Shown here: positions 1 to 64,000 of the stretch, piece after piece
Position numbering within the stretch: position 1 is the first letter of the stretch
Layout of the letters: every line of letters starts with the position of its first letter
Source of the DNA: Minisyncoccota bacterium
GTDB lineage: Bacteria; Patescibacteriota; Minisyncoccia; UBA6257; 2-01-FULL-56-20
Direction: 5' to 3'
DNA length: 64,000 nucleotides
Assembly: GCA_035541435.1 (NCBI GenBank)
Contig: DATKNL010000002.1
Span: forward strand, 67,962 to 131,961
Notes under the pieces: generated by a model
Seen by the model: only the letters and a program-made list of their open reading frames with translations
Told to the model about the DNA's origin: nothing
Databases searched by the model: none
Program-made: the position numbers and the translations under genes

Positions 1-158
1 CCGATGATGAGCATGCCGAGGGCGGCGATCACGATCCCGAGGAGCAGCAGCGGCCGGTTGCCGAGCGGGACCTCGACCATGGTAAGGTCGCGGCCCCAGT
101 CGTCGCTCAGCGATTCCTCGAACGAGATGTTGTTTGGCGATGTGCGCTTGCGCGGCAT
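1..158 (-). CDS. Partial CDS (N-terminal ~52 codons; gene runs past window start); membrane protein, possibly penicillin-binding protein 2 (MrdA) downstream of mreD
   Basis: Manual minus-strand translation: ATG at 156-158 gives MPRKRTSPNNISFEESLSDDWGRDLTMVEVPLGNRPLLLLGIVIAALGMLIIG (basic N-terminus then TM helix), open to the window edge. Sits just downstream of mreBCD, where mrdA usually lies. Confidence 0.4.
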   Translation of the reverse strand, partial: MPRKRTSPNNISFEESLSDDWGRDLTMVEVPLGNRPLLLLGIVIAALGMLII

Positions 159-177
159 GGCTTCGTTGTGGACGTCG

Positions 178-615
178 TCAGTCGCGGTGCGCGCGCCGGT
201 TCAGGACCCCGAAGACGATCCCGCCGAACATGAGGCAGCCCGCGACGTCGATGACGAACGATCCGAAGTCGGCGACGAGGAACCTCGGCGCGACCGCGAG
301 ATAGAGCGTGAAAAGCCCCAGCACGATGAACGCGAGGCTCGCGGCCCACGGTTCCCATTTCGAATAGCGGTGCGCGAGATAGGCGGCGACGGTCACCGCC
401 GCGAAGATGAGCAGTTCGGGGCTCAGGGCGGGCTGCCAGTTGATGATGAAGATCGCCGCGAGCAGAAAGAACAGCACGTCCCAGATGTCGAACAGGAACG
501 CGAACGCGACGAGCGCCGCGAAGACGAAGTTCACGAAGACGCCGAGCGTCGCGAACCAGAACTGCAGCACGAACGCGAGCGCGAGGAAGAGGAGCGCGAG
601 GATGAACCGCATCAT
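178..615 (-). CDS. mreD: Rod shape-determining protein MreD-like polytopic membrane protein
   Basis: 145-aa, strongly hydrophobic. Start overlaps the mreC stop by 4 bp. Position mreB-mreC-mreD. Confidence 0.6.
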   Translation of the reverse strand: MMRFILALLFLALAFVLQFWFATLGVFVNFVFAALVAFAFLFDIWDVLFFLLAAIFIINWQPALSPELLIFAAVTVAAYLAHRYSKWEPWAASLAFIVLGLFTLYLAVAPRFLVADFGSFVIDVAGCLMFGGIVFGVLNRRAHRD

Positions 616-1319
616 GAGCCCTGGGCGATCACGACCGTCTGAACCTTGTTGATGTCATAGGGAAAGACGAGGGTGGCCTCGGTGAAGAGGCTGTCGGCCG
701 ACGTGCTCGTCGCGCTCACCTGCCCGACCGGCAGGCCATAGGGCATGCCCGGCCCGGCGGCATAGACGATGCTGCCCGCCGCCACGCCCGCCGTGCGCGC
801 GATCGAGCCGATCTTCGGATAGGACCCTCCTTCGAACAGGCCGTCATAGCTCGAGGTCCCCACGCGCACCGGCATCGTGAAGCCGCTGTCGAAGATCGTC
901 TCGGCGAGCGATTCGTGCGCGAAGACCTGGGCGATGCGGCCGATGAGCATCCCCTGGAACAGCACGGCCGTGCCGGTCGTCACGCCGTGGTCCGCACCCG
1001 CATCGAGCAGGAGCTCGTTTTTGAAATTGAGCGGATAGCGGGAATAGACCATCGCGCGGAGCATCCGCGGCGACGCCTGCGGCAGCTGCTCCTCGACGGT
1101 CTGATAGATGGCGACCTGCGCCTCGAGCGCCTCGTTCTGCGCCTCGAGGTTCGGGGCCAGGGCGTCACCGGGCGCCGCGGACGACGCCTCGCCCACCCCG
1201 CTTCCGGGCGTAAGCCACTGGCGGATGCGCCAGCCATAGGACGGCGCGAAGAAAATCCCGCCGGCAAGAAGCACGAGCAGGACGCCGAGGATCCAACGAT
1301 GGGACCGCCGATAGGTCAT
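612..1319 (-). CDS. mreC: Rod shape-determining protein MreC
   Basis: N-terminal TM, coiled-coil (LEAQNEALEAQVAIYQ), C-terminal beta-rich region typical of MreC. Immediately downstream of mreB. Confidence 0.75.
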   Translation of the reverse strand: MTYRRSHRWILGVLLVLLAGGIFFAPSYGWRIRQWLTPGSGVGEASSAAPGDALAPNLEAQNEALEAQVAIYQTVEEQLPQASPRMLRAMVYSRYPLNFKNELLLDAGADHGVTTGTAVLFQGMLIGRIAQVFAHESLAETIFDSGFTMPVRVGTSSYDGLFEGGSYPKIGSIARTAGVAAGSIVYAAGPGMPYGLPVGQVSATSTSADSLFTEATLVFPYDINKVQTVVIAQGS

Positions 1320-1340
1320 GAAAAAGGCTGCGATGAGAAG

Positions 1341-2384
1341 TTACAGGTTGATCGAGAGCGGCTTCAGCGGGTTGTCGAGCAGCTCGCGATGGCCCTCGAG
1401 GTTGTCGACGATCTGTCCCAGGCCGCGCACGACGCAGGTGAGCGGATCGTCGGCCACGTGCACGGTGACGCCCGTCTCCTTCTCGAGCAGCTCGTCGAGG
1501 CCGCGCAGCAGCGCGCCGCCGCCGCAGAGCACGATGCCCTGCCGCAGCACGTCGCCCGCGAGCTCCGGCGGCGTCTCTTCGATCACCTCGCGCACCGAGT
1601 CGATGATCGCGCGGAGCGACTTCGAGAGCGCCATGCGCACGTGGTTGTTGCGCAGCGCGATCTCGTTCGGCAGGCCGGTGCCGAGGTCGCGGCCGCGGAT
1701 CGGCACCTCCATCCGCTCGTCGAGCGGGATGGCCGATCCGACCGCGATCTTCGCGAATTCCGCCGTCGGCTCGCCGATCGCCAGGTGGAACTCGTCGCGC
1801 ACGAACCGCATGACGTCCTCGTTGAAGCGGTCGCCCGCGACCTTCAGGGTGCGCGAGACGACGGTGCCGCCCATCGAGATGACGGCGATGTCGGTCGTCC
1901 CGCCGCCGATGTCGATGATGAGGCTCGCCGACGGCAGCGAGATCGGCAGGCCCGAGCCGAGGGCCGCTGCGGTGGGCGACTCGACGAGATAGACCTTCGA
2001 GACGCCGGCGTTCAGGGTCGCGTCCTCGACGGACTTGCGCTCGACCTCGGTCAGGTTGTTCGGAATGGCGAGGATCGCGCGGCGGTACGAGACCATCGAG
2101 CTCGCCTTCGGGCGGCTGAGCAGGTGCCGCAGCATCTCTTCGGTCATCTCAAAGTCGGAAATCACGCCGTTCACGAGCGGGCGCACGACGTTGATGTGCG
2201 GCGGCACCCGGCCGAGCATCTTCTTCGCGTCGTCGCCAACCGCGAGCACGTGGTTCGTCTTGGTGTTCACGGCCGCGACCGATGGCTCGTTCACCATGAT
2301 CCCCCGCCCCTTCACATAGATGAGCGAGTTGGCCGTGCCGAGGTCGATGCCGATGTCTTTGAAAACCGAATCGAAGAGTCCCAT
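1341..2384 (-). CDS. mreB: Rod shape-determining actin homologue MreB
   Basis: 347 aa. DLGTANSLIYV, ILAIPNNLTEVERK and DIGGGTTDIAV actin-fold phosphate/adenosine motifs. Confidence 0.95.
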   Translation of the reverse strand: MGLFDSVFKDIGIDLGTANSLIYVKGRGIMVNEPSVAAVNTKTNHVLAVGDDAKKMLGRVPPHINVVRPLVNGVISDFEMTEEMLRHLLSRPKASSMVSYRRAILAIPNNLTEVERKSVEDATLNAGVSKVYLVESPTAAALGSGLPISLPSASLIIDIGGGTTDIAVISMGGTVVSRTLKVAGDRFNEDVMRFVRDEFHLAIGEPTAEFAKIAVGSAIPLDERMEVPIRGRDLGTGLPNEIALRNNHVRMALSKSLRAIIDSVREVIEETPPELAGDVLRQGIVLCGGGALLRGLDELLEKETGVTVHVADDPLTCVVRGLGQIVDNLEGHRELLDNPLKPLSINL

Positions 2385-2406
2385 CCGATTTCGTAAATGA
2401 TTGCGT

Positions 2407-3630
2407 TTATTTGATAAGCTTGACGGCCTCGTCGAGCGGGACGACCTTCGCGTCCTTCTCGCCGCGCCGCCTGACTTCCACCGCGCCGTCCCCGACCTTC
2501 GGGCTCGTGACGATGCGCCACGGAATGCCGATCAGGTCCGCTTCGGCGAATTTTTCGCCCGCAGATGCCGCCCTATCGTCATAGAGTACATCAATGCCCT
2601 TGCTCCGTAAAGATTCATAGATGCCGTCGCCGTCCGCGCCGTTCAGGGCGAGCAGGTGCGCGTCGAACGGGGCGACCGATGCCGGCCACAGTATACCATG
2701 GTCATCGTGAAAAAGCTCGACGATCGTGCCCATGAGGCGCGTGACGCCGATGCCGTAGGAGCCCATGACCACATAGTCGCGCTCCCCCGCCTCGTTCGTG
2801 AATGTGAGGTCGAACGCCTTCGCATATTTCGTGCCAAGCGGGAAGATGTTGCCCACTTCGACCGCCTTCTTCGCGTGCACGACGCCGCCGCACTTCGGGC
2901 ACGCCGCGCCGTCGTGCAGCTTCGAGATCTCCTGGTTCTCGGCATAGTCGCACGTGCCGCAGACGAAGATGGTGTCCTCCCCCACGTCGCAGGCGACCTG
3001 GAACTCGTGCGTGTTGCTCACCGTGAATTCGCCGCCGGCGGCGAGGGTGTAATAGGCCTTCACGCCGCAGCGCGCGAACACCTTCTTATAGGCCTCGGCC
3101 ACGCGGGCGTAATAGTCGAACAGGTCCTTTTCGTTCGCGTGGAAGCTGTAGAGGTCCTTCATCAGGAACTCCCGCCCGCGCAGCAGGCCCGACTTCGCGC
3201 GCGGCTCGTGCCGGAACTTGGTCTGGATCTGATAGGCCGCGAACGGCAGGTCCTTATAGGAGCTCACGTAATGCGACGCGATCTCGCTCATCACCTCCTC
3301 GTGCGTCCAGCTGATGTTGAAGTTCGGCTCCTTCTCGTCGCCCGCCGTCACCTTATAGACGACGTCGACGTCCCACCGTCCGGTCGCCGTGAGGTATTTC
3401 TTCTCGTGGAGCGCCGACATGAGCATCTCCTCGCCGTCCACCGCGTCCATCTCCTCGCGGATGATGTTCGATATCCTGCGGATGACGCGCCACCCGAGCG
3501 GCAGCAGGGAATAGACGCCGGCCGAGTTCTTATAGACGAATCCCGCGCGGGTGAGCAGCTGGGCGTTCAACGCCACCTCGTCCTTCGGGGCCGACCGCTC
3601 GGTTTTCGTGAAAAGCTTCGATTGGCGCAT
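2407..3630 (-). CDS. proS: Prolyl-tRNA synthetase (short ~407-aa form with Zn-ribbon insertion, no bacterial INS editing domain)
   Basis: Class II aaRS motifs (FRHEPRAKSGLLRGREF, GSYGIGVTR), C-terminal anticodon-binding domain. Start reassigned to ATG at 3630 (MRQSKLFTKTERSAPKDE); the ORF-track N-terminal extension is not protein-like. Confidence 0.9.
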   Translation of the reverse strand: MRQSKLFTKTERSAPKDEVALNAQLLTRAGFVYKNSAGVYSLLPLGWRVIRRISNIIREEMDAVDGEEMLMSALHEKKYLTATGRWDVDVVYKVTAGDEKEPNFNISWTHEEVMSEIASHYVSSYKDLPFAAYQIQTKFRHEPRAKSGLLRGREFLMKDLYSFHANEKDLFDYYARVAEAYKKVFARCGVKAYYTLAAGGEFTVSNTHEFQVACDVGEDTIFVCGTCDYAENQEISKLHDGAACPKCGGVVHAKKAVEVGNIFPLGTKYAKAFDLTFTNEAGERDYVVMGSYGIGVTRLMGTIVELFHDDHGILWPASVAPFDAHLLALNGADGDGIYESLRSKGIDVLYDDRAASAGEKFAEADLIGIPWRIVTSPKVGDGAVEVRRRGEKDAKVVPLDEAVKLIK

Positions 3631-3758
3631 CGCGTGAGGGGTTGGAATTTCCCTAAGCGTAGCACGAAAGGAATGCGCGTGCCACACGCGCGGCGCGGCC
3701 CAATCCACAGCCCCGTTTCGCGGGGCGCGCGCCCGCGTGCTACAATACGGGCATTCCA

Positions 3759-5966
3759 ATGGCAACGTCCCAGCTCGCGCTTGAGACACCGCTGTATGAG
3801 ATCGTGGGCGCACGCGCTCCGCTCCTGCGGCGGCTTGAAAAGCTGGGCGTGAAGACCGTGGGCGACCTGCTCTGGCACTTCCCCGTCCGCTACGAGGACT
3901 ATTCGAAGACCTATTCGATCGCCGAGCTCGAGCCGGGGCAGCAGGCGACGATCCAGGGCACCGTCGAGGAGATGCGCGTGCGCCACAGCTTCAGGCGCGG
4001 CATGGAGATCGTCGAAGGGACGATCGCCGACGAGACCGGATCGATCCGCGCCGTGTGGTTCAACCAGCCCTACCTCGCGAACGTGCTGAAGCCCGGCCGT
4101 CGCGCGAACTTCGCCGGCAAGGTCTCGCTGTCCGAGGAGGGCGAGCTCTATCTCAACCATCCGGTCCACGAGATCATCCGCATGAACGCGTTCGGCGCCG
4201 CGCCGAGCCACACGGGCCGACTCGTGCCCGTCTATCCCGAGACCCGCGGCCTCACCTCGCGCTGGATCCGTTTCATCATGCAGTCGGTCTTCAAGCGCAA
4301 CCCGAGGCTCGACGAATGGCTCCCCGACTCGGTGCTCGCCGAATTCGGCTTCCCGGACGTGGACGACGCCATCCGCACGGTGCACTTCCCGAACGAGGCC
4401 GAGGAGGCCGCGCGCGCGAAGCTGCGGTTCTCGTTCGAGGAGCTCTTCTTATTGCAGCTGTGGAATGTCCGGCAGAAGGCTCGGCTCGCCGCCGAGCGGG
4501 CGCCGGCCGTCCCCGTCGACATCGAGCGCATCAAGGACCTGCTCGCCGCCCTCCCCTTCGAGCTCACCCCGTCGCAGAAGAAGTCGCTCTGGGAGATCAC
4601 GAAGGACCTTGCGAACGAGCGGCCGATGAACCGCCTGCTGCAGGGCGACGTGGGGTCCGGCAAGACGGTCGTCGCGGCGATCGGCGCGATCGTCGCCGCC
4701 GACCACGGCCTGCAGACCGCCTTCATGGCGCCGACCGAGATCCTCGCTCGGCAGCACTTCGAGACGATGAAGAAGCTCTTCGACCGGTTCGAGCGGCACG
4801 AGGGGCCGGACGCGAAAAAGCTGCCGGCGATCGGCCTCCTGACCGGCACGAACGCGGTCGTCTTCTATGAGCGCGACATCGAGGCGAAGGTCCCGAAGCA
4901 GGAATTCCACAAGCACGTGGCGGACGGCGCGGTGAGCGTCGTCTTCGGCACGCACGCGCTCATCGAGAAGGGCGTCGTCTTCAAAAACCTCGGGTTCGTC
5001 ATCATCGACGAGCAGCATCGCTTCGGCGTGCGGCAGCGCGCCGAGCTCCTCGGGCGCAAGACGCGCGAGAAGAAGCAGGCGGCCGGGACCGAGCGGCAGA
5101 TCCCCCACTTCCTCAGCATGTCCGCCACGCCGATCCCGCGCACGCTCATGCTGTCGGTCTTCGGCGACCTCGACCTGTCGCTCATCACCGAGCTTCCGTC
5201 CGGCCGCAAGCCGATCGAGACGCGCATCGTCTCCCCGATCGAGCGGCAGGCGACCTATGACTTCGCCCGCAGCGAGATCAAGAACGGCCGGCAGGCATTC
5301 GTCATCTGTCCGCGCATCGAGCCGAGCGAGGACGACAGCGCGAAGGCGGGCGGGCGGAACGAGGCGCAGAAGAAGCTCGACCTCCGGTCGGTGAAAGAGG
5401 AATACGACCGGCTCTCGAAGACCGTCTTCCCCGACCTCAGGCTCGCGATGCTCCACGGGCAGATGAAGGGCAGCGAGAAGGAATCCGTCATGAAAAAGTT
5501 CGCCGCCGGCGAGTTCGACATCCTCGTCACGACCTCGGTCGTCGAGGTCGGCGTCGACGTGCCGAACGCGACGATCATGATCATCGAGGGCGCGGACCGG
5601 TTCGGCCTCGCGCAGCTCTATCAGTTCCGCGGACGCGTGGGCCGCGGCGAGCACCAGTCCTACTGCTTCCTCATGGCCGAATCGACGTCCGACGCCGCGA
5701 ACGCCCGCCTGCGCGCGATCCTCGAGGCGAAGAACGGATTTGAGCTCGCCGAGCGCGACCTCGAGCTGCGCGGACCCGGCCAGTTCTTCGGCGAGGCACA
5801 GACCGGCCTGCCCGACATCGCGATGGAAGCGCTCCGCAACCCCGAGCTCGTTCAGGGCAGCCGCGCGGCCGCGCTCAGGCTCCTGCAGGAAGAGCCGCGC
5901 CTGACGAAATTCCCCGCGCTCCGCGCGCGGGTCGAGTCGTTCGGCAAGAAGATCCACCGGGAATAA
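3759..5966 (+). CDS. recG: ATP-dependent DNA helicase RecG
   Basis: 735 aa. N-terminal wedge domain, helicase motifs GDVGSGKT, DEQHRFG, SATPIPRT, and the RecG C-terminal region. Confidence 0.95.
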   Translation: MATSQLALETPLYEIVGARAPLLRRLEKLGVKTVGDLLWHFPVRYEDYSKTYSIAELEPGQQATIQGTVEEMRVRHSFRRGMEIVEGTIADETGSIRAVWFNQPYLANVLKPGRRANFAGKVSLSEEGELYLNHPVHEIIRMNAFGAAPSHTGRLVPVYPETRGLTSRWIRFIMQSVFKRNPRLDEWLPDSVLAEFGFPDVDDAIRTVHFPNEAEEAARAKLRFSFEELFLLQLWNVRQKARLAAERAPAVPVDIERIKDLLAALPFELTPSQKKSLWEITKDLANERPMNRLLQGDVGSGKTVVAAIGAIVAADHGLQTAFMAPTEILARQHFETMKKLFDRFERHEGPDAKKLPAIGLLTGTNAVVFYERDIEAKVPKQEFHKHVADGAVSVVFGTHALIEKGVVFKNLGFVIIDEQHRFGVRQRAELLGRKTREKKQAAGTERQIPHFLSMSATPIPRTLMLSVFGDLDLSLITELPSGRKPIETRIVSPIERQATYDFARSEIKNGRQAFVICPRIEPSEDDSAKAGGRNEAQKKLDLRSVKEEYDRLSKTVFPDLRLAMLHGQMKGSEKESVMKKFAAGEFDILVTTSVVEVGVDVPNATIMIIEGADRFGLAQLYQFRGRVGRGEHQSYCFLMAESTSDAANARLRAILEAKNGFELAERDLELRGPGQFFGEAQTGLPDIAMEALRNPELVQGSRAAALRLLQEEPRLTKFPALRARVESFGKKIHRE

Positions 5967-5976
5967 GGTAGCGGCG

Positions 5977-7491
5977 CTACGCCGCCTTCGCGACCGCCTC
6001 CTTGCGCCCCTTGGGCGTCACCCAGAACCCGAGCCGGTACTTGCCGCCGAGCATGAGCCGCGTCTGCGCCTCGAGTCCCGGGAAGGCCCCGAAGACGATG
6101 AGCGTGACCGGCATGAAGGCCCACTGCAACAGATAGATGAGATAGCGGTACGGACCGAAGTCGCGCGGCTTCGGCGGCAAAAGCAGGATCGAGAGGATCG
6201 CCGAGCTCACGATGCCGAGCATCGAGAGCGTGATGATCCAGCGCGTCACGTGCGGCAGGTAGTATGCGAGGAGCGTCGAGCCGAAGTGCCGGCCGCCGAG
6301 GAAGAGCGGCAGCCATCCGAGCGCGAAGATCATGAGCGAGTTCGTCGCCCATGAATGGAATCCCTCGATCCCGTTGAAGGCCCAATAGCGCTTCTTCGCG
6401 GCCGGGATCTCGGGATCGCGCCGGAAGCCGTCGAGCATGTACGGGATGTTCTCGGCGCCCCAGCCCCACCGGCGCTGCTGCTTGTAGATGTTCCTCATCG
6501 TGCCCCAGAACGTCGGCGCGACGTTCGCGTCCATCGAGACGGGATAGAGCATCGGCTCGACGCGGAAGTCGCCATGATAGCGCAGATAGCCCTGCCAGAA
6601 GATGCGCGAGTCCTCCGAGACGATGTCGCAGTCCCAGAAGCCCACGTCGATGAGCGTCGAGAGCGGGATCGACTGCGACGAGAACGACGTGAGCCGCTCC
6701 GGCCGCGACTGCTGCATCATCTGCCAGAAGGTCGTCGAGAACGCGACGACGCGCGCGAGCGCCGGCGCCTCATAGACGTTGTTCGTGAAAAACGGGATCG
6801 GCTGATAGATCGCGCGCAGCGGGTCGCGCACCGTTAGAAAGAGGTACGTCAGCCGCCCGAAATAGTCCGGGAAGACCTGCGTGTCGACGTCAAAGACCGA
6901 CACGAGGACCCGCCCGTGCCCGATCCTCATCGGGTCGACGATCTTCGCCTGCGCCTCGCGGCCGGCCCATGCCTCGTTCGACCCCTTGCCGGGGATCTCG
7001 CCCGCCGCCCCGGCCGGGTGCACCGTCGTCATGAAGCGCCCGAACCGCGGACCGAACTCGCGCCCGATGCGCTCCCCCGTCTCGCGCGCGCCGGCGCCCG
7101 CACGCTCCTCGAGCGCGAGGACGACGATCATGCGGTCCGTCGGATAGCGCACCGCGAGCAGGCTCTCGAAGCTCTCCTTCACGACCTCGTACGGCTCGTC
7201 GTACATCGGCAGGATCACGAGGTGCCACACGTCCCGCCACGGCATGCGCACGCCGCCCGCCGACGCGAGCTTGTCGAGCTCGGCCTGCCAGTCCACTTTC
7301 ATATTGGCCTTCATCGCCTGATAGGTTGCCCGCAGGTGCAGCGAAAGGTACGCAGTCTTCAGGAGCCAATAGACGTCGAACAAAATGATGAACACCGACA
7401 CCCACACCGGCAGGAGCCAAGAAAAAAGGACCATCAGCACGATGGTCGACCACGCCAGGATTCCCGGCAGCATTTCGAAAAATCGTTTCAT
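5977..7491 (-). CDS. Family-2 membrane glycosyltransferase (cellulose-synthase / processive beta-glycan synthase-like)
   Basis: 504 aa. N- and C-terminal TM helices, GT2 core with DVDT-like and QQRRWGWG (QxxRW) motifs. Confidence 0.8.
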   Translation of the reverse strand: MKRFFEMLPGILAWSTIVLMVLFSWLLPVWVSVFIILFDVYWLLKTAYLSLHLRATYQAMKANMKVDWQAELDKLASAGGVRMPWRDVWHLVILPMYDEPYEVVKESFESLLAVRYPTDRMIVVLALEERAGAGARETGERIGREFGPRFGRFMTTVHPAGAAGEIPGKGSNEAWAGREAQAKIVDPMRIGHGRVLVSVFDVDTQVFPDYFGRLTYLFLTVRDPLRAIYQPIPFFTNNVYEAPALARVVAFSTTFWQMMQQSRPERLTSFSSQSIPLSTLIDVGFWDCDIVSEDSRIFWQGYLRYHGDFRVEPMLYPVSMDANVAPTFWGTMRNIYKQQRRWGWGAENIPYMLDGFRRDPEIPAAKKRYWAFNGIEGFHSWATNSLMIFALGWLPLFLGGRHFGSTLLAYYLPHVTRWIITLSMLGIVSSAILSILLLPPKPRDFGPYRYLIYLLQWAFMPVTLIVFGAFPGLEAQTRLMLGGKYRLGFWVTPKGRKEAVAKAA

Positions 7492-7641
7492 GTTCGGTGC
7501 GGGCGCCGGCGCCCGCGATGACGACTCATCATACGGCCTAGACGCGAAAATATAAAGGAGGAGGCCGCAAGGCCTGACGCTTTAGCCCTCGTTTCCTTAA
7601 TGATACCACTGGCGGCCGCGCAGCCGGTGCGCCCCGGCTGA

Positions 7642-7670
7642 TTGACAACCATCGCGCCGCGTTTCACAAT
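7642..7670 (+). promoter_or_regulatory. Sigma-70-like promoter (TTGACA-N17-CACAAT) for gene 7710
   Basis: Consensus -35 and a near-consensus -10 at 17-bp spacing, ~40 bp upstream of the GGAGGA RBS/ATG at 7710. Confidence 0.45.
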
Positions 7671-7709
7671 GATCGCAGTTATTCCAAATCAAAAGGTCAG
7701 GAGGACCTT

Positions 7710-8099
7710 ATGAGAACTGCCGTAGCAGGCGCCTTCTGGTTCCTGTGCGTCGTAATGACCATCGCCGCTTATGAAGACCCGGTCGGTTACGCGGGCTCAG
7801 CCATCGCCCTCGGCGCCATGGCACTCGTCTTCAACCTGGCCGCCGCAAGGATCCTCAGAAGCTATCCGTTCCCAATCGCGGTCCTCGCCGTGATCGGCGT
7901 CAGCGTCGTCAATGTGATGCTTAACTTGCACTACGGCCGCTATTTTGCGGAATTGAACATCCTCGGGCGCGCGGCATTCTCCCTGGTTGTTGCTTTGGCC
8001 AACGCGCTCGCCGTGGTCCGCATCATCGATTGGCTCATGAACCGCTTCGCCGACCCGGCCATGAGAAAAACTGGCGGCATCGACGTGAGCGGATTCTAG
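7710..8099 (+). CDS. Hypothetical small polytopic membrane protein
   Basis: 129-aa ORF with GGAGGA RBS 7 nt upstream; three or four hydrophobic helices. Confidence 0.5.
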   Translation: MRTAVAGAFWFLCVVMTIAAYEDPVGYAGSAIALGAMALVFNLAAARILRSYPFPIAVLAVIGVSVVNVMLNLHYGRYFAELNILGRAAFSLVVALANALAVVRIIDWLMNRFADPAMRKTGGIDVSGF

Positions 8100-8147
8100 G
8101 AGGCCGCCGGCATGGCTTTCCGCCGCCATTCACCATCAATAAAAATC

Positions 8148-8179
8148 AGCCGGGGCCCGCGCCTCGGCTTTTTTGTTTT
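8148..8179. terminator. Rho-independent terminator between convergent genes
   Basis: GC hairpin (AGCCG..CGGCT) followed by TTTTTTGTTTT, in the gap between genes ending at 8099(+) and 8195(-). Confidence 0.45.
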
Positions 8180-8194
8180 CAAAGAAAACGGGCA

Positions 8195-8818
8195 TCACAG
8201 CACCCGGCTTCGCGCGATATCGAACCATGACGGATCAACCTCGTCGAGCGCTTCGACAAGGCCGGGGCCGTCGATCAGTTCGAGCGGCAGGCCTTTCGCC
8301 CATGAGCGGGCGGCCGCCGTATAGCCCGCGGTCGTCACGAAAAATCCCTTGTCGGCCTTGACCTTCAACATGCTGCCATAGAGGTCGCGGATCGGGGGTT
8401 CCCCGATCTTCTTGTCCGCGCGGTAGTGCTTCACCTGCGCGACGGCGGTCGCGCCGTCTTTCTTAAGGACAAGATCGAGGCCGTGGTCCCCCGTCTTGCC
8501 GGTAACGGTGACGTCATATCCCCAATGCTCGAAAAGCCATCCGATCAGCTTTTCGAACGCGCGGTCGTCGATCGTCGCGAGATCGCTCATAGCGATGGCG
8601 GCAAGCCACAGGCTGCTCTGCCGGCGCTTCCTCCTGAAGACGCTCACGGCGACGGCGATAATCAGGACGGCAGCGAGGACCGCGAGCACCGTGACGATCG
8701 TCGCACCGCTCGGCTTGAAAACCACGAGGCCCGCCAGCACGACAAGCGCCGCGAGGACCGCGAGCGCGTTGCCCGGCGAGGACTGCTTGCGATAATACCG
8801 TCTGCGGCGGCGCGACAT
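8195..8818 (-). CDS. Membrane-anchored restriction-endonuclease-like (Mrr_cat domain) protein
   Basis: 207 aa. N-terminal Arg-rich segment plus TM helix, C-terminal Mrr catalytic-like region (WGYDVTVTGKTGDHGLDLV...QVKHY...GFFVTTAGYT). Confidence 0.6.
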   Translation of the reverse strand: MSRRRRRYYRKQSSPGNALAVLAALVVLAGLVVFKPSGATIVTVLAVLAAVLIIAVAVSVFRRKRRQSSLWLAAIAMSDLATIDDRAFEKLIGWLFEHWGYDVTVTGKTGDHGLDLVLKKDGATAVAQVKHYRADKKIGEPPIRDLYGSMLKVKADKGFFVTTAGYTAAARSWAKGLPLELIDGPGLVEALDEVDPSWFDIARSRVL

Positions 8819-8859
8819 GAGGTGTAGCGTTTAGTATACAAAATTCGACGATACTCAGT

Positions 8860-8888
8860 TTGACAACGTAGCTAGCCTATTATATAAT
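8860..8888 (+). promoter_or_regulatory. Consensus sigma-70 promoter TTGACA-N17-TATAAT for gene 8941
   Basis: Perfect -35 and -10 hexamers at 17-bp spacing in an AT-rich gap, followed by AAGGAGA RBS and ATG at 8941. Confidence 0.55.
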
Positions 8889-8940
8889 TAGCTCGGTATT
8901 TTGGAAATCGAAATCACTGCACAGACAAGGAGAAGAAGCG

Positions 8941-10779
8941 ATGTTTTACATCATGGTGTCGCTCGTGAGCGCGTTCGTCGGGGCTCTTCCTTTGCTTTTC
9001 AAACGGAAGATCAATGCCGCGATCGTGCAGGGTCTGATTACCGCGATCGTTGGATACTGCCTCATTTACCTCCTGGCTCCTTCGACGGCATATCCGCTGC
9101 TCGGGGCGCCTGGACTGCTGACGGTAATCTGGTGGGTCTTCGCCGCCGTCATAGATGGCTCGCAGGAGAACGAAGTCACCGCTCTTGTCGTAGTCCCGAT
9201 CTTCGGGATCATCCTTTATGCGGTCGTCGGCTTGTCCGGATGGGAAGCGTTTCGCGCAAGCGATTACGCCAACATGATGGGCTCGGTGGACGTGCGCGAA
9301 TGGACGCAGGATGTTCAACCCAAGGATCCTGCCCATATGCGCATGAGCACGAAAGAGAATGCCCTCTATCAGGCGAAGAAGGTCATGGGAAAGGATGGAG
9401 CCATCGGCAGCCAGTTCGAGATCAGCGAAGACAACATGACGCTCCAGATGATCCGCGGGGAACTCTGGTACGTCGTTCCACTGGATTATTCCGGGTTCGG
9501 CGTATGGATGAACTCTCGGGGAGTCCCGGGATACATCAAGGTTCATGCCGAGGATCCCCATCGGGAACCTGAGCTCGTAATACTGAAAGATGACGAGCTT
9601 ATGCACTACACGCCGGGTGCCTACTTTGGCAACGACTTAGAGCGGCACCTCCGGAATCGTGGCTATCTCAACAAGCTGCTTTCCGATTGGACCTTCGAGG
9701 TCGATGAGGACGGGCATGACTGGTGGGTGGTCACGGTTTCCGAACCGACCATCGCATGGTGGGGTGAGCGCGTTTCCGGCGTCGCGATCGTGAATCCGTC
9801 TACCGGCGATGACACGTTCTATCCGCTCGGGAAAGTTCCCGATTGGGTGGACCGAGTCATTCCTCAGCATATCGTGAAAGATTACCTTGCATGGCAAGGC
9901 GACCTGTCCGGAGGCTGGTGGAACAGCTGGTGGGGAGCCGTAAACCTCACGGAACCCGAGACGCCGAATCTCATCTATGGTTCCGGCGATCAGCCCGAAT
10001 GGGTGACCGGCATCACGTCTTCGAACGGCAAAGATGACTCGCTCGTGGCGTTGGTGTATACCAATTCACGAACCGGGAAATCTGTCCGTTATGTGATGAA
10101 GGGCGGAGGCACCGATACGGCCATCCTTGATGCCGTGAACAAGAACAGCCAGGTTCAGTTCAAGCACCTGCATGGCGTGGCGCCGCAGATCTACAACGTG
10201 TATGGTCAGCCGACGAGCGTCATCCCGTTGTTCAACGAAAGCCATTCGTACCAAGGCGTCGCCATGGTTCCCATCAACGACATCCAAACGGTGGCGGTGG
10301 GTGGCGACCAATATGAGGCGCTCCGTTCGTACGAACAGCTCCTCTCCGAGGCGGGCCAGCGCGTCGCGTTGGACAAAGAGCGCACCCTGCAAACCATCGA
10401 GGGGGTCGTCGACCGCTTTAGCGCGGAGGTTACGAGCAGCGGAGGTACGGTCTATTACCTTCACCTCCCTGGCATTTCGTGCCTCTTTACTGCCGGCGCC
10501 GGCGCATCAGCGAAGCTGCCGGTAACGAAAGAGGGCGATAAGGTGAAGATCGAGTTCTATGCATCGGACCGCGATGTGGTCCCGATCCATGGGTTCGATA
10601 ATCTTTCCCTTGTCCTCTCGGCCAGCAAAGTACAACAGCAGGTTCGCGCCGAAGTGAAGGAACGGCAAGGCACTCAGGAAGTTCGATCCGATACGCAGAC
10701 CGTCGTGAACCGGATCCAACAAATGTCGCCCGAGGATTTGCAAAAGCTGAAATCGCAAGTCCCTCCTCAGTCGCAGTGA
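8941..10779 (+). CDS. Hypothetical membrane-anchored extracytoplasmic protein (612 aa)
   Basis: Strong RBS. Three N-terminal TM helices then a large Trp-rich soluble domain. No recognizable catalytic motifs. Confidence 0.6.
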   Translation: MFYIMVSLVSAFVGALPLLFKRKINAAIVQGLITAIVGYCLIYLLAPSTAYPLLGAPGLLTVIWWVFAAVIDGSQENEVTALVVVPIFGIILYAVVGLSGWEAFRASDYANMMGSVDVREWTQDVQPKDPAHMRMSTKENALYQAKKVMGKDGAIGSQFEISEDNMTLQMIRGELWYVVPLDYSGFGVWMNSRGVPGYIKVHAEDPHREPELVILKDDELMHYTPGAYFGNDLERHLRNRGYLNKLLSDWTFEVDEDGHDWWVVTVSEPTIAWWGERVSGVAIVNPSTGDDTFYPLGKVPDWVDRVIPQHIVKDYLAWQGDLSGGWWNSWWGAVNLTEPETPNLIYGSGDQPEWVTGITSSNGKDDSLVALVYTNSRTGKSVRYVMKGGGTDTAILDAVNKNSQVQFKHLHGVAPQIYNVYGQPTSVIPLFNESHSYQGVAMVPINDIQTVAVGGDQYEALRSYEQLLSEAGQRVALDKERTLQTIEGVVDRFSAEVTSSGGTVYYLHLPGISCLFTAGAGASAKLPVTKEGDKVKIEFYASDRDVVPIHGFDNLSLVLSASKVQQQVRAEVKERQGTQEVRSDTQTVVNRIQQMSPEDLQKLKSQVPPQSQ

Positions 10780-10979
10780 TTGAATTCAACCCTCGGCCCG
10801 CCATGCACCAACCAGTGCGATGCGGGCTGATTTTTTTGTCTCGAAAATTTGCAGTCCCAAGGGGAATCGCCCCGCGGCTCACGCGCTCGCCGTCGCTCGC
10901 GCGTGGCCTGGGCACCGCCTCACGGATTTTCTCTGCTGAGAAAATCCGCTCCGGCGGTCCGATTCCTCTTTGAGAAAAC

Positions 10980-11098
10980 CGACAAAACAAAACATGCCTC
11001 GGTAAGGGCTCTCGGAGGCGCGATGAGCGCCGAGAGCTGAGGCGCGCATCCAGCAGGACGCGACGCCGCACCTTACCGAGGCATGTTTTGCTTTGTCA
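10980..11098. repeat. Long inverted repeat (27-bp arms, 1 mismatch, ~63-nt loop) abutting the tRNA-Glu 3' end
   Basis: GACAAAACAAAACATGCCTCGGTAAGG at 10980-11006 vs its reverse complement at 11072-11098. A second perfect 10-bp hairpin lies at 10923-10946. Confidence 0.6.
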
Positions 11099-11099
11099 G

Positions 11100-11171
11100 T
11101 AGCCCCAAGGGGAATCGAACCCCTATTTGCGCCGTGAAAGGGCGCCGTCCTAGCCATTAGACGATGAGGCC
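11100..11171 (-). tRNA. tRNA-Glu (anticodon UUC)
   Basis: Manual fold of the reverse complement: acceptor GGCCUCA/UGGGGCU with two G-U pairs, anticodon stem-loop with CUUUCAC loop giving UUC, T-arm GGGG-UUCGAUU-CCCC. No encoded CCA. Confidence 0.85.
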
Positions 11172-11289
11172 TCGCTGCCGACGGCGCGCGCCGCACGACA
11201 ACCATCCTATTTAACGCGAATTTGACAGAAAACACAAGTTCCAGCATGATAAACCTCAGAAGATCGTCAACCGAAACCCGGGGTGAGCC

Positions 11290-11646
11290 ATGGACTTTCT
11301 CACAGGAATCCTTCGGATCCTTGCGAGGCCGCTGCAGATTTTCCTGCAAATCTTCGCGAGGCAACCTATCTACCTTCAGCTCAGAGGAAGCACGACCGAG
11401 CTGACCGCCCAGTATTACGCATTGGACAGGGAATGCATCGAAGTCGTGACCGACGGCGAGAACGCCCTTTTCGTGCCGGGCAGCGACATCAACCAGGCCC
11501 TCTGCCTCTTTTATAAGAGGAAGATCCCGGGATGGATCAACTACCGCGACGACTATGTGACGAGAGGCATCTGCAAGCGCGGGGAATTCTATGCGCAGGT
11601 GGACGCCGAAAAGCCGGAGCCGTCCGGCCAGCACGCCGCGGTCTGA
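11290..11646 (+). CDS. Hypothetical protein (118 aa)
   Basis: ORF followed by a strong terminator; no recognizable domain. Confidence 0.4.
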   Translation: MDFLTGILRILARPLQIFLQIFARQPIYLQLRGSTTELTAQYYALDRECIEVVTDGENALFVPGSDINQALCLFYKRKIPGWINYRDDYVTRGICKRGEFYAQVDAEKPEPSGQHAAV

Positions 11647-11663
11647 CCCTCAGCCCATCCCCT

Positions 11664-11702
11664 ATGCCGCCAATCCCCATTGGCGGCATTTTGTTTTTTT
11701 TT
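11664..11702 (+). terminator. Rho-independent terminator
   Basis: Perfect 11-bp stem ATGCCGCCAAT/ATTGGCGGCAT with CCCC loop, followed by TTTGTTTTTTTTT. Confidence 0.65.
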
Positions 11703-11761
11703 CGCGCGCGGCCAAGGGCAGTGTTTGAAATCCGACGCGCCAGCCGATACAATCAACTTCT

Positions 11762-12826
11762 ATGAACCTTCGCGTACTCGCCATCGAGACGTCCTGCGAC
11801 GAGACCGGACTTGCCGTCGTGCATGTGTCGGGCGGGCTTCGCGCGCCGAAGGTGCGCGTCGTGAAGAGCCTCGTCGCATCGCAGATCAAGATCCATCAGC
11901 CGTTCGGCGGCGTCGTCCCGAACCTCGCGAAGCGGGAGCACCTGAAGAACCTGCCTGTCCTCTATGCGAAGCTGACCGGCGGCGCGAAGAACGAAGCGCG
12001 GTTCTGGAAGGCGATCGACCTCGTGACCGTCACCGTGGGGCCGGGGCTCGAACCCGCGCTCTGGACCGGCATCGAGTTCGCCAAGCGCATCGCGCGCGAG
12101 CACGGCAAGCCGCTCGTCGGCGCGAACCACCTCGAGGGGCACCTGTACAGCTTCCTGCTCGGACCGGCCGGACGCGGCGGCGCGGCGCGCGCGAGCCTCT
12201 TCCCCGCCGTCGCGCTCATCGTCTCGGGCGGGCACACCGTGCTCTTGCGGCTCGAATCGTTTTCAAAATGGAAGCGGCTCGGCGAGACGCGCGACGACGC
12301 CGCGGGCGAGGCCTATGACAAGGTCGCGCGGCTGCTCGACCTCCCCTATCCGGGCGGTCCCGAAATCGAGCGGCTGGCCAAGCTTGGCAACGATGACGCG
12401 ATCGCCTTCCCGCGCCCGATGATCAACGACAGGAATTTCGATTTCAGCTTTTCGGGACTCAAGACGTCCGTCCTCTATTATCTGCGCGGGCAGGACGGCA
12501 CGGTCCCGACCATCAGGAGCGCCAAAGCGAAGGCCGACATCGCCGCGAGTTTTCAGAAAGCGGCGCTCGACGTGCTGGTCGCGAAGACGGTCCGCGCCGC
12601 GCGCGATGCGGGCGCGAAGTCGGTGCTGCTCTCGGGCGGCGTCGCGGCGAACCGCGCGCTGCGGACGCGCCTCGCACGCGAATCACGCAGGATCGGCGCG
12701 CCGTGCCTCGTCCCTCCCCCCGCCTATAACCTCGACAACGCCGCGATGATCGGCGTCGCGGGCGCGATGGCGCACCTGCGCAAGAAGCGCTATCCGCTCA
12801 CGGCCGACGGCGGCCTCGACATTTAG
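11762..12826 (+). CDS. tsaD: tRNA N6-adenosine threonylcarbamoyltransferase TsaD (Kae1/Gcp family)
   Basis: 354 aa. LAIETSCDETGLAV start, metal-binding His pair and ASKH-fold motifs. A -10 (TACAAT) ends ~9 nt before the ATG, implying a leaderless or near-leaderless mRNA. Confidence 0.9.
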   Translation: MNLRVLAIETSCDETGLAVVHVSGGLRAPKVRVVKSLVASQIKIHQPFGGVVPNLAKREHLKNLPVLYAKLTGGAKNEARFWKAIDLVTVTVGPGLEPALWTGIEFAKRIAREHGKPLVGANHLEGHLYSFLLGPAGRGGAARASLFPAVALIVSGGHTVLLRLESFSKWKRLGETRDDAAGEAYDKVARLLDLPYPGGPEIERLAKLGNDDAIAFPRPMINDRNFDFSFSGLKTSVLYYLRGQDGTVPTIRSAKAKADIAASFQKAALDVLVAKTVRAARDAGAKSVLLSGGVAANRALRTRLARESRRIGAPCLVPPPAYNLDNAAMIGVAGAMAHLRKKRYPLTADGGLDI

Positions 12827-12860
12827 AGGACCTGAAACGCGCCCGTCGTCGCAGCGTCAA

Positions 12861-14348
12861 TTAGTACGACGTGGGAACCCACTGGTCGATGCGGTTGTTC
12901 GTGTAATCGGCGACGTAGAGATTCCCGTTCGACGAGAACCCGATGCCGAAGGGATTCTGGAACTGGCCGTTCCCGGAACCGACCGAGCCGAACGATGTGC
13001 TATAGACGAAGGTGCCGCCGCTCGGAACCCATTTGTCCACGCGGTTGTTCGAAGCCTGGGCGATATACAGGTTGCCGCCCGAGTCGAAGGCGATGCCCAG
13101 GGGATCGCTCAGGAAGCCGTTCCCCGATCCGCTCGAGCCGAACGACAGGCTATAGGCATAGGTCGCCCCGCTCGGGGTCCACTTGTCGATGCGGTTGTTG
13201 TTCGAGTCGCTCACGTACATGTTGCCGCCGCCGTCGAAGGCGATGTAGGCCGGGCCGCTGAACTGGCCGTCGCCCGAACCGCCGGAGCCCGTCGACGTGC
13301 TATAGACGAAGGTGCCGCCGCTCGGGGTCCACTTCTCGATGCGGTTGTTCGACATGTCGGCGACATACATGTTGCCGCCATAGAACGCGATCCCCACGGG
13401 ATCGTTGAACTGGCCGTCGCCTGAGCCGAGCGACCCGGTCGACGTGCTATAGACGAACGTGGTGCTGCTCGGCACCCACTTCTCAAGGCGGTTGTTGAAC
13501 GAATCGGCGATCCACAGGTTGCCGCTGCCGTCGAAGGCGAGGCCCTGCGGATGGCTGAACTGGCCCGCGCCGGCGCCGCCGGAGCCGAATGGCGTGCTCG
13601 AGACGAACGCGCCGCCGCTCGGCACCCACTTGTCGATGCGGTTGTTCGAATAGTCGGCGATATAGATGTTGCCGCTGCCGTCGAAGGCGAGCGCGTCGGG
13701 ATGGCCGAACTGGCCGTTGCCGGCGCCGGACGTCCCGAAGGACGTCCCGAAAAGGTATGACGGCCGGCCGGGGCTCGTGAGCTGGATGTCGCCCACCTCA
13801 TAGGCCTTCGTGTCGCTGCCGCCGTCGTTCGCGGCGAGCGGCGTGTATTTCTGCGACTCGAGATAGCTTGAGACCTTCCATCCGTTGCCGTTCGTCACAT
13901 AGACGTAATAGTCGCCGGACGAGGTCGTGTTCACCGGGTCGATGGGCAGCTTCGACAGGGGCGAGCCGGCGTTCATCTTGGTGAAGTCGATCGGGACCCA
14001 TCCCGTGCCGTCCACCTTATACACCGAAGCCGAGGCGGCGCAGTGATAGGCCCCGCCTGCCGGGAACCCAAGCCCCGAGCAGTCCGTTCCCGCCGAGCTC
14101 GTCGCGGTCGGATCGATAAGCGACAGATAATAGACGTAGGGCGTGCCGTAGCCGCCTGCGAGATTCTCGTTGTTCGCGATGCCGACCGCGTTGTTGATCG
14201 TGCTGAGGTCCGAAACGCGGGTCGCGTCGCGCGCCTGCTGCAGGGTGATCTGCGGGTTGATCACATAAATAACAACCACCGCGATCACCGCGATGACGCC
14301 GATCACAATGAGAAGCTCTATGAGGGTAAATCCGGCCTTCCTACTCAT
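12861..14348 (-). CDS. Type-IV-pilin-like protein (prepilin N-terminal methylation/TM segment) fused to an NHL-repeat beta-propeller
   Basis: N-terminus GFTLIELLIVIGVIAVIAVV (class III signal). C-terminal half has ~6 repeats of the ...GQF..P.G.A.D..GN.Y.AD..NNRI.KW... NHL signature. Confidence 0.8.
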   Translation of the reverse strand: MSRKAGFTLIELLIVIGVIAVIAVVVIYVINPQITLQQARDATRVSDLSTINNAVGIANNENLAGGYGTPYVYYLSLIDPTATSSAGTDCSGLGFPAGGAYHCAASASVYKVDGTGWVPIDFTKMNAGSPLSKLPIDPVNTTSSGDYYVYVTNGNGWKVSSYLESQKYTPLAANDGGSDTKAYEVGDIQLTSPGRPSYLFGTSFGTSGAGNGQFGHPDALAFDGSGNIYIADYSNNRIDKWVPSGGAFVSSTPFGSGGAGAGQFSHPQGLAFDGSGNLWIADSFNNRLEKWVPSSTTFVYSTSTGSLGSGDGQFNDPVGIAFYGGNMYVADMSNNRIEKWTPSGGTFVYSTSTGSGGSGDGQFSGPAYIAFDGGGNMYVSDSNNNRIDKWTPSGATYAYSLSFGSSGSGNGFLSDPLGIAFDSGGNLYIAQASNNRVDKWVPSGGTFVYSTSFGSVGSGNGQFQNPFGIGFSSNGNLYVADYTNNRIDQWVPTSY

Positions 14349-14403
14349 AGGAGTAGTTTAGCAGAAACGGTTTGCGCGCCCTGGGTAGAACCTCGTCGGC
14401 CCG

Positions 14404-15903
14404 CTAAAAGCCTGTCGGAACCCACTTGTTCACGCGATAGGCCATCTGCCGGTCGGATATGAGGATATTCCCGCTCGCGTCGAAGGCGATGCCCCATGGA
14501 TAGGTGAACTGCCCGGTGCTCGTTCCCGCCGAGCCGAACGAGGTGCTATAGGTGAAGACGCCCGAATTCGGGAACCATTTGTCGATCCGCTTGTTGCCGG
14601 CGTCGGCGACATAGAGGTTGCCACCGGCATCGAACGCGAGCCCGATGGGGTTCTGCATCTGCGCGCTGCCCGAGCCGAGCGATCCGAAGGACGTGCTATA
14701 GGCATAGGTACCGCCACTCGGGACCCACTTCTCGACGCGGTTGTTGGCTGAATCCGAGATATAAAGGTTGCCGCTGCCGTCGATCGCGATGCCGGTCGGG
14801 CCGTTCACCTGCCCTGGTCCCGAGCCGAGCGATCCGAAGGACGTGCTATAGGCATAGGTCGTGCCGCTCGGCGTCCATTTCTGGATGACGCTGTTCAGGT
14901 AGTCGTTCACGTAAAGGTTGCCGCTGCCGTCGAAGACGAAGCTGAACGGGTCGTTGAACTGGCCAGGGCCGGACCCACCGGTGCCGAACGACGTGACGTA
15001 GGCGTAGGTCGTGCCGCTCGGCGCCCACTGCTGGATCCGCTTGTTGTTGATGTCGCCGATGAGCAGGTTGCCGCTGCCGTCGATCAGGATGCTCGTCGGG
15101 CCGTTGAACTGTCCCGCTCCGGAGCCGCCCGAGCCGAACGTGGTGAAATAGGTATAGGTCGTGCCGCTCGGGACCCACTTCTCGATGCGGTTGTTCAGGA
15201 AGTCCGCGACGAGGACGTTGCCGCTCGCATCGACCGCGACGCCGGTCGGGCCGTTGAACTGGCCCGCGCCCGCGCCGTTCGTTCCGAAGCTCGTGCCGTA
15301 CGTGAACGCGACCCGTCCGGGGCTCGAAAGCTGGATGGCGCCCACCTCATAGGCCTTCGGATCGGTGCCGCCGTCGCTCGCGGCCAAGGGGCCGTACTTC
15401 TGCGAGTCAAGATAGGTGGACAGCTTCCATCCGTTGCCGTTCGTCACATAGACGTAATAGTCGCCTGACGAGGTCGTGTTTACCGGATCGACGGGCAGCT
15501 TCGAGATCGGCGCGCCGGAGCTCATCTTGGTGAAGTTGATCGGTATCCATCCCGTGCCGTCGATATTATAGAGGGACGACGACGCGGCGCAGTGATATGA
15601 GCCGCCGGCGGGAAAGCCGAGGGCTGAGCAGTCGGTTCCTGCCGAGCTCGTGGCGGTCTTGTCGATGAGCGAAAGATAATAGACGTACGGCGTGCCATAG
15701 CCGCCCGGAAGGCTCTCGTTGTTCGCGATGCCGACAACGTTGTTGATCGTGCTGAGGTCGGAAACGCGGGTCGCATCCCGCGACTGCTGGAGCGTCGCCT
15801 GAGGATTGATCACGTAGATCACCACCACGGCGATGACCGCGATCACGGCGATCACGATAAGAAGTTCGATCAGGGTGAATCCGCCAGCCTTATTCAGTTT
15901 CAT
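14404..15903 (-). CDS. Type-IV-pilin-like NHL-repeat beta-propeller protein (tandem paralog)
   Basis: Start moved to ATG 15903 (MKLNKAGGFTLIELLIVIAVIAV). First ~200 aa ~85% identical to neighbour 12861-14348; NHL blades more divergent. Confidence 0.8.
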   Translation of the reverse strand: MKLNKAGGFTLIELLIVIAVIAVIAVVVIYVINPQATLQQSRDATRVSDLSTINNVVGIANNESLPGGYGTPYVYYLSLIDKTATSSAGTDCSALGFPAGGSYHCAASSSLYNIDGTGWIPINFTKMSSGAPISKLPVDPVNTTSSGDYYVYVTNGNGWKLSTYLDSQKYGPLAASDGGTDPKAYEVGAIQLSSPGRVAFTYGTSFGTNGAGAGQFNGPTGVAVDASGNVLVADFLNNRIEKWVPSGTTYTYFTTFGSGGSGAGQFNGPTSILIDGSGNLLIGDINNKRIQQWAPSGTTYAYVTSFGTGGSGPGQFNDPFSFVFDGSGNLYVNDYLNSVIQKWTPSGTTYAYSTSFGSLGSGPGQVNGPTGIAIDGSGNLYISDSANNRVEKWVPSGGTYAYSTSFGSLGSGSAQMQNPIGLAFDAGGNLYVADAGNKRIDKWFPNSGVFTYSTSFGSAGTSTGQFTYPWGIAFDASGNILISDRQMAYRVNKWVPTGF

Positions 15904-15949
15904 AACCCTTTCATTATATCCCTCCGCGCCGCCACCCCCTGTGCACAAC

Positions 15950-17131
15950 CTAAAGCAGTCCCTTCCTTATCTTGTTCCGCACGCCTTCCACGTAGCTGTT
16001 GAAATAATGAAGGTTGTGGAACGTGATGAGCGTCGCGGCCGTGATCTCCTTCGCGCGCACGAGATGGGCGACGTACGAGCGCGTGTATTCCGCGCACGTG
16101 AGGCACCCGCATTTCGGATCGAGCGGCTTCCTGTCGTTAAGGAACGCCGCTTTGCCGAGATCAAGCCGGCCCGCACTCGTGAAGGCGATGCCGCGGCGCG
16201 CATAATGCGTCGGGACCGTGCAGTCGAACGTGTCGATCCCCTGCTTCACGATCGTCTCGATATCCTCGAGATAACCGATGCCCAAAAGGTGGCGCGGCTT
16301 GCGCTCGTCGAGGAGCGGCAGCGTCCATTCGAGGATTTTTTTCGTGCCGACGCCCTGGTCGCCCTTGCCGCTGCTCCCGCGACCGCCCTGCGCGTCGCCG
16401 AGGTCGCCGCCGATGCCGAACCCGTCGAAGGGCAGCCCGTTCACGAACCGGGCGCTTTCCTTCCTTAAATTTTCATAAAGGGATCCTTGCACGATGCCAT
16501 AAAGCGCCTGGGACGTTCTTCGCGCCTCGAGGCACCGCTTCGCCCACGCATGCGTCCTCGCGAGCGATTTTTTCATGTATTCGCGCGACACGCGCGGCGG
16601 CGTGCATTCGTCGAACGCGAACATGATGTCGGCGCCAAGCGCCTCCTGGATCCTGACCGACTCCTTCGGGCCGAGAAAGAGCTCGTCGCCCGTGAGCGGC
16701 GAGATGAAGCGCACGCCGTCGTCCGTGATGCGGAGCGACTTCGGCTGGTCGCCGCGCTCGACCGCCTGCTCGATCTTGTTCACGAAATGCTTCGCGACCT
16801 TGCCGACCCCGAGATCCCGCCCGAAGCCGAGGCTGAACACCTGGAACCCGCCCGAATCCGTCATCATGGGCCGCGGCCAGTTCATGAACTTCTGCAGGCC
16901 GCCCGCCGCCTTCACCACCTTCTCGCCCGGCATGAGGTGCAGGTGGTAAGTGTTCGCGATGATCATCTGCGTCCGCGTCGCGGCGACCTCGTCGCTGCGC
17001 ATCGCCTTCACGGCCGCGAGCGTGCCGACCGGCACGAGCGTGGGGGTCTCGACCTCGCCGTGCGGGGTCGTGAGGACGCCGAGCCGCGCCCGGCTGCGTT
17101 TGGATTTTTTGAGGATCCTGAATCCGATCAT
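15950..17131 (-). CDS. tgt: Queuine tRNA-ribosyltransferase (tRNA-guanine transglycosylase)
   Basis: Start reassigned to MIGFRILKK at 17131. Catalytic Asp region (MTDSGGFQVFSL) and Zn site CGCLTCAEYTRSYVAHL. Confidence 0.9.
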   Translation of the reverse strand: MIGFRILKKSKRSRARLGVLTTPHGEVETPTLVPVGTLAAVKAMRSDEVAATRTQMIIANTYHLHLMPGEKVVKAAGGLQKFMNWPRPMMTDSGGFQVFSLGFGRDLGVGKVAKHFVNKIEQAVERGDQPKSLRITDDGVRFISPLTGDELFLGPKESVRIQEALGADIMFAFDECTPPRVSREYMKKSLARTHAWAKRCLEARRTSQALYGIVQGSLYENLRKESARFVNGLPFDGFGIGGDLGDAQGGRGSSGKGDQGVGTKKILEWTLPLLDERKPRHLLGIGYLEDIETIVKQGIDTFDCTVPTHYARRGIAFTSAGRLDLGKAAFLNDRKPLDPKCGCLTCAEYTRSYVAHLVRAKEITAATLITFHNLHYFNSYVEGVRNKIRKGLL

Positions 17132-17229
17132 GCGGTTCAGTGTAGCGGCCGCCCCGCGAAAAGGAAAGGCGCCCGACCTAGGTCGGGCATTTTGCCATCC
17201 GTCCATCTTCCTTTTATACTCTCATCATC

Positions 17230-19356
17230 ATGGAAACCCGCTACGACCACGAGAAAACCGAGCCGCGCATTTATGCCCAATGGGAGCAATCCGGCTATTT
17301 CAACCCCGACACGCTGCCCGGCGACCGCCCCGAGCCCTTCACGATCGTCATGCCCCCGCCGAACTCGAACGGGTCGCTGCACGTCGGCCACGCGCTCTTC
17401 GTCACACTGCAGGACATCATGATCCGCTTCGCGCGCATGCGCGGGAAGAAGGCGCTGTGGATCCCGGGCGCCGACCACGCGGGGTTCGAGACGCAGATCG
17501 TCTATGAGCGGGAGCTCGAGAAGCAGGGCCGCTCGCGGTTCGCAATGAAGCCCGAGGAACTTTACAAGGAGATCCTCGCCTTCACGCTCTCGAACAAGAC
17601 CTATATGGAGAACCAGATCCGCTCGCTCGGCGCGTCGTGCGACTGGTCGCGCGAGAAGTTCACGCTCGATCCCGACGTCGTACGCAAGACCCAGCAGACG
17701 TTCCGGCGGCTCTACGACGACGGGCTTCTTTATCGCGGCAAGCGCATCGTGAACTGGTGCGTCAAGCACCAGACGTCGCTTTCGGACGTCGAGACCGAGT
17801 TCAAGGACCGCAAGGATCCCTTCTATTATTTCACCTACGGCCCGTTCACGATCGGCACGGCGCGGCCCGAGACCAAGTTCGGCGACAAGTACGTGGTCGT
17901 GCATCCGGCCGACGAGCGCTATGCGCAGTTCAAGGACGGCCAGAAGATCGAGCTCGAATGGATCAACGGCCCGATCACGGCGACCGTGGTCAAGGACGAG
18001 GCGATCGACATGTCGTTCGGCACGGGCGCGATGACGATCACGCCGTGGCACGATCCGGTGGACTTCGAGATCGCCGAACGCCACAAGCTCGACAAGGAGC
18101 CGATCATCGACCTGCACGGCAAGCTGCTGCCCATCGCCGGCGAGTTCGCCGGCATGAAGATCGACGAGGCGCGCGCGAAGATCGTCGAGAAGCTCCGCGC
18201 GAAGGGCCTGCTCGTGAAGACCGACGAGGACTACGAGCACGCGGTGCGCGTCTGCTACAAGTGCGAGCGCGTGATCGAGCCGCAGGTGCTCGACCAGTGG
18301 TTCGTGAAGATGAAGCCGCTCGCCGACCTCGCCCTCAAGGCGGTCGCCGAGAAGAAAATCGCGTTCATCCCCGACCGGTTCGAGAAGGTCTTCACCTATT
18401 GGATGGAGCACACGCTCGACTGGAACATCTCGCGGCAGATCGTCTGGGGCATCCCGATCCCCGCGAAAATCTGCGAGCGGTGCGGCGACGGCGTCCCCGA
18501 CCTCGAAGACGCGGTCACGGCATGCCCGAAATGCGGCGGCCCCGTCCGCAAGGACACCGACACGTTCGACACCTGGTTCTCGTCCGGCCAATGGCCGCTC
18601 ATGGTGCTCGGCTATCCCGACGGGCGCGATTTCAAGACGTTCTATCCGACCGACGTCATGGAGACTGCCTACGACCTGGTGTTCAAGTGGATCCCGCGCA
18701 TGGTCTTCTTCGGCCTCTATCTCGCGGGCGACGTCCCCTTCAGGACGGTCTATTTCCACGGCCTTGTGAACGACGCCCACGGCAAGAAGATGTCGAAGAG
18801 CAAAGGGAACGTGATGAACCCGCTCGACATGACGGCCAAGTACGGCACCGACGCGCTGCGCATCTCGCTCGTCGTCGGCAATCCGGCCGGCAGCGAGATG
18901 AGCCTTTCGGAGGACCGCATCCGCGGCTACCGCAACTTCTCGACGAAGATCTGGAACATCGCGCGGTTCATCGAGATGAACCGGCCGGCGGGCAGCACGG
19001 CGACGAAGGAATCATTTAAAAAAGATGAAACGATGCTTGCAAAAAATCCTCATATGCAGAGGATGGCGGAGCTCCGCAAGGACGTGACCGCCCACATCGA
19101 GGCCTTCGAGTTCCACCTCGCGGCCGAGAAGCTCTATCACTACGTCTGGCACGAGCTCGCCGACAAGGTGATCGAGGCCGAGAAGGGCCGCCTGCGCGAC
19201 GGCTCCCCCGCCGAGCGCGAGGAATCGTACGAACTCCTCGAAGCGCTCCTGCTCGGCTCGCTCAAGATGCTCCATCCCTTCATGCCGTTCGTCACCGAGG
19301 AGATCTGGCAGATCTTCAGGCCCGGCACGATGCTCATCGTGGAACCCTGGGAATAA
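17230..19356 (+). CDS. valS: Valyl-tRNA synthetase, short form (708 aa, no C-terminal coiled-coil)
   Basis: Class I motifs PPPNSNGSLHVGHA (HIGH) and KMSKSKGN. ValRS-type editing/CP1 region and DWNISRQIVWGIPIP. -10 TATACT lies ~9 nt before the ATG. Confidence 0.85.
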   Translation: METRYDHEKTEPRIYAQWEQSGYFNPDTLPGDRPEPFTIVMPPPNSNGSLHVGHALFVTLQDIMIRFARMRGKKALWIPGADHAGFETQIVYERELEKQGRSRFAMKPEELYKEILAFTLSNKTYMENQIRSLGASCDWSREKFTLDPDVVRKTQQTFRRLYDDGLLYRGKRIVNWCVKHQTSLSDVETEFKDRKDPFYYFTYGPFTIGTARPETKFGDKYVVVHPADERYAQFKDGQKIELEWINGPITATVVKDEAIDMSFGTGAMTITPWHDPVDFEIAERHKLDKEPIIDLHGKLLPIAGEFAGMKIDEARAKIVEKLRAKGLLVKTDEDYEHAVRVCYKCERVIEPQVLDQWFVKMKPLADLALKAVAEKKIAFIPDRFEKVFTYWMEHTLDWNISRQIVWGIPIPAKICERCGDGVPDLEDAVTACPKCGGPVRKDTDTFDTWFSSGQWPLMVLGYPDGRDFKTFYPTDVMETAYDLVFKWIPRMVFFGLYLAGDVPFRTVYFHGLVNDAHGKKMSKSKGNVMNPLDMTAKYGTDALRISLVVGNPAGSEMSLSEDRIRGYRNFSTKIWNIARFIEMNRPAGSTATKESFKKDETMLAKNPHMQRMAELRKDVTAHIEAFEFHLAAEKLYHYVWHELADKVIEAEKGRLRDGSPAEREESYELLEALLLGSLKMLHPFMPFVTEEIWQIFRPGTMLIVEPWE

Positions 19357-19387
19357 CCGACGCAAAGCCGCGTGATACAATGAAGGC

Positions 19388-20065
19388 ATGCTGATTGCGG
19401 CCTTCGTGATCGGGCTCCTGCCGGGCTTCGCCTGGCTGGCTTTCTATCTGGGCGAGGATCCCCACCCCGAACCGAAGCGCCTCATCGCACTCACGTTCAT
19501 CGTCGGCATCGCCTTCGGCTTCTTCACGATCGGCCTCGAGGAGCTCCTCACGCACGGGTTCGGCAGCGTGAACATCGAGGAGCTCTCGATCCTTTCGCTC
19601 TTCTCGCTCGCCCTCGTCGAGGAGTTCATGAAGTTCGCCGCGGCGCACTTCGTCGTCGCGCACAACCCGGAGTTCGACGAGCCGGTCGACGCGATGATCT
19701 ATATGGTGGTCGCCGCGCTCGGCTTCGCGACGCTCGAGAACATCGGCGCGATCGCGAATATCGCGGCGTCCCCGTCGATCGTGGCCTCGATCTTCCAGAC
19801 GATCTCGTTCCGCTTCGTCGGGGCGACGCTGCTGCACTCCCTCACCTCGGCGATCGTCGGCTATTACTGGGCGCTCGGCATCGCGCGGCGCCGGGTCGGC
19901 CGGACGCTCGTCCCGGGGTTCCTCGTGGCCGCGGTCATCCACGCTTTTTTCAACTATCTCATCCTGAGCTATGGCGAGATCGTGTATGCTGTGGTATTCT
20001 TGATGATAATAGGATTTTTTGTGTTGTATGATTTTGAGAAGCTTAAGGCGCAACCGGCAGCCTGA
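19388..20065 (+). CDS. PrsW-family intramembrane metalloprotease-like protein
   Basis: Polytopic membrane protein with EEFMKF (EExxK), FxxxH and HAFFNYL (HxxxN) motif set. Confidence 0.65.
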   Translation: MLIAAFVIGLLPGFAWLAFYLGEDPHPEPKRLIALTFIVGIAFGFFTIGLEELLTHGFGSVNIEELSILSLFSLALVEEFMKFAAAHFVVAHNPEFDEPVDAMIYMVVAALGFATLENIGAIANIAASPSIVASIFQTISFRFVGATLLHSLTSAIVGYYWALGIARRRVGRTLVPGFLVAAVIHAFFNYLILSYGEIVYAVVFLMIIGFFVLYDFEKLKAQPAA

Positions 20066-20075
20066 GGAACAACCC

Positions 20076-20567
20076 ATGAACCAGAACGACGACTATTATT
20101 TCGAACAGCTCGCAAGCGGCAAGGAGCAGCCCGAAGTCGAGGCCGAGCTCGCGCGCGCGAACGCCGGCGCGGTCTCGCCGTCGCGCCCCCGCCTGCGCAC
20201 CAAGCGCGCCGGCAGCGAATGGGCCGACGCGGAACCCGAAGGCCAGCTCACCGTCGACGTCTATCAGACGCCCGACGAGATCGTCGTCGAATCGGCGATC
20301 GCGGGCGTCCATCCCGACGACCTCGACATCACGGCGACCATCGACTCGGTCTCGATCCGCGGGACGCGCTCGCACGAGAAGCCGGTCCAGGACGAGGACT
20401 ACCTCTATCAGGAATGCTATTGGGGACGGTTCGCCCGCACGATCATCCTCCCGCAGGAAGTCGAGCCAGAAGGCGCCGAGGTGACGTTCAAGAACGGCAT
20501 CCTGTCCGTCCACCTGCCGAAAGCCAGCAAGAAGAAGACGCGCAAGCTGCAGGTCCGCATCGACTAG
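20076..20567 (+). CDS. Small heat-shock protein, Hsp20 / alpha-crystallin family
   Basis: Start reassigned to ATG 20076 with GAGGAA RBS. ACD core (LTVDVYQT...VTFKNGILSVHLPK). Confidence 0.85.
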   Translation: MNQNDDYYFEQLASGKEQPEVEAELARANAGAVSPSRPRLRTKRAGSEWADAEPEGQLTVDVYQTPDEIVVESAIAGVHPDDLDITATIDSVSIRGTRSHEKPVQDEDYLYQECYWGRFARTIILPQEVEPEGAEVTFKNGILSVHLPKASKKKTRKLQVRID

Positions 20568-20612
20568 CGGCGCCTTGCGCGAATCGCGGATTTCGGCTAT
20601 ACTCCCAAGACC

Positions 20613-20840
20613 ATGAGGAAATGCGCACGATGCGGAAAAGGTTCCCAGATGCAGGGCGAACGTCGCCTGCTTCGCGGCCACTATAACCCGGTGAACTGGT
20701 CCCGCAAATATCCGAACCTCCAGTACGCGCGGATCGACGGCAAGCGGGTGCTCGTCTGCACGCAGTGTTTACGCACGATCAATAAGCCGGCCCGCAAGGT
20801 GGTGCGGAAGGCGGCCGTGACGGCAGCCGTGGCGGCATAG
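20613..20840 (+). CDS. rpmB: Ribosomal protein bL28-like (Zn-ribbon form)
   Basis: 75 aa. MRKCARCGK...PNLQYARIDGKRVLVCTQC matches the bL28 pattern M-RKC..GK.....NLQ..RI..GK..V.V plus CxxC...CxxC. Confidence 0.6.
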   Translation: MRKCARCGKGSQMQGERRLLRGHYNPVNWSRKYPNLQYARIDGKRVLVCTQCLRTINKPARKVVRKAAVTAAVAA

Positions 20841-20853
20841 CCTGCGACCCGCC

Positions 20854-21618
20854 ATGGAATCGATCCCGGAACACCTCAAGTTTTCCCGGAGCGCGGAAAC
20901 CCTCGAACACGAGGGTATTTCTATAGAAGCCTATCTCGACAACCTCGAGCAGGACCTCAAAGAGGAGCTTGAGCGCATCATGCGGGACGAGAAGATGCTC
21001 GGCGAAGGCGAGGCCGGCAAGGTCTTCGAGGTCCATGCCAGCCGCTCGAAATGCCAGGCGTGCGTGAAGGTCTGGCATCCGCACCTCGAAAAGCTCAAAA
21101 GCGAGAACTATTTGGAATACCGGCAGATCCAGGCCCTGGACCCCGAAGACGAGTTCAACCTGCAGGACGACCTTTATATCAGCGGCTTCAGGAACATCCC
21201 GCGGCCGTTCGCATTCGCGAAGATCGGCAACCTCGCCATCATGGGGATGGAAAAGGTACAGGGATACACGCTGCAGGATATCAAAAGCGCGGGCGCCCAC
21301 ATTGCGAATCCGGCCTGGAAGGACCTCGACAGGCTGCTCTTCGAACTCAACATCAGCCACAAGGTCCTTCATCGCGACATCCATAAAAGCAACATCATGC
21401 TCCGCACGTCGGATAAGCTTGCGCCGGGCGGCGAGCTTTCGGGCGAACTCGTCTTCATCGATCTCGGCCGCGGGCGCAAGATCCACGGCCGCCCGACGCC
21501 GGACGACTATCGGTTGACAATCGGCAATAATGTGATATCCTATACCCAGGACAAATCGGCGGTTGAGCAGCTGCGGCCGAATCCGCGAACGCCTGATACG
21601 AATATCTTTACACGATAG
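20854..21618 (+). CDS. Minimal eukaryotic-like protein kinase fold protein (atypical kinase)
   Basis: GEGEAGKVF glycine loop, CVKV lysine, HRDIHKSNIML catalytic loop, IDLG (DFG-like). No canonical activation segment. ~254 aa. Confidence 0.5.
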   Translation: MESIPEHLKFSRSAETLEHEGISIEAYLDNLEQDLKEELERIMRDEKMLGEGEAGKVFEVHASRSKCQACVKVWHPHLEKLKSENYLEYRQIQALDPEDEFNLQDDLYISGFRNIPRPFAFAKIGNLAIMGMEKVQGYTLQDIKSAGAHIANPAWKDLDRLLFELNISHKVLHRDIHKSNIMLRTSDKLAPGGELSGELVFIDLGRGRKIHGRPTPDDYRLTIGNNVISYTQDKSAVEQLRPNPRTPDTNIFTR

Positions 21619-21626
21619 GAATCGTT

Positions 21627-21926
21627 ATGACCCTCATAGCTCGCATCAGCAAAAACGTTGTTCAGGAATTGAAAACCCAGGCAGAACAATCAGCGCCGGA
21701 CGTTTCAAACCCCACGGGCGACCTCTTCATCATGAAGTCGGCGCCGCTTGCGGGGATCCGGCTCAAGGTTCCTCTCGAAGCGTATCTTGCGAACATCCCC
21801 CGCCGGCCGGACATCGTTCCGACCGACGACGAGCTGTTTGCGATCGTCGTGAACAGCGAGGTCTCGCTGCGCGACGGTAAGACGTTCATCGACGGACAGG
21901 AGGTCGACCTTCTTCCGAAACTCTGA
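21627..21926 (+). CDS. Hypothetical protein (99 aa)
   Basis: ORF followed by a clear terminator; no domain recognized. Confidence 0.45.
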   Translation: MTLIARISKNVVQELKTQAEQSAPDVSNPTGDLFIMKSAPLAGIRLKVPLEAYLANIPRRPDIVPTDDELFAIVVNSEVSLRDGKTFIDGQEVDLLPKL

Positions 21927-21930
21927 TCAA

Positions 21931-21958
21931 GGATGCCCTCGGGCATCCTTTTTCTTTT
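21931..21958 (+). terminator. Rho-independent terminator
   Basis: GGATGCC-CTCG-GGCATCC hairpin then TTTTTCTTTT. Confidence 0.6.
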
Positions 21959-21985
21959 GAGGGAAATGCGCTAGCATAGAGCGGA

Positions 21986-22056
21986 CGGGCCGTAGTATAC
22001 CGGTAGTACGAGCGCATGGGGTGCGTTTAGACCGGGTTCGATTCCCGGCGGCCCGA
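21986..22056 (+). tRNA. tRNA-Pro (anticodon GGG)
   Basis: Manual fold: acceptor CGGGCCG/CGGCCCG, anticodon loop AUGGGGU giving GGG, T-arm CCGGG-UUCGAUU-CCCGG, discriminator A. No encoded CCA. Confidence 0.8.
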
Positions 22057-22081
22057 CTCAAATAAAACAGCTCTTGAACGA

Positions 22082-22121
22082 GAATCGAACGAGCGGAGGG
22101 GTCGGGGAACCGCGGCCGGTT
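22082..22121 (+). repeat. tRNA-adjacent ~40-nt repeat, copy 1 (GAATCGAACGAGCGGAGGGGTCGGGGAACCGCGGCCGGTT)
   Basis: Near-identical (one extra G) to 58875-58915 downstream of tRNA-Gly. Begins 26 nt after the tRNA-Pro 3' end. Confidence 0.55.
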
Positions 22122-23049
22122 GCTGCTTCTGCGTCGCTTTTCGCGTATAATGAATCGCATGGATCCCATGACCGCAACCTATGTCGACCGGGCTCAGAAT
22201 GAGCTCACCGAGCACCTTGTCTATGGCAAGCTCGCCGCGCGCGAGAAGAACCCGCACAACCGCGCGCTCCTCGAACGGCTTTCGGCCTCCGAAAAGACGC
22301 ACTATGAGTTTTGGAAGACGCTCGCTCCCGAAGCCGAGCACGTGAAGCCGCGCAAAACGGGCCTCATCGGCATCCCCCTTTTGCGCTCGGCGCTCGGCAT
22401 CACCTTCGTCACGAAATTCCTCGAGGGCCACGAACGGGATGCGATCTCGACCTATCGCGAGATGCTGAAGACGATCGCCCCCGAGCACCGTCAGCGGCTC
22501 GAGGCGATCATCAAGGACGAGGAATCGCACGAGCAGGGGCTGCTCACCCAGCTCCAGGAGCGCCGCATCGCCTATATCGGCTTCATTGCGCTCGGCCTGT
22601 CGGACGCGATCGTCGAGATCACCGGCGTCCATGCCGGCTTCCTCGGCGTCACCGGCTCCACGCTCATCGCGGGCGTTTCGGGCATCATCGTCGGCTTCGC
22701 CGCCGCGATATCGATGGGATCGGCCGCCTATATCCAGGCCAAGCAGGATCCCGACAAATCCCCGGTCCCGTCCGCCCTATCCACCGGCCTCACCTATCTC
22801 GGATCGGTCATCATGCTCGCCCTCCCCTATTTCCTCATCCGCACCATGGTCGTGGCCTTCGTCATCTCGACGGGCATCGGCGTCCTGCTGCTCGCCGGGT
22901 TCATCTTCTTCAGCGCCGTGGTCTTCGACAAGCAGTTCTTCCGCGAGTTCGGCGAGTCGGTGGGTCTCATGCTCGGAACCGCCCTTGCGACCTACGTCCT
23001 CGGCACCGTCGTCGGATCGGTCTTCCACCTCAATCAGGCAAGCTTCTAA
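22120..23049 (+). CDS. Ferritin-like (rubrerythrin-type) domain fused to a VIT1/CCC1-family iron/manganese transporter domain
   Basis: N-terminal four-helix ferritin-like region (EKTHYEFW...EESHEQ), C-terminal polytopic VIT1-like region. True start probably an internal ATG (22150/22159/22168), since a TATAAT sits at 22145-22150. Confidence 0.7.
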   Translation: MLLLRRFSRIMNRMDPMTATYVDRAQNELTEHLVYGKLAAREKNPHNRALLERLSASEKTHYEFWKTLAPEAEHVKPRKTGLIGIPLLRSALGITFVTKFLEGHERDAISTYREMLKTIAPEHRQRLEAIIKDEESHEQGLLTQLQERRIAYIGFIALGLSDAIVEITGVHAGFLGVTGSTLIAGVSGIIVGFAAAISMGSAAYIQAKQDPDKSPVPSALSTGLTYLGSVIMLALPYFLIRTMVVAFVISTGIGVLLLAGFIFFSAVVFDKQFFREFGESVGLMLGTALATYVLGTVVGSVFHLNQASF

Positions 23050-23069
23050 GCCCTCCGCCGCGGACCGTC

Positions 23070-23405
23070 ATGCCCATCATCGATCTCAGGCAGAAGCACT
23101 GCGTCCCCTGCGAAGGCGGCATGCCGCCGCTTAACAAAGAGCAGATCGCCCATTACGCGCCCCAGGCGCCCGGCTGGACCGTTTCGGCCGACGACAAGAG
23201 GATATCGCGGGAGCTCAAGTTCAAGGACTTCGCCGAAGCGATGAAGTTCGTGAACAGCGTTGCGGGCATCGCGGAGGCGGAGGGCCATCATCCCGACCTC
23301 TATGTCTTCTATAACCTCGTGAAGCTCGACCTCACGACCCACGCGATGAACGGCCTCTCGGAAAACGACTTCATCATGGCGGCCAAGATCAACGCCCTTG
23401 TATGA
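23070..23405 (+). CDS. Pterin-4a-carbinolamine dehydratase (PCD/DCoH)
   Basis: Start reassigned to MPIIDLRQ at 23070. EGHHPD active-site motif. ~111 aa. Confidence 0.85.
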   Translation: MPIIDLRQKHCVPCEGGMPPLNKEQIAHYAPQAPGWTVSADDKRISRELKFKDFAEAMKFVNSVAGIAEAEGHHPDLYVFYNLVKLDLTTHAMNGLSENDFIMAAKINALV

Positions 23406-23423
23406 ATTCCGTCGCGGGCGGTG

Positions 23424-23590
23424 TATAATGATAGTGATCCCGCTGCAGATCTCGGATCAAACAATTTTGACAGGGAGGGCGATTATTTCTCAGATCCGTG
23501 GATCTGAGGTGAGCCCACCCACCTGGCGCAACGCCAGAGATCTCAAGCGGGAGCCAAAGAATCCGACGCATGTCGGATTTTTTGTCGGCC
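23424..23590 (+). promoter_or_regulatory. Candidate structured RNA leader / riboswitch-like attenuator: TGTATAAT -10, ~150-nt structured region, intrinsic terminator just before the ATG of the PEGA-domain gene
   Basis: Extended -10 at 23422-23429. Long-range helix GATCCCGCTGCAGATCTC (23436-53) vs GAGATCTCAAGCGGGAGC (23538-55). Internal hairpins CTCAGATC-CGTG-GATCTGAG and TGGCG-CAA-CGCCA. Terminator AATCCGAC-GCAT-GTCGGATT + TTTTTTG at 23561-23587. ATG at 23612. Confidence 0.3.
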
Positions 23591-23611
23591 CGTTCTGCTA
23601 CAATTAACCAT

Positions 23612-24931
23612 ATGACTCGTCGGACGAGGAGAATTGTCTTTTACATACTCGTGGCCCTGTTCGTCGTCGTCGGTACCGGAGCCGTCCTCTATGCGGAGGG
23701 TCTGCGGCTCGACTTCGCCTCGTTGAAACTGAAGAAGGTCGGCGGCATCTATGTGCGCGCCTTCCCGCAGGGCGCCTCGATCGCGCTCGACGGGACGCCG
23801 ATCCGCAACCAGTCGAACTTCCTCACGCACGGCACCCTCATCTCGAACCTATTTCCCAAGAGCTACACCCTGTCGCTCACGCTGCCCGGCTATGACGCAT
23901 GGCAGGAGCGCGCCGACGTCGAGCCGTCGCTCGTCGTCGAGATGAAATACGCCGTCCTCGTCCCGAACACCGGCACGGCCGTCGCGACCTCGGGCGACGT
24001 CACGGACTTCTTCGCCGTCGGGAACGAGCGCGTCGAGACCCGCGAAAGCGGCGCGATCGTGTGGCGCGGCGCGGCCGTGGCCACGGGAACCGTCATGAGC
24101 CGCAGCAGCGACTTCAAGACCATGGTCTATCGCACCGCCGCCGGGCGCTACATGCTCTTCGACTTCACGACCGGCACGTCCGCCGACCTCACCGCGCTTT
24201 TCGAGAAGAAGCACGTCGCGGCCGGCGCCATCCGCTCGATCATCGTCAACCCGAAGAACGACACCGGCGGCCTGGCGCTTACCGGAAGCCGCGTATGGTC
24301 CGTCGACTTCGCCGGCCTCTCGGTCACGCCGATCGCCACCTCGTCGCCGCAGGATTCCATCGCCCCGACCCTCGCGGCCTCGCAGTCCGAGAGCGCCTGG
24401 AGCGAGATCGAGACCGCCTCGGACACGTCCCGCATCTCGGTCTATGACAACTTCTCGGGTCTCGTGATCGGGCGCGTCGAAGTCCCCGGCGCGACCCAGA
24501 CGCTCGGCTGGCTGAGCGACTCGTCGCTCGGCATCCTTCAGACGAACGGGTCGCTGTACATCTATGACCTCCCGACCCAGGCGCTCCGCTCGATCGCGAG
24601 CGACGTGAAGTCGTTCTATCCGTCGCCCGACGGGACGCTCGTCGCCGCGCTCGAACGCTCGAGCCTCGAGATCTTCGACTTCGCGGACGACGACTATTAC
24701 CGCTTCAACCTTCCGGACATGGCAACCATCCAGGGCCTCGCCTGGTACAAGGACGAGAACCACCTTTTCATCACCTATCCCGACCGGATCGCCTTCTTCG
24801 ACCTCGCCGACACCTCGCTCATGAACGTGACGCCGGTCGCCCACGGGACCGACCCCCTCTATGACCCGCAGGAAAACGCCCTGTACGTCGTGCAGGGCGG
24901 CAACGTGAAGCGGTTCACGTTCCCAAGCTGA
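23612..24931 (+). CDS. Membrane-anchored PEGA-domain protein with C-terminal beta-rich domain
   Basis: Start reassigned to MTRRTRRIVFYIL at 23612 (N-terminal TM). PEGA-like segment (GASIALDGTPI...PGYDAWQ). Confidence 0.55.
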   Translation: MTRRTRRIVFYILVALFVVVGTGAVLYAEGLRLDFASLKLKKVGGIYVRAFPQGASIALDGTPIRNQSNFLTHGTLISNLFPKSYTLSLTLPGYDAWQERADVEPSLVVEMKYAVLVPNTGTAVATSGDVTDFFAVGNERVETRESGAIVWRGAAVATGTVMSRSSDFKTMVYRTAAGRYMLFDFTTGTSADLTALFEKKHVAAGAIRSIIVNPKNDTGGLALTGSRVWSVDFAGLSVTPIATSSPQDSIAPTLAASQSESAWSEIETASDTSRISVYDNFSGLVIGRVEVPGATQTLGWLSDSSLGILQTNGSLYIYDLPTQALRSIASDVKSFYPSPDGTLVAALERSSLEIFDFADDDYYRFNLPDMATIQGLAWYKDENHLFITYPDRIAFFDLADTSLMNVTPVAHGTDPLYDPQENALYVVQGGNVKRFTFPS

Positions 24932-24969
24932 CCTTGTCGCGGCGCCGGGACGGCCCGCGTCTTTGATCT

Positions 24970-25554
24970 TTAGGCCGGACCGTTCTGATTGAAATGCTTG
25001 CGCGCGCGGAGCAGAAGCTCGCGCTGCACGTATTTTGCCTTCGTCCGTCCGACGCCCGGCAGCATGAGCCGGTTCTCAGGCAGCGACTTGTCCCCCGTCA
25101 TGAAGATCACGATGCGGCTCACGCCGATCAGCCGGTCGAGCGGCCCTCGGACGATGTTCACGTTCTGAATCTGGTGATAGAGCGCCGCCGTCTCGGTGCG
25201 CATGACGTAGCCCGAGGTCATCATGAACGCCTCGTCGGTGAAGACATAGACGCGGTAGCGGTATTCGAGATAGGTCTCGAGGAAGACCACGACGAAATAG
25301 GCGACCGCGAGCAGGGTGACGATCTTCGCGGCATAGACGCCCCACGGCCCGTATTCCGGCGGCAGAAGCGGGACGGCATACCAGATCCCGATCGAGACGA
25401 GCGCAAGGAAGATGAAAATGCGGATGCGCTTCATGAAGAAGAGCATGAACGCGCGCCGGCCGAGCCGGTGCTTCTTGTCGTTCTCGAATCCCGCGAACTC
25501 GGGCTTCGCGCCGGGTCTCGCCGCGGTTTCCGGGGTTTTCACGGCTTCGGTCAT
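24970..25554 (-). CDS. Bacterial PH-domain (YdbS/YdbT-like) membrane protein
   Basis: Two TM helices followed by a bPH_2-like domain (VFTDEAFMMTSGYVMRTETAALYHQIQNVNIVRGPLDRLIG...). Confidence 0.55.
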   Translation of the reverse strand: MTEAVKTPETAARPGAKPEFAGFENDKKHRLGRRAFMLFFMKRIRIFIFLALVSIGIWYAVPLLPPEYGPWGVYAAKIVTLLAVAYFVVVFLETYLEYRYRVYVFTDEAFMMTSGYVMRTETAALYHQIQNVNIVRGPLDRLIGVSRIVIFMTGDKSLPENRLMLPGVGRTKAKYVQRELLLRARKHFNQNGPA

Positions 25555-25568
25555 GCTATCATTATAGT

Positions 25569-26039
25569 ATGTTCGGCAAAGAACCGCATGCGAAATTGCC
25601 GCACGGGGTGCGCTTCGTCGCGTTCCTGCTGCGCCTCGTGCTCGGTGCGAGCTTCCTCTATCTCGGCTATGCGAGCCTCTTCAACCCGCAGCTCGGCCTG
25701 GTCCTCGAAGGCCGCTCGCTCTCGGGCGTCTATGCCTGGGTGAACGGTATGCCGGCGACGACCTGGCTCCATCCGGTCGCGCAGTGGGGCTTCCTCGCGA
25801 TCGGCGCGCTGCTCGTCCTCGGCGTAGCCACGCGCTTCGCCTCGTTCGCCGCGATCGTCCTCATCCTTGCGGGCTACATCCCGAGCGTCGGCTACACCGT
25901 CTCGAGCGTCCTCCAGTTCGTGAACGACGAGCTTGTCGTGATCATCGCCCTCCTCATGCTCATCGCGACCAAGGCCGGCGACTATCTGGGCCTCGACGCG
26001 TTCTTCCATTTCGGCTTCCACCGAAAGAAAGAAAAATGA
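25569..26039 (+). CDS. DoxX-family membrane protein
   Basis: 156 aa, four TM helices, DoxX-like sequence features. Confidence 0.75.
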   Translation: MFGKEPHAKLPHGVRFVAFLLRLVLGASFLYLGYASLFNPQLGLVLEGRSLSGVYAWVNGMPATTWLHPVAQWGFLAIGALLVLGVATRFASFAAIVLILAGYIPSVGYTVSSVLQFVNDELVVIIALLMLIATKAGDYLGLDAFFHFGFHRKKEK

Positions 26040-26066
26040 AAAAATCCTAAAAGGAACCTTGACAGC

Positions 26067-27122
26067 TCAGGCCGGCCCCGTGCCGGTTTTTTTGCGCAAA
26101 ATGACGAACGGCGTCATCTCGTCGGACTGCCCTGCCGGATTGTCGCGGAACGCCCGCATGATGAACGGTTCCGTGATCGCGCGCGACGTCTTGCCGAGTG
26201 AGAACGCGCCGCGGTAGTTCGCGTCGACGATCACCGCCTCGCAGCCGAACCGCTCCCTAATCGCGCGCGCGACGCCGTCCGGGTCGAGCGGGGCGAGCTT
26301 CGCCGCGTGGGCGTACTCGAGAATGAGGAACGACATCGGGCAGTCGATCGACTTCGCGCGCTTGCCGCAGATGCGATAGAACATGCCGCGGATGCCGAGC
26401 GGCCGCGTCACCGCCGCGACGGCCGCGGCGAAGAGCACGCGCGGATAGCCGGCCTCCTCGATGAACAGCTGCATGGCGATCGACGTGCCGTGGCCGAAGC
26501 CGCGGAAGTCCGCCGAACCATAGGCGTTGCCGATGTTACGGGCGAGGAACCGCGCGAGGCCGGTCGGCCTGATCGTCCCGATGTCGACGACGCGCTGCTG
26601 CACGATGCAGACGGCCTTCTCGCTCACGAAAAGGATGTCGCCAGGCCTGAGGTGCGGGCCCGCATAGTTCGCGATGATCGGCATGAGGTCCGTGTCGTCC
26701 ATCGTGATGAGCCGCGTGCGCACGGGCAGGCGCTCGTAGGTCATGCCGTCAACGTCGATCTCGATCGTCTTGCCGGGGTTCGGCGCGAGCTCCGCCGACG
26801 GCTTCACCTCTTTTGCCGGCGCGCGGTCATAGGTGACGCGCTCGCCGCGGAAGGCGGCGAAAAGCTTCTCGACAAGCGGACGGATCGCATCGAATCCTTC
26901 GCCGAGCTTCGCGCGCGACCGCAGAAGCTCGGTCGCCTCCATATAAAGGATGTGCGCCTCGTCGACGCGGTCCGGCCCGAACGAGGCCTCGGCGATGACG
27001 GCGCCGTCGCCTTTCGCGGCCTTCAGGGTGACTCGGCCGCTCCCCACGGGATCATACGCGATCGCGATCCCCGTTCCCGCAAGCATGTCGTCATACGCGA
27101 GCTGTCGCTCCTTGAAGGGCAT
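26067..27122 (-). CDS. CofE-like (F420-0:gamma-glutamyl ligase family fold) amide-ligase-like protein with extra N-terminal domain
   Basis: C-terminal ~200 aa resemble CofE-family (GDILFVSEKAVCIVQQR ~ GDVLVVSSK..AEGR; LAPLDPDG...AVIVDANYR ~ LPPLDPDG..VIITDTNGR). N-terminal 150 aa unassigned. Confidence 0.45.
   Translation of the reverse strand: MPFKERQLAYDDMLAGTGIAIAYDPVGSGRVTLKAAKGDGAVIAEASFGPDRVDEAHILYMEATELLRSRAKLGEGFDAIRPLVEKLFAAFRGERVTYDRAPAKEVKPSAELAPNPGKTIEIDVDGMTYERLPVRTRLITMDDTDLMPIIANYAGPHLRPGDILFVSEKAVCIVQQRVVDIGTIRPTGLARFLARNIGNAYGSADFRGFGHGTSIAMQLFIEEAGYPRVLFAAAVAAVTRPLGIRGMFYRICGKRAKSIDCPMSFLILEYAHAAKLAPLDPDGVARAIRERFGCEAVIVDANYRGAFSLGKTSRAITEPFIMRAFRDNPAGQSDEMTPFVILRKKTGTGPA
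26070..26093 (+). terminator. Rho-independent terminator after DoxX gene (overlaps 3' end of convergent gene)
   Basis: GCCGGC-CCCGT-GCCGG hairpin plus TTTTTTT. Confidence 0.5.
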
Positions 27123-27125
27123 TTT

Positions 27126-27154
27126 TTGACTGTATCATTAAAGCTTTATAAAAT
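27126..27154 (+). promoter_or_regulatory. Promoter TTGACT-N17-TAAAAT for panD (leaderless: -10 ends 6 nt before ATG)
   Basis: -35 and -10 hexamers at 17-bp spacing; ATG at 27161, no room for an SD. Confidence 0.45.
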
Positions 27155-27160
27155 GAACCC

Positions 27161-27544
27161 ATGCTCATCCGCGCCTGCATGGCGAAAATCCACCGCGCGA
27201 CCGTGACCCAGGCCGACCTCAACTATGTCGGCTCCGTCACGATCGACCAGGACCTCCTCGACGCGAGCGGCCTCGTTCCCTATCAGATGGTGAACATCAA
27301 CAACCTCGCGAACGGGACCTTCTGGCAGACCTATGTGATTCCCGGCAAGCGGGGTCAGGGAACGATCTGCCTCAACGGCCCGCCGGCGCGCCACTTCCAG
27401 CCCGGCGACAAGGTGATCATCATCGGCGAAGCCTATCTCGAGCCGAGCGAGCTCGGCAGCCTGAATCCCGTCGTCGTTTTCGTCGACGACAGAAACAAGG
27501 TGACGAAGATCGAGAAGCACAACGCGCTCGAAGTGGCGGAATAG
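27161..27544 (+). CDS. panD: Aspartate 1-decarboxylase (pyruvoyl-dependent)
   Basis: KIHRATVTQADLNYVGSVTID and the GS|VTID self-cleavage region; overall match to PanD over ~115 aa. Confidence 0.9.
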   Translation: MLIRACMAKIHRATVTQADLNYVGSVTIDQDLLDASGLVPYQMVNINNLANGTFWQTYVIPGKRGQGTICLNGPPARHFQPGDKVIIIGEAYLEPSELGSLNPVVVFVDDRNKVTKIEKHNALEVAE

Positions 27545-27619
27545 GACCGGATTAGGACGGACCAGCGAATAAGAAACGGCCGTTGCGCATGACGCAACGG
27601 CCTTGTTGATTGACGGCGA

Positions 27620-28696
27620 CTACGAGAAGAGTTCCCAGGAGAACGGCGGCACGAACCATTCCGGCTTCGTGTGGAACGGGACGTTCGCCATGAAGCGGTC
27701 CCCATAGGCCCGGGACCCGTCCGGAAACACCATGAGCACCCGCACCCGGCCGTCGTTGTGACGATGGCTGTCGAGGCGCCCCGCGAGCTTCTCCCCGGCG
27801 AGGAACCGGTTCGCCGCGACGCGGACCATGCCGCTGCTCGGGCCGCCGGTGACGCCGCCGAACCGGTGGTCGATCGCAGCCAGACGGTAGCAGGGGTCTT
27901 TCGGGACCTCGACCACCTGATTGACGGCCTTCTCCCACGGCAGCGAGACCTCCTTCATGCGGGCGCGGTCGCGCACGCCGGGGACCTCCTCGCCATCCTC
28001 GAGCAGCGCACCGACGACCGTGACGTTATTATCCCCCAGCTGCTGTTTGAAGAACCGGCTGAGACCGATGACCGTCCCTCCGGTGCCGATGTCGGCCACC
28101 AGGACGTCGATCGACTTCTCGGGCAGCTCTTCGAAAACGGCGGGACCGGTCAGGAATTCATGGATGCGGTAGCCGGCGGGGTTTGCGTATTGGTCGAGGT
28201 TTCGGGCAACGCCCTCTTTGTGCATGGCGCGGGCGGTCGCAATGCCGCTCATGCCAGGCCGCGGATGGATGATCTCCGCCCCCGTAAGGACGAGCGGATC
28301 GCGCTTGCCATCGGGGAGGTCGCTGTTCACGACGAGGATGACGCCTGGGGCGTTGAACGGGTGCGCGACACCGAGATAGCCGAGCGCGATCCCGGTATTC
28401 CCAGAGGTCGCCTCGACCAACGGCTTGTCGGAGAGGTCGATCTCCCGGTCTTTGGCGTCCACGAGCAGGCCTAAGACCGTCAGGAATTTTATGTTTTCGT
28501 ACGGCAACCGGTACATGATCGCCGCATAAAGGTCCACGCCGTCGCTATAGAACGGGTTGAGGATCGGCGGAATTTCCCAGATCGGAATGTCGAGGGACCA
28601 TGCGTCCACCTTTGGAGAGGTGGTCCGGCTATCGAGGTACCGATCGAGATACAGGTTGCGGATTGCCACGGCAGCTCCTTTCGTAATCGAACTCAT
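27620..28696 (-). CDS. PLP-dependent enzyme of the cysteine synthase / Trp-synthase-beta (fold type II) family
   Basis: Start reassigned to MSSITKG at 28696. SGNTGIALGY motif and ADIGTGGTV glycine-rich PLP-phosphate loop. Confidence 0.75.
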   Translation of the reverse strand: MSSITKGAAVAIRNLYLDRYLDSRTTSPKVDAWSLDIPIWEIPPILNPFYSDGVDLYAAIMYRLPYENIKFLTVLGLLVDAKDREIDLSDKPLVEATSGNTGIALGYLGVAHPFNAPGVILVVNSDLPDGKRDPLVLTGAEIIHPRPGMSGIATARAMHKEGVARNLDQYANPAGYRIHEFLTGPAVFEELPEKSIDVLVADIGTGGTVIGLSRFFKQQLGDNNVTVVGALLEDGEEVPGVRDRARMKEVSLPWEKAVNQVVEVPKDPCYRLAAIDHRFGGVTGGPSSGMVRVAANRFLAGEKLAGRLDSHRHNDGRVRVLMVFPDGSRAYGDRFMANVPFHTKPEWFVPPFSWELFS

Positions 28697-28772
28697 AACA
28701 ATGCTGCAGCTGCGGCAATCATAGCCCCGGCGCCCCGAAATCGCAACCGTCCCGCCGGCTGCCTGGGGCGGC

Positions 28773-29873
28773 CTATCTGAGCGCAAGGAACGCCTGCAGA
28801 TAATCGACGGCGATGCCGCCATAAGAGGCGTCGTTCGCAAAGGCGCCATCGATGGCGGCCGTCGCGCCATAGAGGTCGTCCTTCGACATGCCGAAGAAGG
28901 TAATCGAGCGCGGCGAGACGTCGCCCGCCTCCTGCGCCACGATCACCTGCACGCCCGTGCCGTCGGCGGCCCGCACCTCGTCGCCCGCGAGCGCCACCGA
29001 TCCCCCGCCGCCCGTCACCACGTTGCGGTACGCGAGCACCATCACGCGGCCGCTGCCGGCGGGCAGCGCGCCGAGCGCGCGGACGACGTGATTGAACGGA
29101 TAGTCTGCCACGCCGCCGATCACGATCTTCGGAACCGTCCCGTGATCCGACGAATAGAAATACGGGACGATCATCGTAAGCGGCAGCGGCGCCGAGGACG
29201 AGGCCGTGGACGATGCCGCAGCCGCCTGGTCGCGCGAGACGAGGTTCCTCACGAGGCCGACATAGTCGGCAAGCACCGTCGCGGGATCGGTCGCGTAATC
29301 AGGCAGCGAGTAGGACTCGACGTCGAACTGCACGCCGCGGAACTTGCCGTCATGCGTCGCGTTGAACGATTGGACGAAGCTCATGACCGCATACGGCTGC
29401 CAATAATACTGCGGCTCGCCCCAGTCGATCTCGCCCGCCTCGGCGTCGACCGCGATGCCGCGCTGGTGCGCGATCGAGATGAACTCATAGAGCGCGTTCG
29501 AGAACCGTGCGAACGCGGCCTGCTTCGCCGCGCCGGCACGCAGGTTGTAGATGTTGAGGTAAGGATCGATCGAAAGGTAGATCGCGTTGAAATGGCTGTC
29601 AGCCGCATCGTCAACGATCTGCTGCATCGTCGACGTGGGCATCTGCGCTATGGGGTTCCAGACCCACGTGCCGATCTCTTTGTTGGTCATCACGCCGAAC
29701 GGGGTCGACGTGGGCGCGGGCGGCCCGGACGGGGTCGACGTCGCGCCGCTGCTGCCGATGCCCGGTACGGCCTGGTTGCGCGGGGCGACAAGCAGCGTCA
29801 AAAGGACGGCAAGGACGGCTACGCCCACGAGAGCAAGCTTGCCCCGGCTAACGGTGAATCGGCCCATCTGCAT
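28773..29873 (-). CDS. Secreted/anchored hypothetical protein, putative TIM-barrel glycoside-hydrolase-like (paralog A)
   Basis: N-terminal signal/TM. Shares GIAVDAEAGE, RGVQFDVE, VMVLAYRN and VQVIVAQE blocks with paralog 30166-31632. Confidence 0.55.
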   Translation of the reverse strand: MQMGRFTVSRGKLALVGVAVLAVLLTLLVAPRNQAVPGIGSSGATSTPSGPPAPTSTPFGVMTNKEIGTWVWNPIAQMPTSTMQQIVDDAADSHFNAIYLSIDPYLNIYNLRAGAAKQAAFARFSNALYEFISIAHQRGIAVDAEAGEIDWGEPQYYWQPYAVMSFVQSFNATHDGKFRGVQFDVESYSLPDYATDPATVLADYVGLVRNLVSRDQAAAASSTASSSAPLPLTMIVPYFYSSDHGTVPKIVIGGVADYPFNHVVRALGALPAGSGRVMVLAYRNVVTGGGGSVALAGDEVRAADGTGVQVIVAQEAGDVSPRSITFFGMSKDDLYGATAAIDGAFANDASYGGIAVDYLQAFLALR

Positions 29874-30165
29874 AGGGTGGTTGGTATGGAACCATTATAC
29901 GGAATGCGTCCGCCGGCCCGGATTCAGATCTGAAATAAATACCCCGGACGGTTGTATTAAGGGAAGTCAGGCAGCAGCTCGCTCCCTAGCGGATTCGTCC
30001 CCGCTATCGCTGCGTTTTTGGCGCCTGTGATCCTCATAAAATAACCATCAACCTCATGTAAGATCGATCTGGAGAAGGCCGAGCGCTTGGCCAAATGACC
30101 GCCTTGCTGTCGAGCAGGGACGTGGCGCCCGGTCGCGACCTCGCAACTAACCAGACCCCTACTAT

Positions 30166-31632
30166 ATGAATTTCAGCGTTCAGGGAAGCCGCGGGCGGCA
30201 ATTCCTCACCGCCGCATTCGCCGCGCTCCTCATCGGAGCGACCGGCGCAACCGCAGCCTCCTTTGTCAGCGTTCCTTCCCCTCTTACGGCCAGCATCGCA
30301 AGCGCCGCGGCAGCGACGCCCTGCATGCCGAGCCTCACCCTGCAGACCACGAGCGGCAACGCGTATCAGGGTACGTCCATGAGCTATCTCATCACGGCCG
30401 TGAATTCCGGTGGCATCGCATGCACCAACACGGTCGTCACCCTCTATTACGCAGCCAACGAGCACTTTGGTTCGTCATCGCCGTCACCGGCTCCCGGCAG
30501 TTACTATTGGAACATCGGGACCATGGCGACCGGATCGCATGAAAGCATCCGGCTCGTGACCAACCGCAACGCGGACCTCGCCTCGGGCCAGCTCACCGAC
30601 GCCGCATGCGTGGGAGCCTCGAACGGGACCCGCACCTGCGGCCACACCGCGCCGGTCGCCGGACCGACGGTGGTCGTCCAGGCAGGACCCGTGCAGCCCG
30701 CTCCCGCTCCCGTTCATGTCACCGCCCCCGCTTCGGCGCCAGCGCCGTCGTCGGTCGCCCAGCCCGCAGTCGCCCTTCCCGGATCGTCCGAGAGCGGCGT
30801 CTGGGAATGGACCTCGGCCTATGGCATGACGCCCTCAGCGGCCCAGCAGATCGTGAACAACGCGTCGGCAGGCGGGTTCAACGTGATCTATGAGACCGTT
30901 GACTCGTCGTTCAACCTGAGCGGCACCGCCCTCGCGAACTACGAATCGTCCCTCAACACGCTCCTCACCCTCGCCGCAGAGAAAGGCATCGCGGTCGATG
31001 CCGAAGCCGGCGCAAGCGACTGGGCCCTCGCGGGCGGATGGAGCAAGCCCGAAGCCATCGTGAGCTTCGTCGCGAACTACAACCAGTCGCACGCGGTCAA
31101 GTTCCGCGGCGTGCAGTTCGACATCGAGCCCTACACGCTCGCCCAATACGCCTCGAGCCCCGCAAGCGTGCTCACGAGCTACGTACAGATGGTCGAAGCG
31201 GTCACGAACGTCGACCGCACTTATGGCCTCCCGCTCGGGTTCGACGTCCCGTTCTTCTATACGGCACCGACAGGCGCCCCTCAGGTCACGGTTGACGGCA
31301 TTACGACCTATCCGATCAACCATCTCGTGCGGCTCCTCAACACCCTGCCGAACGGCCGCCTGCTCGTGATGTCCTATCGCAACACCGCTGCCGGGTCGAA
31401 CGGAACCGTCGCCATCGCGACGCCCGAAATCCAGGCAGCGAACGGCACCAACGTGAAAGTGATCGTCGGACAGGAAACGAGCAACGTCACGCCGAGCTAC
31501 ATCACCTTCTATGGCATGACGAAGGCGCAGATGGCGACGCAGGTTGCCGCAGTCCGGCAGTCGCTCGCCTCGAACCCGTCCTTCGGCGGCATGGCGACCC
31601 ACTACCTCGAGACCTATATGCAGCTCCCCTAA
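30166..31632 (+). CDS. Secreted hypothetical protein: N-terminal DUF11-like beta domain + putative glycoside-hydrolase-like domain (paralog B)
   Basis: Signal peptide, ~180-aa extra N-terminal domain, C-terminal domain paralogous to 28773-29873 (GIAVDAEAGASDW, RGVQFDIEPY, LLVMSYRN, VKVIVGQE). Confidence 0.55.
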   Translation: MNFSVQGSRGRQFLTAAFAALLIGATGATAASFVSVPSPLTASIASAAAATPCMPSLTLQTTSGNAYQGTSMSYLITAVNSGGIACTNTVVTLYYAANEHFGSSSPSPAPGSYYWNIGTMATGSHESIRLVTNRNADLASGQLTDAACVGASNGTRTCGHTAPVAGPTVVVQAGPVQPAPAPVHVTAPASAPAPSSVAQPAVALPGSSESGVWEWTSAYGMTPSAAQQIVNNASAGGFNVIYETVDSSFNLSGTALANYESSLNTLLTLAAEKGIAVDAEAGASDWALAGGWSKPEAIVSFVANYNQSHAVKFRGVQFDIEPYTLAQYASSPASVLTSYVQMVEAVTNVDRTYGLPLGFDVPFFYTAPTGAPQVTVDGITTYPINHLVRLLNTLPNGRLLVMSYRNTAAGSNGTVAIATPEIQAANGTNVKVIVGQETSNVTPSYITFYGMTKAQMATQVAAVRQSLASNPSFGGMATHYLETYMQLP

Positions 31633-31675
31633 GCTGCACCCTAAAAGAAACCTTTTCTCGGCTGAAACCCGAAAA

Positions 31676-31697
31676 CCGCCCCAAAAGGGCGGTTTTT
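31676..31697 (+). terminator. Rho-independent terminator
   Basis: CCGCCC-CAAAA-GGGCGG plus TTTTT. Confidence 0.6.
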
Positions 31698-31726
31698 GGC
31701 TAATAGCCTGCTTTGTTTATGGTACC

Positions 31727-31754
31727 TTGACAGAAAAAGGTAGCTTGCTAAAAT
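31727..31754 (+). promoter_or_regulatory. Promoter TTGACA-N16-TAAAAT for padR (ATG 6-7 nt after -10, leaderless)
   Basis: Consensus -35, good -10; ATG at 31761. Confidence 0.5.
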
Positions 31755-31760
31755 AGAATT

Positions 31761-32078
31761 ATGGAAACGAAAGACAAGTTCGATCCGATCCGTAAGGGTC
31801 TTCTGGAATTCGTGGTGTTGCGGGTGATCGCGAGCCGAAAGGTCTATGCCGCCGACATCCTGAAGATCCTCGACTCCACGGAATTCGGCACGCAGGAAGG
31901 CACGCTCTATCCCCTGCTCTCGCGCCTGCGCCGGGAAGGGCTCGTGGAATATGAATGGATCGAGTCGGACGCCGGTCCGCCGCGCAAGTACTACCGCCTG
32001 ACGGCGAAAGGCGACGAGCAGCGAAAGGTCCTTGAGCGGTATTGGGACGATCTCACCGCAACCATAAAAAACCTATGA
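31761..32078 (+). CDS. PadR-family transcriptional regulator
   Basis: 105 aa winged-HTH (TLYPLLSRLRREGLVEYEW...RKYYRLT). Confidence 0.85.
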   Translation: METKDKFDPIRKGLLEFVVLRVIASRKVYAADILKILDSTEFGTQEGTLYPLLSRLRREGLVEYEWIESDAGPPRKYYRLTAKGDEQRKVLERYWDDLTATIKNL

Positions 32079-33208
32079 ACAAAGTCATCACCATCAATCT
32101 GAACGGACGCGCCTATCAGCTCGAAGAGGCCGGCTATGAGACCCTGCGCGCCTATCTCGACCAGGCGGCCGCGAAGCTACAGGGCAATCCCGACAAGGAC
32201 GAGATCATGGCCGACTTCGAGCAGGCCATCGCCGACAAGTGCGATGCCTATCTCGGCAGCCACAAGAACGTCATCGGCGCGGCGGAAATCGACGAGATCA
32301 TCAAGAAGATGGGGCCGGTCGACGCGGGCGGCGGCGAACGCGCGGCGGCCGATGCGCCGAACGCCGGGCGGGCGGGCGGCACGCTGCCGCCGAAGCGGCT
32401 GTTCCAGATCCGTGAAGGCGCCTGGATCTCGGGCGTCTGCAACGGCCTCGCCGCCTATTTCAACGTCGACGTCGCGCTCGTGCGGATCCTCTTCGTGCTG
32501 CTCGGCATCCTGACGCACGGGTTCGGCGTCGCGGCCTATGTGATCCTCATGATTCTCATGCCGGTCGCCCGCACGGACGACGACCTTGCCGCGGCGCGGG
32601 GCGTGAAGCCCCTCAACGCGCACGACTTCATCGAGCAGGCGAAGTCGCGCTATGCGGACTTCGAGCGGGAATTCGCCAAGCGCCCCGAACAGCCCGACGC
32701 GATGGCTGGCCGCGAGGCATGGCACAAGTGGCGCGACGACATGAAGGCGTGGCGGCGGGAATGGAAGGCCGACATGCGGCGTGAGCGCGGCATGCGGCGC
32801 GCCGAGATGCACGCGCACCGGCACGAGCTCCACGAGCAGTACGGGATGGGATTCTTCCGCTTTGTCGTCGGCGTCATCCTCGTCTTCCTGTTTGCCGCCT
32901 GGATCATGGCCCTTGTCTCGGTCGTGAGCCACGGCACCGCGTTCGGCTTCGCCCTCGCGGCGGGCCATCCGCTCTGGGTGCCCATCGTGTTCCTCTGCGC
33001 CCTCTTCTATGTGGTGGCCGCCCCGTTCAGGCTGCTCATGCGGAACGCGCGGCCCTGGCGCCGGCGCCATTACAGCGCGTTCATCGACATCGTCGAGTCG
33101 CTCTTCTTCATCTTCGCCCTCTATCTGCTCGCCTATACCGCCGGGATGATGTTCCCGAGCGTGAACGAGGCGCTTTCGACGGCCTGGAACTATCTGCGGT
33201 CGGTCTAG
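32075..33208 (+). CDS. PspC-domain membrane protein
   Basis: Start reassigned to MNKVITINLNG at 32075 (ATGA overlap with padR stop). PspC domain (LFQIREGAWISGVCNGLAAYFNVDVALVRILFVLL), Arg/His-rich linker, C-terminal TM bundle. Confidence 0.75.
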   Translation: MNKVITINLNGRAYQLEEAGYETLRAYLDQAAAKLQGNPDKDEIMADFEQAIADKCDAYLGSHKNVIGAAEIDEIIKKMGPVDAGGGERAAADAPNAGRAGGTLPPKRLFQIREGAWISGVCNGLAAYFNVDVALVRILFVLLGILTHGFGVAAYVILMILMPVARTDDDLAAARGVKPLNAHDFIEQAKSRYADFEREFAKRPEQPDAMAGREAWHKWRDDMKAWRREWKADMRRERGMRRAEMHAHRHELHEQYGMGFFRFVVGVILVFLFAAWIMALVSVVSHGTAFGFALAAGHPLWVPIVFLCALFYVVAAPFRLLMRNARPWRRRHYSAFIDIVESLFFIFALYLLAYTAGMMFPSVNEALSTAWNYLRSV

Positions 33209-33215
33209 GCCGAGG

Positions 33216-33470
33216 CTATGCGATCCTGAAGCCGGTGAACTTGCCCCGTGCTTCGGACCACGTCTCGTCCAGCTTCGTGACTTTCGCCGTGATCGGGCCC
33301 TTCCTGCACCATTCCAAAAATTCCTTGAGCGCGTCCTCGTCCCCTTCGGCTTCGATATAGACGCTTCCGTCGGGTTCGTTCATGACGAAACCGGCGATGT
33401 GGAGCTTGCGCGCGACCCAATAGGCCGACATGCGATAGCCGACGCCCTGCACGTCGCCGCTGATCTTCAT
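33216..33470 (-). CDS. acyP: Acylphosphatase
   Basis: Start reassigned to MKISGDVQGVGYR at 33470. VQGVGYR and GFVMNEPDGSV signature. Confidence 0.8.
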   Translation of the reverse strand: MKISGDVQGVGYRMSAYWVARKLHIAGFVMNEPDGSVYIEAEGDEDALKEFLEWCRKGPITAKVTKLDETWSEARGKFTGFRIA

Positions 33471-33569
33471 CGTGAGGTTCTTCACGACCTCATTATGGCA
33501 CAAATCCCGCAACGAAAAAGCGGCCCTTCGCGGGCCGCCGTTCCTTATCGATCGGGCTGACGCGGGCCG

Positions 33570-33782
33570 CTAGCCCATATCAGGCGTCTCGTCCCACTTC
33601 TTATTGAAGTCGGCGGACCACTTCGCGGTCTCCGCCTGGGGCATGGCCTTGATCTGCTCGGCCATCTCGGGATGGGCTTCCTCGACATGCTTCATGCCGT
33701 TCTGCATGAGCTCCTCGGGATTGCTTCCGGTGAGGACGGCCTCGCACGGACCTCCCATCTGGGCGCAGGTCATCTGTTTCAT
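33570..33782 (-). CDS. DUF1059-family small protein
   Basis: 70 aa, MKQMTCAQMGGPCEAVLTGSNPEEL...HVEEAHPEM pattern. Confidence 0.55.
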   Translation of the reverse strand: MKQMTCAQMGGPCEAVLTGSNPEELMQNGMKHVEEAHPEMAEQIKAMPQAETAKWSADFNKKWDETPDMG

Positions 33783-33833
33783 TGGCGTATGTGCGTTAGG
33801 TTTGTTTGCTCTCGGTCGACCTGTTCTCTCGCC

Positions 33834-34190
33834 TCATAACTCTATCATATCGAAGGCTATGATCCCGTATCGGCGGATCTTCTCGCGGTAGCCGGGATAG
33901 CCGCGGTAGATAGTACGCATTTCGCCGAGGGAACGCACCGCCGGCATGACGCGCCTCACGGGAACCGCCTTCGCAAGCGCGCCGACCGTCCTGAATACCC
34001 TGACCCGGGCTATCTTCCTTCGCAGCCGCCCGCGGCCGCACGTGAACACGAGCACGTCACCCTTCCGGATCGCCCGGTATCTCGGCGTCGCGGCGCGGGT
34101 CTCGACCGTCTTCAGGCCATCGCGGATGTCGATGAACATGCCGCGGTCCTCGGCGCGGAGCCGCAGGGTCCATTCCTTGGGGTTCGTCAT
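33834..34190 (-). CDS. ASCH-domain protein
   Basis: 118 aa. Beta-barrel ASCH-like pattern (KTVETR..., GDVLVF). Confidence 0.6.
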   Translation of the reverse strand: MTNPKEWTLRLRAEDRGMFIDIRDGLKTVETRAATPRYRAIRKGDVLVFTCGRGRLRRKIARVRVFRTVGALAKAVPVRRVMPAVRSLGEMRTIYRGYPGYREKIRRYGIIAFDMIEL

Positions 34191-34191
34191 G

Positions 34192-35562
34192 TCATTGCGG
34201 AACGCACGCGAGCGACGACTGGCCGGGCGGCGTGCGGCACACGCCCGTGACGGTTCCGCCCTGCGGGGCGCTGAACGAGCACGACGCGCCGCTCGCGCTG
34301 CCGCTGCACGCGGCTGTCGCGGCTGCGGGAGGTTGGCCCGGCGTGCCGCCCTGATTCGTCTGCTGGCCGCCCTGCCCGCCCGATCCGCCGCCCGATGACG
34401 GCCCGGCGGTCGGACCCTTCACGGTGGACGTGCCGCGGAAGCAGCTCACGGAATACGGGAAATCCGCCGTCATGACATAGTGGTACATGGTGACGAGCGA
34501 CCCGTCGAGCATGACCGGGCTCGTGATGCCGTGGCATTCGTCGAGGTCGGCCGTCGTCAGATAGCGGTCCGCGGCGATCTTCGATCCGGTGATGGGAAAG
34601 CCGTCGAAGGCGAAGCCGATCACCGTGGTCGATCCGTTCGGCAGGCAGGCGCTCGGTCCGTGGTAATGATATTCGCCCGCCTCCTGCGGATGGCCGTTGC
34701 ATTTGTCCTGCACCTCGTGCGCGGGCGCGTCGCGGTTCTCGGCATCGAACCCGTCGAAAAGCATCACGCCGTCCGTCATGACCCCGACCTCGCCGCCGAT
34801 GCACGACGGCGCCGCGGCCGCCACGGGCTTCGCCGGGAACGAGAACGTGAGCGACTGCGCCGTCACGCTGTTCGGGTTGCGGTCGTAGCGATAGGCCGGA
34901 TCGGTCGACTGGATCGGGAAGATCCCCGTCGGGACGCCGACCGGCAGGTCGTTCGTCACGATGGTGCGCGTCCCGTTGGCCACCGACATCGAATAGCTCG
35001 CGTTCGCCCACGTGACCGAACCCGCGACGGCGACCTTCTGGCCCTCGTTCCAGGTCGAGGCGCCGATCCACGGACCGTCCTCCTGGGCCCCGCCGCCGCT
35101 CGGCATATTCGCGTTGCAGAGATAGATGTATCCCTTCTTGGGGCCGCTCGTCACATACTTGCCGTCGCCGAGCGGCAGGACGCCGTCGGCATAGTTGTCG
35201 CTTCCGAGGCTGGCCAGCGGATCGGTCGACGCCTTTGCAGCCGATGAAGAGGCCGACTTCGCCGGCGCGGGAGCCGGCGCGGGAGCCGGCGTCGGTTCGA
35301 GCTGGTTCAAAACGCCCTGTTCCGCCGCGGTCGCCGAAGCCTCAAGGTCCGCCGCCTGCCGGGCCGCCTGTTCGGCTGCCGACCCCTCGGCCGGCGTCTG
35401 GATTGACGGCGGCGGCGAACCGCTCCCGCTACGCGTGCTGCCGAAATAAAAACCGCCCGCAGCGGCGGCGAGCGCTATCACGACGACGACTATGAGAAGT
35501 TCGGCAAGGGCGAACCCCGCCCGATCGGACGGGGCGCGCGAAACCATGCGTTGACCGTGCAT
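34192..35562 (-). CDS. Type-IV-pilin-like protein with YHYH domain
   Basis: N-terminal GFALAELLIVVVVIALAAA prepilin-like segment, Pro/Ala-rich linker, domain containing EYHYHG, C-terminal Gly/Cys-rich tail. Confidence 0.65.
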   Translation of the reverse strand: MHGQRMVSRAPSDRAGFALAELLIVVVVIALAAAAGGFYFGSTRSGSGSPPPSIQTPAEGSAAEQAARQAADLEASATAAEQGVLNQLEPTPAPAPAPAPAKSASSSAAKASTDPLASLGSDNYADGVLPLGDGKYVTSGPKKGYIYLCNANMPSGGGAQEDGPWIGASTWNEGQKVAVAGSVTWANASYSMSVANGTRTIVTNDLPVGVPTGIFPIQSTDPAYRYDRNPNSVTAQSLTFSFPAKPVAAAAPSCIGGEVGVMTDGVMLFDGFDAENRDAPAHEVQDKCNGHPQEAGEYHYHGPSACLPNGSTTVIGFAFDGFPITGSKIAADRYLTTADLDECHGITSPVMLDGSLVTMYHYVMTADFPYSVSCFRGTSTVKGPTAGPSSGGGSGGQGGQQTNQGGTPGQPPAAATAACSGSASGASCSFSAPQGGTVTGVCRTPPGQSSLACVPQ

Positions 35563-35586
35563 GGTTTCATGATACCAAACCGGCCG

Positions 35587-35946
35587 CTACGAGGTCCGTT
35601 CGCGGTCGAGCTTGCGCGCGGCCTCGGGCGTCGAGACCGTCCGGCTCATGGTGAACAGCTTGGCGATGCCCCAGGCGATGATGAGATAGACGATCATGGC
35701 GAGAAGGGTCGTCCATTCGAAGACCTTGTCTCCGACCGCCGTCGCGCGGAAGACCGCGATGAACGGCACGGCGAAAGGCCAGCTTGCGACATAGATGAAG
35801 CTCGTGAAGCCCGCCCCGGGATTCGCGCCGGCAAGCCGCAGCAGGAATCTGAACGCGAGAAGGATTTCGACGAGGTCGCAGAGATACCAGACGACCTGCG
35901 TCCCCCGGAACAGCGGTTTGGTTGTCGGCGAATGATAGGAGTCCAT
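35587..35946 (-). CDS. Hypothetical small membrane protein (possibly YggT-like)
   Basis: Only the last 119 codons of the long track ORF look protein-like (MDSYHSPTTKPLF..., two TM helices). The upstream 330 codons are Arg/Glu-rich antisense-type sequence opposite gene 36040-37185. Confidence 0.4.
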   Translation of the reverse strand: MDSYHSPTTKPLFRGTQVVWYLCDLVEILLAFRFLLRLAGANPGAGFTSFIYVASWPFAVPFIAVFRATAVGDKVFEWTTLLAMIVYLIIAWGIAKLFTMSRTVSTPEAARKLDRERTS

Positions 35947-36039
35947 GGCCAATAATACCCGCCGGCGGACGGCGCCGTTACGAACGCCCGGGCCGGCGTC
36001 CGCGATCCAGAGCTTGACGGAGCGGCGCAAAACGCTACG

Positions 36040-37185
36040 GTGTGCGCTATGATTAGTACAATGTCCGCGAATCCGGAACCCAGCCGCAGGAGCATCGTCG
36101 CCGGTGCCCGCCGCTTCTATGCCCGCATCGAGCGGCCGTTTTCGTCGATCTCGCTCATCGGCGGATTCGTCTTCGACGCGGTCGCGCTCACCCGCGTCGA
36201 CGCGTTCTGGGAGAACTTCTGGGTCGTCGTCCACCTCGTCATCGTGACCGCCTGCGCGATCGCGCTGAACTTCGTCGAGAACAAGGGCGGGAACGAGGAG
36301 AATCCCGAAAAGCTCCACTTCTGGCTCGTGAACATCATGCAGTTCTTCTTCGGCGGCATCTTCTCGACCTTCCTCGTCTTCTATTTCAGGAGCGGCACGA
36401 TCGGGACGAGCTGGCCCTTCCTCGCCATCCTCGCCGCCGCCTTCATCGCGAACGAGCGCCTCAAGAAGCACTACGCGCGGCTCGCGTTCCAGATCAGCCT
36501 GCTCTTCCTTTCCTATTATGCGTTCGCGATCTATCTCATGCCGATCCTCCTGCACGACATCAGCGACACGACCTTCGTGCTGAGCGGGGGCGCCGCGCTC
36601 GCCGCGATCGGCGTCGTGGCGCTCATCCTGCGCTTCGGCACGCGCGAGCGGTTCGAGCGGCGCACGAAGGTCGGCGCGTGGCTCGGCGTGCTCGGCATCT
36701 TCGCGGCGCTCAACCTGCTCTATTTCGCGAACCTGATCCCGCCCCTGCCCCTGTCGCTCAAGGACGCCGGCATCTATGACAGCCTCGCCGTGAACTCGCC
36801 CGGACACTACACCGTGACGTCGCAGGACCAGGGCCCGCTCGGATTCTTCCGCTGGGGCGACACGCTCCTCTTGAACACCCACGGCCAGGCGCTCTATGCC
36901 TATACGGCGGTCTTCTCGCCCACCGCGTTCAATACGACCATCGTGCACGAATGGCAGTTCTATGACCCGGCGCAGAAGGGATGGGTGACCCGCGCGCGCG
37001 TGAAGCTCCCCGTGACCGGCGGGAGCGACGGCGGCTGGCGCACGTTCTCGGCTGTCTCGAACATCACGCCGGGCCCGTGGCGCGTGAACGTGCTCACGAC
37101 GAACGGCCTCCTCGTCGGACGCCTCCAGTTCATGGCCGTCGCCACCAACACGCCGCCGCAGATCGTGACGCGCGAGATCAACTAG
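36040..37185 (+). CDS. Hypothetical polytopic membrane protein with C-terminal extracytoplasmic beta-rich domain
   Basis: 381-aa ORF, about eight predicted TM helices then a soluble domain. Start may be an internal Met. Confidence 0.55.
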   Translation: MCAMISTMSANPEPSRRSIVAGARRFYARIERPFSSISLIGGFVFDAVALTRVDAFWENFWVVVHLVIVTACAIALNFVENKGGNEENPEKLHFWLVNIMQFFFGGIFSTFLVFYFRSGTIGTSWPFLAILAAAFIANERLKKHYARLAFQISLLFLSYYAFAIYLMPILLHDISDTTFVLSGGAALAAIGVVALILRFGTRERFERRTKVGAWLGVLGIFAALNLLYFANLIPPLPLSLKDAGIYDSLAVNSPGHYTVTSQDQGPLGFFRWGDTLLLNTHGQALYAYTAVFSPTAFNTTIVHEWQFYDPAQKGWVTRARVKLPVTGGSDGGWRTFSAVSNITPGPWRVNVLTTNGLLVGRLQFMAVATNTPPQIVTREIN

Positions 37186-37216
37186 GGCCGGCGTGCTATA
37201 CTAAGAAGAAACCACC

Positions 37217-37444
37217 ATGGATTGCAAAGACTGCAAGGATTGCGGGTGCTGCAACGGGACGACGGAACGCGCGGGATGGAAAGGCCGACGCTACAAACAC
37301 CACGGACACGGCATGGGAATCCTCTGGGCGATTGGCTGGCTGTTCACGATCGGCTTCCTGCATCTCTCGTTTTGGAAAGGCGTGCTCGCGATCATCATCT
37401 GGCCCTTCTATATCGGCGCGACGGTGAGCGCGATGATCCACTGA
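37217..37444 (+). CDS. Small Cys-rich membrane protein (hypothetical)
   Basis: 75 aa. CKDCKDCGCC N-terminus and two TM helices. Coding status uncertain. Confidence 0.35.
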   Translation: MDCKDCKDCGCCNGTTERAGWKGRRYKHHGHGMGILWAIGWLFTIGFLHLSFWKGVLAIIIWPFYIGATVSAMIH

Positions 37445-37939
37445 TTAGAACCGCCTGTCGTCCGCGGACGGGCCATAGATGGACGGCACCGCGATATCGT
37501 TGAGCCGCAGATAGACGGTGAGCTGGCCGCGATGATGGACCATATGCCTGATCGACGAGCTTGCCGTATCGAGCTTCGTGCCGCTCATGAGGACCTGGTC
37601 GCCCCGCTTCAGCTCGAAGCGGCCGTTCGCGAGCTCGTCCTCCGAGACGGCGGCAAGCGCCTTCCTCGCGCCCTCGAGGTTCGCGTCGAACTCCTTCACG
37701 AACTCGGGGCCGGCCTTCGCGTCGGCGTGCTTGAACGTCCCGAAGTTGATCGTCCCCTCTTCGACGGCGCTCGAGATCCATCGCGGGATCTCGGCGGTGA
37801 CGAGCGCGAGATAGCCCATGAGCATCGACTTCTCGTGCGGCTTGTAGTCATAGAGCGCGGCCGGAACGCGCTCAAGGCACTCGCGGGTCGCGCGCGCTTC
37901 GGTTTCGAGTTCGTGGATCAAAAGCTCTTTGGTGGTCAT
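37445..37939 (-). CDS. DinB/YfiT-like (DinB_2) metal-dependent four-helix-bundle protein
   Basis: 164 aa with conserved His pattern (HEKSML..., HMVHHRGQ). Confidence 0.7.
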   Translation of the reverse strand: MTTKELLIHELETEARATRECLERVPAALYDYKPHEKSMLMGYLALVTAEIPRWISSAVEEGTINFGTFKHADAKAGPEFVKEFDANLEGARKALAAVSEDELANGRFELKRGDQVLMSGTKLDTASSSIRHMVHHRGQLTVYLRLNDIAVPSIYGPSADDRRF

Positions 37940-38059
37940 TGGGTTGGTTTTTTTTGTTAATACGATGGTGGTTCCATTATATAACGTCCGGCTGCGAAAA
38001 ATATAGCATACCCGCGCGCGGATGCAGAGGGCGAAGGCAGCCGCGTTGCCCGGGCTTCA

Positions 38060-38088
38060 TTGAGAAAATCGCGCAGGGCAAGTATGAT
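38060..38088 (+). promoter_or_regulatory. Promoter TTGAGA-N17-TATGAT for DUF1653 gene
   Basis: Hexamers at 17-bp spacing, 18 nt upstream of ATG 38106. Confidence 0.45.
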
Positions 38089-38105
38089 GTCACAAAAAGA
38101 CCGCC

Positions 38106-38435
38106 ATGAACATTCCTTCGAAGGTGCCCTCCCCGGGGTTCTATTATCACTACAAGCACGACCCGGACGGCCCAATAAACAACTATGCCTATGAGGTCGT
38201 GGGCGTGGGATGCCACACCGAGGACGACTGCCGCCCCGAAGACGCGAATCTCGTGGTCTATCGCCCGCTCTACGAATCATCGGTCTATAAGGCCGGGAAG
38301 CTTTTCGACCTGCGCCCCCTTGAGATGTTCATGGAGGACGTGACGAAGGACGGCAAGACGTTTCCGCGATTCAGGAAAATCACCGATGCGTCGGTGATCG
38401 AGCGGCTTTCGGCGATCCAACGGCAGATGTATTAA
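38106..38435 (+). CDS. DUF1653-family protein
   Basis: GFYYHYKHDPDG...YAYEVVGVGCHTE...LVVYRPLY pattern of DUF1653. Confidence 0.7.
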   Translation: MNIPSKVPSPGFYYHYKHDPDGPINNYAYEVVGVGCHTEDDCRPEDANLVVYRPLYESSVYKAGKLFDLRPLEMFMEDVTKDGKTFPRFRKITDASVIERLSAIQRQMY

Positions 38436-38890
38436 CGATTCAACCGCCAAATTTCATAATTCAACACCGTTGCGAAAGACGACCAGAGCGCATAGGGCAC
38501 CATAAGCCATGCGGCCGCGGCATTGACTCCGGAAAATAGAACGACGGTTGTCACGATGAATATCAGAAGGACGACGAGTTCGACAAGCGCAGCGCCGAGG
38601 CGCTTTGCACCGAAAAACAAGGGCGTCCACAGGGCGTTGAGGATGAGCTGAACGACGAAAACGTCGAAGGCGGTTCCGCTCCCGCTTGTCCGGAACACGA
38701 GGTAGGCCGCGATCCCCTGCAGCGCGTAAAGGATCGTCCAGACTGGTCCGAAAACCCAGTTGGGTGGATTGAATGTCGGCTTTCTCAGCTTGGCGTACCA
38801 CGTCGGAATCGCGCGAACCGTAAAGAGGCTTCCGCCAACGCCCACCAGTTCGCACAACGCAATGAAGACGGCGAGCAGGAGCCAATTCAT
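38432..38890 (-). CDS. tspO: TspO/MBR (tryptophan-rich sensory protein) family
   Basis: 152 aa, five TM helices, conserved Trp/Pro pattern (WYAKLRKPTFNPPNWVFGPVWTILY). Confidence 0.85.
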   Translation of the reverse strand: MNWLLLAVFIALCELVGVGGSLFTVRAIPTWYAKLRKPTFNPPNWVFGPVWTILYALQGIAAYLVFRTSGSGTAFDVFVVQLILNALWTPLFFGAKRLGAALVELVVLLIFIVTTVVLFSGVNAAAAWLMVPYALWSSFATVLNYEIWRLNR

Positions 38891-39038
38891 GTATCAATTA
38901 TACTCCCGACTTCGGGGTTGTTCATCAAAAGAAAAGCCCGGAAAAGCAATTGACAAAGTCGATAAGATTTAGCATACTATTCCAGTCCGAGCGCACTCCA
39001 TAAAGGAGGCAGGATGGACGGAAAGAGAGTTCTTTACT

Positions 39039-39608
39039 ATGGCTGCAAGAAGTGATGTTGCGACGATGGTGCGTGGCATGGGGATGGGCATGAAAGTGCT
39101 CGACCTGCTCGTGAACGAAGCCGAGAAGCAGGGTGCGGACAAGGAGGCATTCGCCTTTTTGACCCGTCCGCGCTTCAAGGGAAATCTTGAAAAGATAGGG
39201 AAAGCTATTGCCGAGTGCGATTGGCGAATTCCCGCGAGCGAGATGCGCGCACTCGCGCGGAAACGCGAATCGGAAGAATACGGTCTCGACTCGGAAGCCG
39301 AAATTGAGCAGGCGGCAAACCTCTGGTGGTCGGGAACGTGCATTGATTTCGGGATCCCCTATGATCGGTATTGCCAAAATCCCAACCACGGCGATCCTGC
39401 GATTCTGCCCATTTTTCTGAAAGAGCTGGACGGAAAAGCAATGGAATACCCGCTTATCCTTTCGCCCTTCATCGGCAGCGAGCGCCGTTTCGTGGTTGTC
39501 GACTTCATCACGACCGAAGCGCTGTATCGCCCGGGCGATCGGATCGACATAAATCAAATCGACGCGCTTGCAGTTGCCGATTGTAAGTATTTCGATTTCG
39601 AGAAGTAA
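39039..39608 (+). CDS. Hypothetical protein in lower-GC island
   Basis: 189-aa ORF with local composition clearly more AT-rich than flanking DNA. No domain recognized. Confidence 0.45.
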   Translation: MAARSDVATMVRGMGMGMKVLDLLVNEAEKQGADKEAFAFLTRPRFKGNLEKIGKAIAECDWRIPASEMRALARKRESEEYGLDSEAEIEQAANLWWSGTCIDFGIPYDRYCQNPNHGDPAILPIFLKELDGKAMEYPLILSPFIGSERRFVVVDFITTEALYRPGDRIDINQIDALAVADCKYFDFEK

Positions 39609-39929
39609 TCGCTAACCAAGGCGCACGCCAGCTCATGTTGGACGTGCGTTTTTTTATATTTGTTTCAGAGTCCGTTCTTTCGTCGCTCCCATTATCCAGC
39701 GATATTTTTATTTCAGCAACATTACAAAACCACGACTTCCGGGGCAAACAAAAACAGCTCCATTTCTGAAGCTGTTTTCGGGAATTCGTACATGGTTGCG
39801 TCCCAACTCGACACCGTCTCAATGATTTTAGCGACCCATAATCTGAAGTCAAATTTGATTTAATTTAGATTTAATCTAACTTTTTTATCATGTTCGTCGT
39901 GGAACACCTGCAGATTTCCAGCATATGCT

Positions 39930-40610
39930 CTATTCCTTAATCATCTTCAAAAGCGCCTCCTTGGAAACCACTTTGCCATCTATGGCGATTTGGCCGGATA
40001 TTTCGTTAATGGCTTTCTCAATCTTCTCCATGCCCTTGTTTACCTTGGCCCGGATCAGCTCATCCACAATAAAGGTTTTCATTTCCTTTCCTTCCGCATA
40101 AGCTTTCTTCAACGCAGCATCCCGCTCTTTGGGCTTATATGTCAAAAGCTGATGCACCACCTTATTCCGCTGCTTGATGTAAGCGTCCAGCTTTTTATAG
40201 AGCGGTGCGTCAATGACATGCCCGATCAGAAGAAGCTCCAGTTGTTTCGATATCTGCCAGCGTTCAACACTTTTCGCAAGCTCCTTATTTCCCGCAAGGC
40301 CGTCCATGAAATGAATTGCAACGCATGTCTTTATCACGCCCTCAAACAGGCATGACTGGATAAGAAACGCCTCTAAAAATTGCCCCTGCTGATAAAAAGA
40401 TTCCGCTCGCGCTACTAGCTGGTCGTAGATCGCCTCCTCTTTTGGAATGCCTTGGTTGGCCATAACTTCATTATACTTGACCTCCTCCACCGGAACATTC
40501 TCTGCGACGTTTGCGCTACCGTGAGCTACCCGGCGTTCCATTTTGCAGTCCGCTACTGATCTATGTTTTTGATAAGACCTCACGCGATAGCGCAAAATAG
40601 CGCAGGACAA
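39930..40610 (-). CDS. Hypothetical all-alpha protein in lower-GC island; weak HEPN resemblance (single Rx4H match)
   Basis: KQRNKVVHQL matches the R-[N]-x3-H HEPN signature near a predicted C-terminal helix. Start uncertain (internal Mets at codon 24/50). Confidence 0.4.
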   Translation of the reverse strand: MSCAILRYRVRSYQKHRSVADCKMERRVAHGSANVAENVPVEEVKYNEVMANQGIPKEEAIYDQLVARAESFYQQGQFLEAFLIQSCLFEGVIKTCVAIHFMDGLAGNKELAKSVERWQISKQLELLLIGHVIDAPLYKKLDAYIKQRNKVVHQLLTYKPKERDAALKKAYAEGKEMKTFIVDELIRAKVNKGMEKIEKAINEISGQIAIDGKVVSKEALLKMIKE

Positions 40611-40750
40611 ATCTCGATTAAAAATGACGGCATCTGTAATTTATTTGAATTCTGCAAAATCCGTATAAACCTCCAAGAATAAAGGCGATCCTCCAACGAA
40701 CTTCACTGTTCAGCAATCCCATTTGCATCTGCTTGTTTCCTGCTCATGCC

Positions 40751-40777
40751 CAAAAAACCCAGCATTTCTGCTGGGTT
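40751..40777 (-). terminator. Rho-independent terminator ending the rplM-rpsI transcript
   Basis: Minus-strand AACCCAGC-loop-GCTGGGTT hairpin followed by a U-run (plus-strand AAAAAA at 40752-40757). Confidence 0.6.
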
Positions 40778-40804
40778 CTCGTAAGCATTCTAACCAAAGC
40801 TCCT

Positions 40805-41296
40805 CTAGCGCTTCGCCCATTGGGGACTCCGGCGCGCTTTCTTCTTGCCGTACTTCTTGCGTTCAACCATGCGGCTGTCGCGGGTCATATAGCCGACGGC
40901 GCGGAGGCGCGGCTTCCATTCGCCGTCGCGGAGCACGATCGCGCGGGCGAGGCCCAGGCGGATCGCTTCGGCCTGCGCGCGGATGCCGCCGCCGACGATC
41001 CGCACCGACACGTCGAGGTCGGTGAGCTTGAGTTCGTTGAGGGGTGCCTTGGCGGCCGCGACGAGGCGCGCGGTGCTGAAATAGGACTTCACGTCCTTGC
41101 CGTTCACGGTGACGGTCCCCTTGCCGGCCGAAATGCGCACGCGGGCGATCGCCGTCTTGCGGCGGCCGACGGCCTCGGTATAGCGCGCGGCCTTATGCCC
41201 GTGCGACGGGGCGGGCGCGTGATGTGCCTCGGCGGCCGCCGGTGCGGATGCGGCGGTCTGGGGCTCCTTCTTCACGGTGTCTTTGGCGGTGGCCAT
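40805..41296 (-). CDS. rpsI: 30S ribosomal protein S9 (with N-terminal extension)
   Basis: GRRKTAIARV...GGGIRAQAEAIRLGLARA...KKYGKKKARR. Confidence 0.9.
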   Translation of the reverse strand: MATAKDTVKKEPQTAASAPAAAEAHHAPAPSHGHKAARYTEAVGRRKTAIARVRISAGKGTVTVNGKDVKSYFSTARLVAAAKAPLNELKLTDLDVSVRIVGGGIRAQAEAIRLGLARAIVLRDGEWKPRLRAVGYMTRDSRMVERKKYGKKKARRSPQWAKR

Positions 41297-41312
41297 TGGG
41301 TAGTAGTGTGGG

Positions 41313-41657
41313 TTATTCCTCGACGAAAATCAAATTCTTGATCCGCTGCTGCGTCAGAAAGTTCTGCGGGAGCATCTTGCGGACCGCGCGGCGCAGGACC
41401 CACTTCGGATCCTTGGCCATCGCCTCGTTGAACGTCTTCTCTTTGATGTGACCCACATAGCCCGTGTGGCGGCGGTACACCTTGTCGGTCGCCTTCGTGC
41501 CGGTGACGATGATCCCGCCCACGTTCTTCACATAGACCTTGTCGGCGGCCACGCGGTTGCGCTGGTATGCGGCCGACTTCTTGCCCTGCAGGATGAGGGA
41601 GATCTCGGAGGCCACGCGCCCGAGCACCTTGTTTTTGGCGTCAATATGATAGTCCAT
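41313..41657 (-). CDS. rplM: 50S ribosomal protein L13
   Basis: WHVIDA-type start (YHIDAKNKVLGRVASEI), ...GHIKEKTF. Confidence 0.9.
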   Translation of the reverse strand: MDYHIDAKNKVLGRVASEISLILQGKKSAAYQRNRVAADKVYVKNVGGIIVTGTKATDKVYRRHTGYVGHIKEKTFNEAMAKDPKWVLRRAVRKMLPQNFLTQQRIKNLIFVEE

Positions 41658-41665
41658 GGTCGTGG

Positions 41666-42019
41666 TTAGACGAATTCGATGCGGGCCATCGCGGCGCCGT
41701 CGCGCTTGCGGCTCGTGCCGAGCTTCGTGATGCGCAGGTAGCCGCCGGCGCGCTCGGCGTAGCGCGGGCCATAGTCGACATAGAGCTTGTTCGCGACCTT
41801 CTCGTTATGCACGCGGCTCAGGATGACGCGGCGCGACGCGAGGGTCTGCTTCTTCGCGAACGTCACCAGGCGCTCGACGATCGGGCGGATCGCCTTCGCG
41901 CGGGCCTCGGTCGTCTCGATCGCGCCCGTGCGGATGAGGTCGTTGCTCAGGTTGCGCAGGAAGGACGCGCGCGGACCGCGCTTGCGATTGAACTTCTTGC
42001 CTTTCTTTGCGTGCCTCAT
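41666..42019 (-). CDS. rplQ: 50S ribosomal protein L17
   Basis: MRHAKKGKKFNRKRGPRASFLRNL...TTEARAK. Confidence 0.9.
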   Translation of the reverse strand: MRHAKKGKKFNRKRGPRASFLRNLSNDLIRTGAIETTEARAKAIRPIVERLVTFAKKQTLASRRVILSRVHNEKVANKLYVDYGPRYAERAGGYLRITKLGTSRKRDGAAMARIEFV

Positions 42020-42069
42020 GGGAGTGTTACGAAATTACGAATTGGTGCGAATATACGAATGCCGATTGT

Positions 42070-42831
42070 CTAGGCTTCCTTTTTGGCGGCCTTCTTCTTT
42101 TTGCCGCCTTCGGCGACGGGCGGTTCGAAGTCCTTCACCTCGACGGCCGAAACCTTCTCGAAGTGGTCCTTCAAAATATTGCCTGCCTTGTGGAGCGCCG
42201 AGGACGGGCTCACCGTGCCGTCGGTCGTCACCTCGAGGCGGAGGCGGTTATAGTCGGTGCGGTCGCCGACGCGCATGTCGTCGATCGTGAAGTTGACCTT
42301 CTCGACCGGCGTGAAGATCGCGTCGACCGCGATCGTGCCGATCGGCAGGCGGCCTTCGCTCTTGCGGGCCTCGACGGGGACGTATCCCAGACCGCGCTCG
42401 ATCTTCACCTCGATGTCGAGCTCGGCGTCCTTCGCCGTGAGCGTGCCGATCACCTCGTCGGGATTCATGATCTCGATGTTCGCGTTTGCCTCGATGTCGG
42501 CGGCCGTGACGACGGTCTCGCCCTTGGCCTTGAGGGCCAGGACCTGCGGCTCGTCGACGTGCATGCGGATGCGGATCTTCTTGAAATTGAGCGCGAGCTC
42601 GACGATGTCCTCTTTGAGGCCCGGAAGGGTCGAGAACTCGTGCGGCACGTTCTTGATCTTGATCTCGGTCACCGCGGCGCCCGGCAGCGACGACAGGAGC
42701 GCGCGGCGGAGGGCGTTGCCGACCGTGAGGCCGTAGCCGGCGTAAAGGCCCTCGATCTCGAACACGCCGTTCTTCGCGTCTTCGGAAACGGTCTTGATGG
42801 AAACGGTTGAGCTCAGATAGGCAAATTCCAT
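42070..42831 (-). CDS. rpoA: DNA-directed RNA polymerase alpha subunit, NTD only (253 aa, no alpha-CTD)
   Basis: Alpha NTD dimerisation/assembly motifs (GYGLTVGNALRRALLSS, VTEIKI). Ends after NTD with a Lys-rich tail; no linker/CTD sequence before rplQ. Confidence 0.9.
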   Translation of the reverse strand: MEFAYLSSTVSIKTVSEDAKNGVFEIEGLYAGYGLTVGNALRRALLSSLPGAAVTEIKIKNVPHEFSTLPGLKEDIVELALNFKKIRIRMHVDEPQVLALKAKGETVVTAADIEANANIEIMNPDEVIGTLTAKDAELDIEVKIERGLGYVPVEARKSEGRLPIGTIAVDAIFTPVEKVNFTIDDMRVGDRTDYNRLRLEVTTDGTVSPSSALHKAGNILKDHFEKVSAVEVKDFEPPVAEGGKKKKAAKKEA

Positions 42832-42856
42832 GGTGGTGTTCTTGTTGATATGGGGG

Positions 42857-43474
42857 TTATTTGGAGAAGGATTCGACCAGCAGGTTGATTTCGAAAGGAG
42901 GATTGACGTCGGTCGGCAGCGCGAGCACCTGGCCTGTCATCTTCTCGGCATCGACCTGGAGCCAAGAAGGCGCGTCGTGCGTCGTCATCGCTTCTTTTCG
43001 CTTGTTGAGTCCGGCCTTGGCGAGCGATCCCGCGCGGACCGAGATTGTGTCGCCCTTCCTCACCTCGTAGCCGGGCGACTTCACCTTCTTCTTGTTCACG
43101 TCGATGTGGCCGTGGACCACGATCTGCCGCGCCGCGAGGCGCGACGGGGCGAACCCGAGCTGGAAGATCACGTTGTCGAGGCGGCGTTCGAGGAGCTCGA
43201 TCATCTTGGCGCCCGTCGATCCCTTCGCGACCTGCGCGCGCTCGAAGAGGCGCCTCAGGTTCTTATCGTCGACGCCATAGCTCAGCTTGAACTTGCTCTT
43301 CTCGCGGAGCTGCAGGCCGAATTCCGAAAGGGCGCGCGGGCGCGAGTTCGGGCCGTGCACGCCGGGGCGGTACGGCTTGCGCACCGTTGCGGACTTCGGC
43401 GACATCGAACGCTCCCCCTTCAGACCGAGGCGCACGCCCAATGCCCGCTCACGTTTTTCCTTAGGACCGACCAT
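42857..43474 (-). CDS. rpsD: 30S ribosomal protein S4
   Basis: Start reassigned to MVGPKEKRERALG at 43474. S4 domain (VDDKNLRRLFERAQ...). The ORF-track upstream extension is not protein-like. Confidence 0.9.
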   Translation of the reverse strand: MVGPKEKRERALGVRLGLKGERSMSPKSATVRKPYRPGVHGPNSRPRALSEFGLQLREKSKFKLSYGVDDKNLRRLFERAQVAKGSTGAKMIELLERRLDNVIFQLGFAPSRLAARQIVVHGHIDVNKKKVKSPGYEVRKGDTISVRAGSLAKAGLNKRKEAMTTHDAPSWLQVDAEKMTGQVLALPTDVNPPFEINLLVESFSK

Positions 43475-43503
43475 GGTGGTTGTTTGTTCTTTATTAATAG
43501 AGG

Positions 43504-43941
43504 TTAGACCCTGCGGACCTTGGGCGGCCGGGGGCCGTTGTGCGGGACCGGGGTCGCGTCCTTGATCGAGAGGATATTGAAGCCGTGGTTGATGAGGGAG
43601 CGGATCGCCGAGTCGCGGCCGCTGCCGATCCCCTTCACGATGACCGCGATGTCCTGCGGGCCGTTGTTCTGCAGCTTTTCGGCGATCGCGGCGATGACGC
43701 GCGACGAGGCGAACGGGGTCGCCTTCTTCGGGCCCGAGAAGCCGAGTGAGCCGGCCGAGGCCCACGCGAGCACGTTGCCCTGCGCGTCGGTCACGGTGAC
43801 GACGGTGTTGTTATAGCTCGCGTTCACATAGACCTTGCCCTCCTGGACGCGGCGCGTCTTGCGCGCGGAAACCGCCGGCTTCGCCGCCGCCTGCGTTCCC
43901 GCTGCATCGCCCGATTGGGTTGTGACTTTCTTCTTTCCCAT
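43504..43941 (-). CDS. rpsK: 30S ribosomal protein S11
   Basis: NASYNNTVVTVTDAQGNVLAWASAGSLGFSG... Confidence 0.9.
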   Translation of the reverse strand: MGKKKVTTQSGDAAGTQAAAKPAVSARKTRRVQEGKVYVNASYNNTVVTVTDAQGNVLAWASAGSLGFSGPKKATPFASSRVIAAIAEKLQNNGPQDIAVIVKGIGSGRDSAIRSLINHGFNILSIKDATPVPHNGPRPPKVRRV

Positions 43942-43950
43942 GGCTATCTG

Positions 43951-44334
43951 TTATTTGAGGTCGACTTTGCGCTTGCCGCTGCCCGCCGTCTTGCGGACGT
44001 TGCCGCGGACGGTGCGGGAGTTCGTGCGCGTGCGCTGGCCGCGCACCGGCAGGCGCCGCATGTGGCGCAGGCCGCGATAGGCCTGCAGCTCCTTCAGGCG
44101 GTTGATGTTGCCACGCACGAGCTGGCGGAGCTCGCCTTCGACCGGAAAATTCTTCTCGATGAAGTTCTGGATGCGCAGAATCTCGTCCGCGGTGAGGTCC
44201 TTCGCCTTCTTCGCGACGTCGACGGCGGCGGCCGCGAGCGCCTTGTGGCTCACGGACGGACCAACGCCATAAAGATAGGTGAGCGACACCTCAATCCTCT
44301 TGTTGTCGGGAATGTTGACGCCGAAGATACGCAT
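43951..44334 (-). CDS. rpsM: 30S ribosomal protein S13
   Basis: MRIFGVNIPDNKRIEVSLTYLYGVG... Confidence 0.9.
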   Translation of the reverse strand: MRIFGVNIPDNKRIEVSLTYLYGVGPSVSHKALAAAAVDVAKKAKDLTADEILRIQNFIEKNFPVEGELRQLVRGNINRLKELQAYRGLRHMRRLPVRGQRTRTNSRTVRGNVRKTAGSGKRKVDLK

Positions 44335-44339
44335 GATGG

Positions 44340-44453
44340 TTATCCTTGCCGCTGTTTATGCTTGGGGTTTTTGCAGCGCACGTAAAGCTTGCCCTTTCGT
44401 TTGACGATCTGGCAGTTGGCACACATCTTCTTGATGGAGCTTCGAACTTTCAT
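44340..44453 (-). CDS. rpmJ: 50S ribosomal protein L36 (not in ORF track; found by manual translation)
   Basis: Minus-strand ATG at 44453 gives [37 protein letters not shown] (37 aa, C-x2-C-x12-C-x4-H Zn-ribbon). Confidence 0.85.
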
Positions 44454-44498
44454 GGTATTGCGTTCTGCGTTGCCGGTCCGCACGCCGCGTCCGCCTGT

Positions 44499-44708
44499 TT
44501 AGAGGCGCCGCACGATCCGTCCGCGATGCCCGTCGGGAGCGAGTTCCACGAGCACCCGGTCGCCCGGCAGCACGCGGATATTGTTGATCTTCATCTTGCC
44601 CGCCAAATGAGCGAGAACCTCCGTTCCCGCCTCGTTCATCGTGACTTTGAACATCAGGCCCGGGAGGGCCTCGATCACCCGACCTTCTTTCGCCGTGTCC
44701 TTCTCCAT
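44499..44708 (-). CDS. infA: Translation initiation factor IF-1
   Basis: Start reassigned to [17 protein letters not shown] at 44708. S1-like OB fold ([37 protein letters not shown]). Confidence 0.85.
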
Positions 44709-44847
44709 TAACGCCGTGGGTGTCTCATGAAAACAGGAATAATGGCGATTTGATGCGGTAAGGAGATTATAGTCCGGCTTCGGCTCATTTGTCAACAAGA
44801 TCCCTTGAAGATCCCTTGGCGGGCGGGCCCGGCCGCCACCCCGCCTC

Positions 44848-46635
44848 CTAGTGGACGGTGATATGGACCTTGCCCGGATTCGCCGGGATGCTCATGAGCC
44901 ACAGGGGCCACACCGATATCTTGCCGTCCGCGAGGTTCGGCAGGTTGAGGATCTCGTTGCGGGCGCTTGCGATGCTCTGCCCCTGGATGGTCGACGAGAA
45001 GTCGTCGGCCGAGAAGGACGGCTCGAGGTTCGCCTGGACGGCGGCGTCGAACTTCACCTGGCCCGTCGTGAAGTTCGCCTGCACGCCCGAATAGTCGATC
45101 GTGACCGACGAGAACGTCGAGCTCGCCTCGGTCGCCTGCGCGAGCGAGAGCAGATAGGCCTTGAGCGCGTTCTCGTCGAAGCCGACGGCGACCATCGTCG
45201 CCTGGCCGAAGACGGTGAAGTTGCCATTCGCGTCAGTCGTCGTCCCCACGATGAGCTTCGAGACCTGATAGGTCGTCGCGCCGTCGAGGATCTTGAAGTT
45301 CTGCGGATAGGCGTTCGTGAATCCGCCGGCGAGGCTCGCCTGCAGGATCGCGGTCGTCGAGGCCTTGGCCGCCGTGATGTCGGCCGCGGTCGGGACCGCC
45401 TTCGTGCCGGTGAAGCCGCCCGCCGTCGAGGTCGCGATCGCGCCATAGAAGCCCTGATAGCGTCCGGCGTCCTTCTGGAATCCAGGAATGGTGAGGTGCG
45501 CGACCGGTCCCATATTATAAGAGAGGCCGGGCTGGTCGGCGACGATCGCCGCGGTGACCGACGACGGGGTGATCGTACCGTTCGCGACCTGCGCGCCCGG
45601 CACCGTCACATTGTTCACGAGCCGGAAGATCTTGCCGTCGGGCGTCAGGAACCGCGTCGTGGCGACGAGCTCCTGGGGCGACGAGTTGTAGGCGTTATAG
45701 ATCGTGATGACGCCCGTCGACTTGAGGTTCACGTTCTGCTGGGAGCTTGCCGGGAAGTTCTCGGTGATGTTCTTCGGCGACGTGAAGACGGTCGCCGGAA
45801 TCACGACGGTTCCCCCGCTGCTCGTGAAGGCCGACGCGTTCTTGTCGGCGATGAACGATCCCTGATAGCTCCACGGGGTCTGCTTGAAGTTGATCGCGAT
45901 GTCGGCGCGGTCGAAATAGGCGGTGAGTATGTAGCCCACGGCCGCGAGCGCGATCACGACGGCTGCGAGCGTCCACCAGACCTTCGCCGATATGCGGCGC
46001 GGTGCGGCGTCGTCATCGCCGTCTTCGGCGTCGCTGTCCGAGCCATTCCCGCCGTCATCCTCCCCGCCTTCTGACCTCATGCGGCGCAGGCGCGCCGGCA
46101 GGCTGATTTTCTTGAAAAACCGGTTCTCCTCGATCGATTCCTCAATCTCGGCCTCTTCCTCGGTCTCGGGCTGGAGCGCGTCTTCGGCTTCATCCGCCGT
46201 CTCGTCCCGGCCGCCGCCGGCCTCGTCGTCATCGCCCGCGCCGGCGCCGCCCGACGACTCTTCTATCTCGACGATCTCGAGCTTGGTCTCGGCCTTCTTC
46301 GCGCGCGACTTCTTCGCCTTCGGCTCATGCGCCCCCTCGTCCTTCGGGACGATGTCGGAAAACCCGCCCGAGCCGCGGACGCTCTTCCACAGCGGATGGC
46401 TTGCCTCGATGTCGGCCTGCTTCGCATAGGCGAGGATCGTCTCGTCCACCGATTCGATGACGACCGACTTTCCGGCGGCGTCGCTTTCGCGCCTGAGCAG
46501 CGTGAAATTCCGCACGGACTTGCCCAGTGCGGAGTTTTTCGGGATGACGAGGACGACCTCGTTCTCGGGTTCGTTCAGGATCTTGTCGATGACTTCGGCG
46601 ATGCCCTCGGACTTGTCGGCTATTATCTTTTTCAT
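44848..46635 (-). CDS. Hypothetical bitopic membrane protein (cytoplasmic N-domain, acidic linker, TM, large extracytoplasmic domain)
   Basis: 595 aa. N-terminal 120-aa globular region, ~100-aa Asp/Glu/Gly-rich linker, single TM ([22 protein letters not shown]), Thr/Ala/Gly-rich external domain. Confidence 0.55.
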
Positions 46636-46683
46636 CTTTACTATTATATCACACGCATGCGCGCCGGAATCGCGCGCACGCGC

Positions 46684-47853
46684 CTAGTTGAGCAGCCAGT
46701 GCAGCCGCCGCCGCAGCTTCTGGTTGATCTCGGAATTGCTCTTGTCGAAATAGGCCTCGATGAACGGCAGTACGTTGCGCACGAGGACGCGCCGCGGCAC
46801 GGCGCCCCCGTCCTTCACCGCGACCGACGACGGGAAGTCGAGCGACTCGAGGATCTCGCCGAGCGGCACGGGCTCGATCGTCACGCCGGCCGCGCGGTGC
46901 GGCGTCTCGAACGGCAGCTCGTGCGGCGCGTCGACATAGGCGTAGCCGCCGAGCTTCTCCTTCTCGAGCGCCTCGGTGAAATGGCGCACGGCGGGATCGA
47001 TCACGCGCTTCATGGCGCGCAGGGCGTCCTTCGACATGTTCCCGTGCAGGTATTCGCGATAGAGCCGTTCGGCGGCCGCCATGCTCACACCGAGCTCGGC
47101 CGCGATGCGCCGGATCAGCTCGTCGAAGTCCCAGCCAAGCTTCTCCCTATATAGGACGGGGTGTCCTTCTTTGGCCTCGGCCATGACATAGACGGCCGCG
47201 CCGCCGCCCTCGGCCTCGATGAGCGCGAGCGGCAGCGGGCGGCTGCGGGCGATCGCGAGCAGCCGGGACTGCGGCCCCTCGACGAAAAAGAAATGGTCGG
47301 GCGCGTTGAAAAATCCCTTCAGCTCCTCGAAGAGCTCGCGGGTCGTGAAACGCAGTTCGAGGATGAGCGAAATCTTCTTGCCGGTGAAGCCGGCCGGATT
47401 CACGACCGACTTGCCGTCGATCTTGAAATGGCGCGCCTCGGCGCCGACGAGGATCGTGTCGAGCTCATGGATGCCGAGTCGCTTCGCCGCCTCGCTGCGG
47501 CACTGGTTGAAGACCTTCGCCATCGCCTGCGCGATGAGGTTCTCGAGTTCGGCGAGCGTGATCTCGAACTTCGCATCGGCCTTCTCGCGCGGCAGCTCGA
47601 GCGGCAGCGGGATCGTGGTCGCGAGCGACGGGTGCGCCGTCGCGATCACCTTGCGCCGCCCGCGCTTGAAAAGATATTCCCCCTCCCACGACTTCTGGGT
47701 CACGCGCCGCATCGGCGATTGCAGGAACTTCCTGAGGCTCGCATTCTCGACGTACTTCTCGACGACGATGCCGCGGTTCTCGCCGAGCGTGAGGAAGAGC
47801 GCGTTCACGCCGGCCGGAGCGATCTCAAGGATGAGGAATTTCTCCTTTTTCAC
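46684..47853 (-). CDS. Hypothetical protein, possibly actin-fold ATPase of the FtsA/PilM type
   Basis: MKKEKFLILEIAPAGV (phosphate-1-like start) and EAEGGGAAVYV (phosphate-2-like). Weak similarity only. Confidence 0.35.
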   Translation of the reverse strand: MKKEKFLILEIAPAGVNALFLTLGENRGIVVEKYVENASLRKFLQSPMRRVTQKSWEGEYLFKRGRRKVIATAHPSLATTIPLPLELPREKADAKFEITLAELENLIAQAMAKVFNQCRSEAAKRLGIHELDTILVGAEARHFKIDGKSVVNPAGFTGKKISLILELRFTTRELFEELKGFFNAPDHFFFVEGPQSRLLAIARSRPLPLALIEAEGGGAAVYVMAEAKEGHPVLYREKLGWDFDELIRRIAAELGVSMAAAERLYREYLHGNMSKDALRAMKRVIDPAVRHFTEALEKEKLGGYAYVDAPHELPFETPHRAAGVTIEPVPLGEILESLDFPSSVAVKDGGAVPRRVLVRNVLPFIEAYFDKSNSEINQKLRRRLHWLLN

Positions 47854-47888
47854 ACCTCCATCATAGCATAGGTTTTTCCCCGTCCCGC

Positions 47889-49772
47889 CTATTCGATCGT
47901 CCCGCGCGCGCGCCGGATGCCGGCGGCGACCGCCTCCTCTTTCGCGAACGTGAAGCGCCCGATCTCGCCCGTGTGCGCGACATGCGGGCCGCCGCAGAAC
48001 TCGATCGAAAACGCCTTGGCGAACTGCGGGTCGGCCTGCGTTGCGCCCTTCGGGCCGATCGAATAGACCGAGACGCGCTCGGGATATTTCTGCCCGAACT
48101 CGTGCTCAGCGCCGAGCTTCTCGGCCTCCTCGCGGGCCATCTCGGACCGGATCACGGGCAGGTCCTCGGCGATCTTCTCGTTCACGATCTCTTCAACGCG
48201 GCGCTTCTCGTCGTCGGTCATCCTGCCGTCATAGGAGAAGTCGAGGCGCAGCCGCTCGCTCGTGATGTTGCTGCCGCGCTGCTTCACCTGCGGGCCGAGC
48301 ACGGTCTGCAACGCCTTGAGCAACAGGTGGTGCGCGGTGTGCAGGCGCACGGTCTTCTCGGACGTGTCGGCGAGGCCGCCCTTGAAGGTGCCGGCCGATG
48401 CGGTGCGCGAAAGGTCCTGATGCTTCTTGAATTCGGCTTCGAACTCGGCACGGTCGACGGCGATGCCGCGCCCGCGCGACATCTCTTCGGTGAGCTCCCA
48501 AGGGAACCCGTAGCTCTGATAGAGGTCGAAGGCATCGGTGCCCGTCACGGAGCCGCCCGCGACCCTTCGTTCGAATTCCCTAAGGCCGTCCTTCACGGTC
48601 GCGCCGAACTTCTGGAACTCGTCGGCGACCGCCTTCTGGATCGCCGCCTCGTTCGCGTCGAGTTCGGGATAGGCGTCGGCATAGGACGAGCATGCGGCCC
48701 GCACCGTCTCGCGGAGCCACGAGGGCGCCGTCTTCTCGGCGCCCGAGAAGAGCGCCGCCCGGCGGATGAGCTTGCGCAGCACGTAGCCCCGCCCCTTGTT
48801 CGACGGCAGTACGCCGTCGGCGACGAGGAACACCGCGGCGCGGATGTGATCGAGGATCACGCGCACCCGCTTCACGTCGTCCGCCGGCACGTGACGTGCC
48901 ATCGCCGCGAATACGTCGACGTGGAACACGTCCGGATCGTCGTTCGCCGCCGCCGCGATGCGCTCGAGGCCGCCGCCAAAGTCGACGTTGCGCTGCGCGA
49001 GCTTCTCGAACGTGCCGTCGTCGCGCTTCTTGTATTCCATGAAGACCGAGTTGCCGATCTCGAGGAACCGCCCGCAGTCGCAGTTCGGATGGCACTGCGC
49101 GCCGAACTTCGCATCGTGCGTGGCACCCGTCGGGTCGAAGTCATAGAAGACCTCCGAGTCGGGACCGCCCGGTTCGCCGGCCGGCATCTTCGCCGGGACG
49201 CCGGCGCGGCTCCACCAGTTCTTCTTCACGTCATACGAGAAGATTCGGCCGCCCTGCATGCCCTTCGCGCTTCCCTCGGTCTCGGAACCGAGCGGCACAT
49301 AGGCGGCGTCGATCCCCTTCCCTTTGAACAGCCGCTTCCAGATCGCGACCGATTCCTCGTCGGCCGGGATGCCCGTCTCGCGGTCGCCGGCGAACACGGT
49401 GACGTACAGGCGCGCCGGATCAAGGCCGGCGCCCTTCGCCGGATCGGTCAGGAATTCGAAAAGCCACGGCAGCTGCTCCTCTTTGAAATAGTCGCCGAGC
49501 GACCAGTTGCCAAGCATCTCGAAGAAGGTGGTGTGACGGTTGTCGCCCACCTCGTCGATGTCCTCGGCGCGGAAGCACTTCTCGGCATCGGCAAGCCGCC
49601 GCCCTTCGGGGTGCTTCTCGCCAAGCAGGTACGGCACGAGCGGCTGCATGCCCGAGCCCGTGAAGAGGGTCGTCGGATCGTTCTCGGGGACGATCGATGC
49701 GGAGGGCAGCACGGCGTGGCCCCGGGCCTTGAAGAACGCGAGGTAGCGCGACCGGATGTCGGAGATCGTCAT
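47889..49772 (-). CDS. alaS: Alanyl-tRNA synthetase, short form (catalytic + editing domains; no C-Ala domain)
   Basis: 627 aa. N-terminal class II catalytic core (FTGSGMQPL...), editing-domain Zn motifs HTAHHLL and GGPHVAHTGEIG. Ends shortly after the editing domain. Confidence 0.9.
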   Translation of the reverse strand: MTISDIRSRYLAFFKARGHAVLPSASIVPENDPTTLFTGSGMQPLVPYLLGEKHPEGRRLADAEKCFRAEDIDEVGDNRHTTFFEMLGNWSLGDYFKEEQLPWLFEFLTDPAKGAGLDPARLYVTVFAGDRETGIPADEESVAIWKRLFKGKGIDAAYVPLGSETEGSAKGMQGGRIFSYDVKKNWWSRAGVPAKMPAGEPGGPDSEVFYDFDPTGATHDAKFGAQCHPNCDCGRFLEIGNSVFMEYKKRDDGTFEKLAQRNVDFGGGLERIAAAANDDPDVFHVDVFAAMARHVPADDVKRVRVILDHIRAAVFLVADGVLPSNKGRGYVLRKLIRRAALFSGAEKTAPSWLRETVRAACSSYADAYPELDANEAAIQKAVADEFQKFGATVKDGLREFERRVAGGSVTGTDAFDLYQSYGFPWELTEEMSRGRGIAVDRAEFEAEFKKHQDLSRTASAGTFKGGLADTSEKTVRLHTAHHLLLKALQTVLGPQVKQRGSNITSERLRLDFSYDGRMTDDEKRRVEEIVNEKIAEDLPVIRSEMAREEAEKLGAEHEFGQKYPERVSVYSIGPKGATQADPQFAKAFSIEFCGGPHVAHTGEIGRFTFAKEEAVAAGIRRARGTIE

Positions 49773-49865
49773 AGCTCATAAAATATCACATTTTCCGGAC
49801 ATTAAAAACATCCCGCCGGCGGTTCGCACGCGCGGCGGGATTGTCAACGGTCCTTTAACCGAAAT

Positions 49866-51113
49866 TTAAGAAATGCTTTCGAAGCCTTCGAGCGCCGCGG
49901 CCTTGCCGTGCTCGCGGATCTTCTCAAGCGCCTTCGCCTCGATCTGCCGGATGCGCTCGCGCGTCACGCCGAACGCCTTGCCGACCTCCTCGAGCGTGTG
50001 GCTGATGCCGTCCTCGAGGCCGAAGCGCATCTTGAGGATCTGCTGCTCGCGCTCGGTAAGGTCGATCATGATCTCGCGGATGAGGTCGCGGAGCATCGCG
50101 CGCGCGGTGAGCTGCGCCGGGGTCGCGTTCTTCTCGTCGGGGATGAAGTCTGACAGGGTCGAGTCCTCCTCGTCGCCGATCGGCGTCTCGATCGAGAGCA
50201 CCTCCTGCGAGATCTTCTGGATGTGGCGGACCTTCTCGACGTCGACGCCCATTTCGGCGGCCAGCTCCTCGGCGAGCGGGTCGCGGCCGAGCTCCTGGAT
50301 CAGCTGGCGGCGGACCTGGGTGTATTTCGAGATGGTCTCGACCATGTGGACCGGGATGCGCACCGTGCGCGACTGGTCGGCGAGGGCGCGCGTGATCGCC
50401 TGGCGGATCCACCAGGTCGCATAGGTCGAGAACTTGAAGCCGCGCCGGTAATCGAACTTCTCGACGGCGCGCGAAAGGCCGATGTTCCCCTCCTGGATGA
50501 GGTCGAGGATCGAAAGGTGCGGCGTGCGGTTCACGTAGCGCTTGGCGATCGAGACGACGAGCCGGAGGTTCGCCTTCATGAGCCGCTGCCGCGCGTCCTC
50601 GTCGCCCTTCTCGGCGCGCTTCGCGAGCTCGCGCTCCTCGTCCTTCGAGAGGAGCGGCGTGCGGCCGATCTCCTTCAGGTACATCTGCACGGCGTCGGGG
50701 ACGTCGCCCTCGAACGCCATCGAGTCGTCGATCGCGCGGTCGTCCTCGTCCTTCGAGAAGTCGATGAGGGCGCTCGTCTCGATCACCTTGATGCCCGCCT
50801 TCTCGAGGCGGTCATAGATCTCGTCGAGCAGCCCGACGTTGTCCTCGATCTTCGGGAAATAATAGAGGATCTCGTTGTCCGTCACGAAGCCGCGCGGGCG
50901 GCCGCGCTCAATGAGCTCGTTGATCTCCTGGGCGTGGGCCTTGACGCTCTTCTCGAGCTTCGAAAGCGGCTTCGCCTTCTTCGATTTCGAAGGGGCCGAA
51001 GCTTTCGGGGACGCCTTTTTGAGGCGGGTTTTGGCCGCCTTCTTTTTGGAAGTCTTGGTTGCCATGCGATGTCCGTGCCGGGCCTTCGCCTTAGTGCGCG
51101 CTTTTGGGGCCAT
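49866..51113 (-). CDS. rpoD: RNA polymerase sigma factor RpoD (sigma-70), Lys-rich N-terminus
   Basis: Regions 1.2-4 present ([10 protein letters not shown]..., [11 protein letters not shown]..., [15 protein letters not shown]...[24 protein letters not shown]). My base count puts the ATG one nt off the track end, so track coordinates are kept. Confidence 0.9.
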
Positions 51114-51167
51114 TACTTGATACTTTATTATCCGTCATTTCTTACAAAAATGCAAGTAGCTCGGGCC

Positions 51168-52904
51168 TTACGAGGGATCGTCCGCGACGATGGGAAGGCC
51201 GTCGAGCTCCTTCAGTGCCGCCGCGAGCTCGGCATCATTCCCGTTCGCCTCGGCATTCCGCACCGCAAGGGTGAGGATCGCCCGCCGCTCGCGGTAGTAT
51301 TCCTTCGCAAGTTCCGCCTTGAGCCGCATGATCTCGTCGTCCGAAACGCCGCCGTCTCCGCCCCCACCGCCGCCGAAGACGATCATCCCGACGACGTGGT
51401 CGAGCCCCGGGTCCTCGCTCTTGTGCTGCCCGGCGGCGAGCAGCCTGAAGACCTCCTTCTGGGCGGGCTTGAGATAAGGAAGGCAGTCCTCGACGATCGC
51501 GAAGTCGTTCTTTGAGAACGCCGCGATGAAGAGCCGTTCGGCAAGGCGGTCCTGGCGGGACACCTCGCGCTTGGCCGCGTCGTCGTCGCCCGCGCCGTCG
51601 GCCCTCCGCGGCGACGAGGCCGGGACGCCCGACGACGATTTCTCAGCCTCTTCCTGCAGCGTCTTTTCGGGGATGCCGGTCCGCTTCGCGAGTTCGGCGA
51701 ACCAGAAGCCGCGCTCGACGGGGCTCGCGATCACCTTCAGCTTGCCGAGGACGGCGCGGAGCCGCTGCAGCCCGTCGCGGTTCTTGAGCTCGGCCGGGTC
51801 CGCGGGCAGGAACTTCTTGAAATAGAATTCGGGCGCGGGCATCGCGGCGGCGACCGTGCGCGCGACCGCGGCCGGGTCGGCCTTCGCGGCGTCGGCCGCG
51901 TCCTTATAGTCGGTGAACATCGCGACCTTCACGGTGAAGTCGTTCGCCTCGGCGAGGTCGATCGCCCGCTCGGCCGCGTCGGCGCCCGCGGCGTCGCTGT
52001 CGAAGCAGAGCACGATGTCCTCGGCGAGCCGGTGGATCACCGTAAGGTGGTCCGCGGTGAGCGCCGTCCCCGAGCTCGCCACCACGTTGCGCACGCCGGA
52101 CTGGTAGCTCATGAGGAAATCCATCTGCCCCTCCATGAGCACGGCCGCCTTCGTCTCGCGGATCGCGTCCTTGCTCTTCCAGAACCCATAGAGCAGCTTC
52201 GACTTCTGGAAGATCGGCGTCTCGGGGCTGTTCACGTATTTGCCCATGTCGCCCTTGTCGAGCTGCGGCAGGATGCGGCCGGTGAACCCGACCACCTTGC
52301 CCACGTGGTTGTGGATCGGGAACATGATGCGCCCCCGGAACCGGTCGAGCATGAGCCCGCGCTCCGTCTTGATGGAAAGCCCCGCCTGGACGAGGTCCTG
52401 CGGCGACGCGCCGGTGTTCAGCAGGTGCATCGAAAGCCCCTCGGGTTCGTTCGGCGCCCAGCCGATCTCGAACGTCTCGACCGTCTCGGGTGCAAGTCCC
52501 CGCTCCTCGAGATATTTTTTTGCGACCGGCGCGGCGGCGAACGCCTTCCTGAAAAACGCCTTGGCCTGGTCGTTCAGGTCATAGAGGAGGCCGCTATAGC
52601 GGTATTCGGCCGGATTCTCGTGGCGCAGCTCGACGCCGGTCTTCTCGGCGAGCATCCGCATCGCCTCGCCGAACTCGACGTTCTCATAACGCATCACGAA
52701 CGAGAAGGCGTCGCCGCCGAGGCCGCAGCCGAAGCAGTGCCAGGACTGCCGGTCGGGCGAGACCATGAAGGACGGCGTCTTCTCGTGATGGAACGGGCAG
52801 AGCGCCTTGAAGTTACGGCCCGCCGGCACGAGCGTGAGATAGCCGCGCAGGAAGTCGACGATGTCGAGCCTGCTTTTGATGAGTTCGGTCGTCGAGGAAG
52901 GCAT
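51168..52904 (-). CDS. dnaG: DNA primase DnaG
   Basis: Start reassigned to MPSSTTEL at 52904. Zn-ribbon CPFHHEKTPSF...CFGCG, TOPRIM (EGQMD...) domain. Immediately upstream of rpoD. Confidence 0.9.
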   Translation of the reverse strand: MPSSTTELIKSRLDIVDFLRGYLTLVPAGRNFKALCPFHHEKTPSFMVSPDRQSWHCFGCGLGGDAFSFVMRYENVEFGEAMRMLAEKTGVELRHENPAEYRYSGLLYDLNDQAKAFFRKAFAAAPVAKKYLEERGLAPETVETFEIGWAPNEPEGLSMHLLNTGASPQDLVQAGLSIKTERGLMLDRFRGRIMFPIHNHVGKVVGFTGRILPQLDKGDMGKYVNSPETPIFQKSKLLYGFWKSKDAIRETKAAVLMEGQMDFLMSYQSGVRNVVASSGTALTADHLTVIHRLAEDIVLCFDSDAAGADAAERAIDLAEANDFTVKVAMFTDYKDAADAAKADPAAVARTVAAAMPAPEFYFKKFLPADPAELKNRDGLQRLRAVLGKLKVIASPVERGFWFAELAKRTGIPEKTLQEEAEKSSSGVPASSPRRADGAGDDDAAKREVSRQDRLAERLFIAAFSKNDFAIVEDCLPYLKPAQKEVFRLLAAGQHKSEDPGLDHVVGMIVFGGGGGGDGGVSDDEIMRLKAELAKEYYRERRAILTLAVRNAEANGNDAELAAALKELDGLPIVADDPS

Positions 52905-52994
52905 GTTGCTCCTATTGTATGCCCCGCCCGCATGCGCCGCAATGCCGGGCCGCGCCCGCACGCGCCGTCCTTCGAGGGAAATATTAAAAAATCA

Positions 52995-54041
52995 TTAAAG
53001 GATCGCGATCTGGGCCGCGGCGCTCTGGTTCAGCATGACGGCGAGTCCCGCGACGACGATCACGATGAGCGCGCCGAAGATGAGTTTCGGATGCTGCACC
53101 TCGAACTTGATGAAGACGTTGAGGCCGAGCGCGACGAGGAAGAGCGCCATGAGGAACATATAGAAGTCGTTGGCGAGCGCCTTCGGGTCGGCGACGAGCC
53201 GCTGCAGGAAGTTCGTCTGCGGCGCGAGCGGCGCGGCGTGGTCCGACGAGATGAAGCCGAGGACGGCGCTCGAGCTGTTCGCGAGCGGCGGCGCGGTGGT
53301 CGCGCTCTCGGATGTTGCATTCCGGCCGGCCGCGGCGATCACGGTGTTCGTTGCCGGTTTCGGCGCGGGCTTCGGGGTCGGAGCCGGCGTCGGTTTGGCG
53401 TTCGGTTTCGCCGCGGGCGCGGGCGCGGCGGCGTTCGCCGACGAGAGTCCCGGGATCGGGCTGACCGCCACGGCGACCGGTGCGGGCGTCCCGAAGAGCT
53501 CGACGGCGAAGGTCGCATGATGGCCCTCGAACATGCCGTCGGCTTTCGCCATGCCGATCTCGGTGTAGTCCGGATCGAGGATGTTCGCGCGGTGTTCGGG
53601 CGAATTCATCCAGGCGTTCGTCACGTCCTGCGAGTCCGAGAAGTCGACGGCGAGGTTCTCGCCGGCATAGTCGAAGGAATAGCCGACCTGCGCGAACCAG
53701 TACCACGGCGTGAGCCCTTCGGGGCTCGTATGGGCGAAATAGCCCTTCGAGGCCATGTCGTTCGCCTTTTCCTGGGCGGCGGCGTCGAGAAGCGCGTTCT
53801 CACGGAGCGGCTGCAGGCTGTCCTTGACGCGGTTCGCGTTGGTCTCGTCGATGAGCGCGTTCGCGAGGACGATGCCGAAGAGCCTCGACCGCGGGATCAC
53901 GTAGCGCGACGCGCCGACATAGGCGCCTTCGGCGACGATGATCACGAGGCAGAAGAGCGCGACGACGCGCGGATGGAGGAGGTGCGGCTGATAGTCGTTC
54001 CCCTTGTGCGGAATGAAATACTTCTTGACCGCCTTGCGCAT
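52995..54041 (-). CDS. CAP/SCP/PR-1-like domain protein with N- and C-terminal membrane anchors and Pro/Ala-rich linker
   Basis: CAP-domain motifs (GYFAHTSPEG, GENLA, HRANIL). N-terminal TM, PAPxPKP linker, two C-terminal TM helices. Confidence 0.6.
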   Translation of the reverse strand: MRKAVKKYFIPHKGNDYQPHLLHPRVVALFCLVIIVAEGAYVGASRYVIPRSRLFGIVLANALIDETNANRVKDSLQPLRENALLDAAAQEKANDMASKGYFAHTSPEGLTPWYWFAQVGYSFDYAGENLAVDFSDSQDVTNAWMNSPEHRANILDPDYTEIGMAKADGMFEGHHATFAVELFGTPAPVAVAVSPIPGLSSANAAAPAPAAKPNAKPTPAPTPKPAPKPATNTVIAAAGRNATSESATTAPPLANSSSAVLGFISSDHAAPLAPQTNFLQRLVADPKALANDFYMFLMALFLVALGLNVFIKFEVQHPKLIFGALIVIVVAGLAVMLNQSAAAQIAIL

Positions 54042-54162
54042 GAAAATATTATGTCACATGAGATGGCGCAATGCAAGTCGCGCGCCCGCCCCGCTTCTTT
54101 GACACCCCGGCGTCCGGGCGTACAATCGAATCAGGACGTGAATTTCGGATTGGAGGTGGACG

Positions 54163-54354
54163 ATGAAAGGCTTGATCGGCTTGGCGCTCCTCATTGCGTG
54201 TGTCTTCTATTTCGTGCTGGGAAAGGACGGACACGGAACGATCTCGCCGCTCGGGTTCTTCGTTGCGACAGGTGCGTTCCTTGTCGGCATCGGATGGATC
54301 CTCTTCGACAATATCCCGAACCGTCCGCCGCGGTCGGCGGCGGAAAGAAAATAG
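54163..54354 (+). CDS. Small membrane protein (63 aa), hypothetical
   Basis: GGAGGTGGACG RBS 5 nt before the ATG, two TM helices, followed by a hairpin/T-run at ~54370-54405. Confidence 0.4.
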   Translation: MKGLIGLALLIACVFYFVLGKDGHGTISPLGFFVATGAFLVGIGWILFDNIPNRPPRSAAERK

Positions 54355-54401
54355 ACAGCCAGGAAGACGAGGTCTCGCCATGAGACCTCGTTTTTGTTTC
54401 T

Positions 54402-55349
54402 TCAATCGCCGTATCCGATCTTTTTCCCGTTCTTCTCGTAACCGATCTTCACGAGTCCGCCGTTCCAATAGTGCAGGTCGGTGGCTTTCAGAAATTTCTC
54501 ACCACATTCGCCGAGGGTAACGTCCCACTCCTTCAGCGCCCTTTGCTTCGGCGCAGGGTCGTGATGCGTGAGGAGCCCGATCGAACGCCAATACATCCTC
54601 CGCTCCTGCCGCCGCGGCCCGAATAGGCCAAGGATGGCGCGACGAGCGTGATGCACTGGTTCGCGCTCAACGAGGCGGTAGACGTGCTCGAGGGCAGCCG
54701 CACGGATCAGGTTTTCGCTCGGCAGCGTCACGGCCTTCACGACGGCCTGCTTGAACCGGAGCGCGAACACCCGTTCGAGATAGATCATCCTGTCCTCATA
54801 CCAGAACGCTTCCGCATGCTCGTCAAAAAATTCCCGGTAGCGGATCGGGAACAGTCCGAACCGCATCGCCCATTTCACGTCGACGACGAAGAAGTCGAGC
54901 GACATGCCGATCTTGAACATGTTGCCCTCGAGCTTCGTCCCCCACGCGCACACCGCAAGCGGCTTCTTCTCGTTCCGCATGCCTGTTATGATTTTTTCGA
55001 CATAGTTCGGCTTGACGCACCACGTGTCCGATGCGAGCACGACGACGTAATCGATGTGAGGATGTTTCGTCGCGAAGCGTTCCAGTCCGGCGTTGAGCAG
55101 GAGTTCCGCGCCGCCGAAGTGGCCGGGGTTTTCGAGCCGCAGCAGGTCGTCCTCGAGATAGCGCTCGGGCCACCACGAGGCTTCGCCGTTGAACGCGTGG
55201 ACGACGGTCGCTTCGCGCAGAAGTTCGGACTTCCCCCAGACGTTGCGGATGATCTCAAGGTTCACCCGCGCGTCGTCGACGCGGTTGTGCGTATAGATGA
55301 GGACGCCGACATTGCTCGTGGCCGTGTCGCGTCCGGTGTTTCCGTCCAT
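54402..55349 (-). CDS. Hypothetical protein, possibly glycosyltransferase-like, immediately downstream of the giant surface-protein gene
   Basis: Start reassigned to MDGNTGRDTA at 55349. Single globular domain with DxD-like segments; no confident family. Confidence 0.45.
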   Translation of the reverse strand: MDGNTGRDTATSNVGVLIYTHNRVDDARVNLEIIRNVWGKSELLREATVVHAFNGEASWWPERYLEDDLLRLENPGHFGGAELLLNAGLERFATKHPHIDYVVVLASDTWCVKPNYVEKIITGMRNEKKPLAVCAWGTKLEGNMFKIGMSLDFFVVDVKWAMRFGLFPIRYREFFDEHAEAFWYEDRMIYLERVFALRFKQAVVKAVTLPSENLIRAAALEHVYRLVEREPVHHARRAILGLFGPRRQERRMYWRSIGLLTHHDPAPKQRALKEWDVTLGECGEKFLKATDLHYWNGGLVKIGYEKNGKKIGYGD

Positions 55350-55514
55350 GCACTCACTATAACAAAACGATTCCCGTCCGCCTCCCGCCAAGAACGCAAA
55401 AACCCCGCAGAGCGGGGTTTTTGCTTGGTGCCATCGTGGCTCGCGCTTCGCGGAACCGGTTGGCTTCCGTGCACGGGGCGATGCGCCTGCTGCAGCAGTC
55501 GCATGCGCTGGCCG

Positions 55515-58412
55515 TTACGGAAGCGGCGGAACCGCGAGGTTGAGCGCCGGGCACTCGATCAGGTTGATCCACCGCTGGGTCGTCTTATAGACGTAGTCCG
55601 TCGGTGTGAATTCCGTCTCGAGGCCGTAGGGCAGCCAGGGGCGAAGCACCTCGATGTGGTACTTCACCTGGAACTGGTCGACGGCTGCGATCGTGTCCGA
55701 ACCGTAATACCCGGTGACCGGAAGGCCGATGCCGAGGTTCTGGTTCAGGAAGAGTTGCAGCTTGCGGACTTCGGCGGGATCGTTCAGATCCTTGCGGATC
55801 GGATGGATGTACTGCGTGAGATAGATGCCGCAGCTTTCGCCGAGGACCTGGCCGGTCGTACTCGTGCTCGTGCCGAGCACCTGTCCGCCGCCACCGCCAC
55901 CGCCGTTGCCGCCGCCTCCACCTCCGCCTCCGCCACCTCCGCCGCCGGTGCCGCCCGCGACCGTGATGGTCGAGGACGCCGTGTTGTTGCCGACGTTCGG
56001 GTCAAGGACCCTGTTCGATTCGCCGACATGCGCGACGTTCGTGATCGCCTGTCCCGCGGTCCCCTGGTTGACCGTCGCCGTGATGACGAGGGTCACCTGG
56101 TGGCCGCTCGCGAGGTCGCCGATCGCCCACGCGCCCGTCGAGGTCGCGTACGTCCCCTGCGACGTGGTCGCCGAGACGAGCGTGAGCCCCGCGGGAAGCG
56201 TGTCGGTCGCGACTGCGCCGAACGATTCCGAAGGACCGAGGCCGGACACGGTCACCGTATAATGGATCGTCGATCCCTCATTCGGTGTCGCGTTGTCCAC
56301 GGATTTCGCGATGCCGATTTCGGCCGTGGGGATTCCTCCCCCGCCGCCACCGCCACCGCCTCCCCCGCCGCCGCCTCCACCACCGCCACCTCCGCCTCCG
56401 CCGCCATTCGTCTGAATGACGATCGAAACCGACGAGGTGTTGTTGCTCATGTTGGCGTCGGTCGAGCTGGACGACTCGCCGATCGTGGCGACGTTCGTGA
56501 TCGTCTGTCCCGCCGTCCCGGCATTGACCGTCGCCGTGATGACGAGGGTCGCCGTCGCGTTCGCGGGCATGTCGCCCACGACCCACGCGCCCGTCGAGGT
56601 CGCGTACGTCCCCTGCGACGTGGTCGCCGAGACGAACGTGAGCCCTGCGGGAAGCGTGTCGGTCGCGACGACCCCGGTCGAGGTCGCGGGACCGAGCGCC
56701 GAAGCGGCGAGCGTGAAGTTCACGGTGTCGCCCTCTTTCGGATTGCCGTTGTCGACGGTCTTCATGATCGCGATGTCGGCAGTCGTGGTCGGCGTTCCGC
56801 CGCCACCCCCGCCGCCCCCGCCACCGCCGCCGTTATTCGACTGCACGGCGAGGGTCGCGCTTGCGCTGTCGTTCGCGCCGTTCGAATCGTGCACGCCCGA
56901 GCCCTGCGAGACGGTCGCGGTGTTCACGATCGTCTGGCCCGCCGTCCCCGACGCCACGGTAGCCGTGATCGTGAGGGTGAGGCTGGAGCTCGGCGTGAGC
57001 GTCCCGATCGTCCAGAGGCCGGTCGAGCTCGCGAACGAGCCGCCGGTCGCGCTGGCCGAGACGAAGTCGAGCCCTGCGGGGAGCGTGTCGCTTGCGACGA
57101 CGCCCGGCGCGTTGCTCGGACCCGCGTTCGAGACGGTCACCGCGTAATGCACGGTGTCGCCCTCCTTCGGGTTCGCGTTGTCGACGGACTTCGCCACCGC
57201 GAGGTCGTCGGTCTGCTGGCCGACGGCCGGGTTCACGCTGATCGTCACGCTCGCGCTATCGTTGCCGATCGTCGCGGTGTTCGTGATCTGCATGCCCGAC
57301 TCGTTTCCGTTGATCTTCGCCGTGATGACGAGGTCGGCCGTCGCGCCCGAGGCGATGTCGCCGATCGTCCACGCGCCCGTCGAGGAGGCATAGCTGCCTT
57401 CCGACGAGCTGGCGCTGACGAACGTGAGGCCCGCGGGCATGACGTCGGTTGCCACGACGCTTGTCGCGTCGACGGCAGCCGTGTCGGTCACCGTGACCGT
57501 GTAATGGATCACGTCGCCCGCGAACGGGGTGCCGTTGTCGACGGTCTTCGTGAGCGTGAAGCTCGGCGTGGTCGAGGTCGACGTTCCGCCGCCCCCGCCT
57601 CCGCCGTTGCCGCCGCTCCCCGATCCGCAGCCTGCGCTCGCGGAGCCGGAGCCGCTCGAGCTTGCGCTCGAACTGGCGCTCGAACCCGTTCCCGACGACG
57701 AGCTGGTGCTCGTCGTGTTCGAGCTCGATGAGCTCGACGCGGTACTGGTGCACGAACCCGAGCCGGAGCTCGAGGACGACGAGGACGATCCGGAACCGGA
57801 ACCCGATCCCGAACCTGAGCTCGTCGAGCTCGAATTGCCGCCGTTGCCCGTCGTTCCCGTCGTGCTGCCCGAACCCGAACCGCTTGACGCGGTCGAGCTT
57901 GCGCTCGAACCCGAGGTTGAACCCGAGGACGAGGAGCTCGACGCGTTGCCATCCGTTCCGGACGCGCTTGCGGTGCTCGAGCTGTTCCCCGAAGCCGACC
58001 CGGAGGTCGTGCTCGAGGCGCTGCCGTTTCCGGCTGAGCTCGAGGTGCTCGAGGAATTCGAGGCGCTCGCGGTGCCCGACGTCGATGACGCCGATGTGCC
58101 GCTCGGGCCCGAAGAGCTCGACGCGGTGCTCGAAGCGCTCGCGCTCGAACTCGAACCGGAGCTCGAGCTTGAGGACGAGGTGGAACTCGTGTTCCCGCCC
58201 GTGCCCGAACTCGATGCCGCGCTCGAACCGTTATCCGATGTCAAGCTCGTCGCCGAACCCGCCACGGTCTGGCTCACAGCCTGGTCCGTAACGCCTGCCG
58301 CGCGCGCGACTGAAAGGTGACCGGCAACGGTGACTGCGGCGAACGCCCCCATGAGGAAGACTCCCTCGATGACGGCGATGCCGATAAGCAATTTCTTTAT
58401 TGCCTGTATCAT
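55515..58412 (-). CDS. Large secreted cell-surface protein: signal peptide, ~260-aa Ser/Thr/Gly-rich low-complexity region, 4x DUF11 repeats separated by poly-Gly linkers, C-terminal peptidoglycan-binding-like domain
   Basis: DUF11 signature repeated four times (TVDNG.P..GD...Y...V...GP....V.A.D.LPAGL.FVSA..S.G.YA.STG.W.IG....). Gly runs of 12-25 residues encoded by GGN/CCN DNA tracts. C-terminus VRKLQLFLNQNLGIGLPVTGYYGSDTIAAVDQFQ resembles PG_binding_1. Confidence 0.8.
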   Translation of the reverse strand: MIQAIKKLLIGIAVIEGVFLMGAFAAVTVAGHLSVARAAGVTDQAVSQTVAGSATSLTSDNGSSAASSSGTGGNTSSTSSSSSSSGSSSSASASSTASSSSGPSGTSASSTSGTASASNSSSTSSSAGNGSASSTTSGSASGNSSSTASASGTDGNASSSSSSGSTSGSSASSTASSGSGSGSTTGTTGNGGNSSSTSSGSGSGSGSGSSSSSSSSGSGSCTSTASSSSSSNTTSTSSSSGTGSSASSSASSSGSGSASAGCGSGSGGNGGGGGGGTSTSTTPSFTLTKTVDNGTPFAGDVIHYTVTVTDTAAVDATSVVATDVMPAGLTFVSASSSEGSYASSTGAWTIGDIASGATADLVITAKINGNESGMQITNTATIGNDSASVTISVNPAVGQQTDDLAVAKSVDNANPKEGDTVHYAVTVSNAGPSNAPGVVASDTLPAGLDFVSASATGGSFASSTGLWTIGTLTPSSSLTLTITATVASGTAGQTIVNTATVSQGSGVHDSNGANDSASATLAVQSNNGGGGGGGGGGGGTPTTTADIAIMKTVDNGNPKEGDTVNFTLAASALGPATSTGVVATDTLPAGLTFVSATTSQGTYATSTGAWVVGDMPANATATLVITATVNAGTAGQTITNVATIGESSSSTDANMSNNTSSVSIVIQTNGGGGGGGGGGGGGGGGGGGGGGGGIPTAEIGIAKSVDNATPNEGSTIHYTVTVSGLGPSESFGAVATDTLPAGLTLVSATTSQGTYATSTGAWAIGDLASGHQVTLVITATVNQGTAGQAITNVAHVGESNRVLDPNVGNNTASSTITVAGGTGGGGGGGGGGGGGNGGGGGGGQVLGTSTSTTGQVLGESCGIYLTQYIHPIRKDLNDPAEVRKLQLFLNQNLGIGLPVTGYYGSDTIAAVDQFQVKYHIEVLRPWLPYGLETEFTPTDYVYKTTQRWINLIECPALNLAVPPLP

Positions 58413-58743
58413 TTCAATCTTATTGGTTTTTTTGCGACTCTTTCACAAACAAAATTTAGGTGTAAAAGGGCCACAAAAAAAGAATTGGTAAGGTGCTAAA
58501 AACTTAACGCTACTGGACGCATTTTTACCACATATGCGGCAATTGCGCAAGGGTTCCTTGTGGGACGAGCGTGCGTTTTCCGCATGTTTGCCGCGCCGAA
58601 GGGAGCATGCCGTCCACCGCCTGCAGATACCTACGGAATGATTGCCATCCTCGTTTCCCGCGACCTCGACGCCTTCCCGCAACCCGTTTGCTCCGCAAGA
58701 AGGATTAGCGTAGGATAGGAAGGTTCTCGGCATTCGTCGCCGC

Positions 58744-58814
58744 GCGGGTATGGTTCAGTGGCAGAACGCGACCTTCCCAAGGTTGAGATACGGGTTCGAT
58801 TCCCGTTACCCGCT
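58744..58814 (+). tRNA. tRNA-Gly (anticodon CCC)
   Basis: Manual fold: acceptor GCGGGUA/UACCCGC, D-arm GUUC-AGUGGCA-GAAC, anticodon loop UUCCCAA giving CCC, T-arm ACGGG-UUCGAUU-CCCGU, discriminator U. Confidence 0.85.
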
Positions 58815-58825
58815 CATATAAAAAA

Positions 58826-58856
58826 GAGGAACCTCGGAAAGAGGTTCCTCTTTTTT
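58826..58856 (+). terminator. Rho-independent terminator after tRNA-Gly
   Basis: Perfect 10-bp stem GAGGAACCTC/GAGGTTCCTC, GGAAA loop, TTTTTT. Confidence 0.8.
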
Positions 58857-58874
58857 ATATTCAGTTGGCGACGG

Positions 58875-58915
58875 GAATCGAACGAGCGGAGGGGGTCGGG
58901 GAACCGCGGCCGGTT
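58875..58915 (+). repeat. tRNA-adjacent ~40-nt repeat, copy 2 (contains perfect GGGGAACCG-CGGC-CGGTTCCCC hairpin)
   Basis: GAATCGAACGAGCGGAGGGGGTCGGGGAACCGCGGCCGGTT matches 22082-22121 apart from one extra G. Confidence 0.55.
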
Positions 58916-59031
58916 CCCCGTGTCGGAGGGCCGCCGTCTTCGGCGGCAGTGCGGCACCGAGGGTGCCGCAGGCGCAGCGAGGCCGGAGGCCGAGCGAGCA
59001 GTGAGATTCCCGCCGCATCGCTTGACCGACC

Positions 59032-59060
59032 AACGGTCAGATACTATGATATTCGCGGCA
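59032..59060 (+). promoter_or_regulatory. Promoter TTGACC-N17-TATGAT for gene 59078
   Basis: Hexamers at 17-bp spacing, 17 nt upstream of a GGAGGA-ATG start. Confidence 0.4.
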
Positions 59061-59077
59061 TTGCGGGAGGATATCGC

Positions 59078-59431
59078 ATGTATCATTGGATGATCGTCTG
59101 CCTGGGGGTATCCAATATCTCTCTCGATCACGCGATGCGAGAGTCCCTTATGGCCGCAGTGGAAGAAATGGCATTATCTTCCAAAACCCAACACTCTTTC
59201 AAAAGCGATACGGGAGAAGGCCAGGTCCGCAAGGTGAGCGACTTCGTATCATTCTTCGGCGAAGGCGGCCCGTGCTTCGCGGCTGAAGTCGACACTGATC
59301 GCGGGACCGGAAAAGCATCCTTCATCGTGCCCCAACGATATATCGACGCTGTTGCTGCGGGAGCTAAGTTCGATGGCGGGTTTTCGCTCGAACTTGATCC
59401 CAAGCAATCCAGACGGGCACAGTGGAATTAA
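59078..59431 (+). CDS. Hypothetical protein (117 aa) at the edge of the lower-GC island
   Basis: Start reassigned to ATG 59078 with GGAGGA RBS. The ORF-track N-terminal extension overlaps the repeat/hairpin region and is Arg/Gly-rich noise. Confidence 0.45.
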   Translation: MYHWMIVCLGVSNISLDHAMRESLMAAVEEMALSSKTQHSFKSDTGEGQVRKVSDFVSFFGEGGPCFAAEVDTDRGTGKASFIVPQRYIDAVAAGAKFDGGFSLELDPKQSRRAQWN

Positions 59432-59526
59432 CAGAATCGTTTTCCGGACGAGATCGTGACGGGAATCTTCCAATAAGCCGCGACGGAGATGTCGCGGCTT
59501 TTTTTATCAAAAGCGCCGATCCGACA

Positions 59527-62500
59527 TCATCGATTCAGCACCCTTACCACCCCCTCGTTTGCGTCAACCTCAATCCAGTCGCCGTCATTTATCACGTCGG
59601 TAGCTATTCTGGTGCCGATAACGCAAGGCTTCTTAAACTCCCTCGCAATAATGGCGGCGTGACTCGTGACTCCGCCTTCGTCGGTGACGAAAGCGGCCGA
59701 TCTTTTCATCGCCGGCAGATAGTCGGGCATCGTCATGGGACTAATCAGGATCTCGCCCTCTTTCAAGGTCGGCACATCCTTAAGGCTCATGATTTTTCTT
59801 GCAATGCCGCGAACTTTACCCCGGTGAGCGGATTGGCCCGAAAACTCCTTGATAGCGTCAGGCGCCTCAGAAACAATGGCGATATTAAATTTTTCTTCCA
59901 TTTCCCTAACACCCGCACCGACGAATAATGTTGCATCCGCAAAGGAATAGCTCTTCGTCCTGGCCTTCAATTCCCTCAATGAGGGCAGCTCCTTGGAATT
60001 GATTTCTTCGATGGTCAAAGCCGCCGAGAGCTTGCCTAGTTTTGGGAATATTTTAAGCAGTGAATTTCTTATCACGATGTCGCCATTCGGCACCATCGTT
60101 TCAGTGGAAACCCTAGCCCTTTTAACAATACGAAACGCTTTGCTGGTCGAACTTGCCATTTCCATCGTCCACCATACCGATTCGAACCAGGCCCACGCAT
60201 CCTCCAGATGAGCCATGAAGCTGACCAGCGTCTTATGGTTCAGCGTTCTTTTCCCTTTCCAAATTGGCTCGATATCCTTCGCCCTTTTATAAAATTCTCT
60301 TACGCATTTCTCGACGAACTTTTTATCCCTTTTCATGGACCTTCTCAGTTCGCCTTTTATCCAATCGATCCCTGCCTCATCGAGATAATCAGTAACCAGG
60401 CCATTCTCTCTGACGAAGATTTGATAAGGCAGCCTTGGATTGGTTCTGGCCGTCCATTGCCTTGGATTGGTAGTTTCAGCTCGGCACCACATCTGAATGA
60501 TCGGCAGGCAAAAATCTCGGACATAGGATTTGACATAGGTGCCTCTGATTTTCTTGCCCGATCCCGAGACGCTCGATCCCGCTATCCTTCTAACCCTTCC
60601 CTTGTCTGCATCGACCTCCACCATGTCGCCGTCCTTAAAGAATTCTGTCGCTATCTTCGTTCCGATGATGCAGGGTTTTCTAAGTTCCCTGGCAACGATT
60701 CCAGCGTGACACGTTATTCCACCTTCATCCGTGACAAAAGCCAGCGCCTTCTTCATAGCCGGCAAGAAGTCCGGCGTAGTCATAGGAGATACGATCACGT
60801 CGCCTTCTTTGACTTCCCCAACCTGATCCCGTCGCCGGAGTATCTTCACGCGGCCAACCACTCTGCCTTTTTGGGCTATTTCTCCGGCAATGACATTAGG
60901 ATCATTGATAGCGATGGATTCCTTTTCAAATGAGAATTGAGGATTTACATTTTCAAAGTCAGACAAGGTGCCAATAAAATGGTTTTTACCCTGAACAATA
61001 AGCGAGTGCCGCTTGCGGTCCTTCAGTGTCCTGTTGGCAGGAATCTTCCTAAGTTCGCTGATAAAAATCGCGGTTTCATAATGTTTTGCCCGCGGATATA
61101 AAGCGGAGATGCTGTCCATTATTACGATGTCATTTCGCGCAAAGAACTCATCCTTATTGCGCATCGCAAGAGCCTTTTTTCTGATGGGTTTTGGCGTTTT
61201 GTCGTCAACGGCGGAATAGTAATAAGCAATGAAGTAAGGGATTGCTTCCTTGGAAAGCTCAATGAGTTTAATGAGCTTACTCATCGGAAGCGGCGCCATC
61301 TTCCACAGTTCATGAATCGCATCGAGCCTGATTCTATATTCCCCGAGGATCTTGTCGATAAATTTCGGATTTCTTCTGTTTTCCTTCAAAATGGCATTTT
61401 CCAACCATTCGGTGGCTTTTACGTTCTCCCAAATTTCGATGCTTCCCTGATTCATGTAATGGATAATCCCAGGCAGATAAGGGTTCTTCCAACCAAATTC
61501 TCCTTCGACACCGTCAGAACATCCGAATGCCCATATCTCCTGCATGATATAGGTGGTATCACGGGTATATATCTTTTTGAACTTTATAGGATCGTCTTTT
61601 TCCTTCTTTGGCCAAGACAACGTCGTAATGGGCCGCGACTGCACGATATAAAATTTTCCCTTTTCCAAGGCCCATTCAATATCACACGGAAAACCATATT
61701 GGTCTTCGATGCGAAGAATCAATTTCGACAACTCGAGGATTTGCTTGTCGGGAAGAGCTTGCTTACCTGCTTTCGATTTGGAAATATCTTTCCACTCGTT
61801 TTCGCCCCTCGGCAAACGATAGAGTCCTCTGCCTTTTTTCGGGATTATCCGCTCAATAATTTTTCTTGGTTCTTTTTCGATTACATAGCTATCAGGAGTG
61901 ACTTGGCCGGAAACGATTGCTTCGCCCAACCCATAGCTTGCCTCGATGATAAGCTGGTTGCGATCCTGCGTTACTGGATGGACCGAAAAGGCGACGCCCG
62001 AAACCTCGCTCTCGACCATCTTTTGAACGACCACGGCGACGGAAATTTTTTCGGCGCGAAGCCCCTTCTCGAAGCGGTAGAAAATGGCGCGGGGCGTAAA
62101 GAGTGACGCCCAGCAGCGTTTCACATTTTCTAAAAGATTGCCTCCAGTGGTATTTAAAAAGCTATCCAGCTGCCCCGCCCACGCCGCCGATGAGCCGTCC
62201 TCGGCCGTTGCGCTGGAACGCACCGCGACGAATTTAGCTCCCAATTTCTTGAAGTTTCTTTTGATCTCCATGGCGACGTCCTCTGGCATTTCAGTGCCGA
62301 TAATGATCGCCCTGATTTCCTCGGATGCCCGCTCGACGCTGGCCGTGTTTCGATGCTTTATCTTATGCAAAATGGCATCTATGTCAGCTGCAATCCCCTG
62401 CTCTTCAATGAACTTTTCGAAGGCTGTCGAAAGAATGACGAAACCGGACGGAACCGGAAGGCCCGCTTGCGTCATTTCCCCAAGTGACGCTCCCTTGCCA

Positions 62501-62556
62501 CCAGCAAGCGCGACATCCTTTTTGCTCAACCCTTCAAAGTCCCGCGAGAATTCCAT
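59527..62556 (-). CDS. PEP-synthase / rifampin-phosphotransferase-like protein: N-terminal PPDK_N ATP-grasp nucleotide-binding domain plus two PEP-utilizing-enzyme mobile (phospho-His swivel) domains; no PEP/pyruvate TIM-barrel domain
   Basis: 1009 aa. N-terminus (ALAGGKGASLGEMTQAGLPVP...VAVRSSATAEDG...) is PpsA/PPDK_N-like. Swivel 1 ~aa 575-680 (GDVIVSPMTTPDFLPAMKKALAFVTDEGGITCHAGIVARELRKPCIIG) and swivel 2 ~aa 905-1009 (GEILISPMTMPDYLPAMKRSAAFVTDEGGVTSHAAIIAREFKKPCVIG), each preceded by a helical region. The gene is visibly AT-richer than the genome background. Confidence 0.75.
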   Translation of the reverse strand: MEFSRDFEGLSKKDVALAGGKGASLGEMTQAGLPVPSGFVILSTAFEKFIEEQGIAADIDAILHKIKHRNTASVERASEEIRAIIIGTEMPEDVAMEIKRNFKKLGAKFVAVRSSATAEDGSSAAWAGQLDSFLNTTGGNLLENVKRCWASLFTPRAIFYRFEKGLRAEKISVAVVVQKMVESEVSGVAFSVHPVTQDRNQLIIEASYGLGEAIVSGQVTPDSYVIEKEPRKIIERIIPKKGRGLYRLPRGENEWKDISKSKAGKQALPDKQILELSKLILRIEDQYGFPCDIEWALEKGKFYIVQSRPITTLSWPKKEKDDPIKFKKIYTRDTTYIMQEIWAFGCSDGVEGEFGWKNPYLPGIIHYMNQGSIEIWENVKATEWLENAILKENRRNPKFIDKILGEYRIRLDAIHELWKMAPLPMSKLIKLIELSKEAIPYFIAYYYSAVDDKTPKPIRKKALAMRNKDEFFARNDIVIMDSISALYPRAKHYETAIFISELRKIPANRTLKDRKRHSLIVQGKNHFIGTLSDFENVNPQFSFEKESIAINDPNVIAGEIAQKGRVVGRVKILRRRDQVGEVKEGDVIVSPMTTPDFLPAMKKALAFVTDEGGITCHAGIVARELRKPCIIGTKIATEFFKDGDMVEVDADKGRVRRIAGSSVSGSGKKIRGTYVKSYVRDFCLPIIQMWCRAETTNPRQWTARTNPRLPYQIFVRENGLVTDYLDEAGIDWIKGELRRSMKRDKKFVEKCVREFYKRAKDIEPIWKGKRTLNHKTLVSFMAHLEDAWAWFESVWWTMEMASSTSKAFRIVKRARVSTETMVPNGDIVIRNSLLKIFPKLGKLSAALTIEEINSKELPSLRELKARTKSYSFADATLFVGAGVREMEEKFNIAIVSEAPDAIKEFSGQSAHRGKVRGIARKIMSLKDVPTLKEGEILISPMTMPDYLPAMKRSAAFVTDEGGVTSHAAIIAREFKKPCVIGTRIATDVINDGDWIEVDANEGVVRVLNR

Positions 62557-62664
62557 GTTGAACTTATCTTAGGCCATCCTTGGTGATTTTCCAAAACTCC
62601 GGCTTCGAAGGCCGCGGCGTGATCAAATTAAAAGCACCTCCCCTTGGGAAGGTGCTTCGTCCGT

Positions 62665-63180
62665 TCAATCGGCATCGGCAGTCGTCTTCATCATCCCCAA
62701 CCGGATGATTTCATTACTGCCGGAGTCGACAGGCGGAAAACCGATCAGTTCCTCGCCGCGCTGATGCGCCGCAACGGCGCCCGCGTGAATCGCCCGGAGC
62801 GTGTCCCGCGCCCATCCTTCAGGCACAAACATGTCCTCGAGCGGCTGCTTGAGCTCCTCGCCGAACGAGAAAACCCACGGCGGCTCGCCGCGGCCGCCCG
62901 GCTGATGGTACGGCACGTCGACGCCATACAGTCCGTCGCCGAAGGAATACCTGAAGACCTTTTTGCGCGGCGGCGCCTCGGTTCTGTTGATCGTCCGGTT
63001 GTACCGTGCGAGCGCTGCGAAGTGCTGAACAAGCGCAGCGAGCGTCGGCCTATAGCTGAGCCTCCTGAACAGGGCCACGCCAAGGGCCACTTCGCGGACT
63101 TCGGTCAGCTTGCACCAATACCAACGGTTCAAGGATGGAAGCCAATAGGTTACGGGTCGAACCACGATGGGATCGTCCAT
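62665..63180 (-). CDS. Hypothetical protein (171 aa)
   Basis: High-GC ORF with Trp-rich N-terminus; hairpin terminator-like structure just downstream (62622-62650). Confidence 0.4.
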   Translation of the reverse strand: MDDPIVVRPVTYWLPSLNRWYWCKLTEVREVALGVALFRRLSYRPTLAALVQHFAALARYNRTINRTEAPPRKKVFRYSFGDGLYGVDVPYHQPGGRGEPPWVFSFGEELKQPLEDMFVPEGWARDTLRAIHAGAVAAHQRGEELIGFPPVDSGSNEIIRLGMMKTTADAD

Positions 63181-63295
63181 GATTATCCTCCTGCCGCAGA
63201 GCGCGGCGCTAGCAGAGAATTTACTGACTACATCTTAGCACGAAGTCGAAACGGGCGCCCGCAAAGACTTCCAAGATATAAAGTGCATTCTAAAC

Positions 63296-63323
63296 AAAAA
63301 ACGGCCATCCATAACGGATGGCC
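63296..63323 (-). terminator. Rho-independent terminator for gene 63337-63954
   Basis: GGCCATCC-ATAAC-GGATGGCC hairpin; on the minus strand it is followed by a U-run (plus-strand AAAAAA 63296-63301). Confidence 0.5.
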
Positions 63324-63336
63324 GAATGTTATTCCC

Positions 63337-63954
63337 CTACCAATATCCGGGATGCGCCCGCCGATTCGAAAGGCTTCCCTTGTGCCGCGGACCGGCAAAC
63401 GTAGGGAGAAGTTTGCTTTCGATGTCGCCAAGCAGCTGATCGAATTTCGCCTGAACCAGGAACTCGATCCACTGCGCCAGCTTCGGATGAGGCTCCGTCG
63501 TCCTGACCCCGGGGATCAGCGTGATGCCGAGGTGCCCTTGGCGAGGGCATTCGTCTCCCGAGTGGATCCTGGCCTTGTCGCACGCCACCGCGACTGTCCC
63601 CAGGTTTTCGGTCGTAAGCTGATTCGCGATCCGAAGGCCGGGCAGCGCCTGTTTGATCAGCAGATGGAACAGGAGGGACGGAAGCGCCGCTGAAAGAACG
63701 TCCGGCATCAGCGCCTTGTATCCGCATCCCTCACAGGCGAATCGAGCCTGACTCCACCCGTTGTCTGAAAGCGCGAGAAGGCCCCCGCAATGCGACGAAA
63801 CCATCTCGTAGCCTGATCCTTCTTCGGATTGCTCGTAAGAAACGATGCCCCAATGGACGAGCCGAGAAAGATGGCACGCATGCCACAGAAGCCCTCGAAG
63901 CTGGTCGTCGGTGGTCGAACCGGGCAATCGCTCCAGGTCGTCCCATGAGTGCAT
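63337..63954 (-). CDS. Hypothetical Cys/His-containing protein (205 aa)
   Basis: ORF ending just upstream of a terminator. CxxC...C-x-G-C motif (CEGCGY) suggests a Zn site. No family assigned. Confidence 0.4.
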   Translation of the reverse strand: MHSWDDLERLPGSTTDDQLRGLLWHACHLSRLVHWGIVSYEQSEEGSGYEMVSSHCGGLLALSDNGWSQARFACEGCGYKALMPDVLSAALPSLLFHLLIKQALPGLRIANQLTTENLGTVAVACDKARIHSGDECPRQGHLGITLIPGVRTTEPHPKLAQWIEFLVQAKFDQLLGDIESKLLPTFAGPRHKGSLSNRRAHPGYW

Positions 63955-64000
63955 GCCATGCGTCTCCGGAAGCTGAATAACGAACGTCGGCTCGAAAATG

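Follow-up and report, generated by a model that had tools for sequence, protein, structure and literature searches.

A candidate miniature insertion element behind a tRNA-Glu gene and related structured units behind tRNA genes of CPR bacteria

INTRODUCTION

The general properties of genomic islands that integrate into tRNA and tmRNA genes have been described: the 3' ends of these genes are classic integration targets, integration leaves partial-tRNA repeats, and leftover partial tRNAs occur next to hot spots of integration (10.1101/2020.12.28.424599). In a 64,000-nt stretch of a Minisyncoccota bacterium genome (hereafter the window), an initial annotation had pointed to a repeated tRNA 3' end and a long inverted repeat beside a tRNA-Glu gene, which could be a miniature non-autonomous element or the remnant left by an excised island. 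Here we describe this locus, whose layout is tRNA, terminator-like palindrome, inverted copy of the tRNA 3' end, structured core and direct copy of the tRNA 3' end. The stretch from the inverted to the direct copy is referred to as a unit, and its two tRNA-like ends as the inverted arm and the direct arm.

The units resemble tRNA- and tmRNA-integrating islands and their integrase-less derivatives (cis-mobilizable elements, tycheposon remnants) in having the 3' end of a tRNA or tmRNA gene as target and in leaving that tRNA intact. As with the islands, the insert lies between directly repeated tRNA 3' ends, relatives differ in its presence or absence, and tandem partial copies are found (in locus L033). 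The units differ from the islands in that the insert is small (~200-250 bp) and gene-less with no integrase found, the tRNA end always has an extra, inverted copy, conservation lies in a folded non-coding core, and one core is found at many tRNAs with arms that are cognate each time. MITEs, REP/REPIN sequences, Rickettsia palindromic elements and Correia/ERIC-type repeats are, like the units, short, non-coding, multi-copy, hairpin-rich and intergenic; they are often beside terminators, and mobilisation, if any, is in trans. Unlike these repeats, the units have no fixed short target-site duplication, their 'terminal repeats' copy the target tRNA and not the element, they are placed strictly behind tRNA or tmRNA genes, and their core is far more conserved across distant hosts.

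Two further groups invite comparison. Integron attC sites and the CTX-phage attP hairpin (XerCD) are imperfect palindromes whose folded form recreates a duplex recombination site, and by analogy the units may do the same; bulged stem bases and the possibility of very small mobile units are common to both, and the T-loop GTTCGAT appears by eye to agree with the integron core GTTRRRY at 6 of 7 positions. The units differ from folded single-strand sites in having no integron integrase or attI context, a target identity of 13-30 bp (vs 3-7 bp) and a central part that is conserved rather than variable. In tmRNA, viral tRNA-like structures, mascRNA, YrlA and 3'ETS-leuZ, an acceptor/T-stem-like helix closes a larger RNA, as it does in the units, and tRNA 3' spacers of the 3'ETS-leuZ type likewise lie within the 3' region of a tRNA transcription unit. 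In the units, by contrast, the core replaces the T-loop, no CCA is encoded, the helix copies the neighbouring tRNA, a terminator stands between tRNA and unit, and there is no Rfam match to the tRNA-mimic families. A full-text literature search found no description of such elements.

RESULTS

The tRNA-Glu 3' end is duplicated within a strongly folded interval

The 14-mer CCCAAGGGGAATCG has exactly two occurrences in the window (10856-10869 and 11104-11117, ~248 bp apart in the same orientation), while 0.06 matches with at most one mismatch are expected per window by chance, and two or more were seen in 0 of 100 shuffles. The att-like repeat reported in the initial annotation is real, and it is longer than stated, reaching 17 nt at 94% identity and, with three small gaps allowed, 26 identical positions in 32 columns. 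This gapped repeat spans the T-stem to ~8 nt of 3' flank, as GGGG(TT)CGATTCCCCTTGGG(GCT)ACTG(A)CAAA, and its left copy is made of the T-arm and acceptor 3' strand of tRNA-Glu plus the first ~8 nt of flank. The T-loop part GGAATCGAAC is generic to all tRNAs and 13-mers are common to tRNA-Pro and tRNA-Gly; the 14-mer contains acceptor-specific bases. As also claimed initially, the ~225 bp between the repeats has no real ORF (the ORFs listed there merely overlap the tRNA and hairpins, at 62% GC), and gene calls on an identical contig leave this interval empty. Independent assemblies of two other samples are identical in sequence across the stretch.

The tRNA-Glu 3' region folds far better than its shuffles (minus strand: -200.2 kcal/mol, z = -12.3; plus strand: z = -9.6), and the big palindrome, inverted arm included, reaches 10956-11121. 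Table 1 lists the parts of the locus together with two other units of the window.

Table 1. Features of the tRNA-Glu locus and of the other units found in the window
Feature	Position	Strand	Basis
tRNA-Glu(UUC), intact	11099/11100-11171	-	ARAGORN; Rfam tRNA 61.1 bits
Hairpin B, directly 3' of tRNA-Glu	10978-11099	-	inverted-repeat search and fold
Inverted arm (inverted copy of tRNA 3' end at 10954-10970)	10957-10974	-	inverted repeats, folds
Conserved single-stranded/junction block CGCCGGAGC of family-2 core	10948-10956	-	identical in L035 tRNA-Ser unit
hpA, perfect 11-12-bp hairpin with AGCA tetraloop	10923-10948	-	inverted-repeat search
Conserved block GAGGCGGUGCCCAG	10908-10922	-	identical to L035 over 14 nt
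hpB, hairpin with conserved apex GCGACGGCG and covarying stem	10876-10907	-	folds, L035 comparison
Direct arm (right copy of direct repeat)	10847-10875	-	repeat search, alignment
Intrinsic terminator of convergent 612-aa gene (ORF 8941-10779)	10795-10838	+	sequence: GGCCCGC...GCGGGCU then T7
Full-length family-1 unit behind tRNA-Gly(CCC) 58744-58815	58866-59022	+	R1 145.7 bits
Truncated family-1 unit behind tRNA-Pro(GGG) 21986-22057	22073-22122	+	R1 22.8 bits

Hairpin B has 30-nt arms (10978-11007 and 11071-11100; 27 nt in the initial annotation) that are 93% complementary, and the 63 nt between them form an apex with two sub-hairpins; UUUUGUUUUGUCGGUUUUCUC follows on the tRNA strand. With its A-rich 5' flank, 30-bp stem and U-rich tail, it takes the position of the terminator-like palindrome (T1) of the family architecture, which elsewhere is occupied by textbook bidirectional terminators (perfect 17-26-bp A-tract/stem/T-tract hairpins). 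Hairpin B was not called by the terminator consensus scan, whose loop limit is 3-8 nt. The suggestion that this inverted repeat belongs to a MITE family is not supported. It sits where other copies hold the tRNA terminator, and it is unique in our searches: its 17-nt arm has no second copy in the window or in IMG/VR, and the 12 single matches in GTDB genomes are from unrelated taxa, none paired, at chance level for a 17-mer.

Next to hairpin B lies the inverted arm CUCAAAGAGGAAUCGGAC (minus strand), antisense to the T-loop, the T-stem 3' strand and the start of the acceptor 3' strand of tRNA-Glu; this copy had been missed in the initial annotation. It pairs with the direct copy as the 5' strand of a closing helix, whose 3' strand is the direct arm GCGGGGCGAUUCCCCUUGGGACUGCAAA (minus strand), consisting of a mini T-arm with a 5-nt loop, then the T-stem 3' strand, the acceptor 3' strand and flank. 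In the fold models, this helix is best read as the tRNA's own 3' end in two copies, one inverted and one direct. Inside it, hpA has perfect 11-nt arms (10923-10933 and 10938-10948; the small hairpin noted initially, with 10-nt arms), and the adjoining block GAGGCGGUGCCCAG supplies GGCG, which closes the stem below hpA, and CCC, which is paired to GGG in the direct arm. That block has no comparable intergenic match elsewhere in ~277 kb of compared sequence. The stretch GCGAGCGAyrGCGAGCGCGUGAG on the 3' side of the hpB region is common to the Glu unit and short-form family-1 units. Behind the direct arm, the terminator of the 612-aa gene takes the position of a second terminator (T2), and T2 hairpins follow other units too.

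The Glu unit has a homologue behind a tRNA-Ser gene

A homologue of the Glu unit was found behind tRNA-Ser in locus L035, and the two share the blocks CGCCGGAGC, AGCA, GAGGCGGUGCCCAG and GCGACGGCG. Of 36 pairs compared, 15 show compensatory changes of both partners and 2 a change of a single partner, with no pair disrupted; for hpA, the loop and position are kept with a different stem sequence. The L035 unit likewise has a direct arm with a 5-nt loop (GAGGGAGAAUCCCUC), so the 'missing TT' in the direct arm of the Glu unit is characteristic of the family rather than a result of decay. We refer to these two members as family 2. The features present in the Glu unit are CGCCGGAGC, hpA (AGCA), GAGGCGGUGCCCAG, hpB (GACGG), the mini T-arm direct arm and the tRNA-derived closing arms. 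The family-2 covariance model (R2) gives its two members 145 and 161 bits, having been built from these two, and further members were not found in ~256 kb of CPR sequence. The sole IMG/VR match to the family-2 pattern lies inside a coding region and is a chance match. In Rfam 15, tRNAs alone reach the gathering threshold in the window, with nothing credible at E<=10 over 10700-11300 or 58800-59060, and related loci gave only tRNAs, rRNA and a group I intron; matches to MIR918, ylbH and similar families are far below gathering and reflect long hairpins only.

Units of a second core type recur behind other tRNA genes

The same layout recurs in the window behind tRNA-Gly and, truncated, tRNA-Pro, and in 16 metagenome loci with Met, Pro, Gly, Arg, Glu, His and Ser tRNAs and a tmRNA-like gene; at least one of the 16 contigs is typical of the candidate phyla radiation. 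Units follow all three tRNAs of the window, comprising two core types, and two of the three tRNAs in L040 (12.8 kb). The second core type, family 1, has 11 full copies with covarying stems and strongly conserved sequence across genomes of 44-62% GC. In its structure, 95.8% of the cells are paired and 8 pairs are doubly changed, which 0 of 500 shuffles reach. The family-1 model (R1) contains hp1 (GGGGAACCG/CGGTTCCCC), GTGTMGGAGG and a hairpin with a fixed CCGAGGG apex, always with 7 variable bp around it. The ends of family 1, GGAATCGAAC...GTGAGATTCC, are symmetric at 8 of 10 positions, and the repeat runs on into the target-derived arms. At the tRNA-Gly(CCC) locus, a perfect 20-bp terminator (~58820-58860) separates tRNA and unit, the architecture being that of the Glu unit; the truncated unit behind tRNA-Pro has just the inverted arm plus the initial ~45 nt of core and is 95.6% identical to the Gly copy.

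With filters off, the Glu unit scores just 15.6 bits against R1, with hp1 and hp3 absent and solely the closing helix and the 3' block aligned, so that the architecture is shared but not the core. The Glu unit is not a decayed family-1 copy either, because the AGCA hairpin, GAGGCGGUGCCCAG and the 5-nt T-loop are conserved in L035. The Glu unit is best read as representing a wider class that CPR (Patescibacteria) genomes carry behind their tRNA and tmRNA genes and that has two or more core types.

Units are co-oriented with their tRNA in all but one case, the L035 core, which is flipped (antisense to its tRNA) and lies inside the loop of a palindrome made by the tRNA end and its inverted copy. 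The tRNA-His unit is a circularly permuted variant, and the L053 core is closed by a non-tRNA stem within an unrelated hairpin. A tandem G.A motif is invariant in the closing helix, the tRNA-sense strand is purine-rich and folds better in 15 of 15 units, and family-1 G-U vs A-C counts have no strand bias.

The arms are cognate to the neighbouring tRNA

No two loci have the same terminator hairpin or the same arms, and the arms are cognate. Counted from tRNA position 61, the direct arm matches its tRNA at 14 of 14 positions in L034, L040, L044 and L048 and at 12 of 14 in the Glu unit, while non-cognate pairs of direct arm and tRNA score 3-10 of 14. The direct repeat always starts at the boundary of T-loop and T-stem, its length varies among loci (~13-30 bp), and the direct arm extends 1-8 nt beyond the discriminator. 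Inverted and direct copies are both found solely at tRNAs that carry a unit (10-12 of 12 positions, vs a background of 8-9 of 12). The direct copy matches the tRNA perfectly whereas the inverted arm does not, and in L036 both arms share a change that is missing from the tRNA, with the helix preserved.

Orthologous tRNA loci are empty in relatives

The comparison with related genomes that the initial annotation had called for revealed empty sites. The tRNA-Glu of the window is near-identical to those of the relatives L051 and L057, and no unit is found at either. The syntenic L051 also has an identical tRNA-Pro without a unit, its tRNA-Pro/VIT1 spacer being ~75 nt shorter exactly at the unit of the window. 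Relative to the orthologous loci, the ~250 bp at tRNA-Glu is an insertion, and the flank past the direct copy (ACUGCAAAUUUU) resembles the native L051 flank (ACUACAAAAUUU). These empty sites could reflect loss instead of gain. Gene order on the 3' side of tRNA-Glu differs from that of relatives: the relatives of the 612-aa gene (61-71% identity) have other neighbours and no tRNA-Glu nearby, and the 118-aa neighbour is an orphan.

Using Pfam, we identified no integrase, transposase or reverse transcriptase near the units in L037 and L040, nor in the larger ORFs that the window contains, and the units have no copy in IMG/VR, phage or plasmid collections. A related autonomous element was not found either. 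We note that 13 IMG/VR contigs carry the 3' 24-mer of tRNA-Glu as attP-like half-tRNAs; as a lead to a phage att site these were rejected, their flanks being AT-rich and unrelated to the window.

DISCUSSION

We tentatively favour, at a little short of an even chance, the reading of 10847-11099 as an insertion behind tRNA-Glu that combines a terminator-like hairpin with a ~125-nt non-coding family-2 unit, i.e., a miniature non-autonomous integrative element. The proposal of a miniature element in the initial annotation survives for the piece between the inverted and direct copies, which belongs to a repeated short non-coding family, though not for its 27-30-bp inverted repeat, which is not supported as the terminal repeat of the element. 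As an active, targeted process, insertion would occur at the boundary of the T-loop and the T-stem 3' strand of the tRNA gene, either by site-specific recombination via a tRNA-3'-end segment carried by the element or by an integration event in which ~15-30 bp of target become duplicated. This would leave the tRNA intact and provide it with a new terminator, with a second 3'-end copy and then the original flank on the far side. Through the inverted arm, the tRNA-end sequence of the element might then fold into a duplex that joins it either to the tRNA end, over the terminator, or to the direct copy, over the core, giving a folded att-like intermediate. The core, too, may have some role. The enzyme would work in trans and is perhaps encoded elsewhere in the genome. 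Preferences of integration for sublocations within tRNA genes are reportedly a subject of Williams (2002). Cores appear to move between tRNA types, because the same variable hairpin is found in cores at tRNA-Pro (L037) and tRNA-Gly (L040) and the Pro and Gly copies of the window are so similar. The attP-like 3' halves of tRNA-Glu on phage contigs also fit the insertion reading.

Several observations count against the mobile reading. Since the arms differ per locus, a moving element must acquire new cognate arms at each tRNA, and we know of no mechanism that makes the inverted arm. The variable length of the direct repeat is unlike a fixed target-site duplication, and neither a mobility gene nor a phage or plasmid copy was found in the places searched. 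The permuted tRNA-His variant, the flipped L035 core and the non-tRNA stem of L053 fit a structured RNA better than a recombination site. The same holds for the tandem G.A, which is invariant, and for the purine-rich strand with its consistently better folding. The best explanation is also limited by family 2 having two members only. Three other ideas were rejected: origin of the terminator hairpin by fold-back duplication of the native flank (the flank past the direct copy is without the left arm of the hairpin), tRNA-primed reverse transcription with the inverted arm as a primer-binding-site-like sequence (there is no CCA complement, and the repeat enters genomic flank), and a split, permuted or intron-containing tRNA (there are no D or anticodon arms, and the left 'T-loop' is antisense).

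It is possible, though distinctly less probable than insertion, that mobility is unneeded, the units being non-coding RNA genes resident at these loci, or else 3' external transcribed spacers, transcribed by read-through from the tRNA. The closing helix would then mimic the acceptor/T-stem minihelix of the neighbouring tRNA, so that RNase P, RNase Z and the CCA-adding enzyme cut and perhaps tag the core, itself a protein-binding platform, ribozyme or tRNA-related regulator, and the arms would be local duplications that selection on their pairing maintains. Stems that covary while their purine-rich junctions and loops stay invariant, the tandem G.A of the closing helix, the higher stability of the sense strand, the near-constant co-orientation with the tRNA and the preserved helix of L036 all agree with this, as do two G-U pairs, none broken, on the tRNA-sense strand of family 2; permuted and alternatively closed forms (tRNA-His, L053) are as in ribozymes and other structured RNAs. 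However, a strong A-tract/stem/T-tract terminator separates tRNA and unit, often with another behind, and there is no space for a promoter; the L035 core is antisense to its tRNA, orthologous loci of relatives do without units, truncated copies are tolerated, the family-1 pair counts favour neither strand, Rfam holds no relative, and the passage of the direct copy beyond the discriminator into flank is left unexplained. We regard it as similarly doubtful that the two cores are new CPR-specific classes of structured RNA, cotranscribed with the tRNA, released by tRNA maturation via the tRNA-copying helix and perhaps CCA-tagged or charged, in which the conserved multi-helix core, with its invariant tandem G.A and its tolerance of circular permutation, is a ribozyme or a protein- or tRNA-binding module and spreads between tRNA loci by rewriting its arms to suit each new tRNA. 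Under the insertion reading, too, the core may be expressed as RNA.

An origin of the arms and long hairpins as by-products of palindrome growth (template switching, quasipalindrome correction) near terminators beside a constrained tRNA, with the cores as selfish palindromic repeats like REPINs or Rickettsia palindromic elements that insert into these hairpins, seems unlikely. The terminator hairpins are indeed unusually long and perfect, the palindrome continues, with imperfections, into the 3' end of the tRNA, and the L035 and L053 cores each lie within a larger palindrome or hairpin; but the direct copy, being perfect against the tRNA where the inverted arm is not, was not templated from that arm, core-less tRNAs show no inverted copy, and the conservation of core 1 across so wide a range of GC points to function or very recent spread. 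Very improbable is the attL/attR pair of a large island or prophage at tRNA-Glu, later excised or deleted, as the initial annotation had considered. The directly repeated tRNA 3' end, the attP-like use of tRNA-Glu 3' halves by phages, the altered gene order on the 3' side and the known partial-tRNA remnants beside integration hot spots (10.1101/2020.12.28.424599) would suit it, yet the interval is a compact, conserved structured unit with a homologue at another tRNA of another genome, its boundaries are repeated at many tRNAs, an outcome not expected of independent deletions, and the interval holds no gene fragment of a phage or island and resembles no phage, plasmid or viral DNA; the larger ORFs of the window include no integrase. 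We can hardly credit chance, or a decayed tandem pseudo-tRNA next to an ordinary terminator: generic T-loop sequence and the 13-mers common to tRNA-Pro and tRNA-Gly speak for it, but the 14-mer includes acceptor-specific bases and recurs so close by in the same orientation against so low an expectation, ARAGORN makes no call and RF00005 has no match at E<=10 over 10850-10980, and L035 shares conserved blocks that are not tRNA.

For genome annotation, the units matter because programs that look for islands and prophages will mistake their partial-tRNA repeats for att sites. They also account for 'orphan' hairpins between genes of CPR MAGs, and the covariance models R1 and R2 allow a direct genome-wide census. 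CPR bacteria have tiny genomes with little spare DNA, and a sizeable share of their sampled tRNAs nevertheless precede ~200-250 bp of conserved, gene-less, structured sequence. If mobile, the units would be the smallest tRNA-targeting integrative elements seen, and the puzzle would be how an element gains copies of each new target in both inverted and direct form. As RNAs, they would represent two unannotated RNA families with a novel tRNA-mimic closure, which could bear on tRNA processing and quality control in these bacteria.

Repeats and hairpins behind the tRNA-Glu gene

The window, with 62% GC, belongs to a MAG assigned to 'Candidatus Paceibacterota', in the candidate phyla radiation (CPR). 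As noted in the initial annotation, the tRNA-Glu 3' end is repeated as an exact 14-mer, CCCAAGGGGAATCG, which has two copies in the window (0.06 expected by chance; no shuffled sequence contained two matches). When extended, the direct repeat is 17 nt long at 94%, or has 26 identical positions with three small gaps, reaching from the T-stem to ~8 nt past the tRNA. Direct repeats of this kind are left at tRNA att sites by tRNA-targeting integrative elements. A third, inverted copy of the 3' end, overlooked before, pairs with the direct copy and lengthens the large palindrome. A pseudo-tRNA, raised as an explanation of the 14-mer match, was not detected in the interval, nor was any Rfam match, even at E ≤ 10. 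The folding energy of the region is extreme (z = -12.3 for the tRNA strand, -9.6 for the opposite one), and the stretch is found with identical sequence in two further assemblies.

Both hairpins reported earlier exist, with slightly different dimensions (perfect 11-nt arms in place of a perfect 10-bp hairpin, and 30-nt in place of 27-bp arms). The larger one (hairpin B) had been proposed as the arms of a MITE; instead, it occupies the terminator position, and its arm is unique, with no second copy in the window, none in IMG/VR and, across 185,579 species genomes, nothing beyond single matches at chance level.

Beside the tRNA-Glu promoter lies a 118-aa ORF (74 aa in the NCBI annotation), which among 5.8 billion proteins matches only itself. 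Self-comparison of the window also revealed a 158-nt inverted repeat (75% identity, copies ~1.5 kb apart).

Table. Positions of the features in the window and in the loci compared
Sequence	Feature	Position	Remarks
Window	CCCAAGGGGAATCG, two exact copies	10856-10869; 11104-11117
Window	Third copy of tRNA-Glu 3' end	10954-10970	inverted
Window	Lengthened palindrome	10956-11121
Window	Large inverted repeat (hairpin B)	10978-11007 + 11071-11100	30-nt arms, 93%
Window	tRNA-Glu(UUC)	11099/11100-11171	minus strand
Window	118-aa ORF	11290-11646
Window	Tandem paralogues, TsaD-TGT interval	12861-15948
Window	tRNA-Pro(GGG)/VIT1-like gene spacer	22058-22160
Window	Truncated family-1 copy in this spacer	22073-22122	R1 22.8 bits
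Window	158-nt inverted repeat	29305-29459 + 30985-31139
Window	Full-length family-1 element behind tRNA-Gly(CCC)	58816-59022	R1 145.7 bits
Window	Bidirectional terminator, tRNA-Gly locus	~58820-58860	perfect 20 bp
Window	Multi-hairpin unit, tRNA-Gly locus	58866-59022	157 nt; closed by antisense and sense tRNA-Gly T-stem/acceptor copies
Window	Invariant CGAAC/GUGAG	58879-58883 + 59001-59005	alignment columns 14-18 + 140-144; predicts tandem sheared G.A/A.G
L033	tmRNA-like gene, then family-1 unit	7310-7840
L033	Distal partial copy of tmRNA-like 3' end	~7818-7836
L037	23S rRNA gene with group I intron	72-3858	Rfam
L040	Variant behind tRNA-His	10648-10790
L053	Family-1 core	11490-11595

Two families of units behind tRNA genes

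The layout at tRNA-Glu recurs at the two remaining tRNAs in the window, whose loci (tRNA-Pro and tRNA-Gly) share a 45-nt stretch, 95.6% identical, that begins with the antisense T-loop GGGAATCGAAC. At tRNA-Gly the order is complete: the tRNA is followed by a perfect 20-bp hairpin of the A-tract/stem/T-tract type, then by the tRNA T-stem and acceptor in inverted copy, a multi-hairpin core of ~130 nt, and a direct arm that partially copies the tRNA 3' end. A metagenome scan with a 19-mer from the shared stretch retrieved 17 loci (44-58% GC; including one chance match and two duplicate pairs), in nearly all of which this core (family 1) comes after a tRNA followed by a perfect hairpin of 17-26 bp. 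Their hosts are tRNA-Met, -Pro, -Gly, -Arg and -Glu and a tmRNA-like gene, and both arms derive from the local tRNA itself: from position 61, the direct arm is identical to its cognate tRNA at 14/14 positions in four loci (non-cognate pairs: 3-10), and it extends 1-7 nt beyond the discriminator. The T-loop-like pieces adjoining the core, AATCGAAC and GAGATT, do not vary, not even in L034 and L040, where the T-loop of the tRNA is GACT; this places the element-target junction at about position 60/61. Since near-identical cores carry cognate arms (tRNA-Pro of L037 versus tRNA-Gly of L040; tRNA-Pro versus tRNA-Gly of the window), we infer that cores have moved between tRNA loci. L037 also contains a 23S rRNA gene with a group I intron, which is typical of the CPR.

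Eleven full-length copies make up the family-1 alignment, with 58 invariant columns. In the RNAalifold prediction, a closing helix is joined by two hairpins, one invariant and 9 bp long, the other with 7 covarying outer pairs around a fixed CC-GAG-GG apex; 95.8% of the cells are paired and 8 pairs (22 cells) have changed on both sides, a level reached by 0/500 shuffles, and every slid control was far lower. The closing helix includes an invariant motif (C-G, tandem G.A/A.G, A-U, C-G), a predicted K-turn- or loop-E-like element. Model R1, built for this family, recovers all full copies (113-167 bits), and also truncated copies and three variants. In the apparently circularly permuted variant behind tRNA-His in L040, which also shows a tandem G.A, hairpin hp1 (normally closed) opens into T-arm-derived arms and the closing helix becomes a short linker. 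In L035 a core in reverse orientation is flanked by tRNA-Ser on one side and by the tRNA's 3' end, inverted, on the other. No tRNA is near the L053 core (hp2, hp3 and hp4), which immediately precedes a dinB-like gene and has a 9-bp closing stem that is not tRNA-derived (ATATGGATG/CATCCATAT). In L033 the unit follows a tmRNA-like gene (3' end ...GGGGCCGGTTCGATTCCGGCCGCCGCAACCA) missed by ARAGORN and Rfam, and with the more distal partial copy the repeated 3' ends look like tandem att-type remnants.

The tRNA-Glu unit scores only 15.6 bits with R1, aligning in the closing helix and one 3' block. A decayed family-1 copy is ruled out by a second unit in L035, located behind tRNA-Ser after the inverted arm, which aligns with the tRNA-Glu unit in every block: the inverted arm, CGCCGGAGC, an AGCA-loop hairpin, GAGGCGGUGCCCAG, a hairpin whose apex is GCGACGGCG, AG(C/U)CG, and a mini T-arm (a 5-nt loop, then the 3' strands of T-stem and acceptor from the local tRNA). 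Of the 36 predicted pairs none is broken: 15 differ between the units in both bases and 2 in one base. A tandem G.A is also present in hairpin hpA of the L035 unit. Model R2 of this second family gives the two units 145 and 161 bits and found no third member in ~256 kb. Two T-loop bases absent from the tRNA-Glu repeat are a family-2 trait, not decay. With this homologue, the features of the initial annotation fit a defined architecture (the 14-mer is the direct arm and the small hairpin is hpA), and the interval is a unit rather than an excision scar. The observation at tRNA-Glu was real, and only in part what had been supposed.

Empty sites in relatives

L051, a relative whose TsaD is 68% identical to that of the window, shares the gene order RecG, GT2, ..., tRNA-Glu(-), small ORF, TsaD, ..., TGT, LeuRS, ..., tRNA-Pro(GGG), VIT1. 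Its tRNA-Glu has three differences from that of the window and its tRNA-Pro is identical, and no hairpin, core or arms were found at either gene; the two tRNA-Pro/VIT1 spacers can be aligned at either end, and the ~75 nt missing from L051 in between fall exactly at the truncated unit. tRNA-Glu is also bare in L057; related genomes do have the empty site that had been suggested for comparison. Among 23 CPR tRNAs surveyed, inverted and direct 3'-end copies were found only where a core is present. The flank behind the direct copy in the window (ACUGCAAAUUUU) resembles the native flank in L051 (ACUACAAAAUUU), which is only suggestive of an ancestral flank behind the direct copy. Relatives found via the 612-aa neighbour have a different gene order and no tRNA-Glu. 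In the TsaD-TGT interval, the window has two tandem paralogues whose N-termini resemble type IV prepilins and which carry NHL-type repeats, and L051 has one 212-aa gene.

Mobility genes and viral sequences

No integrase, transposase or reverse transcriptase adjoins the units in L037 and L040 or is encoded among the larger ORFs of the window, which are housekeeping (aminoacyl-tRNA synthetases, TGT, S4, PPDK, pilin-like proteins). Searches of IMG/VR, GenBank phages and PLSDB plasmids found no copy of the cores. In 13 of 15 IMG/VR contigs with the exact tRNA-Glu 3' 24-mer (L018-L032), a tRNA-Glu(CUC) is represented by its 3' half alone, beginning at the anticodon stem. Such halves have the look of attP sites in AT-rich phages, with flanks unrelated to those of the window.

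Nature of the units

The units are conserved, non-coding and structured, with tRNA-derived arms and at least two core types; they are dispensable, polymorphic between relatives, and found at many tRNA types. We are highly confident that the tRNA-Glu unit belongs to a real element family, and it is probably an insertion. The primary signature, a direct repeat that starts at the T-loop boundary and stops shortly beyond the gene, is a trace of tRNA-targeting integrative elements (10.1101/2020.12.28.424599), and we therefore favour, tentatively, a miniature non-autonomous integrative element. Plausibly, such an element would carry the tRNA 3' end, the terminator hairpin and the inverted arm as a foldable att-like hairpin, which may be likened to integron attC and the attP of CTX phage; once it had jumped to a different tRNA, gene conversion with the displaced native 3' end could restore that tRNA, and the inverted arm could subsequently be brought into line by palindrome correction. 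Against this model, neither an enzyme nor an excised form was found, the repeat length varies, and there is no ready account of the inverted arm.

Also counting against it are several RNA-like features, namely the permuted variant, the tandem G.A motif, the purine-rich junctions and the greater stability of the sense strand in 15/15 units; they speak for the main rival, a resident RNA whose closing helix imitates the tRNA acceptor/T-stem for processing. We consider the resident RNA less likely, its chief difficulty being the strong terminator that separates tRNA and unit, along with the tolerance of truncated copies and absences. It is compatible with the integrative element, and there is a smaller but real probability that the cores are new structured-RNA classes. 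No description of such elements was found in the full-text literature searched. The units apparently constitute an undescribed class of tRNA-flanking elements in CPR bacteria, a variation on kinds already known: integrative elements that target tRNAs, and palindromic non-coding repeats.

Follow-up and report, generated by a model that had tools for sequence, protein, structure and literature searches.

A repeat shared by two tRNA loci of a Minisyncoccota bacterium is part of a gene-less element family that may insert at tRNA gene 3' ends

The repeat and the tRNA genes of the window

The stretch of DNA analysed here (the window) comprises 64,000 nt of a Minisyncoccota bacterium contig. ARAGORN identifies three tRNA genes in it: a tRNA-Pro(ggg) at 21986..22057 on the forward strand (Rfam tRNA, 50.7 bits), a tRNA-Gly(ccc) at 58744..58815 on the forward strand (also found with the Rfam tRNA model) and a tRNA-Glu(ttc) at 11099..11171 on the reverse strand. 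The initial annotation described a conserved element of about 40 nt behind the first two of these genes, and this repeat is real. Two words from it, GAATCGAACGAGCGGAGGGG (at 22082 and 58875) and GTCGGGGAACCGCGGCCGGTT (at 22101 and 58895), have exactly two exact occurrences each in the window, all on the forward strand, where shuffled sequence gives an expectation of 0.00-0.01. Between 22078-22121 (copy 1) and 58871-58915 (copy 2) 44 of 45 nt are identical, with one extra G and one A/G difference, and the likeness breaks off sharply at either edge. Copy 1 starts about 21-25 nt past the tRNA-Pro; at copy 2 the tRNA-Gly is followed by a 20-bp perfect hairpin and then by the repeat. The perfect hairpin claimed for copy 2 (GGGGAACCG/CGGTTCCCC) is complete there, at 58898-58906 / 58911-58919, and is cut off in copy 1. 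It was also correctly noted that the repeat contains the reverse complement of a T-loop, GAATCGAAC, and at copy 2 the T-arm of the neighbouring tRNA-Gly is matched by 13 nt of complementary sequence (ACGGGAATCGAAC to GTTCGATTCCCGT; inverted repeat I23). The 40-mer is not free-standing: it is the tRNA-proximal module (junction J1/2 and hairpin P2) of a multi-hairpin element of ~110-140 nt.

The complete copy behind tRNA-Gly

Copy 2 is a complete element of the kind referred to here as type A, occupying 58870..59014 on the forward strand and delimited by covariance model, fold and covariation. It scores 148 bits against the covariance model (E=4.5e-35) and its predicted fold has a free energy of -88.3 kcal/mol (z=-3.7). 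The closing stem P1 (58870-58879/59005-59014) is followed by tandem G.A and then AC/GU, and the remainder of the element consists of J1/2 (58884-58897), P2, J2/3 (58920-58929), P3 (58930-58936/58941-58947), P4 (58951-58958/58962-58969) and P5 (58977-58995), all on the forward strand. The 20-bp perfect palindrome that separates the element from the tRNA (58816..58860, arranged as A6-stem-loop-stem-T6) looks from its sequence like a bidirectional intrinsic terminator; a consensus terminator scan did not flag it. This palindrome is the centre of a longer imperfect one (I23, 58794-58825 / 58852-58883) that extends from the tRNA T-loop to the 5' end of the element. Within the latter lies X' (58862..58879, forward strand), recognised by sequence match and by its folds as a degenerate tRNA 3' end in inverted orientation. 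Its reverse complement, GATTCCCGTCGCCAAC, agrees with the 3' end of the tRNA-Gly in 14 of 20 positions, and the final 10 nt of X' (GACGGGAATC) form the 5' strand of P1. At the right junction (59005..59022, forward strand) sequence comparison shows GATTCC followed by CGCCGCATCGCT, which resembles a tRNA 3' end (T-stem 3' strand, acceptor 3' strand and discriminator) that is not that of the tRNA-Gly. Most other loci have at this point an exact direct repeat of the 3' end of their adjacent tRNA. The DNA to the right of copy 2 has a GC content of 45-53% as against about 63%.

The fold is supported by comparison of family members. Paired cells make up 93% of the alignment as against 86% in shuffles, pairs are changed on both sides in 10 cases and the observed covariation score was reached by none of 500 shuffles. 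Changes are compensatory in six of the nine pairs of P4, and P1 covaries too. Of the 10 positions of the terminal inverted repeats, 8 agree between GGAATCGAAC and the reverse complement of GTGAGATTCC, and covarying flanks extend the match. The single-stranded junctions are conserved and purine-rich, and tandem G.A motifs beside P1 and in P5 are conserved solely on the tRNA-sense strand. The minimum free energy is lower on that strand in 10 of 11 members, the strands being equal within 0.1 kcal/mol in L002, and for copy 2 it is the antisense strand that has the better z-score. There are hardly any G.U pairs (9 in sense and 10 in antisense of about 500 cells), and this systematic count is uninformative as a means of choosing the strand by G.U versus A.C pairs. 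The sense strand is favoured only by the conserved tandem G.A motifs.

Copy 1 and the empty tRNA-Pro sites

Copy 1 (22078..22121, forward strand) is a truncated fossil, recognised by sequence alignment and scoring only 19 bits against the covariance model. It retains the 5' strand of P1, J1/2 and P2 as far as CCGGTT and has lost the closing CCCC of P2, P3-P5 and the 3' strand of P1. Synteny and a three-way alignment place it in a lineage-specific insertion of ~87 nt (22058..22144, forward strand) between the tRNA-Pro and the TATAAT/ATG of a VIT1 gene. In five relatives with the same gene order (L021, L024, L025, L026 and L027), in which the VIT1 protein is 66-80% identical to that of the window, the tRNA-Pro and the VIT1 gene are 0-30 nt apart and the insertion is absent; the same junction is empty in these relatives and holds a fossil in the window. 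In a covariance-model search of 234 kb no copy was found in ~98 kb of related Paceibacterota DNA with four unoccupied tRNA-Pro genes. The extra DNA at the tRNA-Pro of the window opens with TCAAATAAAACAG, which is like the left terminator arm of the full tRNA-Pro copy in L008, and this likeness suggests that the terminator may have come in with the insert. Copy 1 is best explained as a member that has lost the centre of its terminator and its distal two thirds, and copy 2 as an intact member of the same family. Alignment of the tail of copy 1 with L008 is at most suggestive of a decayed tRNA-Pro repeat, and we do not claim one.

A family of elements at tRNA gene 3' ends

Exact-word scans (19/20-mer) of public genomes and metagenomes gave 2 true genome matches and 15 metagenome matches. 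Because every type-A locus came to light by way of an exact 19/20-mer, the sample is biased; L003 and L016 were chance 19/20-mer matches and were discarded. Over 234 kb the covariance model identified 17 distinct type-A loci, with weak matches to two divergent relatives, one in L011 (a permuted core) and one in L024 (the type-B element discussed below). Those of the 17 that could be placed taxonomically belong to the Patescibacteria. Twelve of the 17 have a tRNA on the same strand at a distance of 25-170 nt upstream (four Pro, three Arg, two Gly, two Glu and one Met), and a thirteenth, L002, lies behind an apparent tRNA 3' end after a near-threshold group I intron match and carries two tRNA-end remnants in succession. 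The proposal of a tRNA-derived repeat family is right to the extent that the family is associated with tRNA genes and has tRNA-derived ends; in these scans the motif was found almost exclusively directly 3' of tRNA genes. The orientation of the element relative to the tRNA is fixed, L006 being the sole exception.

The core occurs with at least five tRNA species. Near-identical cores accompany different tRNAs in L008 (Pro) and L011 (Gly) and again in copy 2 of the window (Gly), L005 (Met) and L007 (Pro), and the 45-nt segment is invariant across genomes whose flanking GC content differs strongly. A circularly permuted relative is found behind a tRNA-His in L011. The left flank of the element ends in a variable RGG. 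In the fossils (copy 1, L001, L006, L012 and L018) it is always the tRNA-proximal side that is retained.

The 3' end of the tRNA recurs on both sides of the element, before it as a degenerate inverted copy and after it as a direct repeat that runs from the T-loop/T-stem boundary to about the discriminator base. In five loci the sequence past ...GTGAGATT is that of the adjacent tRNA from position 60/61 to discriminator +1, with repeat lengths of 15 nt in L005, 16 in L011, 18 in L015, 24 in L019 (where the repeat runs 7 nt beyond the tRNA) and 13 in L008. With L024 included, these tRNA-end direct repeats span 13-24 nt and start at position 57/60/61; the right segment of copy 2 and of L007 is not the end of the adjacent tRNA. 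The tRNA T-loop reads GACT in L005 and L011 and GATA in L024, and the right copy reads GATT anyway, which fixes the junction at 60|61. In L015 and L010 a terminator palindrome of its own comes after the right-hand copy of the tRNA end, which fits a displaced original gene end. In five independent loci the direct repeats enclose only the terminator and the core, about 190 bp without an ORF. The flanks of the two inverted repeats are inverted complements rather than direct repeats, the direct repeat lying outside the terminator.

These observations bear on the suggestion that the 40-mer is a shared attachment core of an integrative element. Integration does appear to be involved, given that the copy-1 site is empty in five syntenic relatives. 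The 40-mer is not itself the attachment core; what resembles att is the duplicated tRNA 3' end, which occurs as direct repeats within the tRNA and past the element. The element may have a role as a processing or regulatory RNA.

The third tRNA of the window and a type-B relative

Directly 3' of the tRNA-Glu, in a position equivalent to that of the hairpin behind the tRNA-Gly, there is a palindrome at 10978..11100 on the reverse strand (inverted repeat I6) with 30-bp arms (11100-11071 / 11007-10978) around a 63-nt centre. Both arms show compensatory changes in the orthologous locus L024. Beyond it lies a divergent relative of the element, termed type B (aagaGGAATCGGACC...GCGAGCGACGGCGAGCGCGTGAG...GATTCC; 10851..10970, reverse strand), recognised by a direct-repeat match with 1 mismatch; after it comes CCTTGGGACTGC, a direct repeat of the tRNA-Glu 3' end that has decayed. 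Each of the three tRNAs in the window has a member behind it, two of type A and one of type B. The core of the type-B orthologue in L024 is about 95% identical, and in both the window and L024 the right repeat tracks the substitutions of the tRNA in its own lineage. The presence of a type-B element at an orthologous tRNA-Glu site, with compensatory changes, in genomes whose VIT1 proteins are only 72% identical looks like the result of long-term functional selection or of repeated re-insertion rather than of neutral mobile DNA. L028 represents the sequence of the window from another sample and contributes no further tRNA.

Searches for genes, RNA families and carriers

With Rfam 15 at gathering thresholds the whole window yields the three tRNAs and nothing else, and only noise was returned when E-values of up to 10 were allowed near the two copies and of up to 1 near the type-B element. 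None of the known RNA families considered (including twister, hammerhead, HDV-like, HEARO, T-box, tmRNA and ROOL/GOLLD) matches. A minus-strand tRNA, tmRNA or pseudo-tRNA was also rejected: ARAGORN reports nothing, the spacing from the T-loop-like motif to the end is wrong and a T-stem is absent. Four scans of viral contigs for the exact motif found no copy, and a blastn search with the complete copy 2 had no match among phage and plasmid records; a phage or plasmid origin was rejected on that basis.

Integrase genes were suggested in the initial annotation as something to look for near other copies. No integrase or transposase is consistently found next to the copies, and an autonomous parent element was not found in the loci examined. 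Neither copy in the window has an integrase beside it: Pfam searches with 10 ORFs from the low-GC stretches (37-41 and 59-64 kb) detected no integrase or recombinase, only a PPDK-like enzyme, TspO and DinB, and no recombinase adjoins the copies in the window, L008 or L011. In L001 the gene of a large serine recombinase lies outside the element, 1.3 kb rightward of the truncated copy. Genes for TnpB, IscB, Cas12k or Tn7-like proteins were not seen near any copy, nor were ORFs of tnpA/tnpB size or corresponding Pfam matches. A separated right end of a larger element was looked for in L001, L017 and L020 and none was found.

Interpretation

We favour, with a probability of roughly 0.55, the view that the 40-mer represents the invariant module shared by a family of non-autonomous mobile elements that have no genes and insert at tRNA gene 3' ends in Paceibacterota (Patescibacteria/CPR). 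An occupied site consists of an intact tRNA, a terminator-like palindrome, X', the folded core P1-P5, GATT and X, where X is a direct copy of tRNA positions about 61-74 and X' repeats the tRNA 3' end in inverted and decaying form. A small non-autonomous unit made up of a replacement tRNA 3' end, a terminator, X' and the core would recombine with the tRNA gene at the T-loop/T-stem boundary, in such a way that the gene would remain functional and its old 3' end would be displaced to the right of the element and decay. The core would probably be a folded single strand of tRNA sense, either RNA or single-stranded DNA, which would be recognised or needed by a moving machinery that we infer to be supplied in trans. 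Several findings sit awkwardly with such an account. No integrase or transposase accompanies the copies consistently and no autonomous parent was found; X varies with the tRNA species and the core is identical, which does not suit a tyrosine integrase with a fixed core site; an identity of 14 nt is insufficient for ordinary homologous recombination; and neither standard integration nor standard transposition explains the inverted copy X'. In addition, the right segment mismatches the adjacent tRNA end in copy 2 and L007, and the type-B element has been maintained with compensatory changes at an orthologous tRNA-Glu site. A bolder and rather unlikely version of this account is that of a new class of mobile element, a gene-less unit of ~200 nt inserting at the T-loop/T-stem boundary, with a conserved multi-helix core that would be either a folded ssDNA site or an RNA active as ribozyme or guide. 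Such a unit would rebuild the 3' end of the tRNA gene together with its terminator, possibly by way of a small circular intermediate, as suggested by the rod-like arrangement of X-terminator-X' and core and by the permuted relative behind tRNA-His in L011.

Most weight among the alternatives, even though it too is unlikely, is given to a functional structured RNA of tRNA sense made by read-through of the terminator, the presence of which behind many tRNAs would be selected, with mobility absent or of secondary importance; it might, for example, be a ribozyme (self-cleaving or processing) or a tRNA-minihelix mimic acting on tRNA 3' ends. The invariance of the 45-nt segment despite strongly differing flanking GC, the strong covariation, the purine-rich conserved junctions and the tandem G.A motifs that make sense on the sense strand only are all as would be expected of such an RNA, as are the presence of a member behind each of the three tRNAs of the window, the permuted version behind tRNA-His in L011 (compare the junction-type ribozymes hammerhead and twister) and the type-B element, with its place at an orthologous tRNA-Glu site, the compensatory changes in its core stems and in a hairpin of 25-30 bp and the co-variation of its right repeat with the tRNA. 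Against this, a strong terminator-like hairpin separates the tRNA from the element, space for a conserved promoter is lacking, the element is absent at tRNA-Pro in five relatives, truncated fossils are numerous, the helices are nearly devoid of G.U pairs (9 sense and 10 antisense of about 500 cells) and Rfam finds no match even at E-values up to 10.

It is improbable that the elements are leftover att-side arms of large integrative elements or prophages, since deleted or replaced, with the 40-mer as part of a conserved arm that binds an integrase or accessory factor. T-loop-type tRNA attachment sites reportedly have a repeat from the T-loop end to the tRNA end, and the direct repeats described here show that pattern; the low GC content to the right of copy 2 (45-53% versus about 63%), the large serine recombinase gene near the truncated copy in L001 (1.3 kb away, on its right) and the two successive tRNA-end remnants in L002 would also fit. 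However, the enclosure of just the terminator and core, ~190 bp, in five independent loci would not arise repeatedly by random deletion of kb-sized elements, the covariation of P4 preserves pairing and not sequence, which speaks against a double-stranded protein-binding site, and neither a copy in viral contigs, phage and plasmid records nor a Pfam recombinase among the ORFs of the low-GC stretches was found. Very improbable is a guide-RNA-like unit, by analogy with TnpB omega-RNAs and the homing crRNA of type V-K CRISPR-associated transposons, in which the core would be a scaffold and the tRNA-matching 3' segment would direct homing by a trans-encoded RNA-guided nuclease or transposase. A structured scaffold is indeed directly followed by 14-24 nt identical to the tRNA 3' end, this segment co-evolves with the tRNA in the lineages of the window and L024 and a T-rich T-loop lies immediately 5' of the matching tRNA site, but no TnpB, IscB, Cas12k or Tn7-like gene was seen near any copy, the supposed guide is partly sequestered in P1 and mismatches the adjacent tRNA in copy 2 and L007, the intact adjacent tRNA would be a target too, and transposon ends and a short fixed target duplication are absent. 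The idea that the repeat is a shared promoter or operator of downstream genes, in effect a duplicated promoter element, is effectively refuted by the varied downstream contexts: there is a sigma-70-like promoter just downstream of copy 2 (59022-59050) and a TATAAT downstream of copy 1, but these promoter-like sites lie outside the repeat at differing spacing, the downstream genes are unrelated among loci and the orientation of the element follows the upstream tRNA and not the downstream gene.

Comparison with known systems

The tRNA attachment sites of integrative elements fall into sublocation classes that include the T-loop. Like the tyrosine-integrase islands and prophages of the T-loop class, the elements described here target a tRNA gene, with a repeat that begins at the T-loop end and stops at, or a few nt past, the gene's 3' end. 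In both cases the inserted DNA supplies a new 3' end, the gene stays intact, the displaced end decays and successive remnants can stack, as in L002. Occupied and empty sites are found here too, and tRNA-3' direct repeats occur in six loci, copy 2 and L007 being without them. In contrast to such integrative elements the inserted unit is only ~190-330 bp and contains no integrase or any other gene, and it has an extra inverted copy of the tRNA end, a multi-hairpin core and an association with at least five tRNA species.

Bacterial MITEs and small repeats (Correia, RUP, BOX, REP/BIME and Nezha) are likewise gene-less, multi-copy, strongly folded and ~100-200 nt long. The present family shares with them imperfect terminal inverted repeats (10 nt), truncated fossils and presence/absence among relatives, and it is non-coding, small and found in several copies (three members in the window). 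Unlike MITEs, it has no fixed-length target duplication beside the inverted repeats, no transposase-bearing IS relative was found and it shows strict specificity for tRNA 3' ends, flanks that depend on the tRNA species and an orientation that is fixed except in L006.

With folded single-strand sites such as integron attC, the attP hairpin of CTX phage and the end hairpins of IS200/IS605, the elements have in common that pairing is conserved over sequence in some stems, that G.U pairs are few and that conserved non-Watson-Crick features lie on one strand. The T-loop-like ends GTTCGAT/ATCGAAC are one mismatch from the integron core sites GTTRRRY/RYYYAAC. The differences are that no IntI, Xer-type context or Y1 transposase is associated and that the structure is multi-branched rather than a single imperfect hairpin and has its place beside tRNA genes, not at dif or in cassette arrays. 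In particular, membership of attC is contradicted by this multi-branched form, by the occurrence of single sites behind tRNAs and by the lack of a visible intI context, and membership of the IS200/IS605 or TnpB omega-RNA systems by the tRNA-end duplication, the variable RGG of the left flank and the failure to find tnpA/tnpB; those systems insert 3' of a fixed target of 4-5 nt and do not duplicate it. Casposons are mostly archaeal and insert at tRNA gene 3' ends with a duplication that is often 14-15 nt long and ends at the gene end. The target is therefore the same, but the loci described here are bacterial (CPR), they have no Cas1 or polymerase gene and no inverted repeats bounding the inserted DNA, and the duplication is 13-24 nt; they do not qualify as casposons.

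A full-text search of the literature found no description of such an element, which is weak evidence of absence. The family was previously uncatalogued and looks like a tiny mobile element specialised for tRNA genes. If so, the small, streamlined and poorly understood genomes of CPR/Patescibacteria would carry tiny tRNA-specific insertions that repair the gene they enter, and integration into tRNA genes would extend down to a unit of ~200 bp without genes, moved by a structure-recognising recombinase acting in trans or by the folded nucleic acid itself. Such insertions would leave stacked tRNA-end remnants and may mark later hotspots of foreign-DNA exchange. The family also gives rise to spurious 'tRNA fragment' and 'att site' calls in CPR metagenome-assembled genomes and to breaks in their assembly, and the invariant 45-nt module is a handy marker for locating the sites concerned.

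Extent and members of the element

The initial annotation had reported a motif of about 40 nt behind two tRNA genes of the window, and this holds in both respects. Each half of the motif occurs exactly twice in the 64 kb, on the + strand and where first reported, with practically no occurrence expected from shuffled sequence, and both ARAGORN and Rfam place a tRNA-Pro(ggg) at 21986-22057 and a tRNA-Gly(ccc) at 58744-58815, close to the two copies. The hairpin of GGGGAACCG and CGGTTCCCC that had been ascribed to copy 2 is whole in that copy only. When aligned with their flanks, 22078-22121 (copy 1, behind tRNA-Pro) and 58871-58915 (copy 2, behind tRNA-Gly) share 44 of 45 nt, the differences being one G and one A/G, and the likeness stops abruptly on both sides of this block. 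Copy 2 is preceded by a 20-bp perfect palindrome with an A-tract on one side and a T-tract on the other; this palindrome resembles an intrinsic terminator and was not flagged by a consensus terminator scan.

Searching one genome per species for the first 20-mer gave two true matches, and searching metagenomes for a 19-mer added 15. As all loci of the main core family (type A) were found through an exact 19- or 20-mer, the diversity of the family is under-sampled. Two loci, L003 and L016, were rejected as chance matches. Conservation in these loci extends far past the 40-mer, the element measuring approximately 110-140 nt in total. Its general form begins xxxGGAATC-GAAC-GAGCGGAGGGGGTC-[GGGGAACCG..CGGTTCCCC]-GTGTCGGAGG-[variable hairpin] and continues behind the variable hairpin as [stem-ACCGAGGGT-stem]-AAGCG..[GC-GA-stem-loop-stem-GA-GC]..GTGA-GATTCCxxx. 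Copy 2 is a complete member (58870-59014). Copy 1 breaks off inside hairpin P2, and the elements of four outside loci (L001, L006, L012 and L018) have other truncation points; the tRNA-proximal side is retained in every truncated copy.

A covariance model built on 11 full-length members recovered all of them at 121-175 bits and the fossils at 19-95 bits, with no match elsewhere in approximately 98 kb of related Paceibacterota DNA. No matching family was found in Rfam 15, whether gathering thresholds were applied or E-values up to 10 allowed. A blastn search of phage and plasmid records with the complete copy 2 gave no match, and exact-motif scans of viral contigs gave no occurrence.

The folded core

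Every member folds as a closing stem (P1) enclosing hairpins P2 to P5. In the alignment 93% of cells are paired, against 86% in column shuffles, and ten pairs have changed on both sides, a level of covariation reached by none of 500 shuffles and lost when partner columns were slid. Compensatory pairs make up six of nine in P4 and the outer part of P1 covaries, while P2 is invariant. Folding is good on both strands and counts of G.U pairs do not discriminate between them. Tandem G.A oppositions are, however, conserved in P1 at its inner end (GAAC facing GUGA) and in P5 (GC-GA-...-GA-GC), and are meaningful only when read on the tRNA-matching strand. For this reason the tRNA-sense strand is taken to be the one that probably folds. 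The folded form may be RNA or single-stranded DNA, the near absence of G.U pairs being compatible with DNA.

Linkage to tRNA gene ends

A tRNA gene lies on the same strand 25-170 nt upstream of the element in 12 of the 17 distinct type-A loci, the tRNAs being Pro (four), Arg (three), Gly (two), Glu (two) and Met. In a thirteenth locus, L002, the element follows the apparent 3' end of a tRNA with a near-threshold group I intron match. This match (L002 970-1183; 48.6 bits, just below the Rfam threshold of 50) sits within an apparent tRNA gene that ARAGORN did not call, and two tRNA-end remnants follow in succession downstream of the element.

Directly behind the GTGAGATT of the element there is a direct repeat of the 3' end of the neighbouring tRNA, of 15 nt in L005, 16 nt in L011, 18 nt in L015, 13 nt in L008 and 24 nt in L019, where it extends 7 nt beyond the gene. 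The repeated part comprises the 3' strands of T-stem and acceptor stem, the discriminator and about one further nucleotide. The right copy reads GATT even where the T-loop of the tRNA deviates (GACT in L005 and L011, GATA in L024), and the junction is therefore placed between T-loop and T-stem, at position 60|61. The left flank, xxxGGAATCGAAC, repeats this tRNA end in inverted orientation, exactly in T-loop and T-stem and with a degenerate and gapped acceptor part, and P1 forms by its pairing with the right copy. From the T-loop of the tRNA through the terminator to the inverted copy the sequence is a single long imperfect palindrome (inverted repeats I23 and I6).

A second, separate terminator palindrome lies behind the right-hand tRNA end in L015 and L010, an arrangement that would be expected of the original gene end after displacement. 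Copy 2 and L007 retain P1 with a right-hand segment that does not come from the end of the adjacent tRNA; one possible explanation is that copies later exchanged sequence or that the DNA on the right side was replaced. At the right junction of L009 (755-790, minus strand) 14 extra nucleotides (CTCGGCCCGCAGGG) stand between GATTCC and the tRNA-Arg repeat. Read together with the CC before them, they resemble the 3' end of another tRNA and may have been brought from an earlier site.

Related and rearranged forms

Behind the third tRNA gene of the window, tRNA-Glu (11099-11171, minus strand), there is a palindrome with 30-bp arms, the remnant of an inverted tRNA end and a divergent core, termed type B (10851-11100, minus strand), which has the GGAATCG start and the P5/GTGAG end in common with type A and is followed by GATTCC and a direct repeat, now decayed, of the 3' end of tRNA-Glu. 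The orthologous site in the syntenic relative L024 carries the same type-B element with a core approximately 95% identical, compensatory changes in both palindrome arms and in two core stems, and a right repeat that matches the tRNA substitutions of its own lineage. This points to either long-term selection or repeated re-insertion at this site.

Both core types occur together in L006 behind tRNA-Ser (1263-1350, minus strand). A type-A-like core in antisense (1126-1285, plus strand, with the adjacent 1030-1130) is placed between the tRNA-Ser terminator and an inverted tRNA-end copy; next come a type-B core in sense orientation and a repeat identical to the 3' end of tRNA-Ser. The one inverted copy is common to both cores. 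A circularly permuted type-A core, the single example, lies at 10646-10800 (plus strand) of L011 behind tRNA-His (10497-10568). Its closing stem is P2 (GGGGTGCTGC/GCAGCACCCC), inside which are J2/3, P3, P4 and part of J1/2, and its outer stem is derived from the T-loop and contains tandem G.A (fold -89.5 kcal/mol, z=-6.0).

Two further elements, at L006 230-400 (minus strand) and L010 1350-1470 (plus strand), are preceded by a common stretch of approximately 110 nt with no tRNA. This stretch looks like a small-RNA gene, having a promoter-like AAGAAAAACTTGAAAT and, close to the 3' end, a T-loop-like GGTTCGAAT/GCGTTCGGA; Rfam gave no match for it.

Insertion or functional RNA

Five relatives share the gene order ValRS, PrsW, HSP20, ..., tRNA-Pro, VIT1, PCD with the window (VIT1 identity 66-80%), and named homologs of the VIT1 protein beside copy 1 are labelled Candidatus Paceibacterota, which assigns the organism to this group. 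In these relatives the VIT1 gene starts 0-30 nt behind tRNA-Pro, which means that either the VIT1 promoter overlaps with tRNA-Pro or both genes are transcribed together; the window carries approximately 87 extra nt, copy 1 included. The short spacing lies at L021 1505-1600, L024 9929-10010 and approximately 9900-10001 in L025, L026 and L027, and in L024 the VIT1 ATG directly abuts tRNA-Pro. At its start the extra DNA resembles the left arm of the terminator that L008 has in its complete copy behind tRNA-Pro. This suggests that the terminator came with the element and that copy 1 afterwards lost the centre of the hairpin and the distal two thirds. Near-identical cores also occur behind differing tRNA species in differing genomes.

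The best supported reading is that these elements are a family of small gene-less insertions at the 3' ends of tRNA genes. An incoming element would supply a replacement tRNA 3' end with a terminator, displacing the old end, and the mobilising machinery presumably requires the conserved folded core. This machinery is encoded neither within the element nor beside it. In favour of insertion, the repeat stops at the functional end of the tRNA, as selection on an element-borne gene end would yield, and this end point is a better fit to site-specific integration than to staggered-cut duplication. Against it stand the varied tRNA-specific ends on one core, the inverted copy to the left of the core and the lack of a recombinase. 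The main rival sees the core chiefly as a functional RNA of the sense strand, tied to tRNA expression or processing. The extreme conservation of the core, its retention at an orthologous site and the permuted form speak for this rival; the terminator, the empty sites and the fossils speak against it. Both readings could hold at once.

The element resembles T-loop-type integration into tRNA genes but is without an integrase, resembles MITEs but lacks a parent IS and a target duplication of fixed length, and resembles folded single-strand recombination sites but has no cassette or dif context. A full-text search of the literature found no paper describing such an element. We rate it as a tRNA-targeting non-autonomous mobile element, with a smaller likelihood of its belonging to a new kind altogether.

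Neighbouring DNA

Directly to the right of copy 2, at 59000-62600, GC content is 45-53% against approximately 63%, and the stretch, which encodes a 117-aa protein without Pfam match and a 1009-aa PPDK_N/PEP-utilizers protein, may be foreign DNA gained at the tRNA site. Its sequence was found again in a second sample (L028). In L001 a 531-aa ORF (2144-3739), 1.3 kb from the truncated element, looks by eye like a putative large serine recombinase; this contig is binned as Acidobacteria (Ca. Angelobacter), reflecting either cross-phylum transfer or a binning error. The window also contains two long repetitive genes (12850-15500 and 55515-58412), one with a repeat period of 150 nt (families D1, D3 and D7), the other, with repeats of approximately 450 nt (D2), encoding a surface-type protein of 965 aa that has poly-Gly and poly-Ser tracts.

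Follow-up and report, generated by a model that had tools for sequence, protein, structure and literature searches.

A conserved gene trio in Candidatus Paceibacterota probably builds a small amino-acid conjugate rather than vitamin B5

In staphyloferrin B biosynthesis, SbnA makes a Dap unit from O-phosphoserine, SbnE carries out amide ligation, and SbnH performs the decarboxylation that gives an ethylenediamine unit. The aspartate decarboxylase PanD has a known partner protein, PanM/PanZ (PMC3398536). PanZ is a small GNAT regulator. In PanD of Mycobacterium tuberculosis, Arg54 and the backbone NH groups of Ala74 and Ala75 bind the carboxylate of the ligand, and replacement of Arg54 by Ala (R54A) leaves the enzyme inactive (PMC6969166). 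All three residues are reported to be strictly conserved among aspartate decarboxylases (PMC3314653), and their roles are also described in PMC3975893. Among pyridoxal phosphate (PLP) enzymes, aspergillomarasmine A (AMA) synthase and Fda4, a fungal enzyme, use O-phosphoserine and the amine of an amino acid to form C-N bonds (PMC12751119; bioRxiv 10.1101/2025.10.30.685158). Here, we describe three adjacent genes that encode a PanD-like protein, an AMA-synthase-like PLP enzyme, and a protein resembling the F420 ligase CofE. Our literature search did not find a published description of this three-enzyme module.

The genes come from the metagenome-assembled genome (MAG) of an ultra-small (CPR) bacterium, a member of Candidatus Paceibacterota, and lie within a 64-kb stretch of DNA that was analyzed as a whole (hereafter, the window). 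An ORF check of the window showed that all three are genuine and lie where a sequence-only reading of the DNA had placed them (Table 1). The genes for the CofE-like and PanD-like proteins are divergent and separated by a 38-bp AT-rich spacer, which holds a putative promoter; two sigma-70-like sites were observed in the region, compared to 0.4 expected. The convergent genes for the PanD-like protein and the PLP enzyme are separated by a hairpin that scored on both strands, a putative bidirectional terminator-like element. An alternative start of the PLP gene at position 28669 gives a protein of 349 aa, matching the ENA call. Because of the promoter-like site that precedes the gene, a start at either 28696 or 28669 is favored over the upstream ATG at 28870.

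Table 1. Positions of the three genes and of candidate regulatory elements within the window.
Feature	Position	Strand	Evidence
CofE-fold putative NTP-dependent amide ligase, "long form", 351 aa	26067..27122	-	Pfam, Foldseek, homologues
CofE-like gene, CofE-like domain (aa ~110-351)	26067 to ~26795		
CofE-like gene, extra N-terminal domain (aa 1 to ~100)	~26823-27122		
Putative sigma-70-like promoter, TTGACT-17-TAAAAT	27126..27154	+	10/12 positions matched
PanD-like pyruvoyl-dependent decarboxylase, 127 aa, distal-carboxylate site remodelled	27161..27544	+	Pfam, TIGR00223, alignments to solved PanDs
Terminator-like GC-rich hairpin, T-runs on both strands	27578..27602	.	10-11 bp stem, 8 GC pairs
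Fold-type-II PLP beta-replacement enzyme, 358 aa, AMA-synthase-like / CysM-like	27620..28696	-	Pfam PALP, PDB, Foldseek
Promoter-like site 5' of the PLP gene, TTGCGA-17-TATGAT	28718..28746	-	9/12

The three genes recur together well beyond this genome. The CofE-like gene was examined in 81 independent genome loci, all of them from related MAGs of one bacterial class so that the counts are not phylogenetically independent. Within 6 kb of it, panD is present in 52 loci, a homologous PLP gene in 40, and both in 38. Among the 37 loci flanked by 6 kb or more on each side, 29 (78%) have panD within this distance, far beyond the chance level of ~1 to 2% for a single-copy gene, a 12-kb window, and a genome of ~1 Mb. 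In the remaining 8 of these 37 loci, the CofE-like gene has neither panD nor the PLP gene nearby, and, therefore, the ligase is not strictly dependent on those partners. Three different pairwise arrangements occur (panD< cofE> plp>; panD> cofE>; plp< panD<). Tandems of the CofE-like gene with the PLP gene (co-directional in at least 12 loci) and of panD with the PLP gene are found across dozens of Paceibacteria genomes. Moreover, a single ORF combines panD with the CofE-like gene in four genome loci (L002, L022, L024, and L037) and in five protein clusters from different sources (P0003, P0013, P0045, P0115, and P0120). Gene order and orientation have been reshuffled repeatedly while nearness was retained, and the other flanking genes are not conserved. 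The conserved synteny, the fusions, and the tandems show that the three genes are functionally linked rather than chance neighbors.

Several other genes were seen near the module. Genes for a P1B-type ATPase, VIT1, and an NRAMP transporter are recurrent, a PAPS-reductase-family gene adjoins the PLP gene in locus L002, and a Wzy_C gene is a neighbor in locus L052. Genes for a secreted 3D-domain-like protein, for a Cys/His protein, and for PAP2 share their strand with the panD-PLP pair in a "short-form" group.

The PanD-like protein is related to PanD, as judged by its matches to Pfam Asp_decarbox (PF02261; E = 6e−42, 142.6 bits versus a cut-off of 25) and to TIGR00223 (131.2 bits, above the trusted cut-off of 106). 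It has the Gly24-Ser25 self-processing site and the catalytic residues Lys9, His11, Tyr22, Thr57, Tyr58, and Asn72, and these positions, together with Asn112, are kept in 120 of 120 close homologues. In these features, as well as in fold and length, it resembles the PanD proteins of Escherichia coli, M. tuberculosis, and Helicobacter pylori. Unlike PanD, however, the subfamily has mostly Phe or Leu (also Ser, Thr, or Tyr) in place of Arg54, an invariant Trp in place of Phe55, and Pro-Pro in place of Ala74-Ala75, and the genomic partners of its gene are those for a ligase and a PLP enzyme rather than panB and panC. The window copy has F54, W55, Q56, P74, and P75. None of the 120 close homologues has R54, while W55 and P75 are present in all of them and P74 in 119; R54 is likewise found in 0 of 55 genome-linked copies. 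The distal-carboxylate (specificity) site of aspartate decarboxylase is, therefore, absent, with all three of its groups replaced. Because of these replacements, the protein is probably not a plain aspartate decarboxylase, and, given the inactivity of the R54A mutant, the initial proposal that panD simply makes beta-alanine from aspartate is doubtful. Arg is found at position 56 in ~60% of the genome-linked copies (the window copy has Gln56); located on the same strand face as residue 54, Arg56 could partly replace Arg54 and retain aspartate as a substrate.

The PLP enzyme consists of a PALP domain only (Pfam, E = 9e−20). Its best phmmer matches in the PDB are the AMA synthase entries 8h4q and 8h4h (E = 6e−31), ahead of CysM (E = 6e−22), and they include an entry solved with O-phosphoserine bound. 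The AlphaFold model (pLDDT 91) gives the same order in a Foldseek search, with 8h4q/8h4h ("Aspergillomarasmine A synthetase") at the top (E = 2e−26, TMq 0.78, ~29% identity) and CysM at E = 1e−21. Scores for the cysteine synthase equivalogs (cysKM, 95 bits versus 344; cysM, 94 bits versus 394) and for the SbnA equivalog TIGR03945 (45.5 bits versus 349.95) are all far below the cut-offs. The family alignment shows conservation of the catalytic Lys70, the EATSGNTG substrate loop, the GTGGT phosphate loop, and the GPSSG motif, which places a Ser at the pyridine N. The paceibacterial homologues are 316 to 382 aa long. The enzyme shares with AMA synthase (PDB 8H4H and 8H4Q) and Fda4 the fold-type-II beta-replacement architecture; the N-terminal LNPF/DGV, PGVRD, and LPW motifs (IPxxEIPxxLNPFxxDGV, PGVR, and (L/F)PW in the sequences common to both) are present in AMA synthase and absent from CysM. 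In contrast to AMA synthase, it is without the C-terminal rhodanese-like domain and has an asparagine loop of the CysK/CysM type (TSGNTG versus SSGSTV), and its hosts are bacteria, not fungi. Between the chemistries raised from the sequence, this relationship favors the SbnA-like, diaminopropionate side, as AMA synthase, the closest solved relative, makes diaminopropionate-type C-N linkages from O-phosphoserine. Given the likeness to CysM and the missing rhodanese-like domain, sulfide could also be the nucleophile.

The third protein matches Pfam F420_ligase (PF01996) over residues 134 to 198 only (E = 4.8e−8, 33.2 bits versus a cut-off of 25), which covers 67 of the 218 profile positions. A Foldseek search of the PDB with its AlphaFold model (pLDDT 78) retrieved CofE entries only (2g9i, 2phn, and 7uld; E = 1e−7, probability 1.0, TM on target 0.52 to 0.56), with CofE of Archaeoglobus fulgidus at 0.56. 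The C-terminal ~240 aa are thus predicted to have the CofE fold, consistent with the resemblance noted from the sequence. Identity as a CofE orthologue was rejected, since the protein scores 20.3 bits against the TIGR01916 equivalog cut-off of 180.65. Our search found 942 homologues, and the 120 listed show 60 to 69% identity. About 100 of the 351 residues are invariant, including the motifs SEK, QGR, DCPMS, DANYRG, and DNPxGQSDEMTPF. In the alignment, D300-A301-N302-x-R304 of the DANYRG motif corresponds to D-T-N-G-R of CofE, with Ala replacing Thr, and, from inspection of the motifs, the invariant D260 and E335 are candidates for other nucleotide or metal ligands. By analogy with CofE and the N-terminal domain of FbiB, with which it shares the fold and apparently the DxN(x)R and acidic motifs, the protein is presumably an NTP-dependent carboxylate-amine ligase. 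Unlike CofE, to which it has ~18% identity, it carries an extra N-terminal domain and an internal insertion and is part of a large family of its own, whose members frequently carry a fused asparagine synthase (AsnB). This wider family has at least 584 representatives at E ≤ 1e−10, and its named members are Patescibacteria; besides the frequent AsnB fusions, there are fusions to M20 peptidase and GNAT domains. Families of F420 biosynthesis (cofC, cofD, cofG, cofH, and fbiC) were found neither in the window nor in the top 25 Pfam families of 148 neighbors from related loci.

We suggest that the trio probably builds a small amino-acid conjugate rather than vitamin B5. From the gene linkage, the folds, and the residue changes, we infer the substrates, the order of the steps, and the product as follows. 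The PLP enzyme would convert O-phospho- (or O-acetyl-) L-serine to aminoacrylate and add a nucleophile, most likely an amine of an amino acid (possibly Asp or beta-Ala), to yield a 2,3-diaminopropionate-type conjugate. The CofE-fold enzyme would form an amide from a carboxylate that it first converts to an acyl phosphate at the expense of GTP or ATP. The PanD-derived enzyme, having kept its decarboxylation chemistry and lost the binding of the distal carboxylate, would no longer accept free aspartate and would instead take the alpha-carboxylate off an amino acid with a neutral or N-substituted side chain. Candidate substrates are an N3-substituted diaminopropionate or a beta-aspartyl amide, which would give a 2-aminoethyl or a beta-alanyl unit. 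The AsnB, M20 peptidase, and GNAT fusions of the wider ligase family bring in other enzymes that act on amino-acid carboxylates and amines, and they fit such a pathway. We give slightly less than an even chance to a single Paceibacteria-specific pathway in which beta-replacement, amide ligation, and alpha-decarboxylation yield a small pseudo-dipeptide or aminocarboxylate and not pantothenate. This proposal retains from the sequence-only reading the functional unit, the lack of panB, panC, and panE nearby, and the diaminopropionate chemistry, and it departs from plain aspartate decarboxylation.

The logic of the proposed steps would be similar to that of SbnA, SbnE, and SbnH in the staphyloferrin B pathway and of EDDS-type aminopolycarboxylate pathways. 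The trio differs from the staphyloferrin B enzymes in using unrelated folds for two of the three steps: its ligase has the CofE fold and is not an NIS synthetase, and its decarboxylase is pyruvoyl-dependent (PanD fold) and not PLP-dependent. It also has no SbnB-like dehydrogenase. A more specific version of the proposal, which we offer as speculative and consider unlikely, is that the module makes a previously undescribed aminocarboxylate or ethylenediamine-type metabolite, possibly a metal chelator or buffer, through a PanD-fold decarboxylase switched to a Dap or beta-aspartyl conjugate, a bacterial AMA-synthase-like enzyme, and a CofE-fold ligase family unrelated to F420. Because P1B-type ATPase, VIT1, and NRAMP genes recur near the module, a role in the handling of Fe, Mn, or Zn would fit.

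The module could also be a variant route to CoA precursors, although we consider it unlikely. The PanD-like protein would make beta-alanine from aspartate (or cysteamine from cysteine), the CysM-like enzyme would make cysteine, and the CofE-like protein would be a non-orthologous replacement for PanC or CoaB, with pantoate and beta-alanine as its substrates or, alternatively, (phospho)pantothenate and either cysteine or cysteamine. The two amino acids from which CoA is built are beta-alanine and cysteine. Databases call the PanD-like gene aspartate 1-decarboxylase, and its product scores above the TIGR00223 cut-off. None of the active-site loops of CysK/CysM is missing from the PLP enzyme, which also has good matches to CysM and, in L002, the PAPS-reductase-family neighbor. 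Some Paceibacteria MAGs are also reported to encode the steps from pantothenate to CoA (PMC9166423). However, as had been observed for panB, panC, and panE from the sequence, the scan of called genes and ORFs across the 64-kb window showed no pan or coa families, and neither did the 148 neighboring proteins of related loci. The PLP enzyme is nearer to AMA synthase than to any cysteine synthase, and the AsnB, M20, and GNAT fusions of the wider ligase family do not fit a role in pantothenate synthesis. The loss of the distal-carboxylate triad counts against aspartate as the substrate but not against cysteine.

A role in modification of the cell envelope appears improbable. Aslfm attaches D-Asp to the peptidoglycan precursor and AsnH amidates it to iso-asparagine. 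Following these precedents, the ligase would join the beta-carboxyl of aspartate to an amine on a precursor of peptidoglycan or of another envelope component, and the PanD-like protein would remove the alpha-carboxylate to leave a beta-alanyl group; in the AsnB-fused relatives, the alpha-carboxylate would be amidated instead, to iso-asparagine. The PanD-like and AsnB fusion partners would then represent two ways of neutralizing one alpha-carboxylate, and a substrate of the beta-aspartyl amide type would agree with the lost carboxylate-binding triad. The gene neighborhood of the short-form pair and the Wzy_C neighbor also fit an envelope function. This explanation, however, leaves no role for the PLP enzyme, the most tightly linked partner of panD; adjacent Mur or Fem genes were not found among the 148 neighbors; and the AsnB fusions have no consistent context (one locus has gatCAB, two others have unrelated genes). 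To our knowledge, beta-alanine is not a constituent of peptidoglycan.

It is highly improbable that the CofE-like protein is a maturation or regulatory partner of PanD and the PLP enzyme an unrelated cysteine synthase. As in the PanZ/PanM-PanD complex, PanD has a second protein linked to it both genetically and physically, and the fusions and the divergent adjacency would also fit a protein-protein partnership. Unlike PanZ, though, the CofE-like protein is 350 aa long, its fold is enzyme-like, and its conserved motifs are of a catalytic type; among its ~100 invariant residues are those of acidic and DxN motifs that apparently align with the nucleotide/metal site of CofE. Its homologous domains occur without PanD, both in the AsnB, M20, and GNAT fusions and in the eight well-flanked loci, and it forms co-directional tandems with the PLP gene. 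Finally, the notion that three unrelated housekeeping genes stay adjacent by inherited synteny is close to refuted, because, even if shared ancestry within one class inflates the counts, proximity has outlasted the reshuffling amid otherwise unconserved flanking genes, and the fusions in five distinct clusters are independent.

Patescibacteria are assumed to be almost without biosynthesis, and, therefore, a conserved and sometimes fused pathway in these bacteria likely makes something that their hosts do not supply. The database names "aspartate 1-decarboxylase," "cysteine synthase," and "F420 ligase" or "hypothetical" would lead to wrong calls of pantothenate, cysteine, and F420 synthesis in reconstructions of CPR metabolism. 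The PanD-like subfamily would represent a clean natural specificity switch in a well-studied pyruvoyl enzyme, and the CofE-like family, with its various fusions, is a sizeable set of putative amide ligases that are still uncharacterized. In the PLP enzyme, bacteria would have their own counterpart of a fungal enzyme that has drawn interest as a biocatalyst and as the source of a scaffold for metallo-beta-lactamase inhibitors.

Conservation of the neighborhood among relatives, which the sequence-only reading had proposed to check, was assessed by scanning one genome per GTDB species; from the 128 matching stretches, 80 loci were retained. Most of the retained loci bear one of the following labels: Paceibacterota, Parcubacteria, Kaiser-, Lipton-, Taylor-, Adler-, Colwell-, or Jorgensenbacteria. 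Other labels are less specific ("bacterium," "uncultured bacterium," and "uncultured Candidatus Saccharibacteria"), and one 2.6-kb contig with a match to the CofE-like gene belongs to an Acidimicrobiales bin. Linkage was counted by tblastn and ORF analysis, with a criterion of no more than 6 kb from the CofE-like gene. Among all 81 independent loci, panD is linked in 52, a homologue of the PLP enzyme gene in 40, and both in 38, counts that do not represent independent events because the genomes are related. When only the 37 loci with at least 6 kb of flank on both sides are considered, panD is linked in 29 (78%), the PLP gene in 20, and both in 20, with neither gene nearby in eight. CofE-like genes without panD and the PLP gene have heterogeneous neighbors.

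The three genes occur in several arrangements. In "panD< cofE> plp>", the CofE-like and PLP genes are in tandem with gaps of −23 to +82 bp; in others, the order is "panD> cofE> plp<", or panD and cofE are fused. Genomes with a short form of the CofE-like protein (about 238 aa) carry "cofE> c4< c3< [PAP2< VIT1< or P-ATPase>] plp< panD<", in which panD and the PLP gene are in tandem. We found 942 homologues of the CofE-like protein in a set of 5.8 billion proteins. The best 120 of these are 60 to 69% identical to it, those with a named source are from Patescibacteria, and they include at least five distinct clusters of PanD+F420_ligase fusions, one of which (P0013) is present on four contigs from different sources. 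Given that each pair among the three genes is fused or in tandem somewhere, while flanking genes are not conserved, there is strong evidence that the trio is a single functional module. Coincidental adjacency is unlikely, as the arrangements are reshuffled with proximity kept and panD stays nearby in 29 of the 37 well-flanked loci.

When ORFs from 82 loci were clustered all against all and 148 neighbors were scanned with Pfam, no fourth universally conserved partner emerged; only DsbA-like thioredoxins (6) and TrmB (4) were recurrent in the Pfam census. Within the short-form group, two families without a Pfam match share a strand with the panD-PLP pair: c3 (25 loci), a secreted protein judged by eye to be 3D-domain-like, and c4 (23 loci), whose Cys/His motifs resemble a transglutaminase or papain-like fold. 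In L002, the genome with fusion P0013, a gene of the PAPS-reductase family directly adjoins the PLP homologue, a possible link to sulfur. Locus L043 has a second, short CofE-like paralogue (35% identical), with a TylF-like methyltransferase gene between the two copies, and in L044 and L045 the N-terminal and CofE-like domains are separate ORFs.

Coordinates of features in the window and, where a locus is named, in other genomes
Feature	Position	Strand	Details
CofE-like gene	26067-27122	-	351 aa; Pfam F420_ligase at aa 134-198 only, E 4.8e-8
panD	27161-27544	+	127 aa; Pfam Asp_decarbox E 6e-42; TIGR00223 131 bits (cut-off 106)
Predicted terminator	27578-27602		bidirectional hairpin
PLP enzyme gene	27620-28696	-	358 aa; Pfam PALP
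Paralogue, shorter	28773-29873	-	no Pfam match
Paralogue, longer	30166-31632	+	
VIT1/rubrerythrin-like gene	about 22168-23049		about 3 kb from module
Restriction-endonuclease-like gene	8195-8818	-	Mrr_cat / NA-iREase1
Milder GC dip	38-40 kb		GC 0.52; TspO and genes without Pfam match
rpoA	42070-42831		
Junction of ENA contigs	about 42250-42390		inside rpoA
PEP-utilising enzyme gene	59527-62556	-	1009 aa; PPDK_N/PEP-utilizers
Low-GC segment	60001-62000		GC 0.46; within PEP-utilising enzyme gene
c3 example	L031:11181-11747		
c4 example	L031:11760-12419		219 aa
PAPS-reductase-family gene	L002:14020-14652	-	
CofE-like genes of L043	L043:8467-9216, 10001-11047		
AsnB-CofE-like fusion	L086:6266-8941		followed directly by gatC-gatA-gatB
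Metal-transporter examples	L058:6986-8791, L060:12340-12852, L006:7-1287		within a few kb of module

In the window, all three ORFs are present as first read, and the CofE-like protein is identical to that of NCBI locus VMT99_00685 on a 133-kb contig, the source being a Candidatus Paceibacterota MAG. The CofE-like gene diverges from panD, 38 bp away, with a predicted sigma-70-like promoter (TTGACT-17-TAAAAT, a good match) directed at panD, while panD and the PLP gene converge on the predicted terminator. These predicted signals are consistent with separate transcription units. The remaining genes are typical of CPR housekeeping (aminoacyl-tRNA synthetases, ribosomal proteins, MreBC, PBP, RecG, DnaG, and RpoD), with a restriction-endonuclease-like gene in their midst. 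The reported lack of panB, panC, and panE nearby holds: a scan of window genes and ORFs found no pan, coa, or cof genes. A canonical pantothenate operon is rejected for this locus, there being no pan or coa genes among the window genes and ORFs scanned or among the 148 neighbors in related loci.

Directly upstream of the PLP gene are two divergent paralogues (39% identity across 302 aa, E 2e-76) with hydrophobic, signal-peptide-like N termini. The contig annotation gives no precomputed Pfam hit for either gene, and their products appear to be secreted proteins of no known family. The GC content of the window is high (about 0.62), and its two low-GC segments may have been acquired horizontally. 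In an ENA assembly made independently from this sample, the window corresponds to two contigs (k141_3760265 and k141_1383786). By coordinate mapping, their ends meet inside rpoA and overlap by about 141 bp, in agreement with the k-mer size implied by the contig names.

The PanD-like protein was aligned with solved PanDs and with those of E. coli and M. tuberculosis. It retains the residues for self-processing and catalysis (K9, H11, Y22, G24-S25, T57, Y58, N72, and N112), but Arg54 is replaced by Phe, Phe55 by Trp, and Ala74-Ala75 by Pro-Pro. Among its 120 closest homologues (69 to 100% identity), Arg54 occurs in none, W55 and P75 in all 120, and P74 in 119. In the 55 copies linked to a CofE-like gene, R never occurs at position 54, which is occupied by F, L, S, T, Y, or P. 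The changes at positions 54, 55, 74, and 75 are thus a property of the subfamily. The residues listed as strictly conserved in aspartate decarboxylases include Arg54, Ala74, and Ala75, and Arg54 has been named the specificity determinant (PMC3314653). Isoasparagine is bound by Arg54 through its beta-carboxylate (PMC3975893). In M. tuberculosis PanD, Arg54 holds the ligand carboxylate together with the backbone NH of Ala74 and that of Ala75, and the R54A mutant is inactive (PMC6969166). Because proline has no backbone NH and Arg54 is replaced, the distal carboxylate has lost all three of its donors, while the decarboxylation machinery is intact. As judged from these residues, the substrate would be an alpha-amino acid whose side chain is not a free carboxylate. 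Thus, the initial assignment as aspartate 1-decarboxylase is right about the family, whose models match above cut-off, but doubtful about the substrate. Most of the 55 linked copies have R or Q at position 56 (Gln in the window), and Arg56, on the same strand face, could partly compensate for Arg54 in part of the family. Two loci, L008 and L026, have panD-like ORFs of 272 to 292 aa beside the CofE-like gene that are degenerate (Lys9→Glu, His11→Val); their products may be inactive or further diverged paralogues.

The resemblance to CofE noted initially holds for the fold but not for the equivalog model. The protein scores 20 bits against the NCBIfam CofE equivalog (cut-off, 181), and a role in F420 biosynthesis is rejected on this failure and on the lack of cof or fbi genes among the window genes and ORFs scanned or the top 25 Pfam families of the 148 neighbors. 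A single-sequence search of PDB gave no match, and a profile search reached an E value of about 0.1 at best. The sole PDB fold match of its AlphaFold model (pLDDT 78) is A. fulgidus CofE. The DANYRG motif of the CofE-like family aligns with the DTNGR motif of CofE; the N-terminal approximately 100 aa (three strands and two long helices) had no PDB match in this fold search.

Searching 1.84 billion representatives in full with HMMER retrieved 1019 relatives, of which 584 reach E≤1e-10; named members are from Nomurabacteria and Uhrbacteria. Many of the relatives are long, and their CofE-like domain is terminal. In 6 of the 10 long proteins tested (P0269, P0280, P0291, P0299, P0344, and P0268; 750 to 950 aa), the domain is C-terminal to a glutamine-dependent asparagine synthase (AsnB), and other partners are an M20 peptidase (P0258), a GNAT acetyltransferase (P0251), PlsY (P0255), and an HD domain (P0259). 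The genomic context of the AsnB fusions is inconsistent, as one precedes gatC-gatA-gatB and two others have unrelated neighbors. The size of the family and its fusions indicate that the window protein represents a large CofE-fold family unrelated to F420. Partners of the family are enzymes that work on amino-acid carboxylates and amines, with which a putative NTP-dependent amide ligase would agree. That the CofE-like protein is instead a PanZ-like regulator of PanD is unlikely, given about 100 invariant positions in the family alignment and the fusions to AsnB, M20, and GNAT.

The PLP enzyme had been read as CysK/CysM/SbnA-like. It scores far under the cut-offs of all three models, but the predicted beta-replacement chemistry stands: the PLP lysine, both loops (EATSGNTG and GTGGT), and GPSSG are conserved in the family alignment, which indicates competence for beta-replacement. 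Its top PDB sequence match is 8h4q/8h4h (E 6e-31, versus 6e-22 for CysM), and Foldseek with the high-confidence predicted model (pLDDT 91) gave the same order (E 2e-26, TMq 0.78 for 8h4q/8h4h). By their Foldseek titles, these entries are "Aspergillomarasmine A synthetase," apo and with O-phosphoserine. Aspergillomarasmine A (AMA) synthase joins O-phosphoserine by condensation to the L-aspartate amine, and L-alanine is the substrate of Fda4, a related enzyme from fungi (PMC12751119; bioRxiv 10.1101/2025.10.30.685158). Since the bacterial enzyme lacks the fungal rhodanese-like domain and shares the asparagine loop type of CysM, its nucleophile may instead be sulfur.

We propose a three-step scheme as the most economical way to join the observed gene linkage, folds, and residue changes, and we infer its substrates, step order, and product. 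The PLP enzyme would convert O-phosphoserine to a diaminopropionate (Dap)-type or other beta-substituted alanine unit, the CofE-fold ligase would form an amide, and the PanD-like enzyme would decarboxylate an amino acid bearing a neutral or N-substituted side chain. Candidate substrates of the last step are N3-substituted Dap or a beta-aspartyl amide, which would roughly fit where the aspartate side chain does. From the PanD-ligase fusions, decarboxylation and ligation are probably consecutive. In the biosynthesis of staphyloferrin B, SbnA, SbnE, and SbnH follow, by analogy, the same logic.

Two other readings were weighed against this scheme. In a variant route to a CoA precursor, the PanD-like enzyme would supply beta-alanine or cysteamine and the PLP enzyme cysteine, and the ligase would replace PanC or CoaB. 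We consider this improbable, because the aspartate site of the PanD-like enzyme is dismantled, the affinity of the PLP enzyme is to AMA synthase, and the fusion partners of the CofE-like family weaken it. Modification of the envelope, in which a beta-aspartyl unit would become a beta-alanyl or iso-asparaginyl unit, neatly accounts for both the PanD and the AsnB fusions but leaves the PLP enzyme without a role, and we give it an even smaller chance.

With regard to the three-step scheme, genes for P1B-type ATPases that carry a TPCP motif (12 loci), VIT1 (10 loci, and a VIT1/rubrerythrin-like gene in the window), and NRAMP-like proteins (9 loci; named by eye rather than by Pfam scan) lie near the module, although they recur more weakly than c3 and c4. 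Their proximity may reflect inherited synteny or function, and it is a weak hint that the module handles metals. The literature searched on panD and beta-alanine in Patescibacteria, on CoA in CPR, and on CofE in CPR yielded no description of the module. While the folds of the three enzymes are already known, the combination of the trio, the proposed switch in PanD specificity, and a CofE-fold family independent of F420 would be new.
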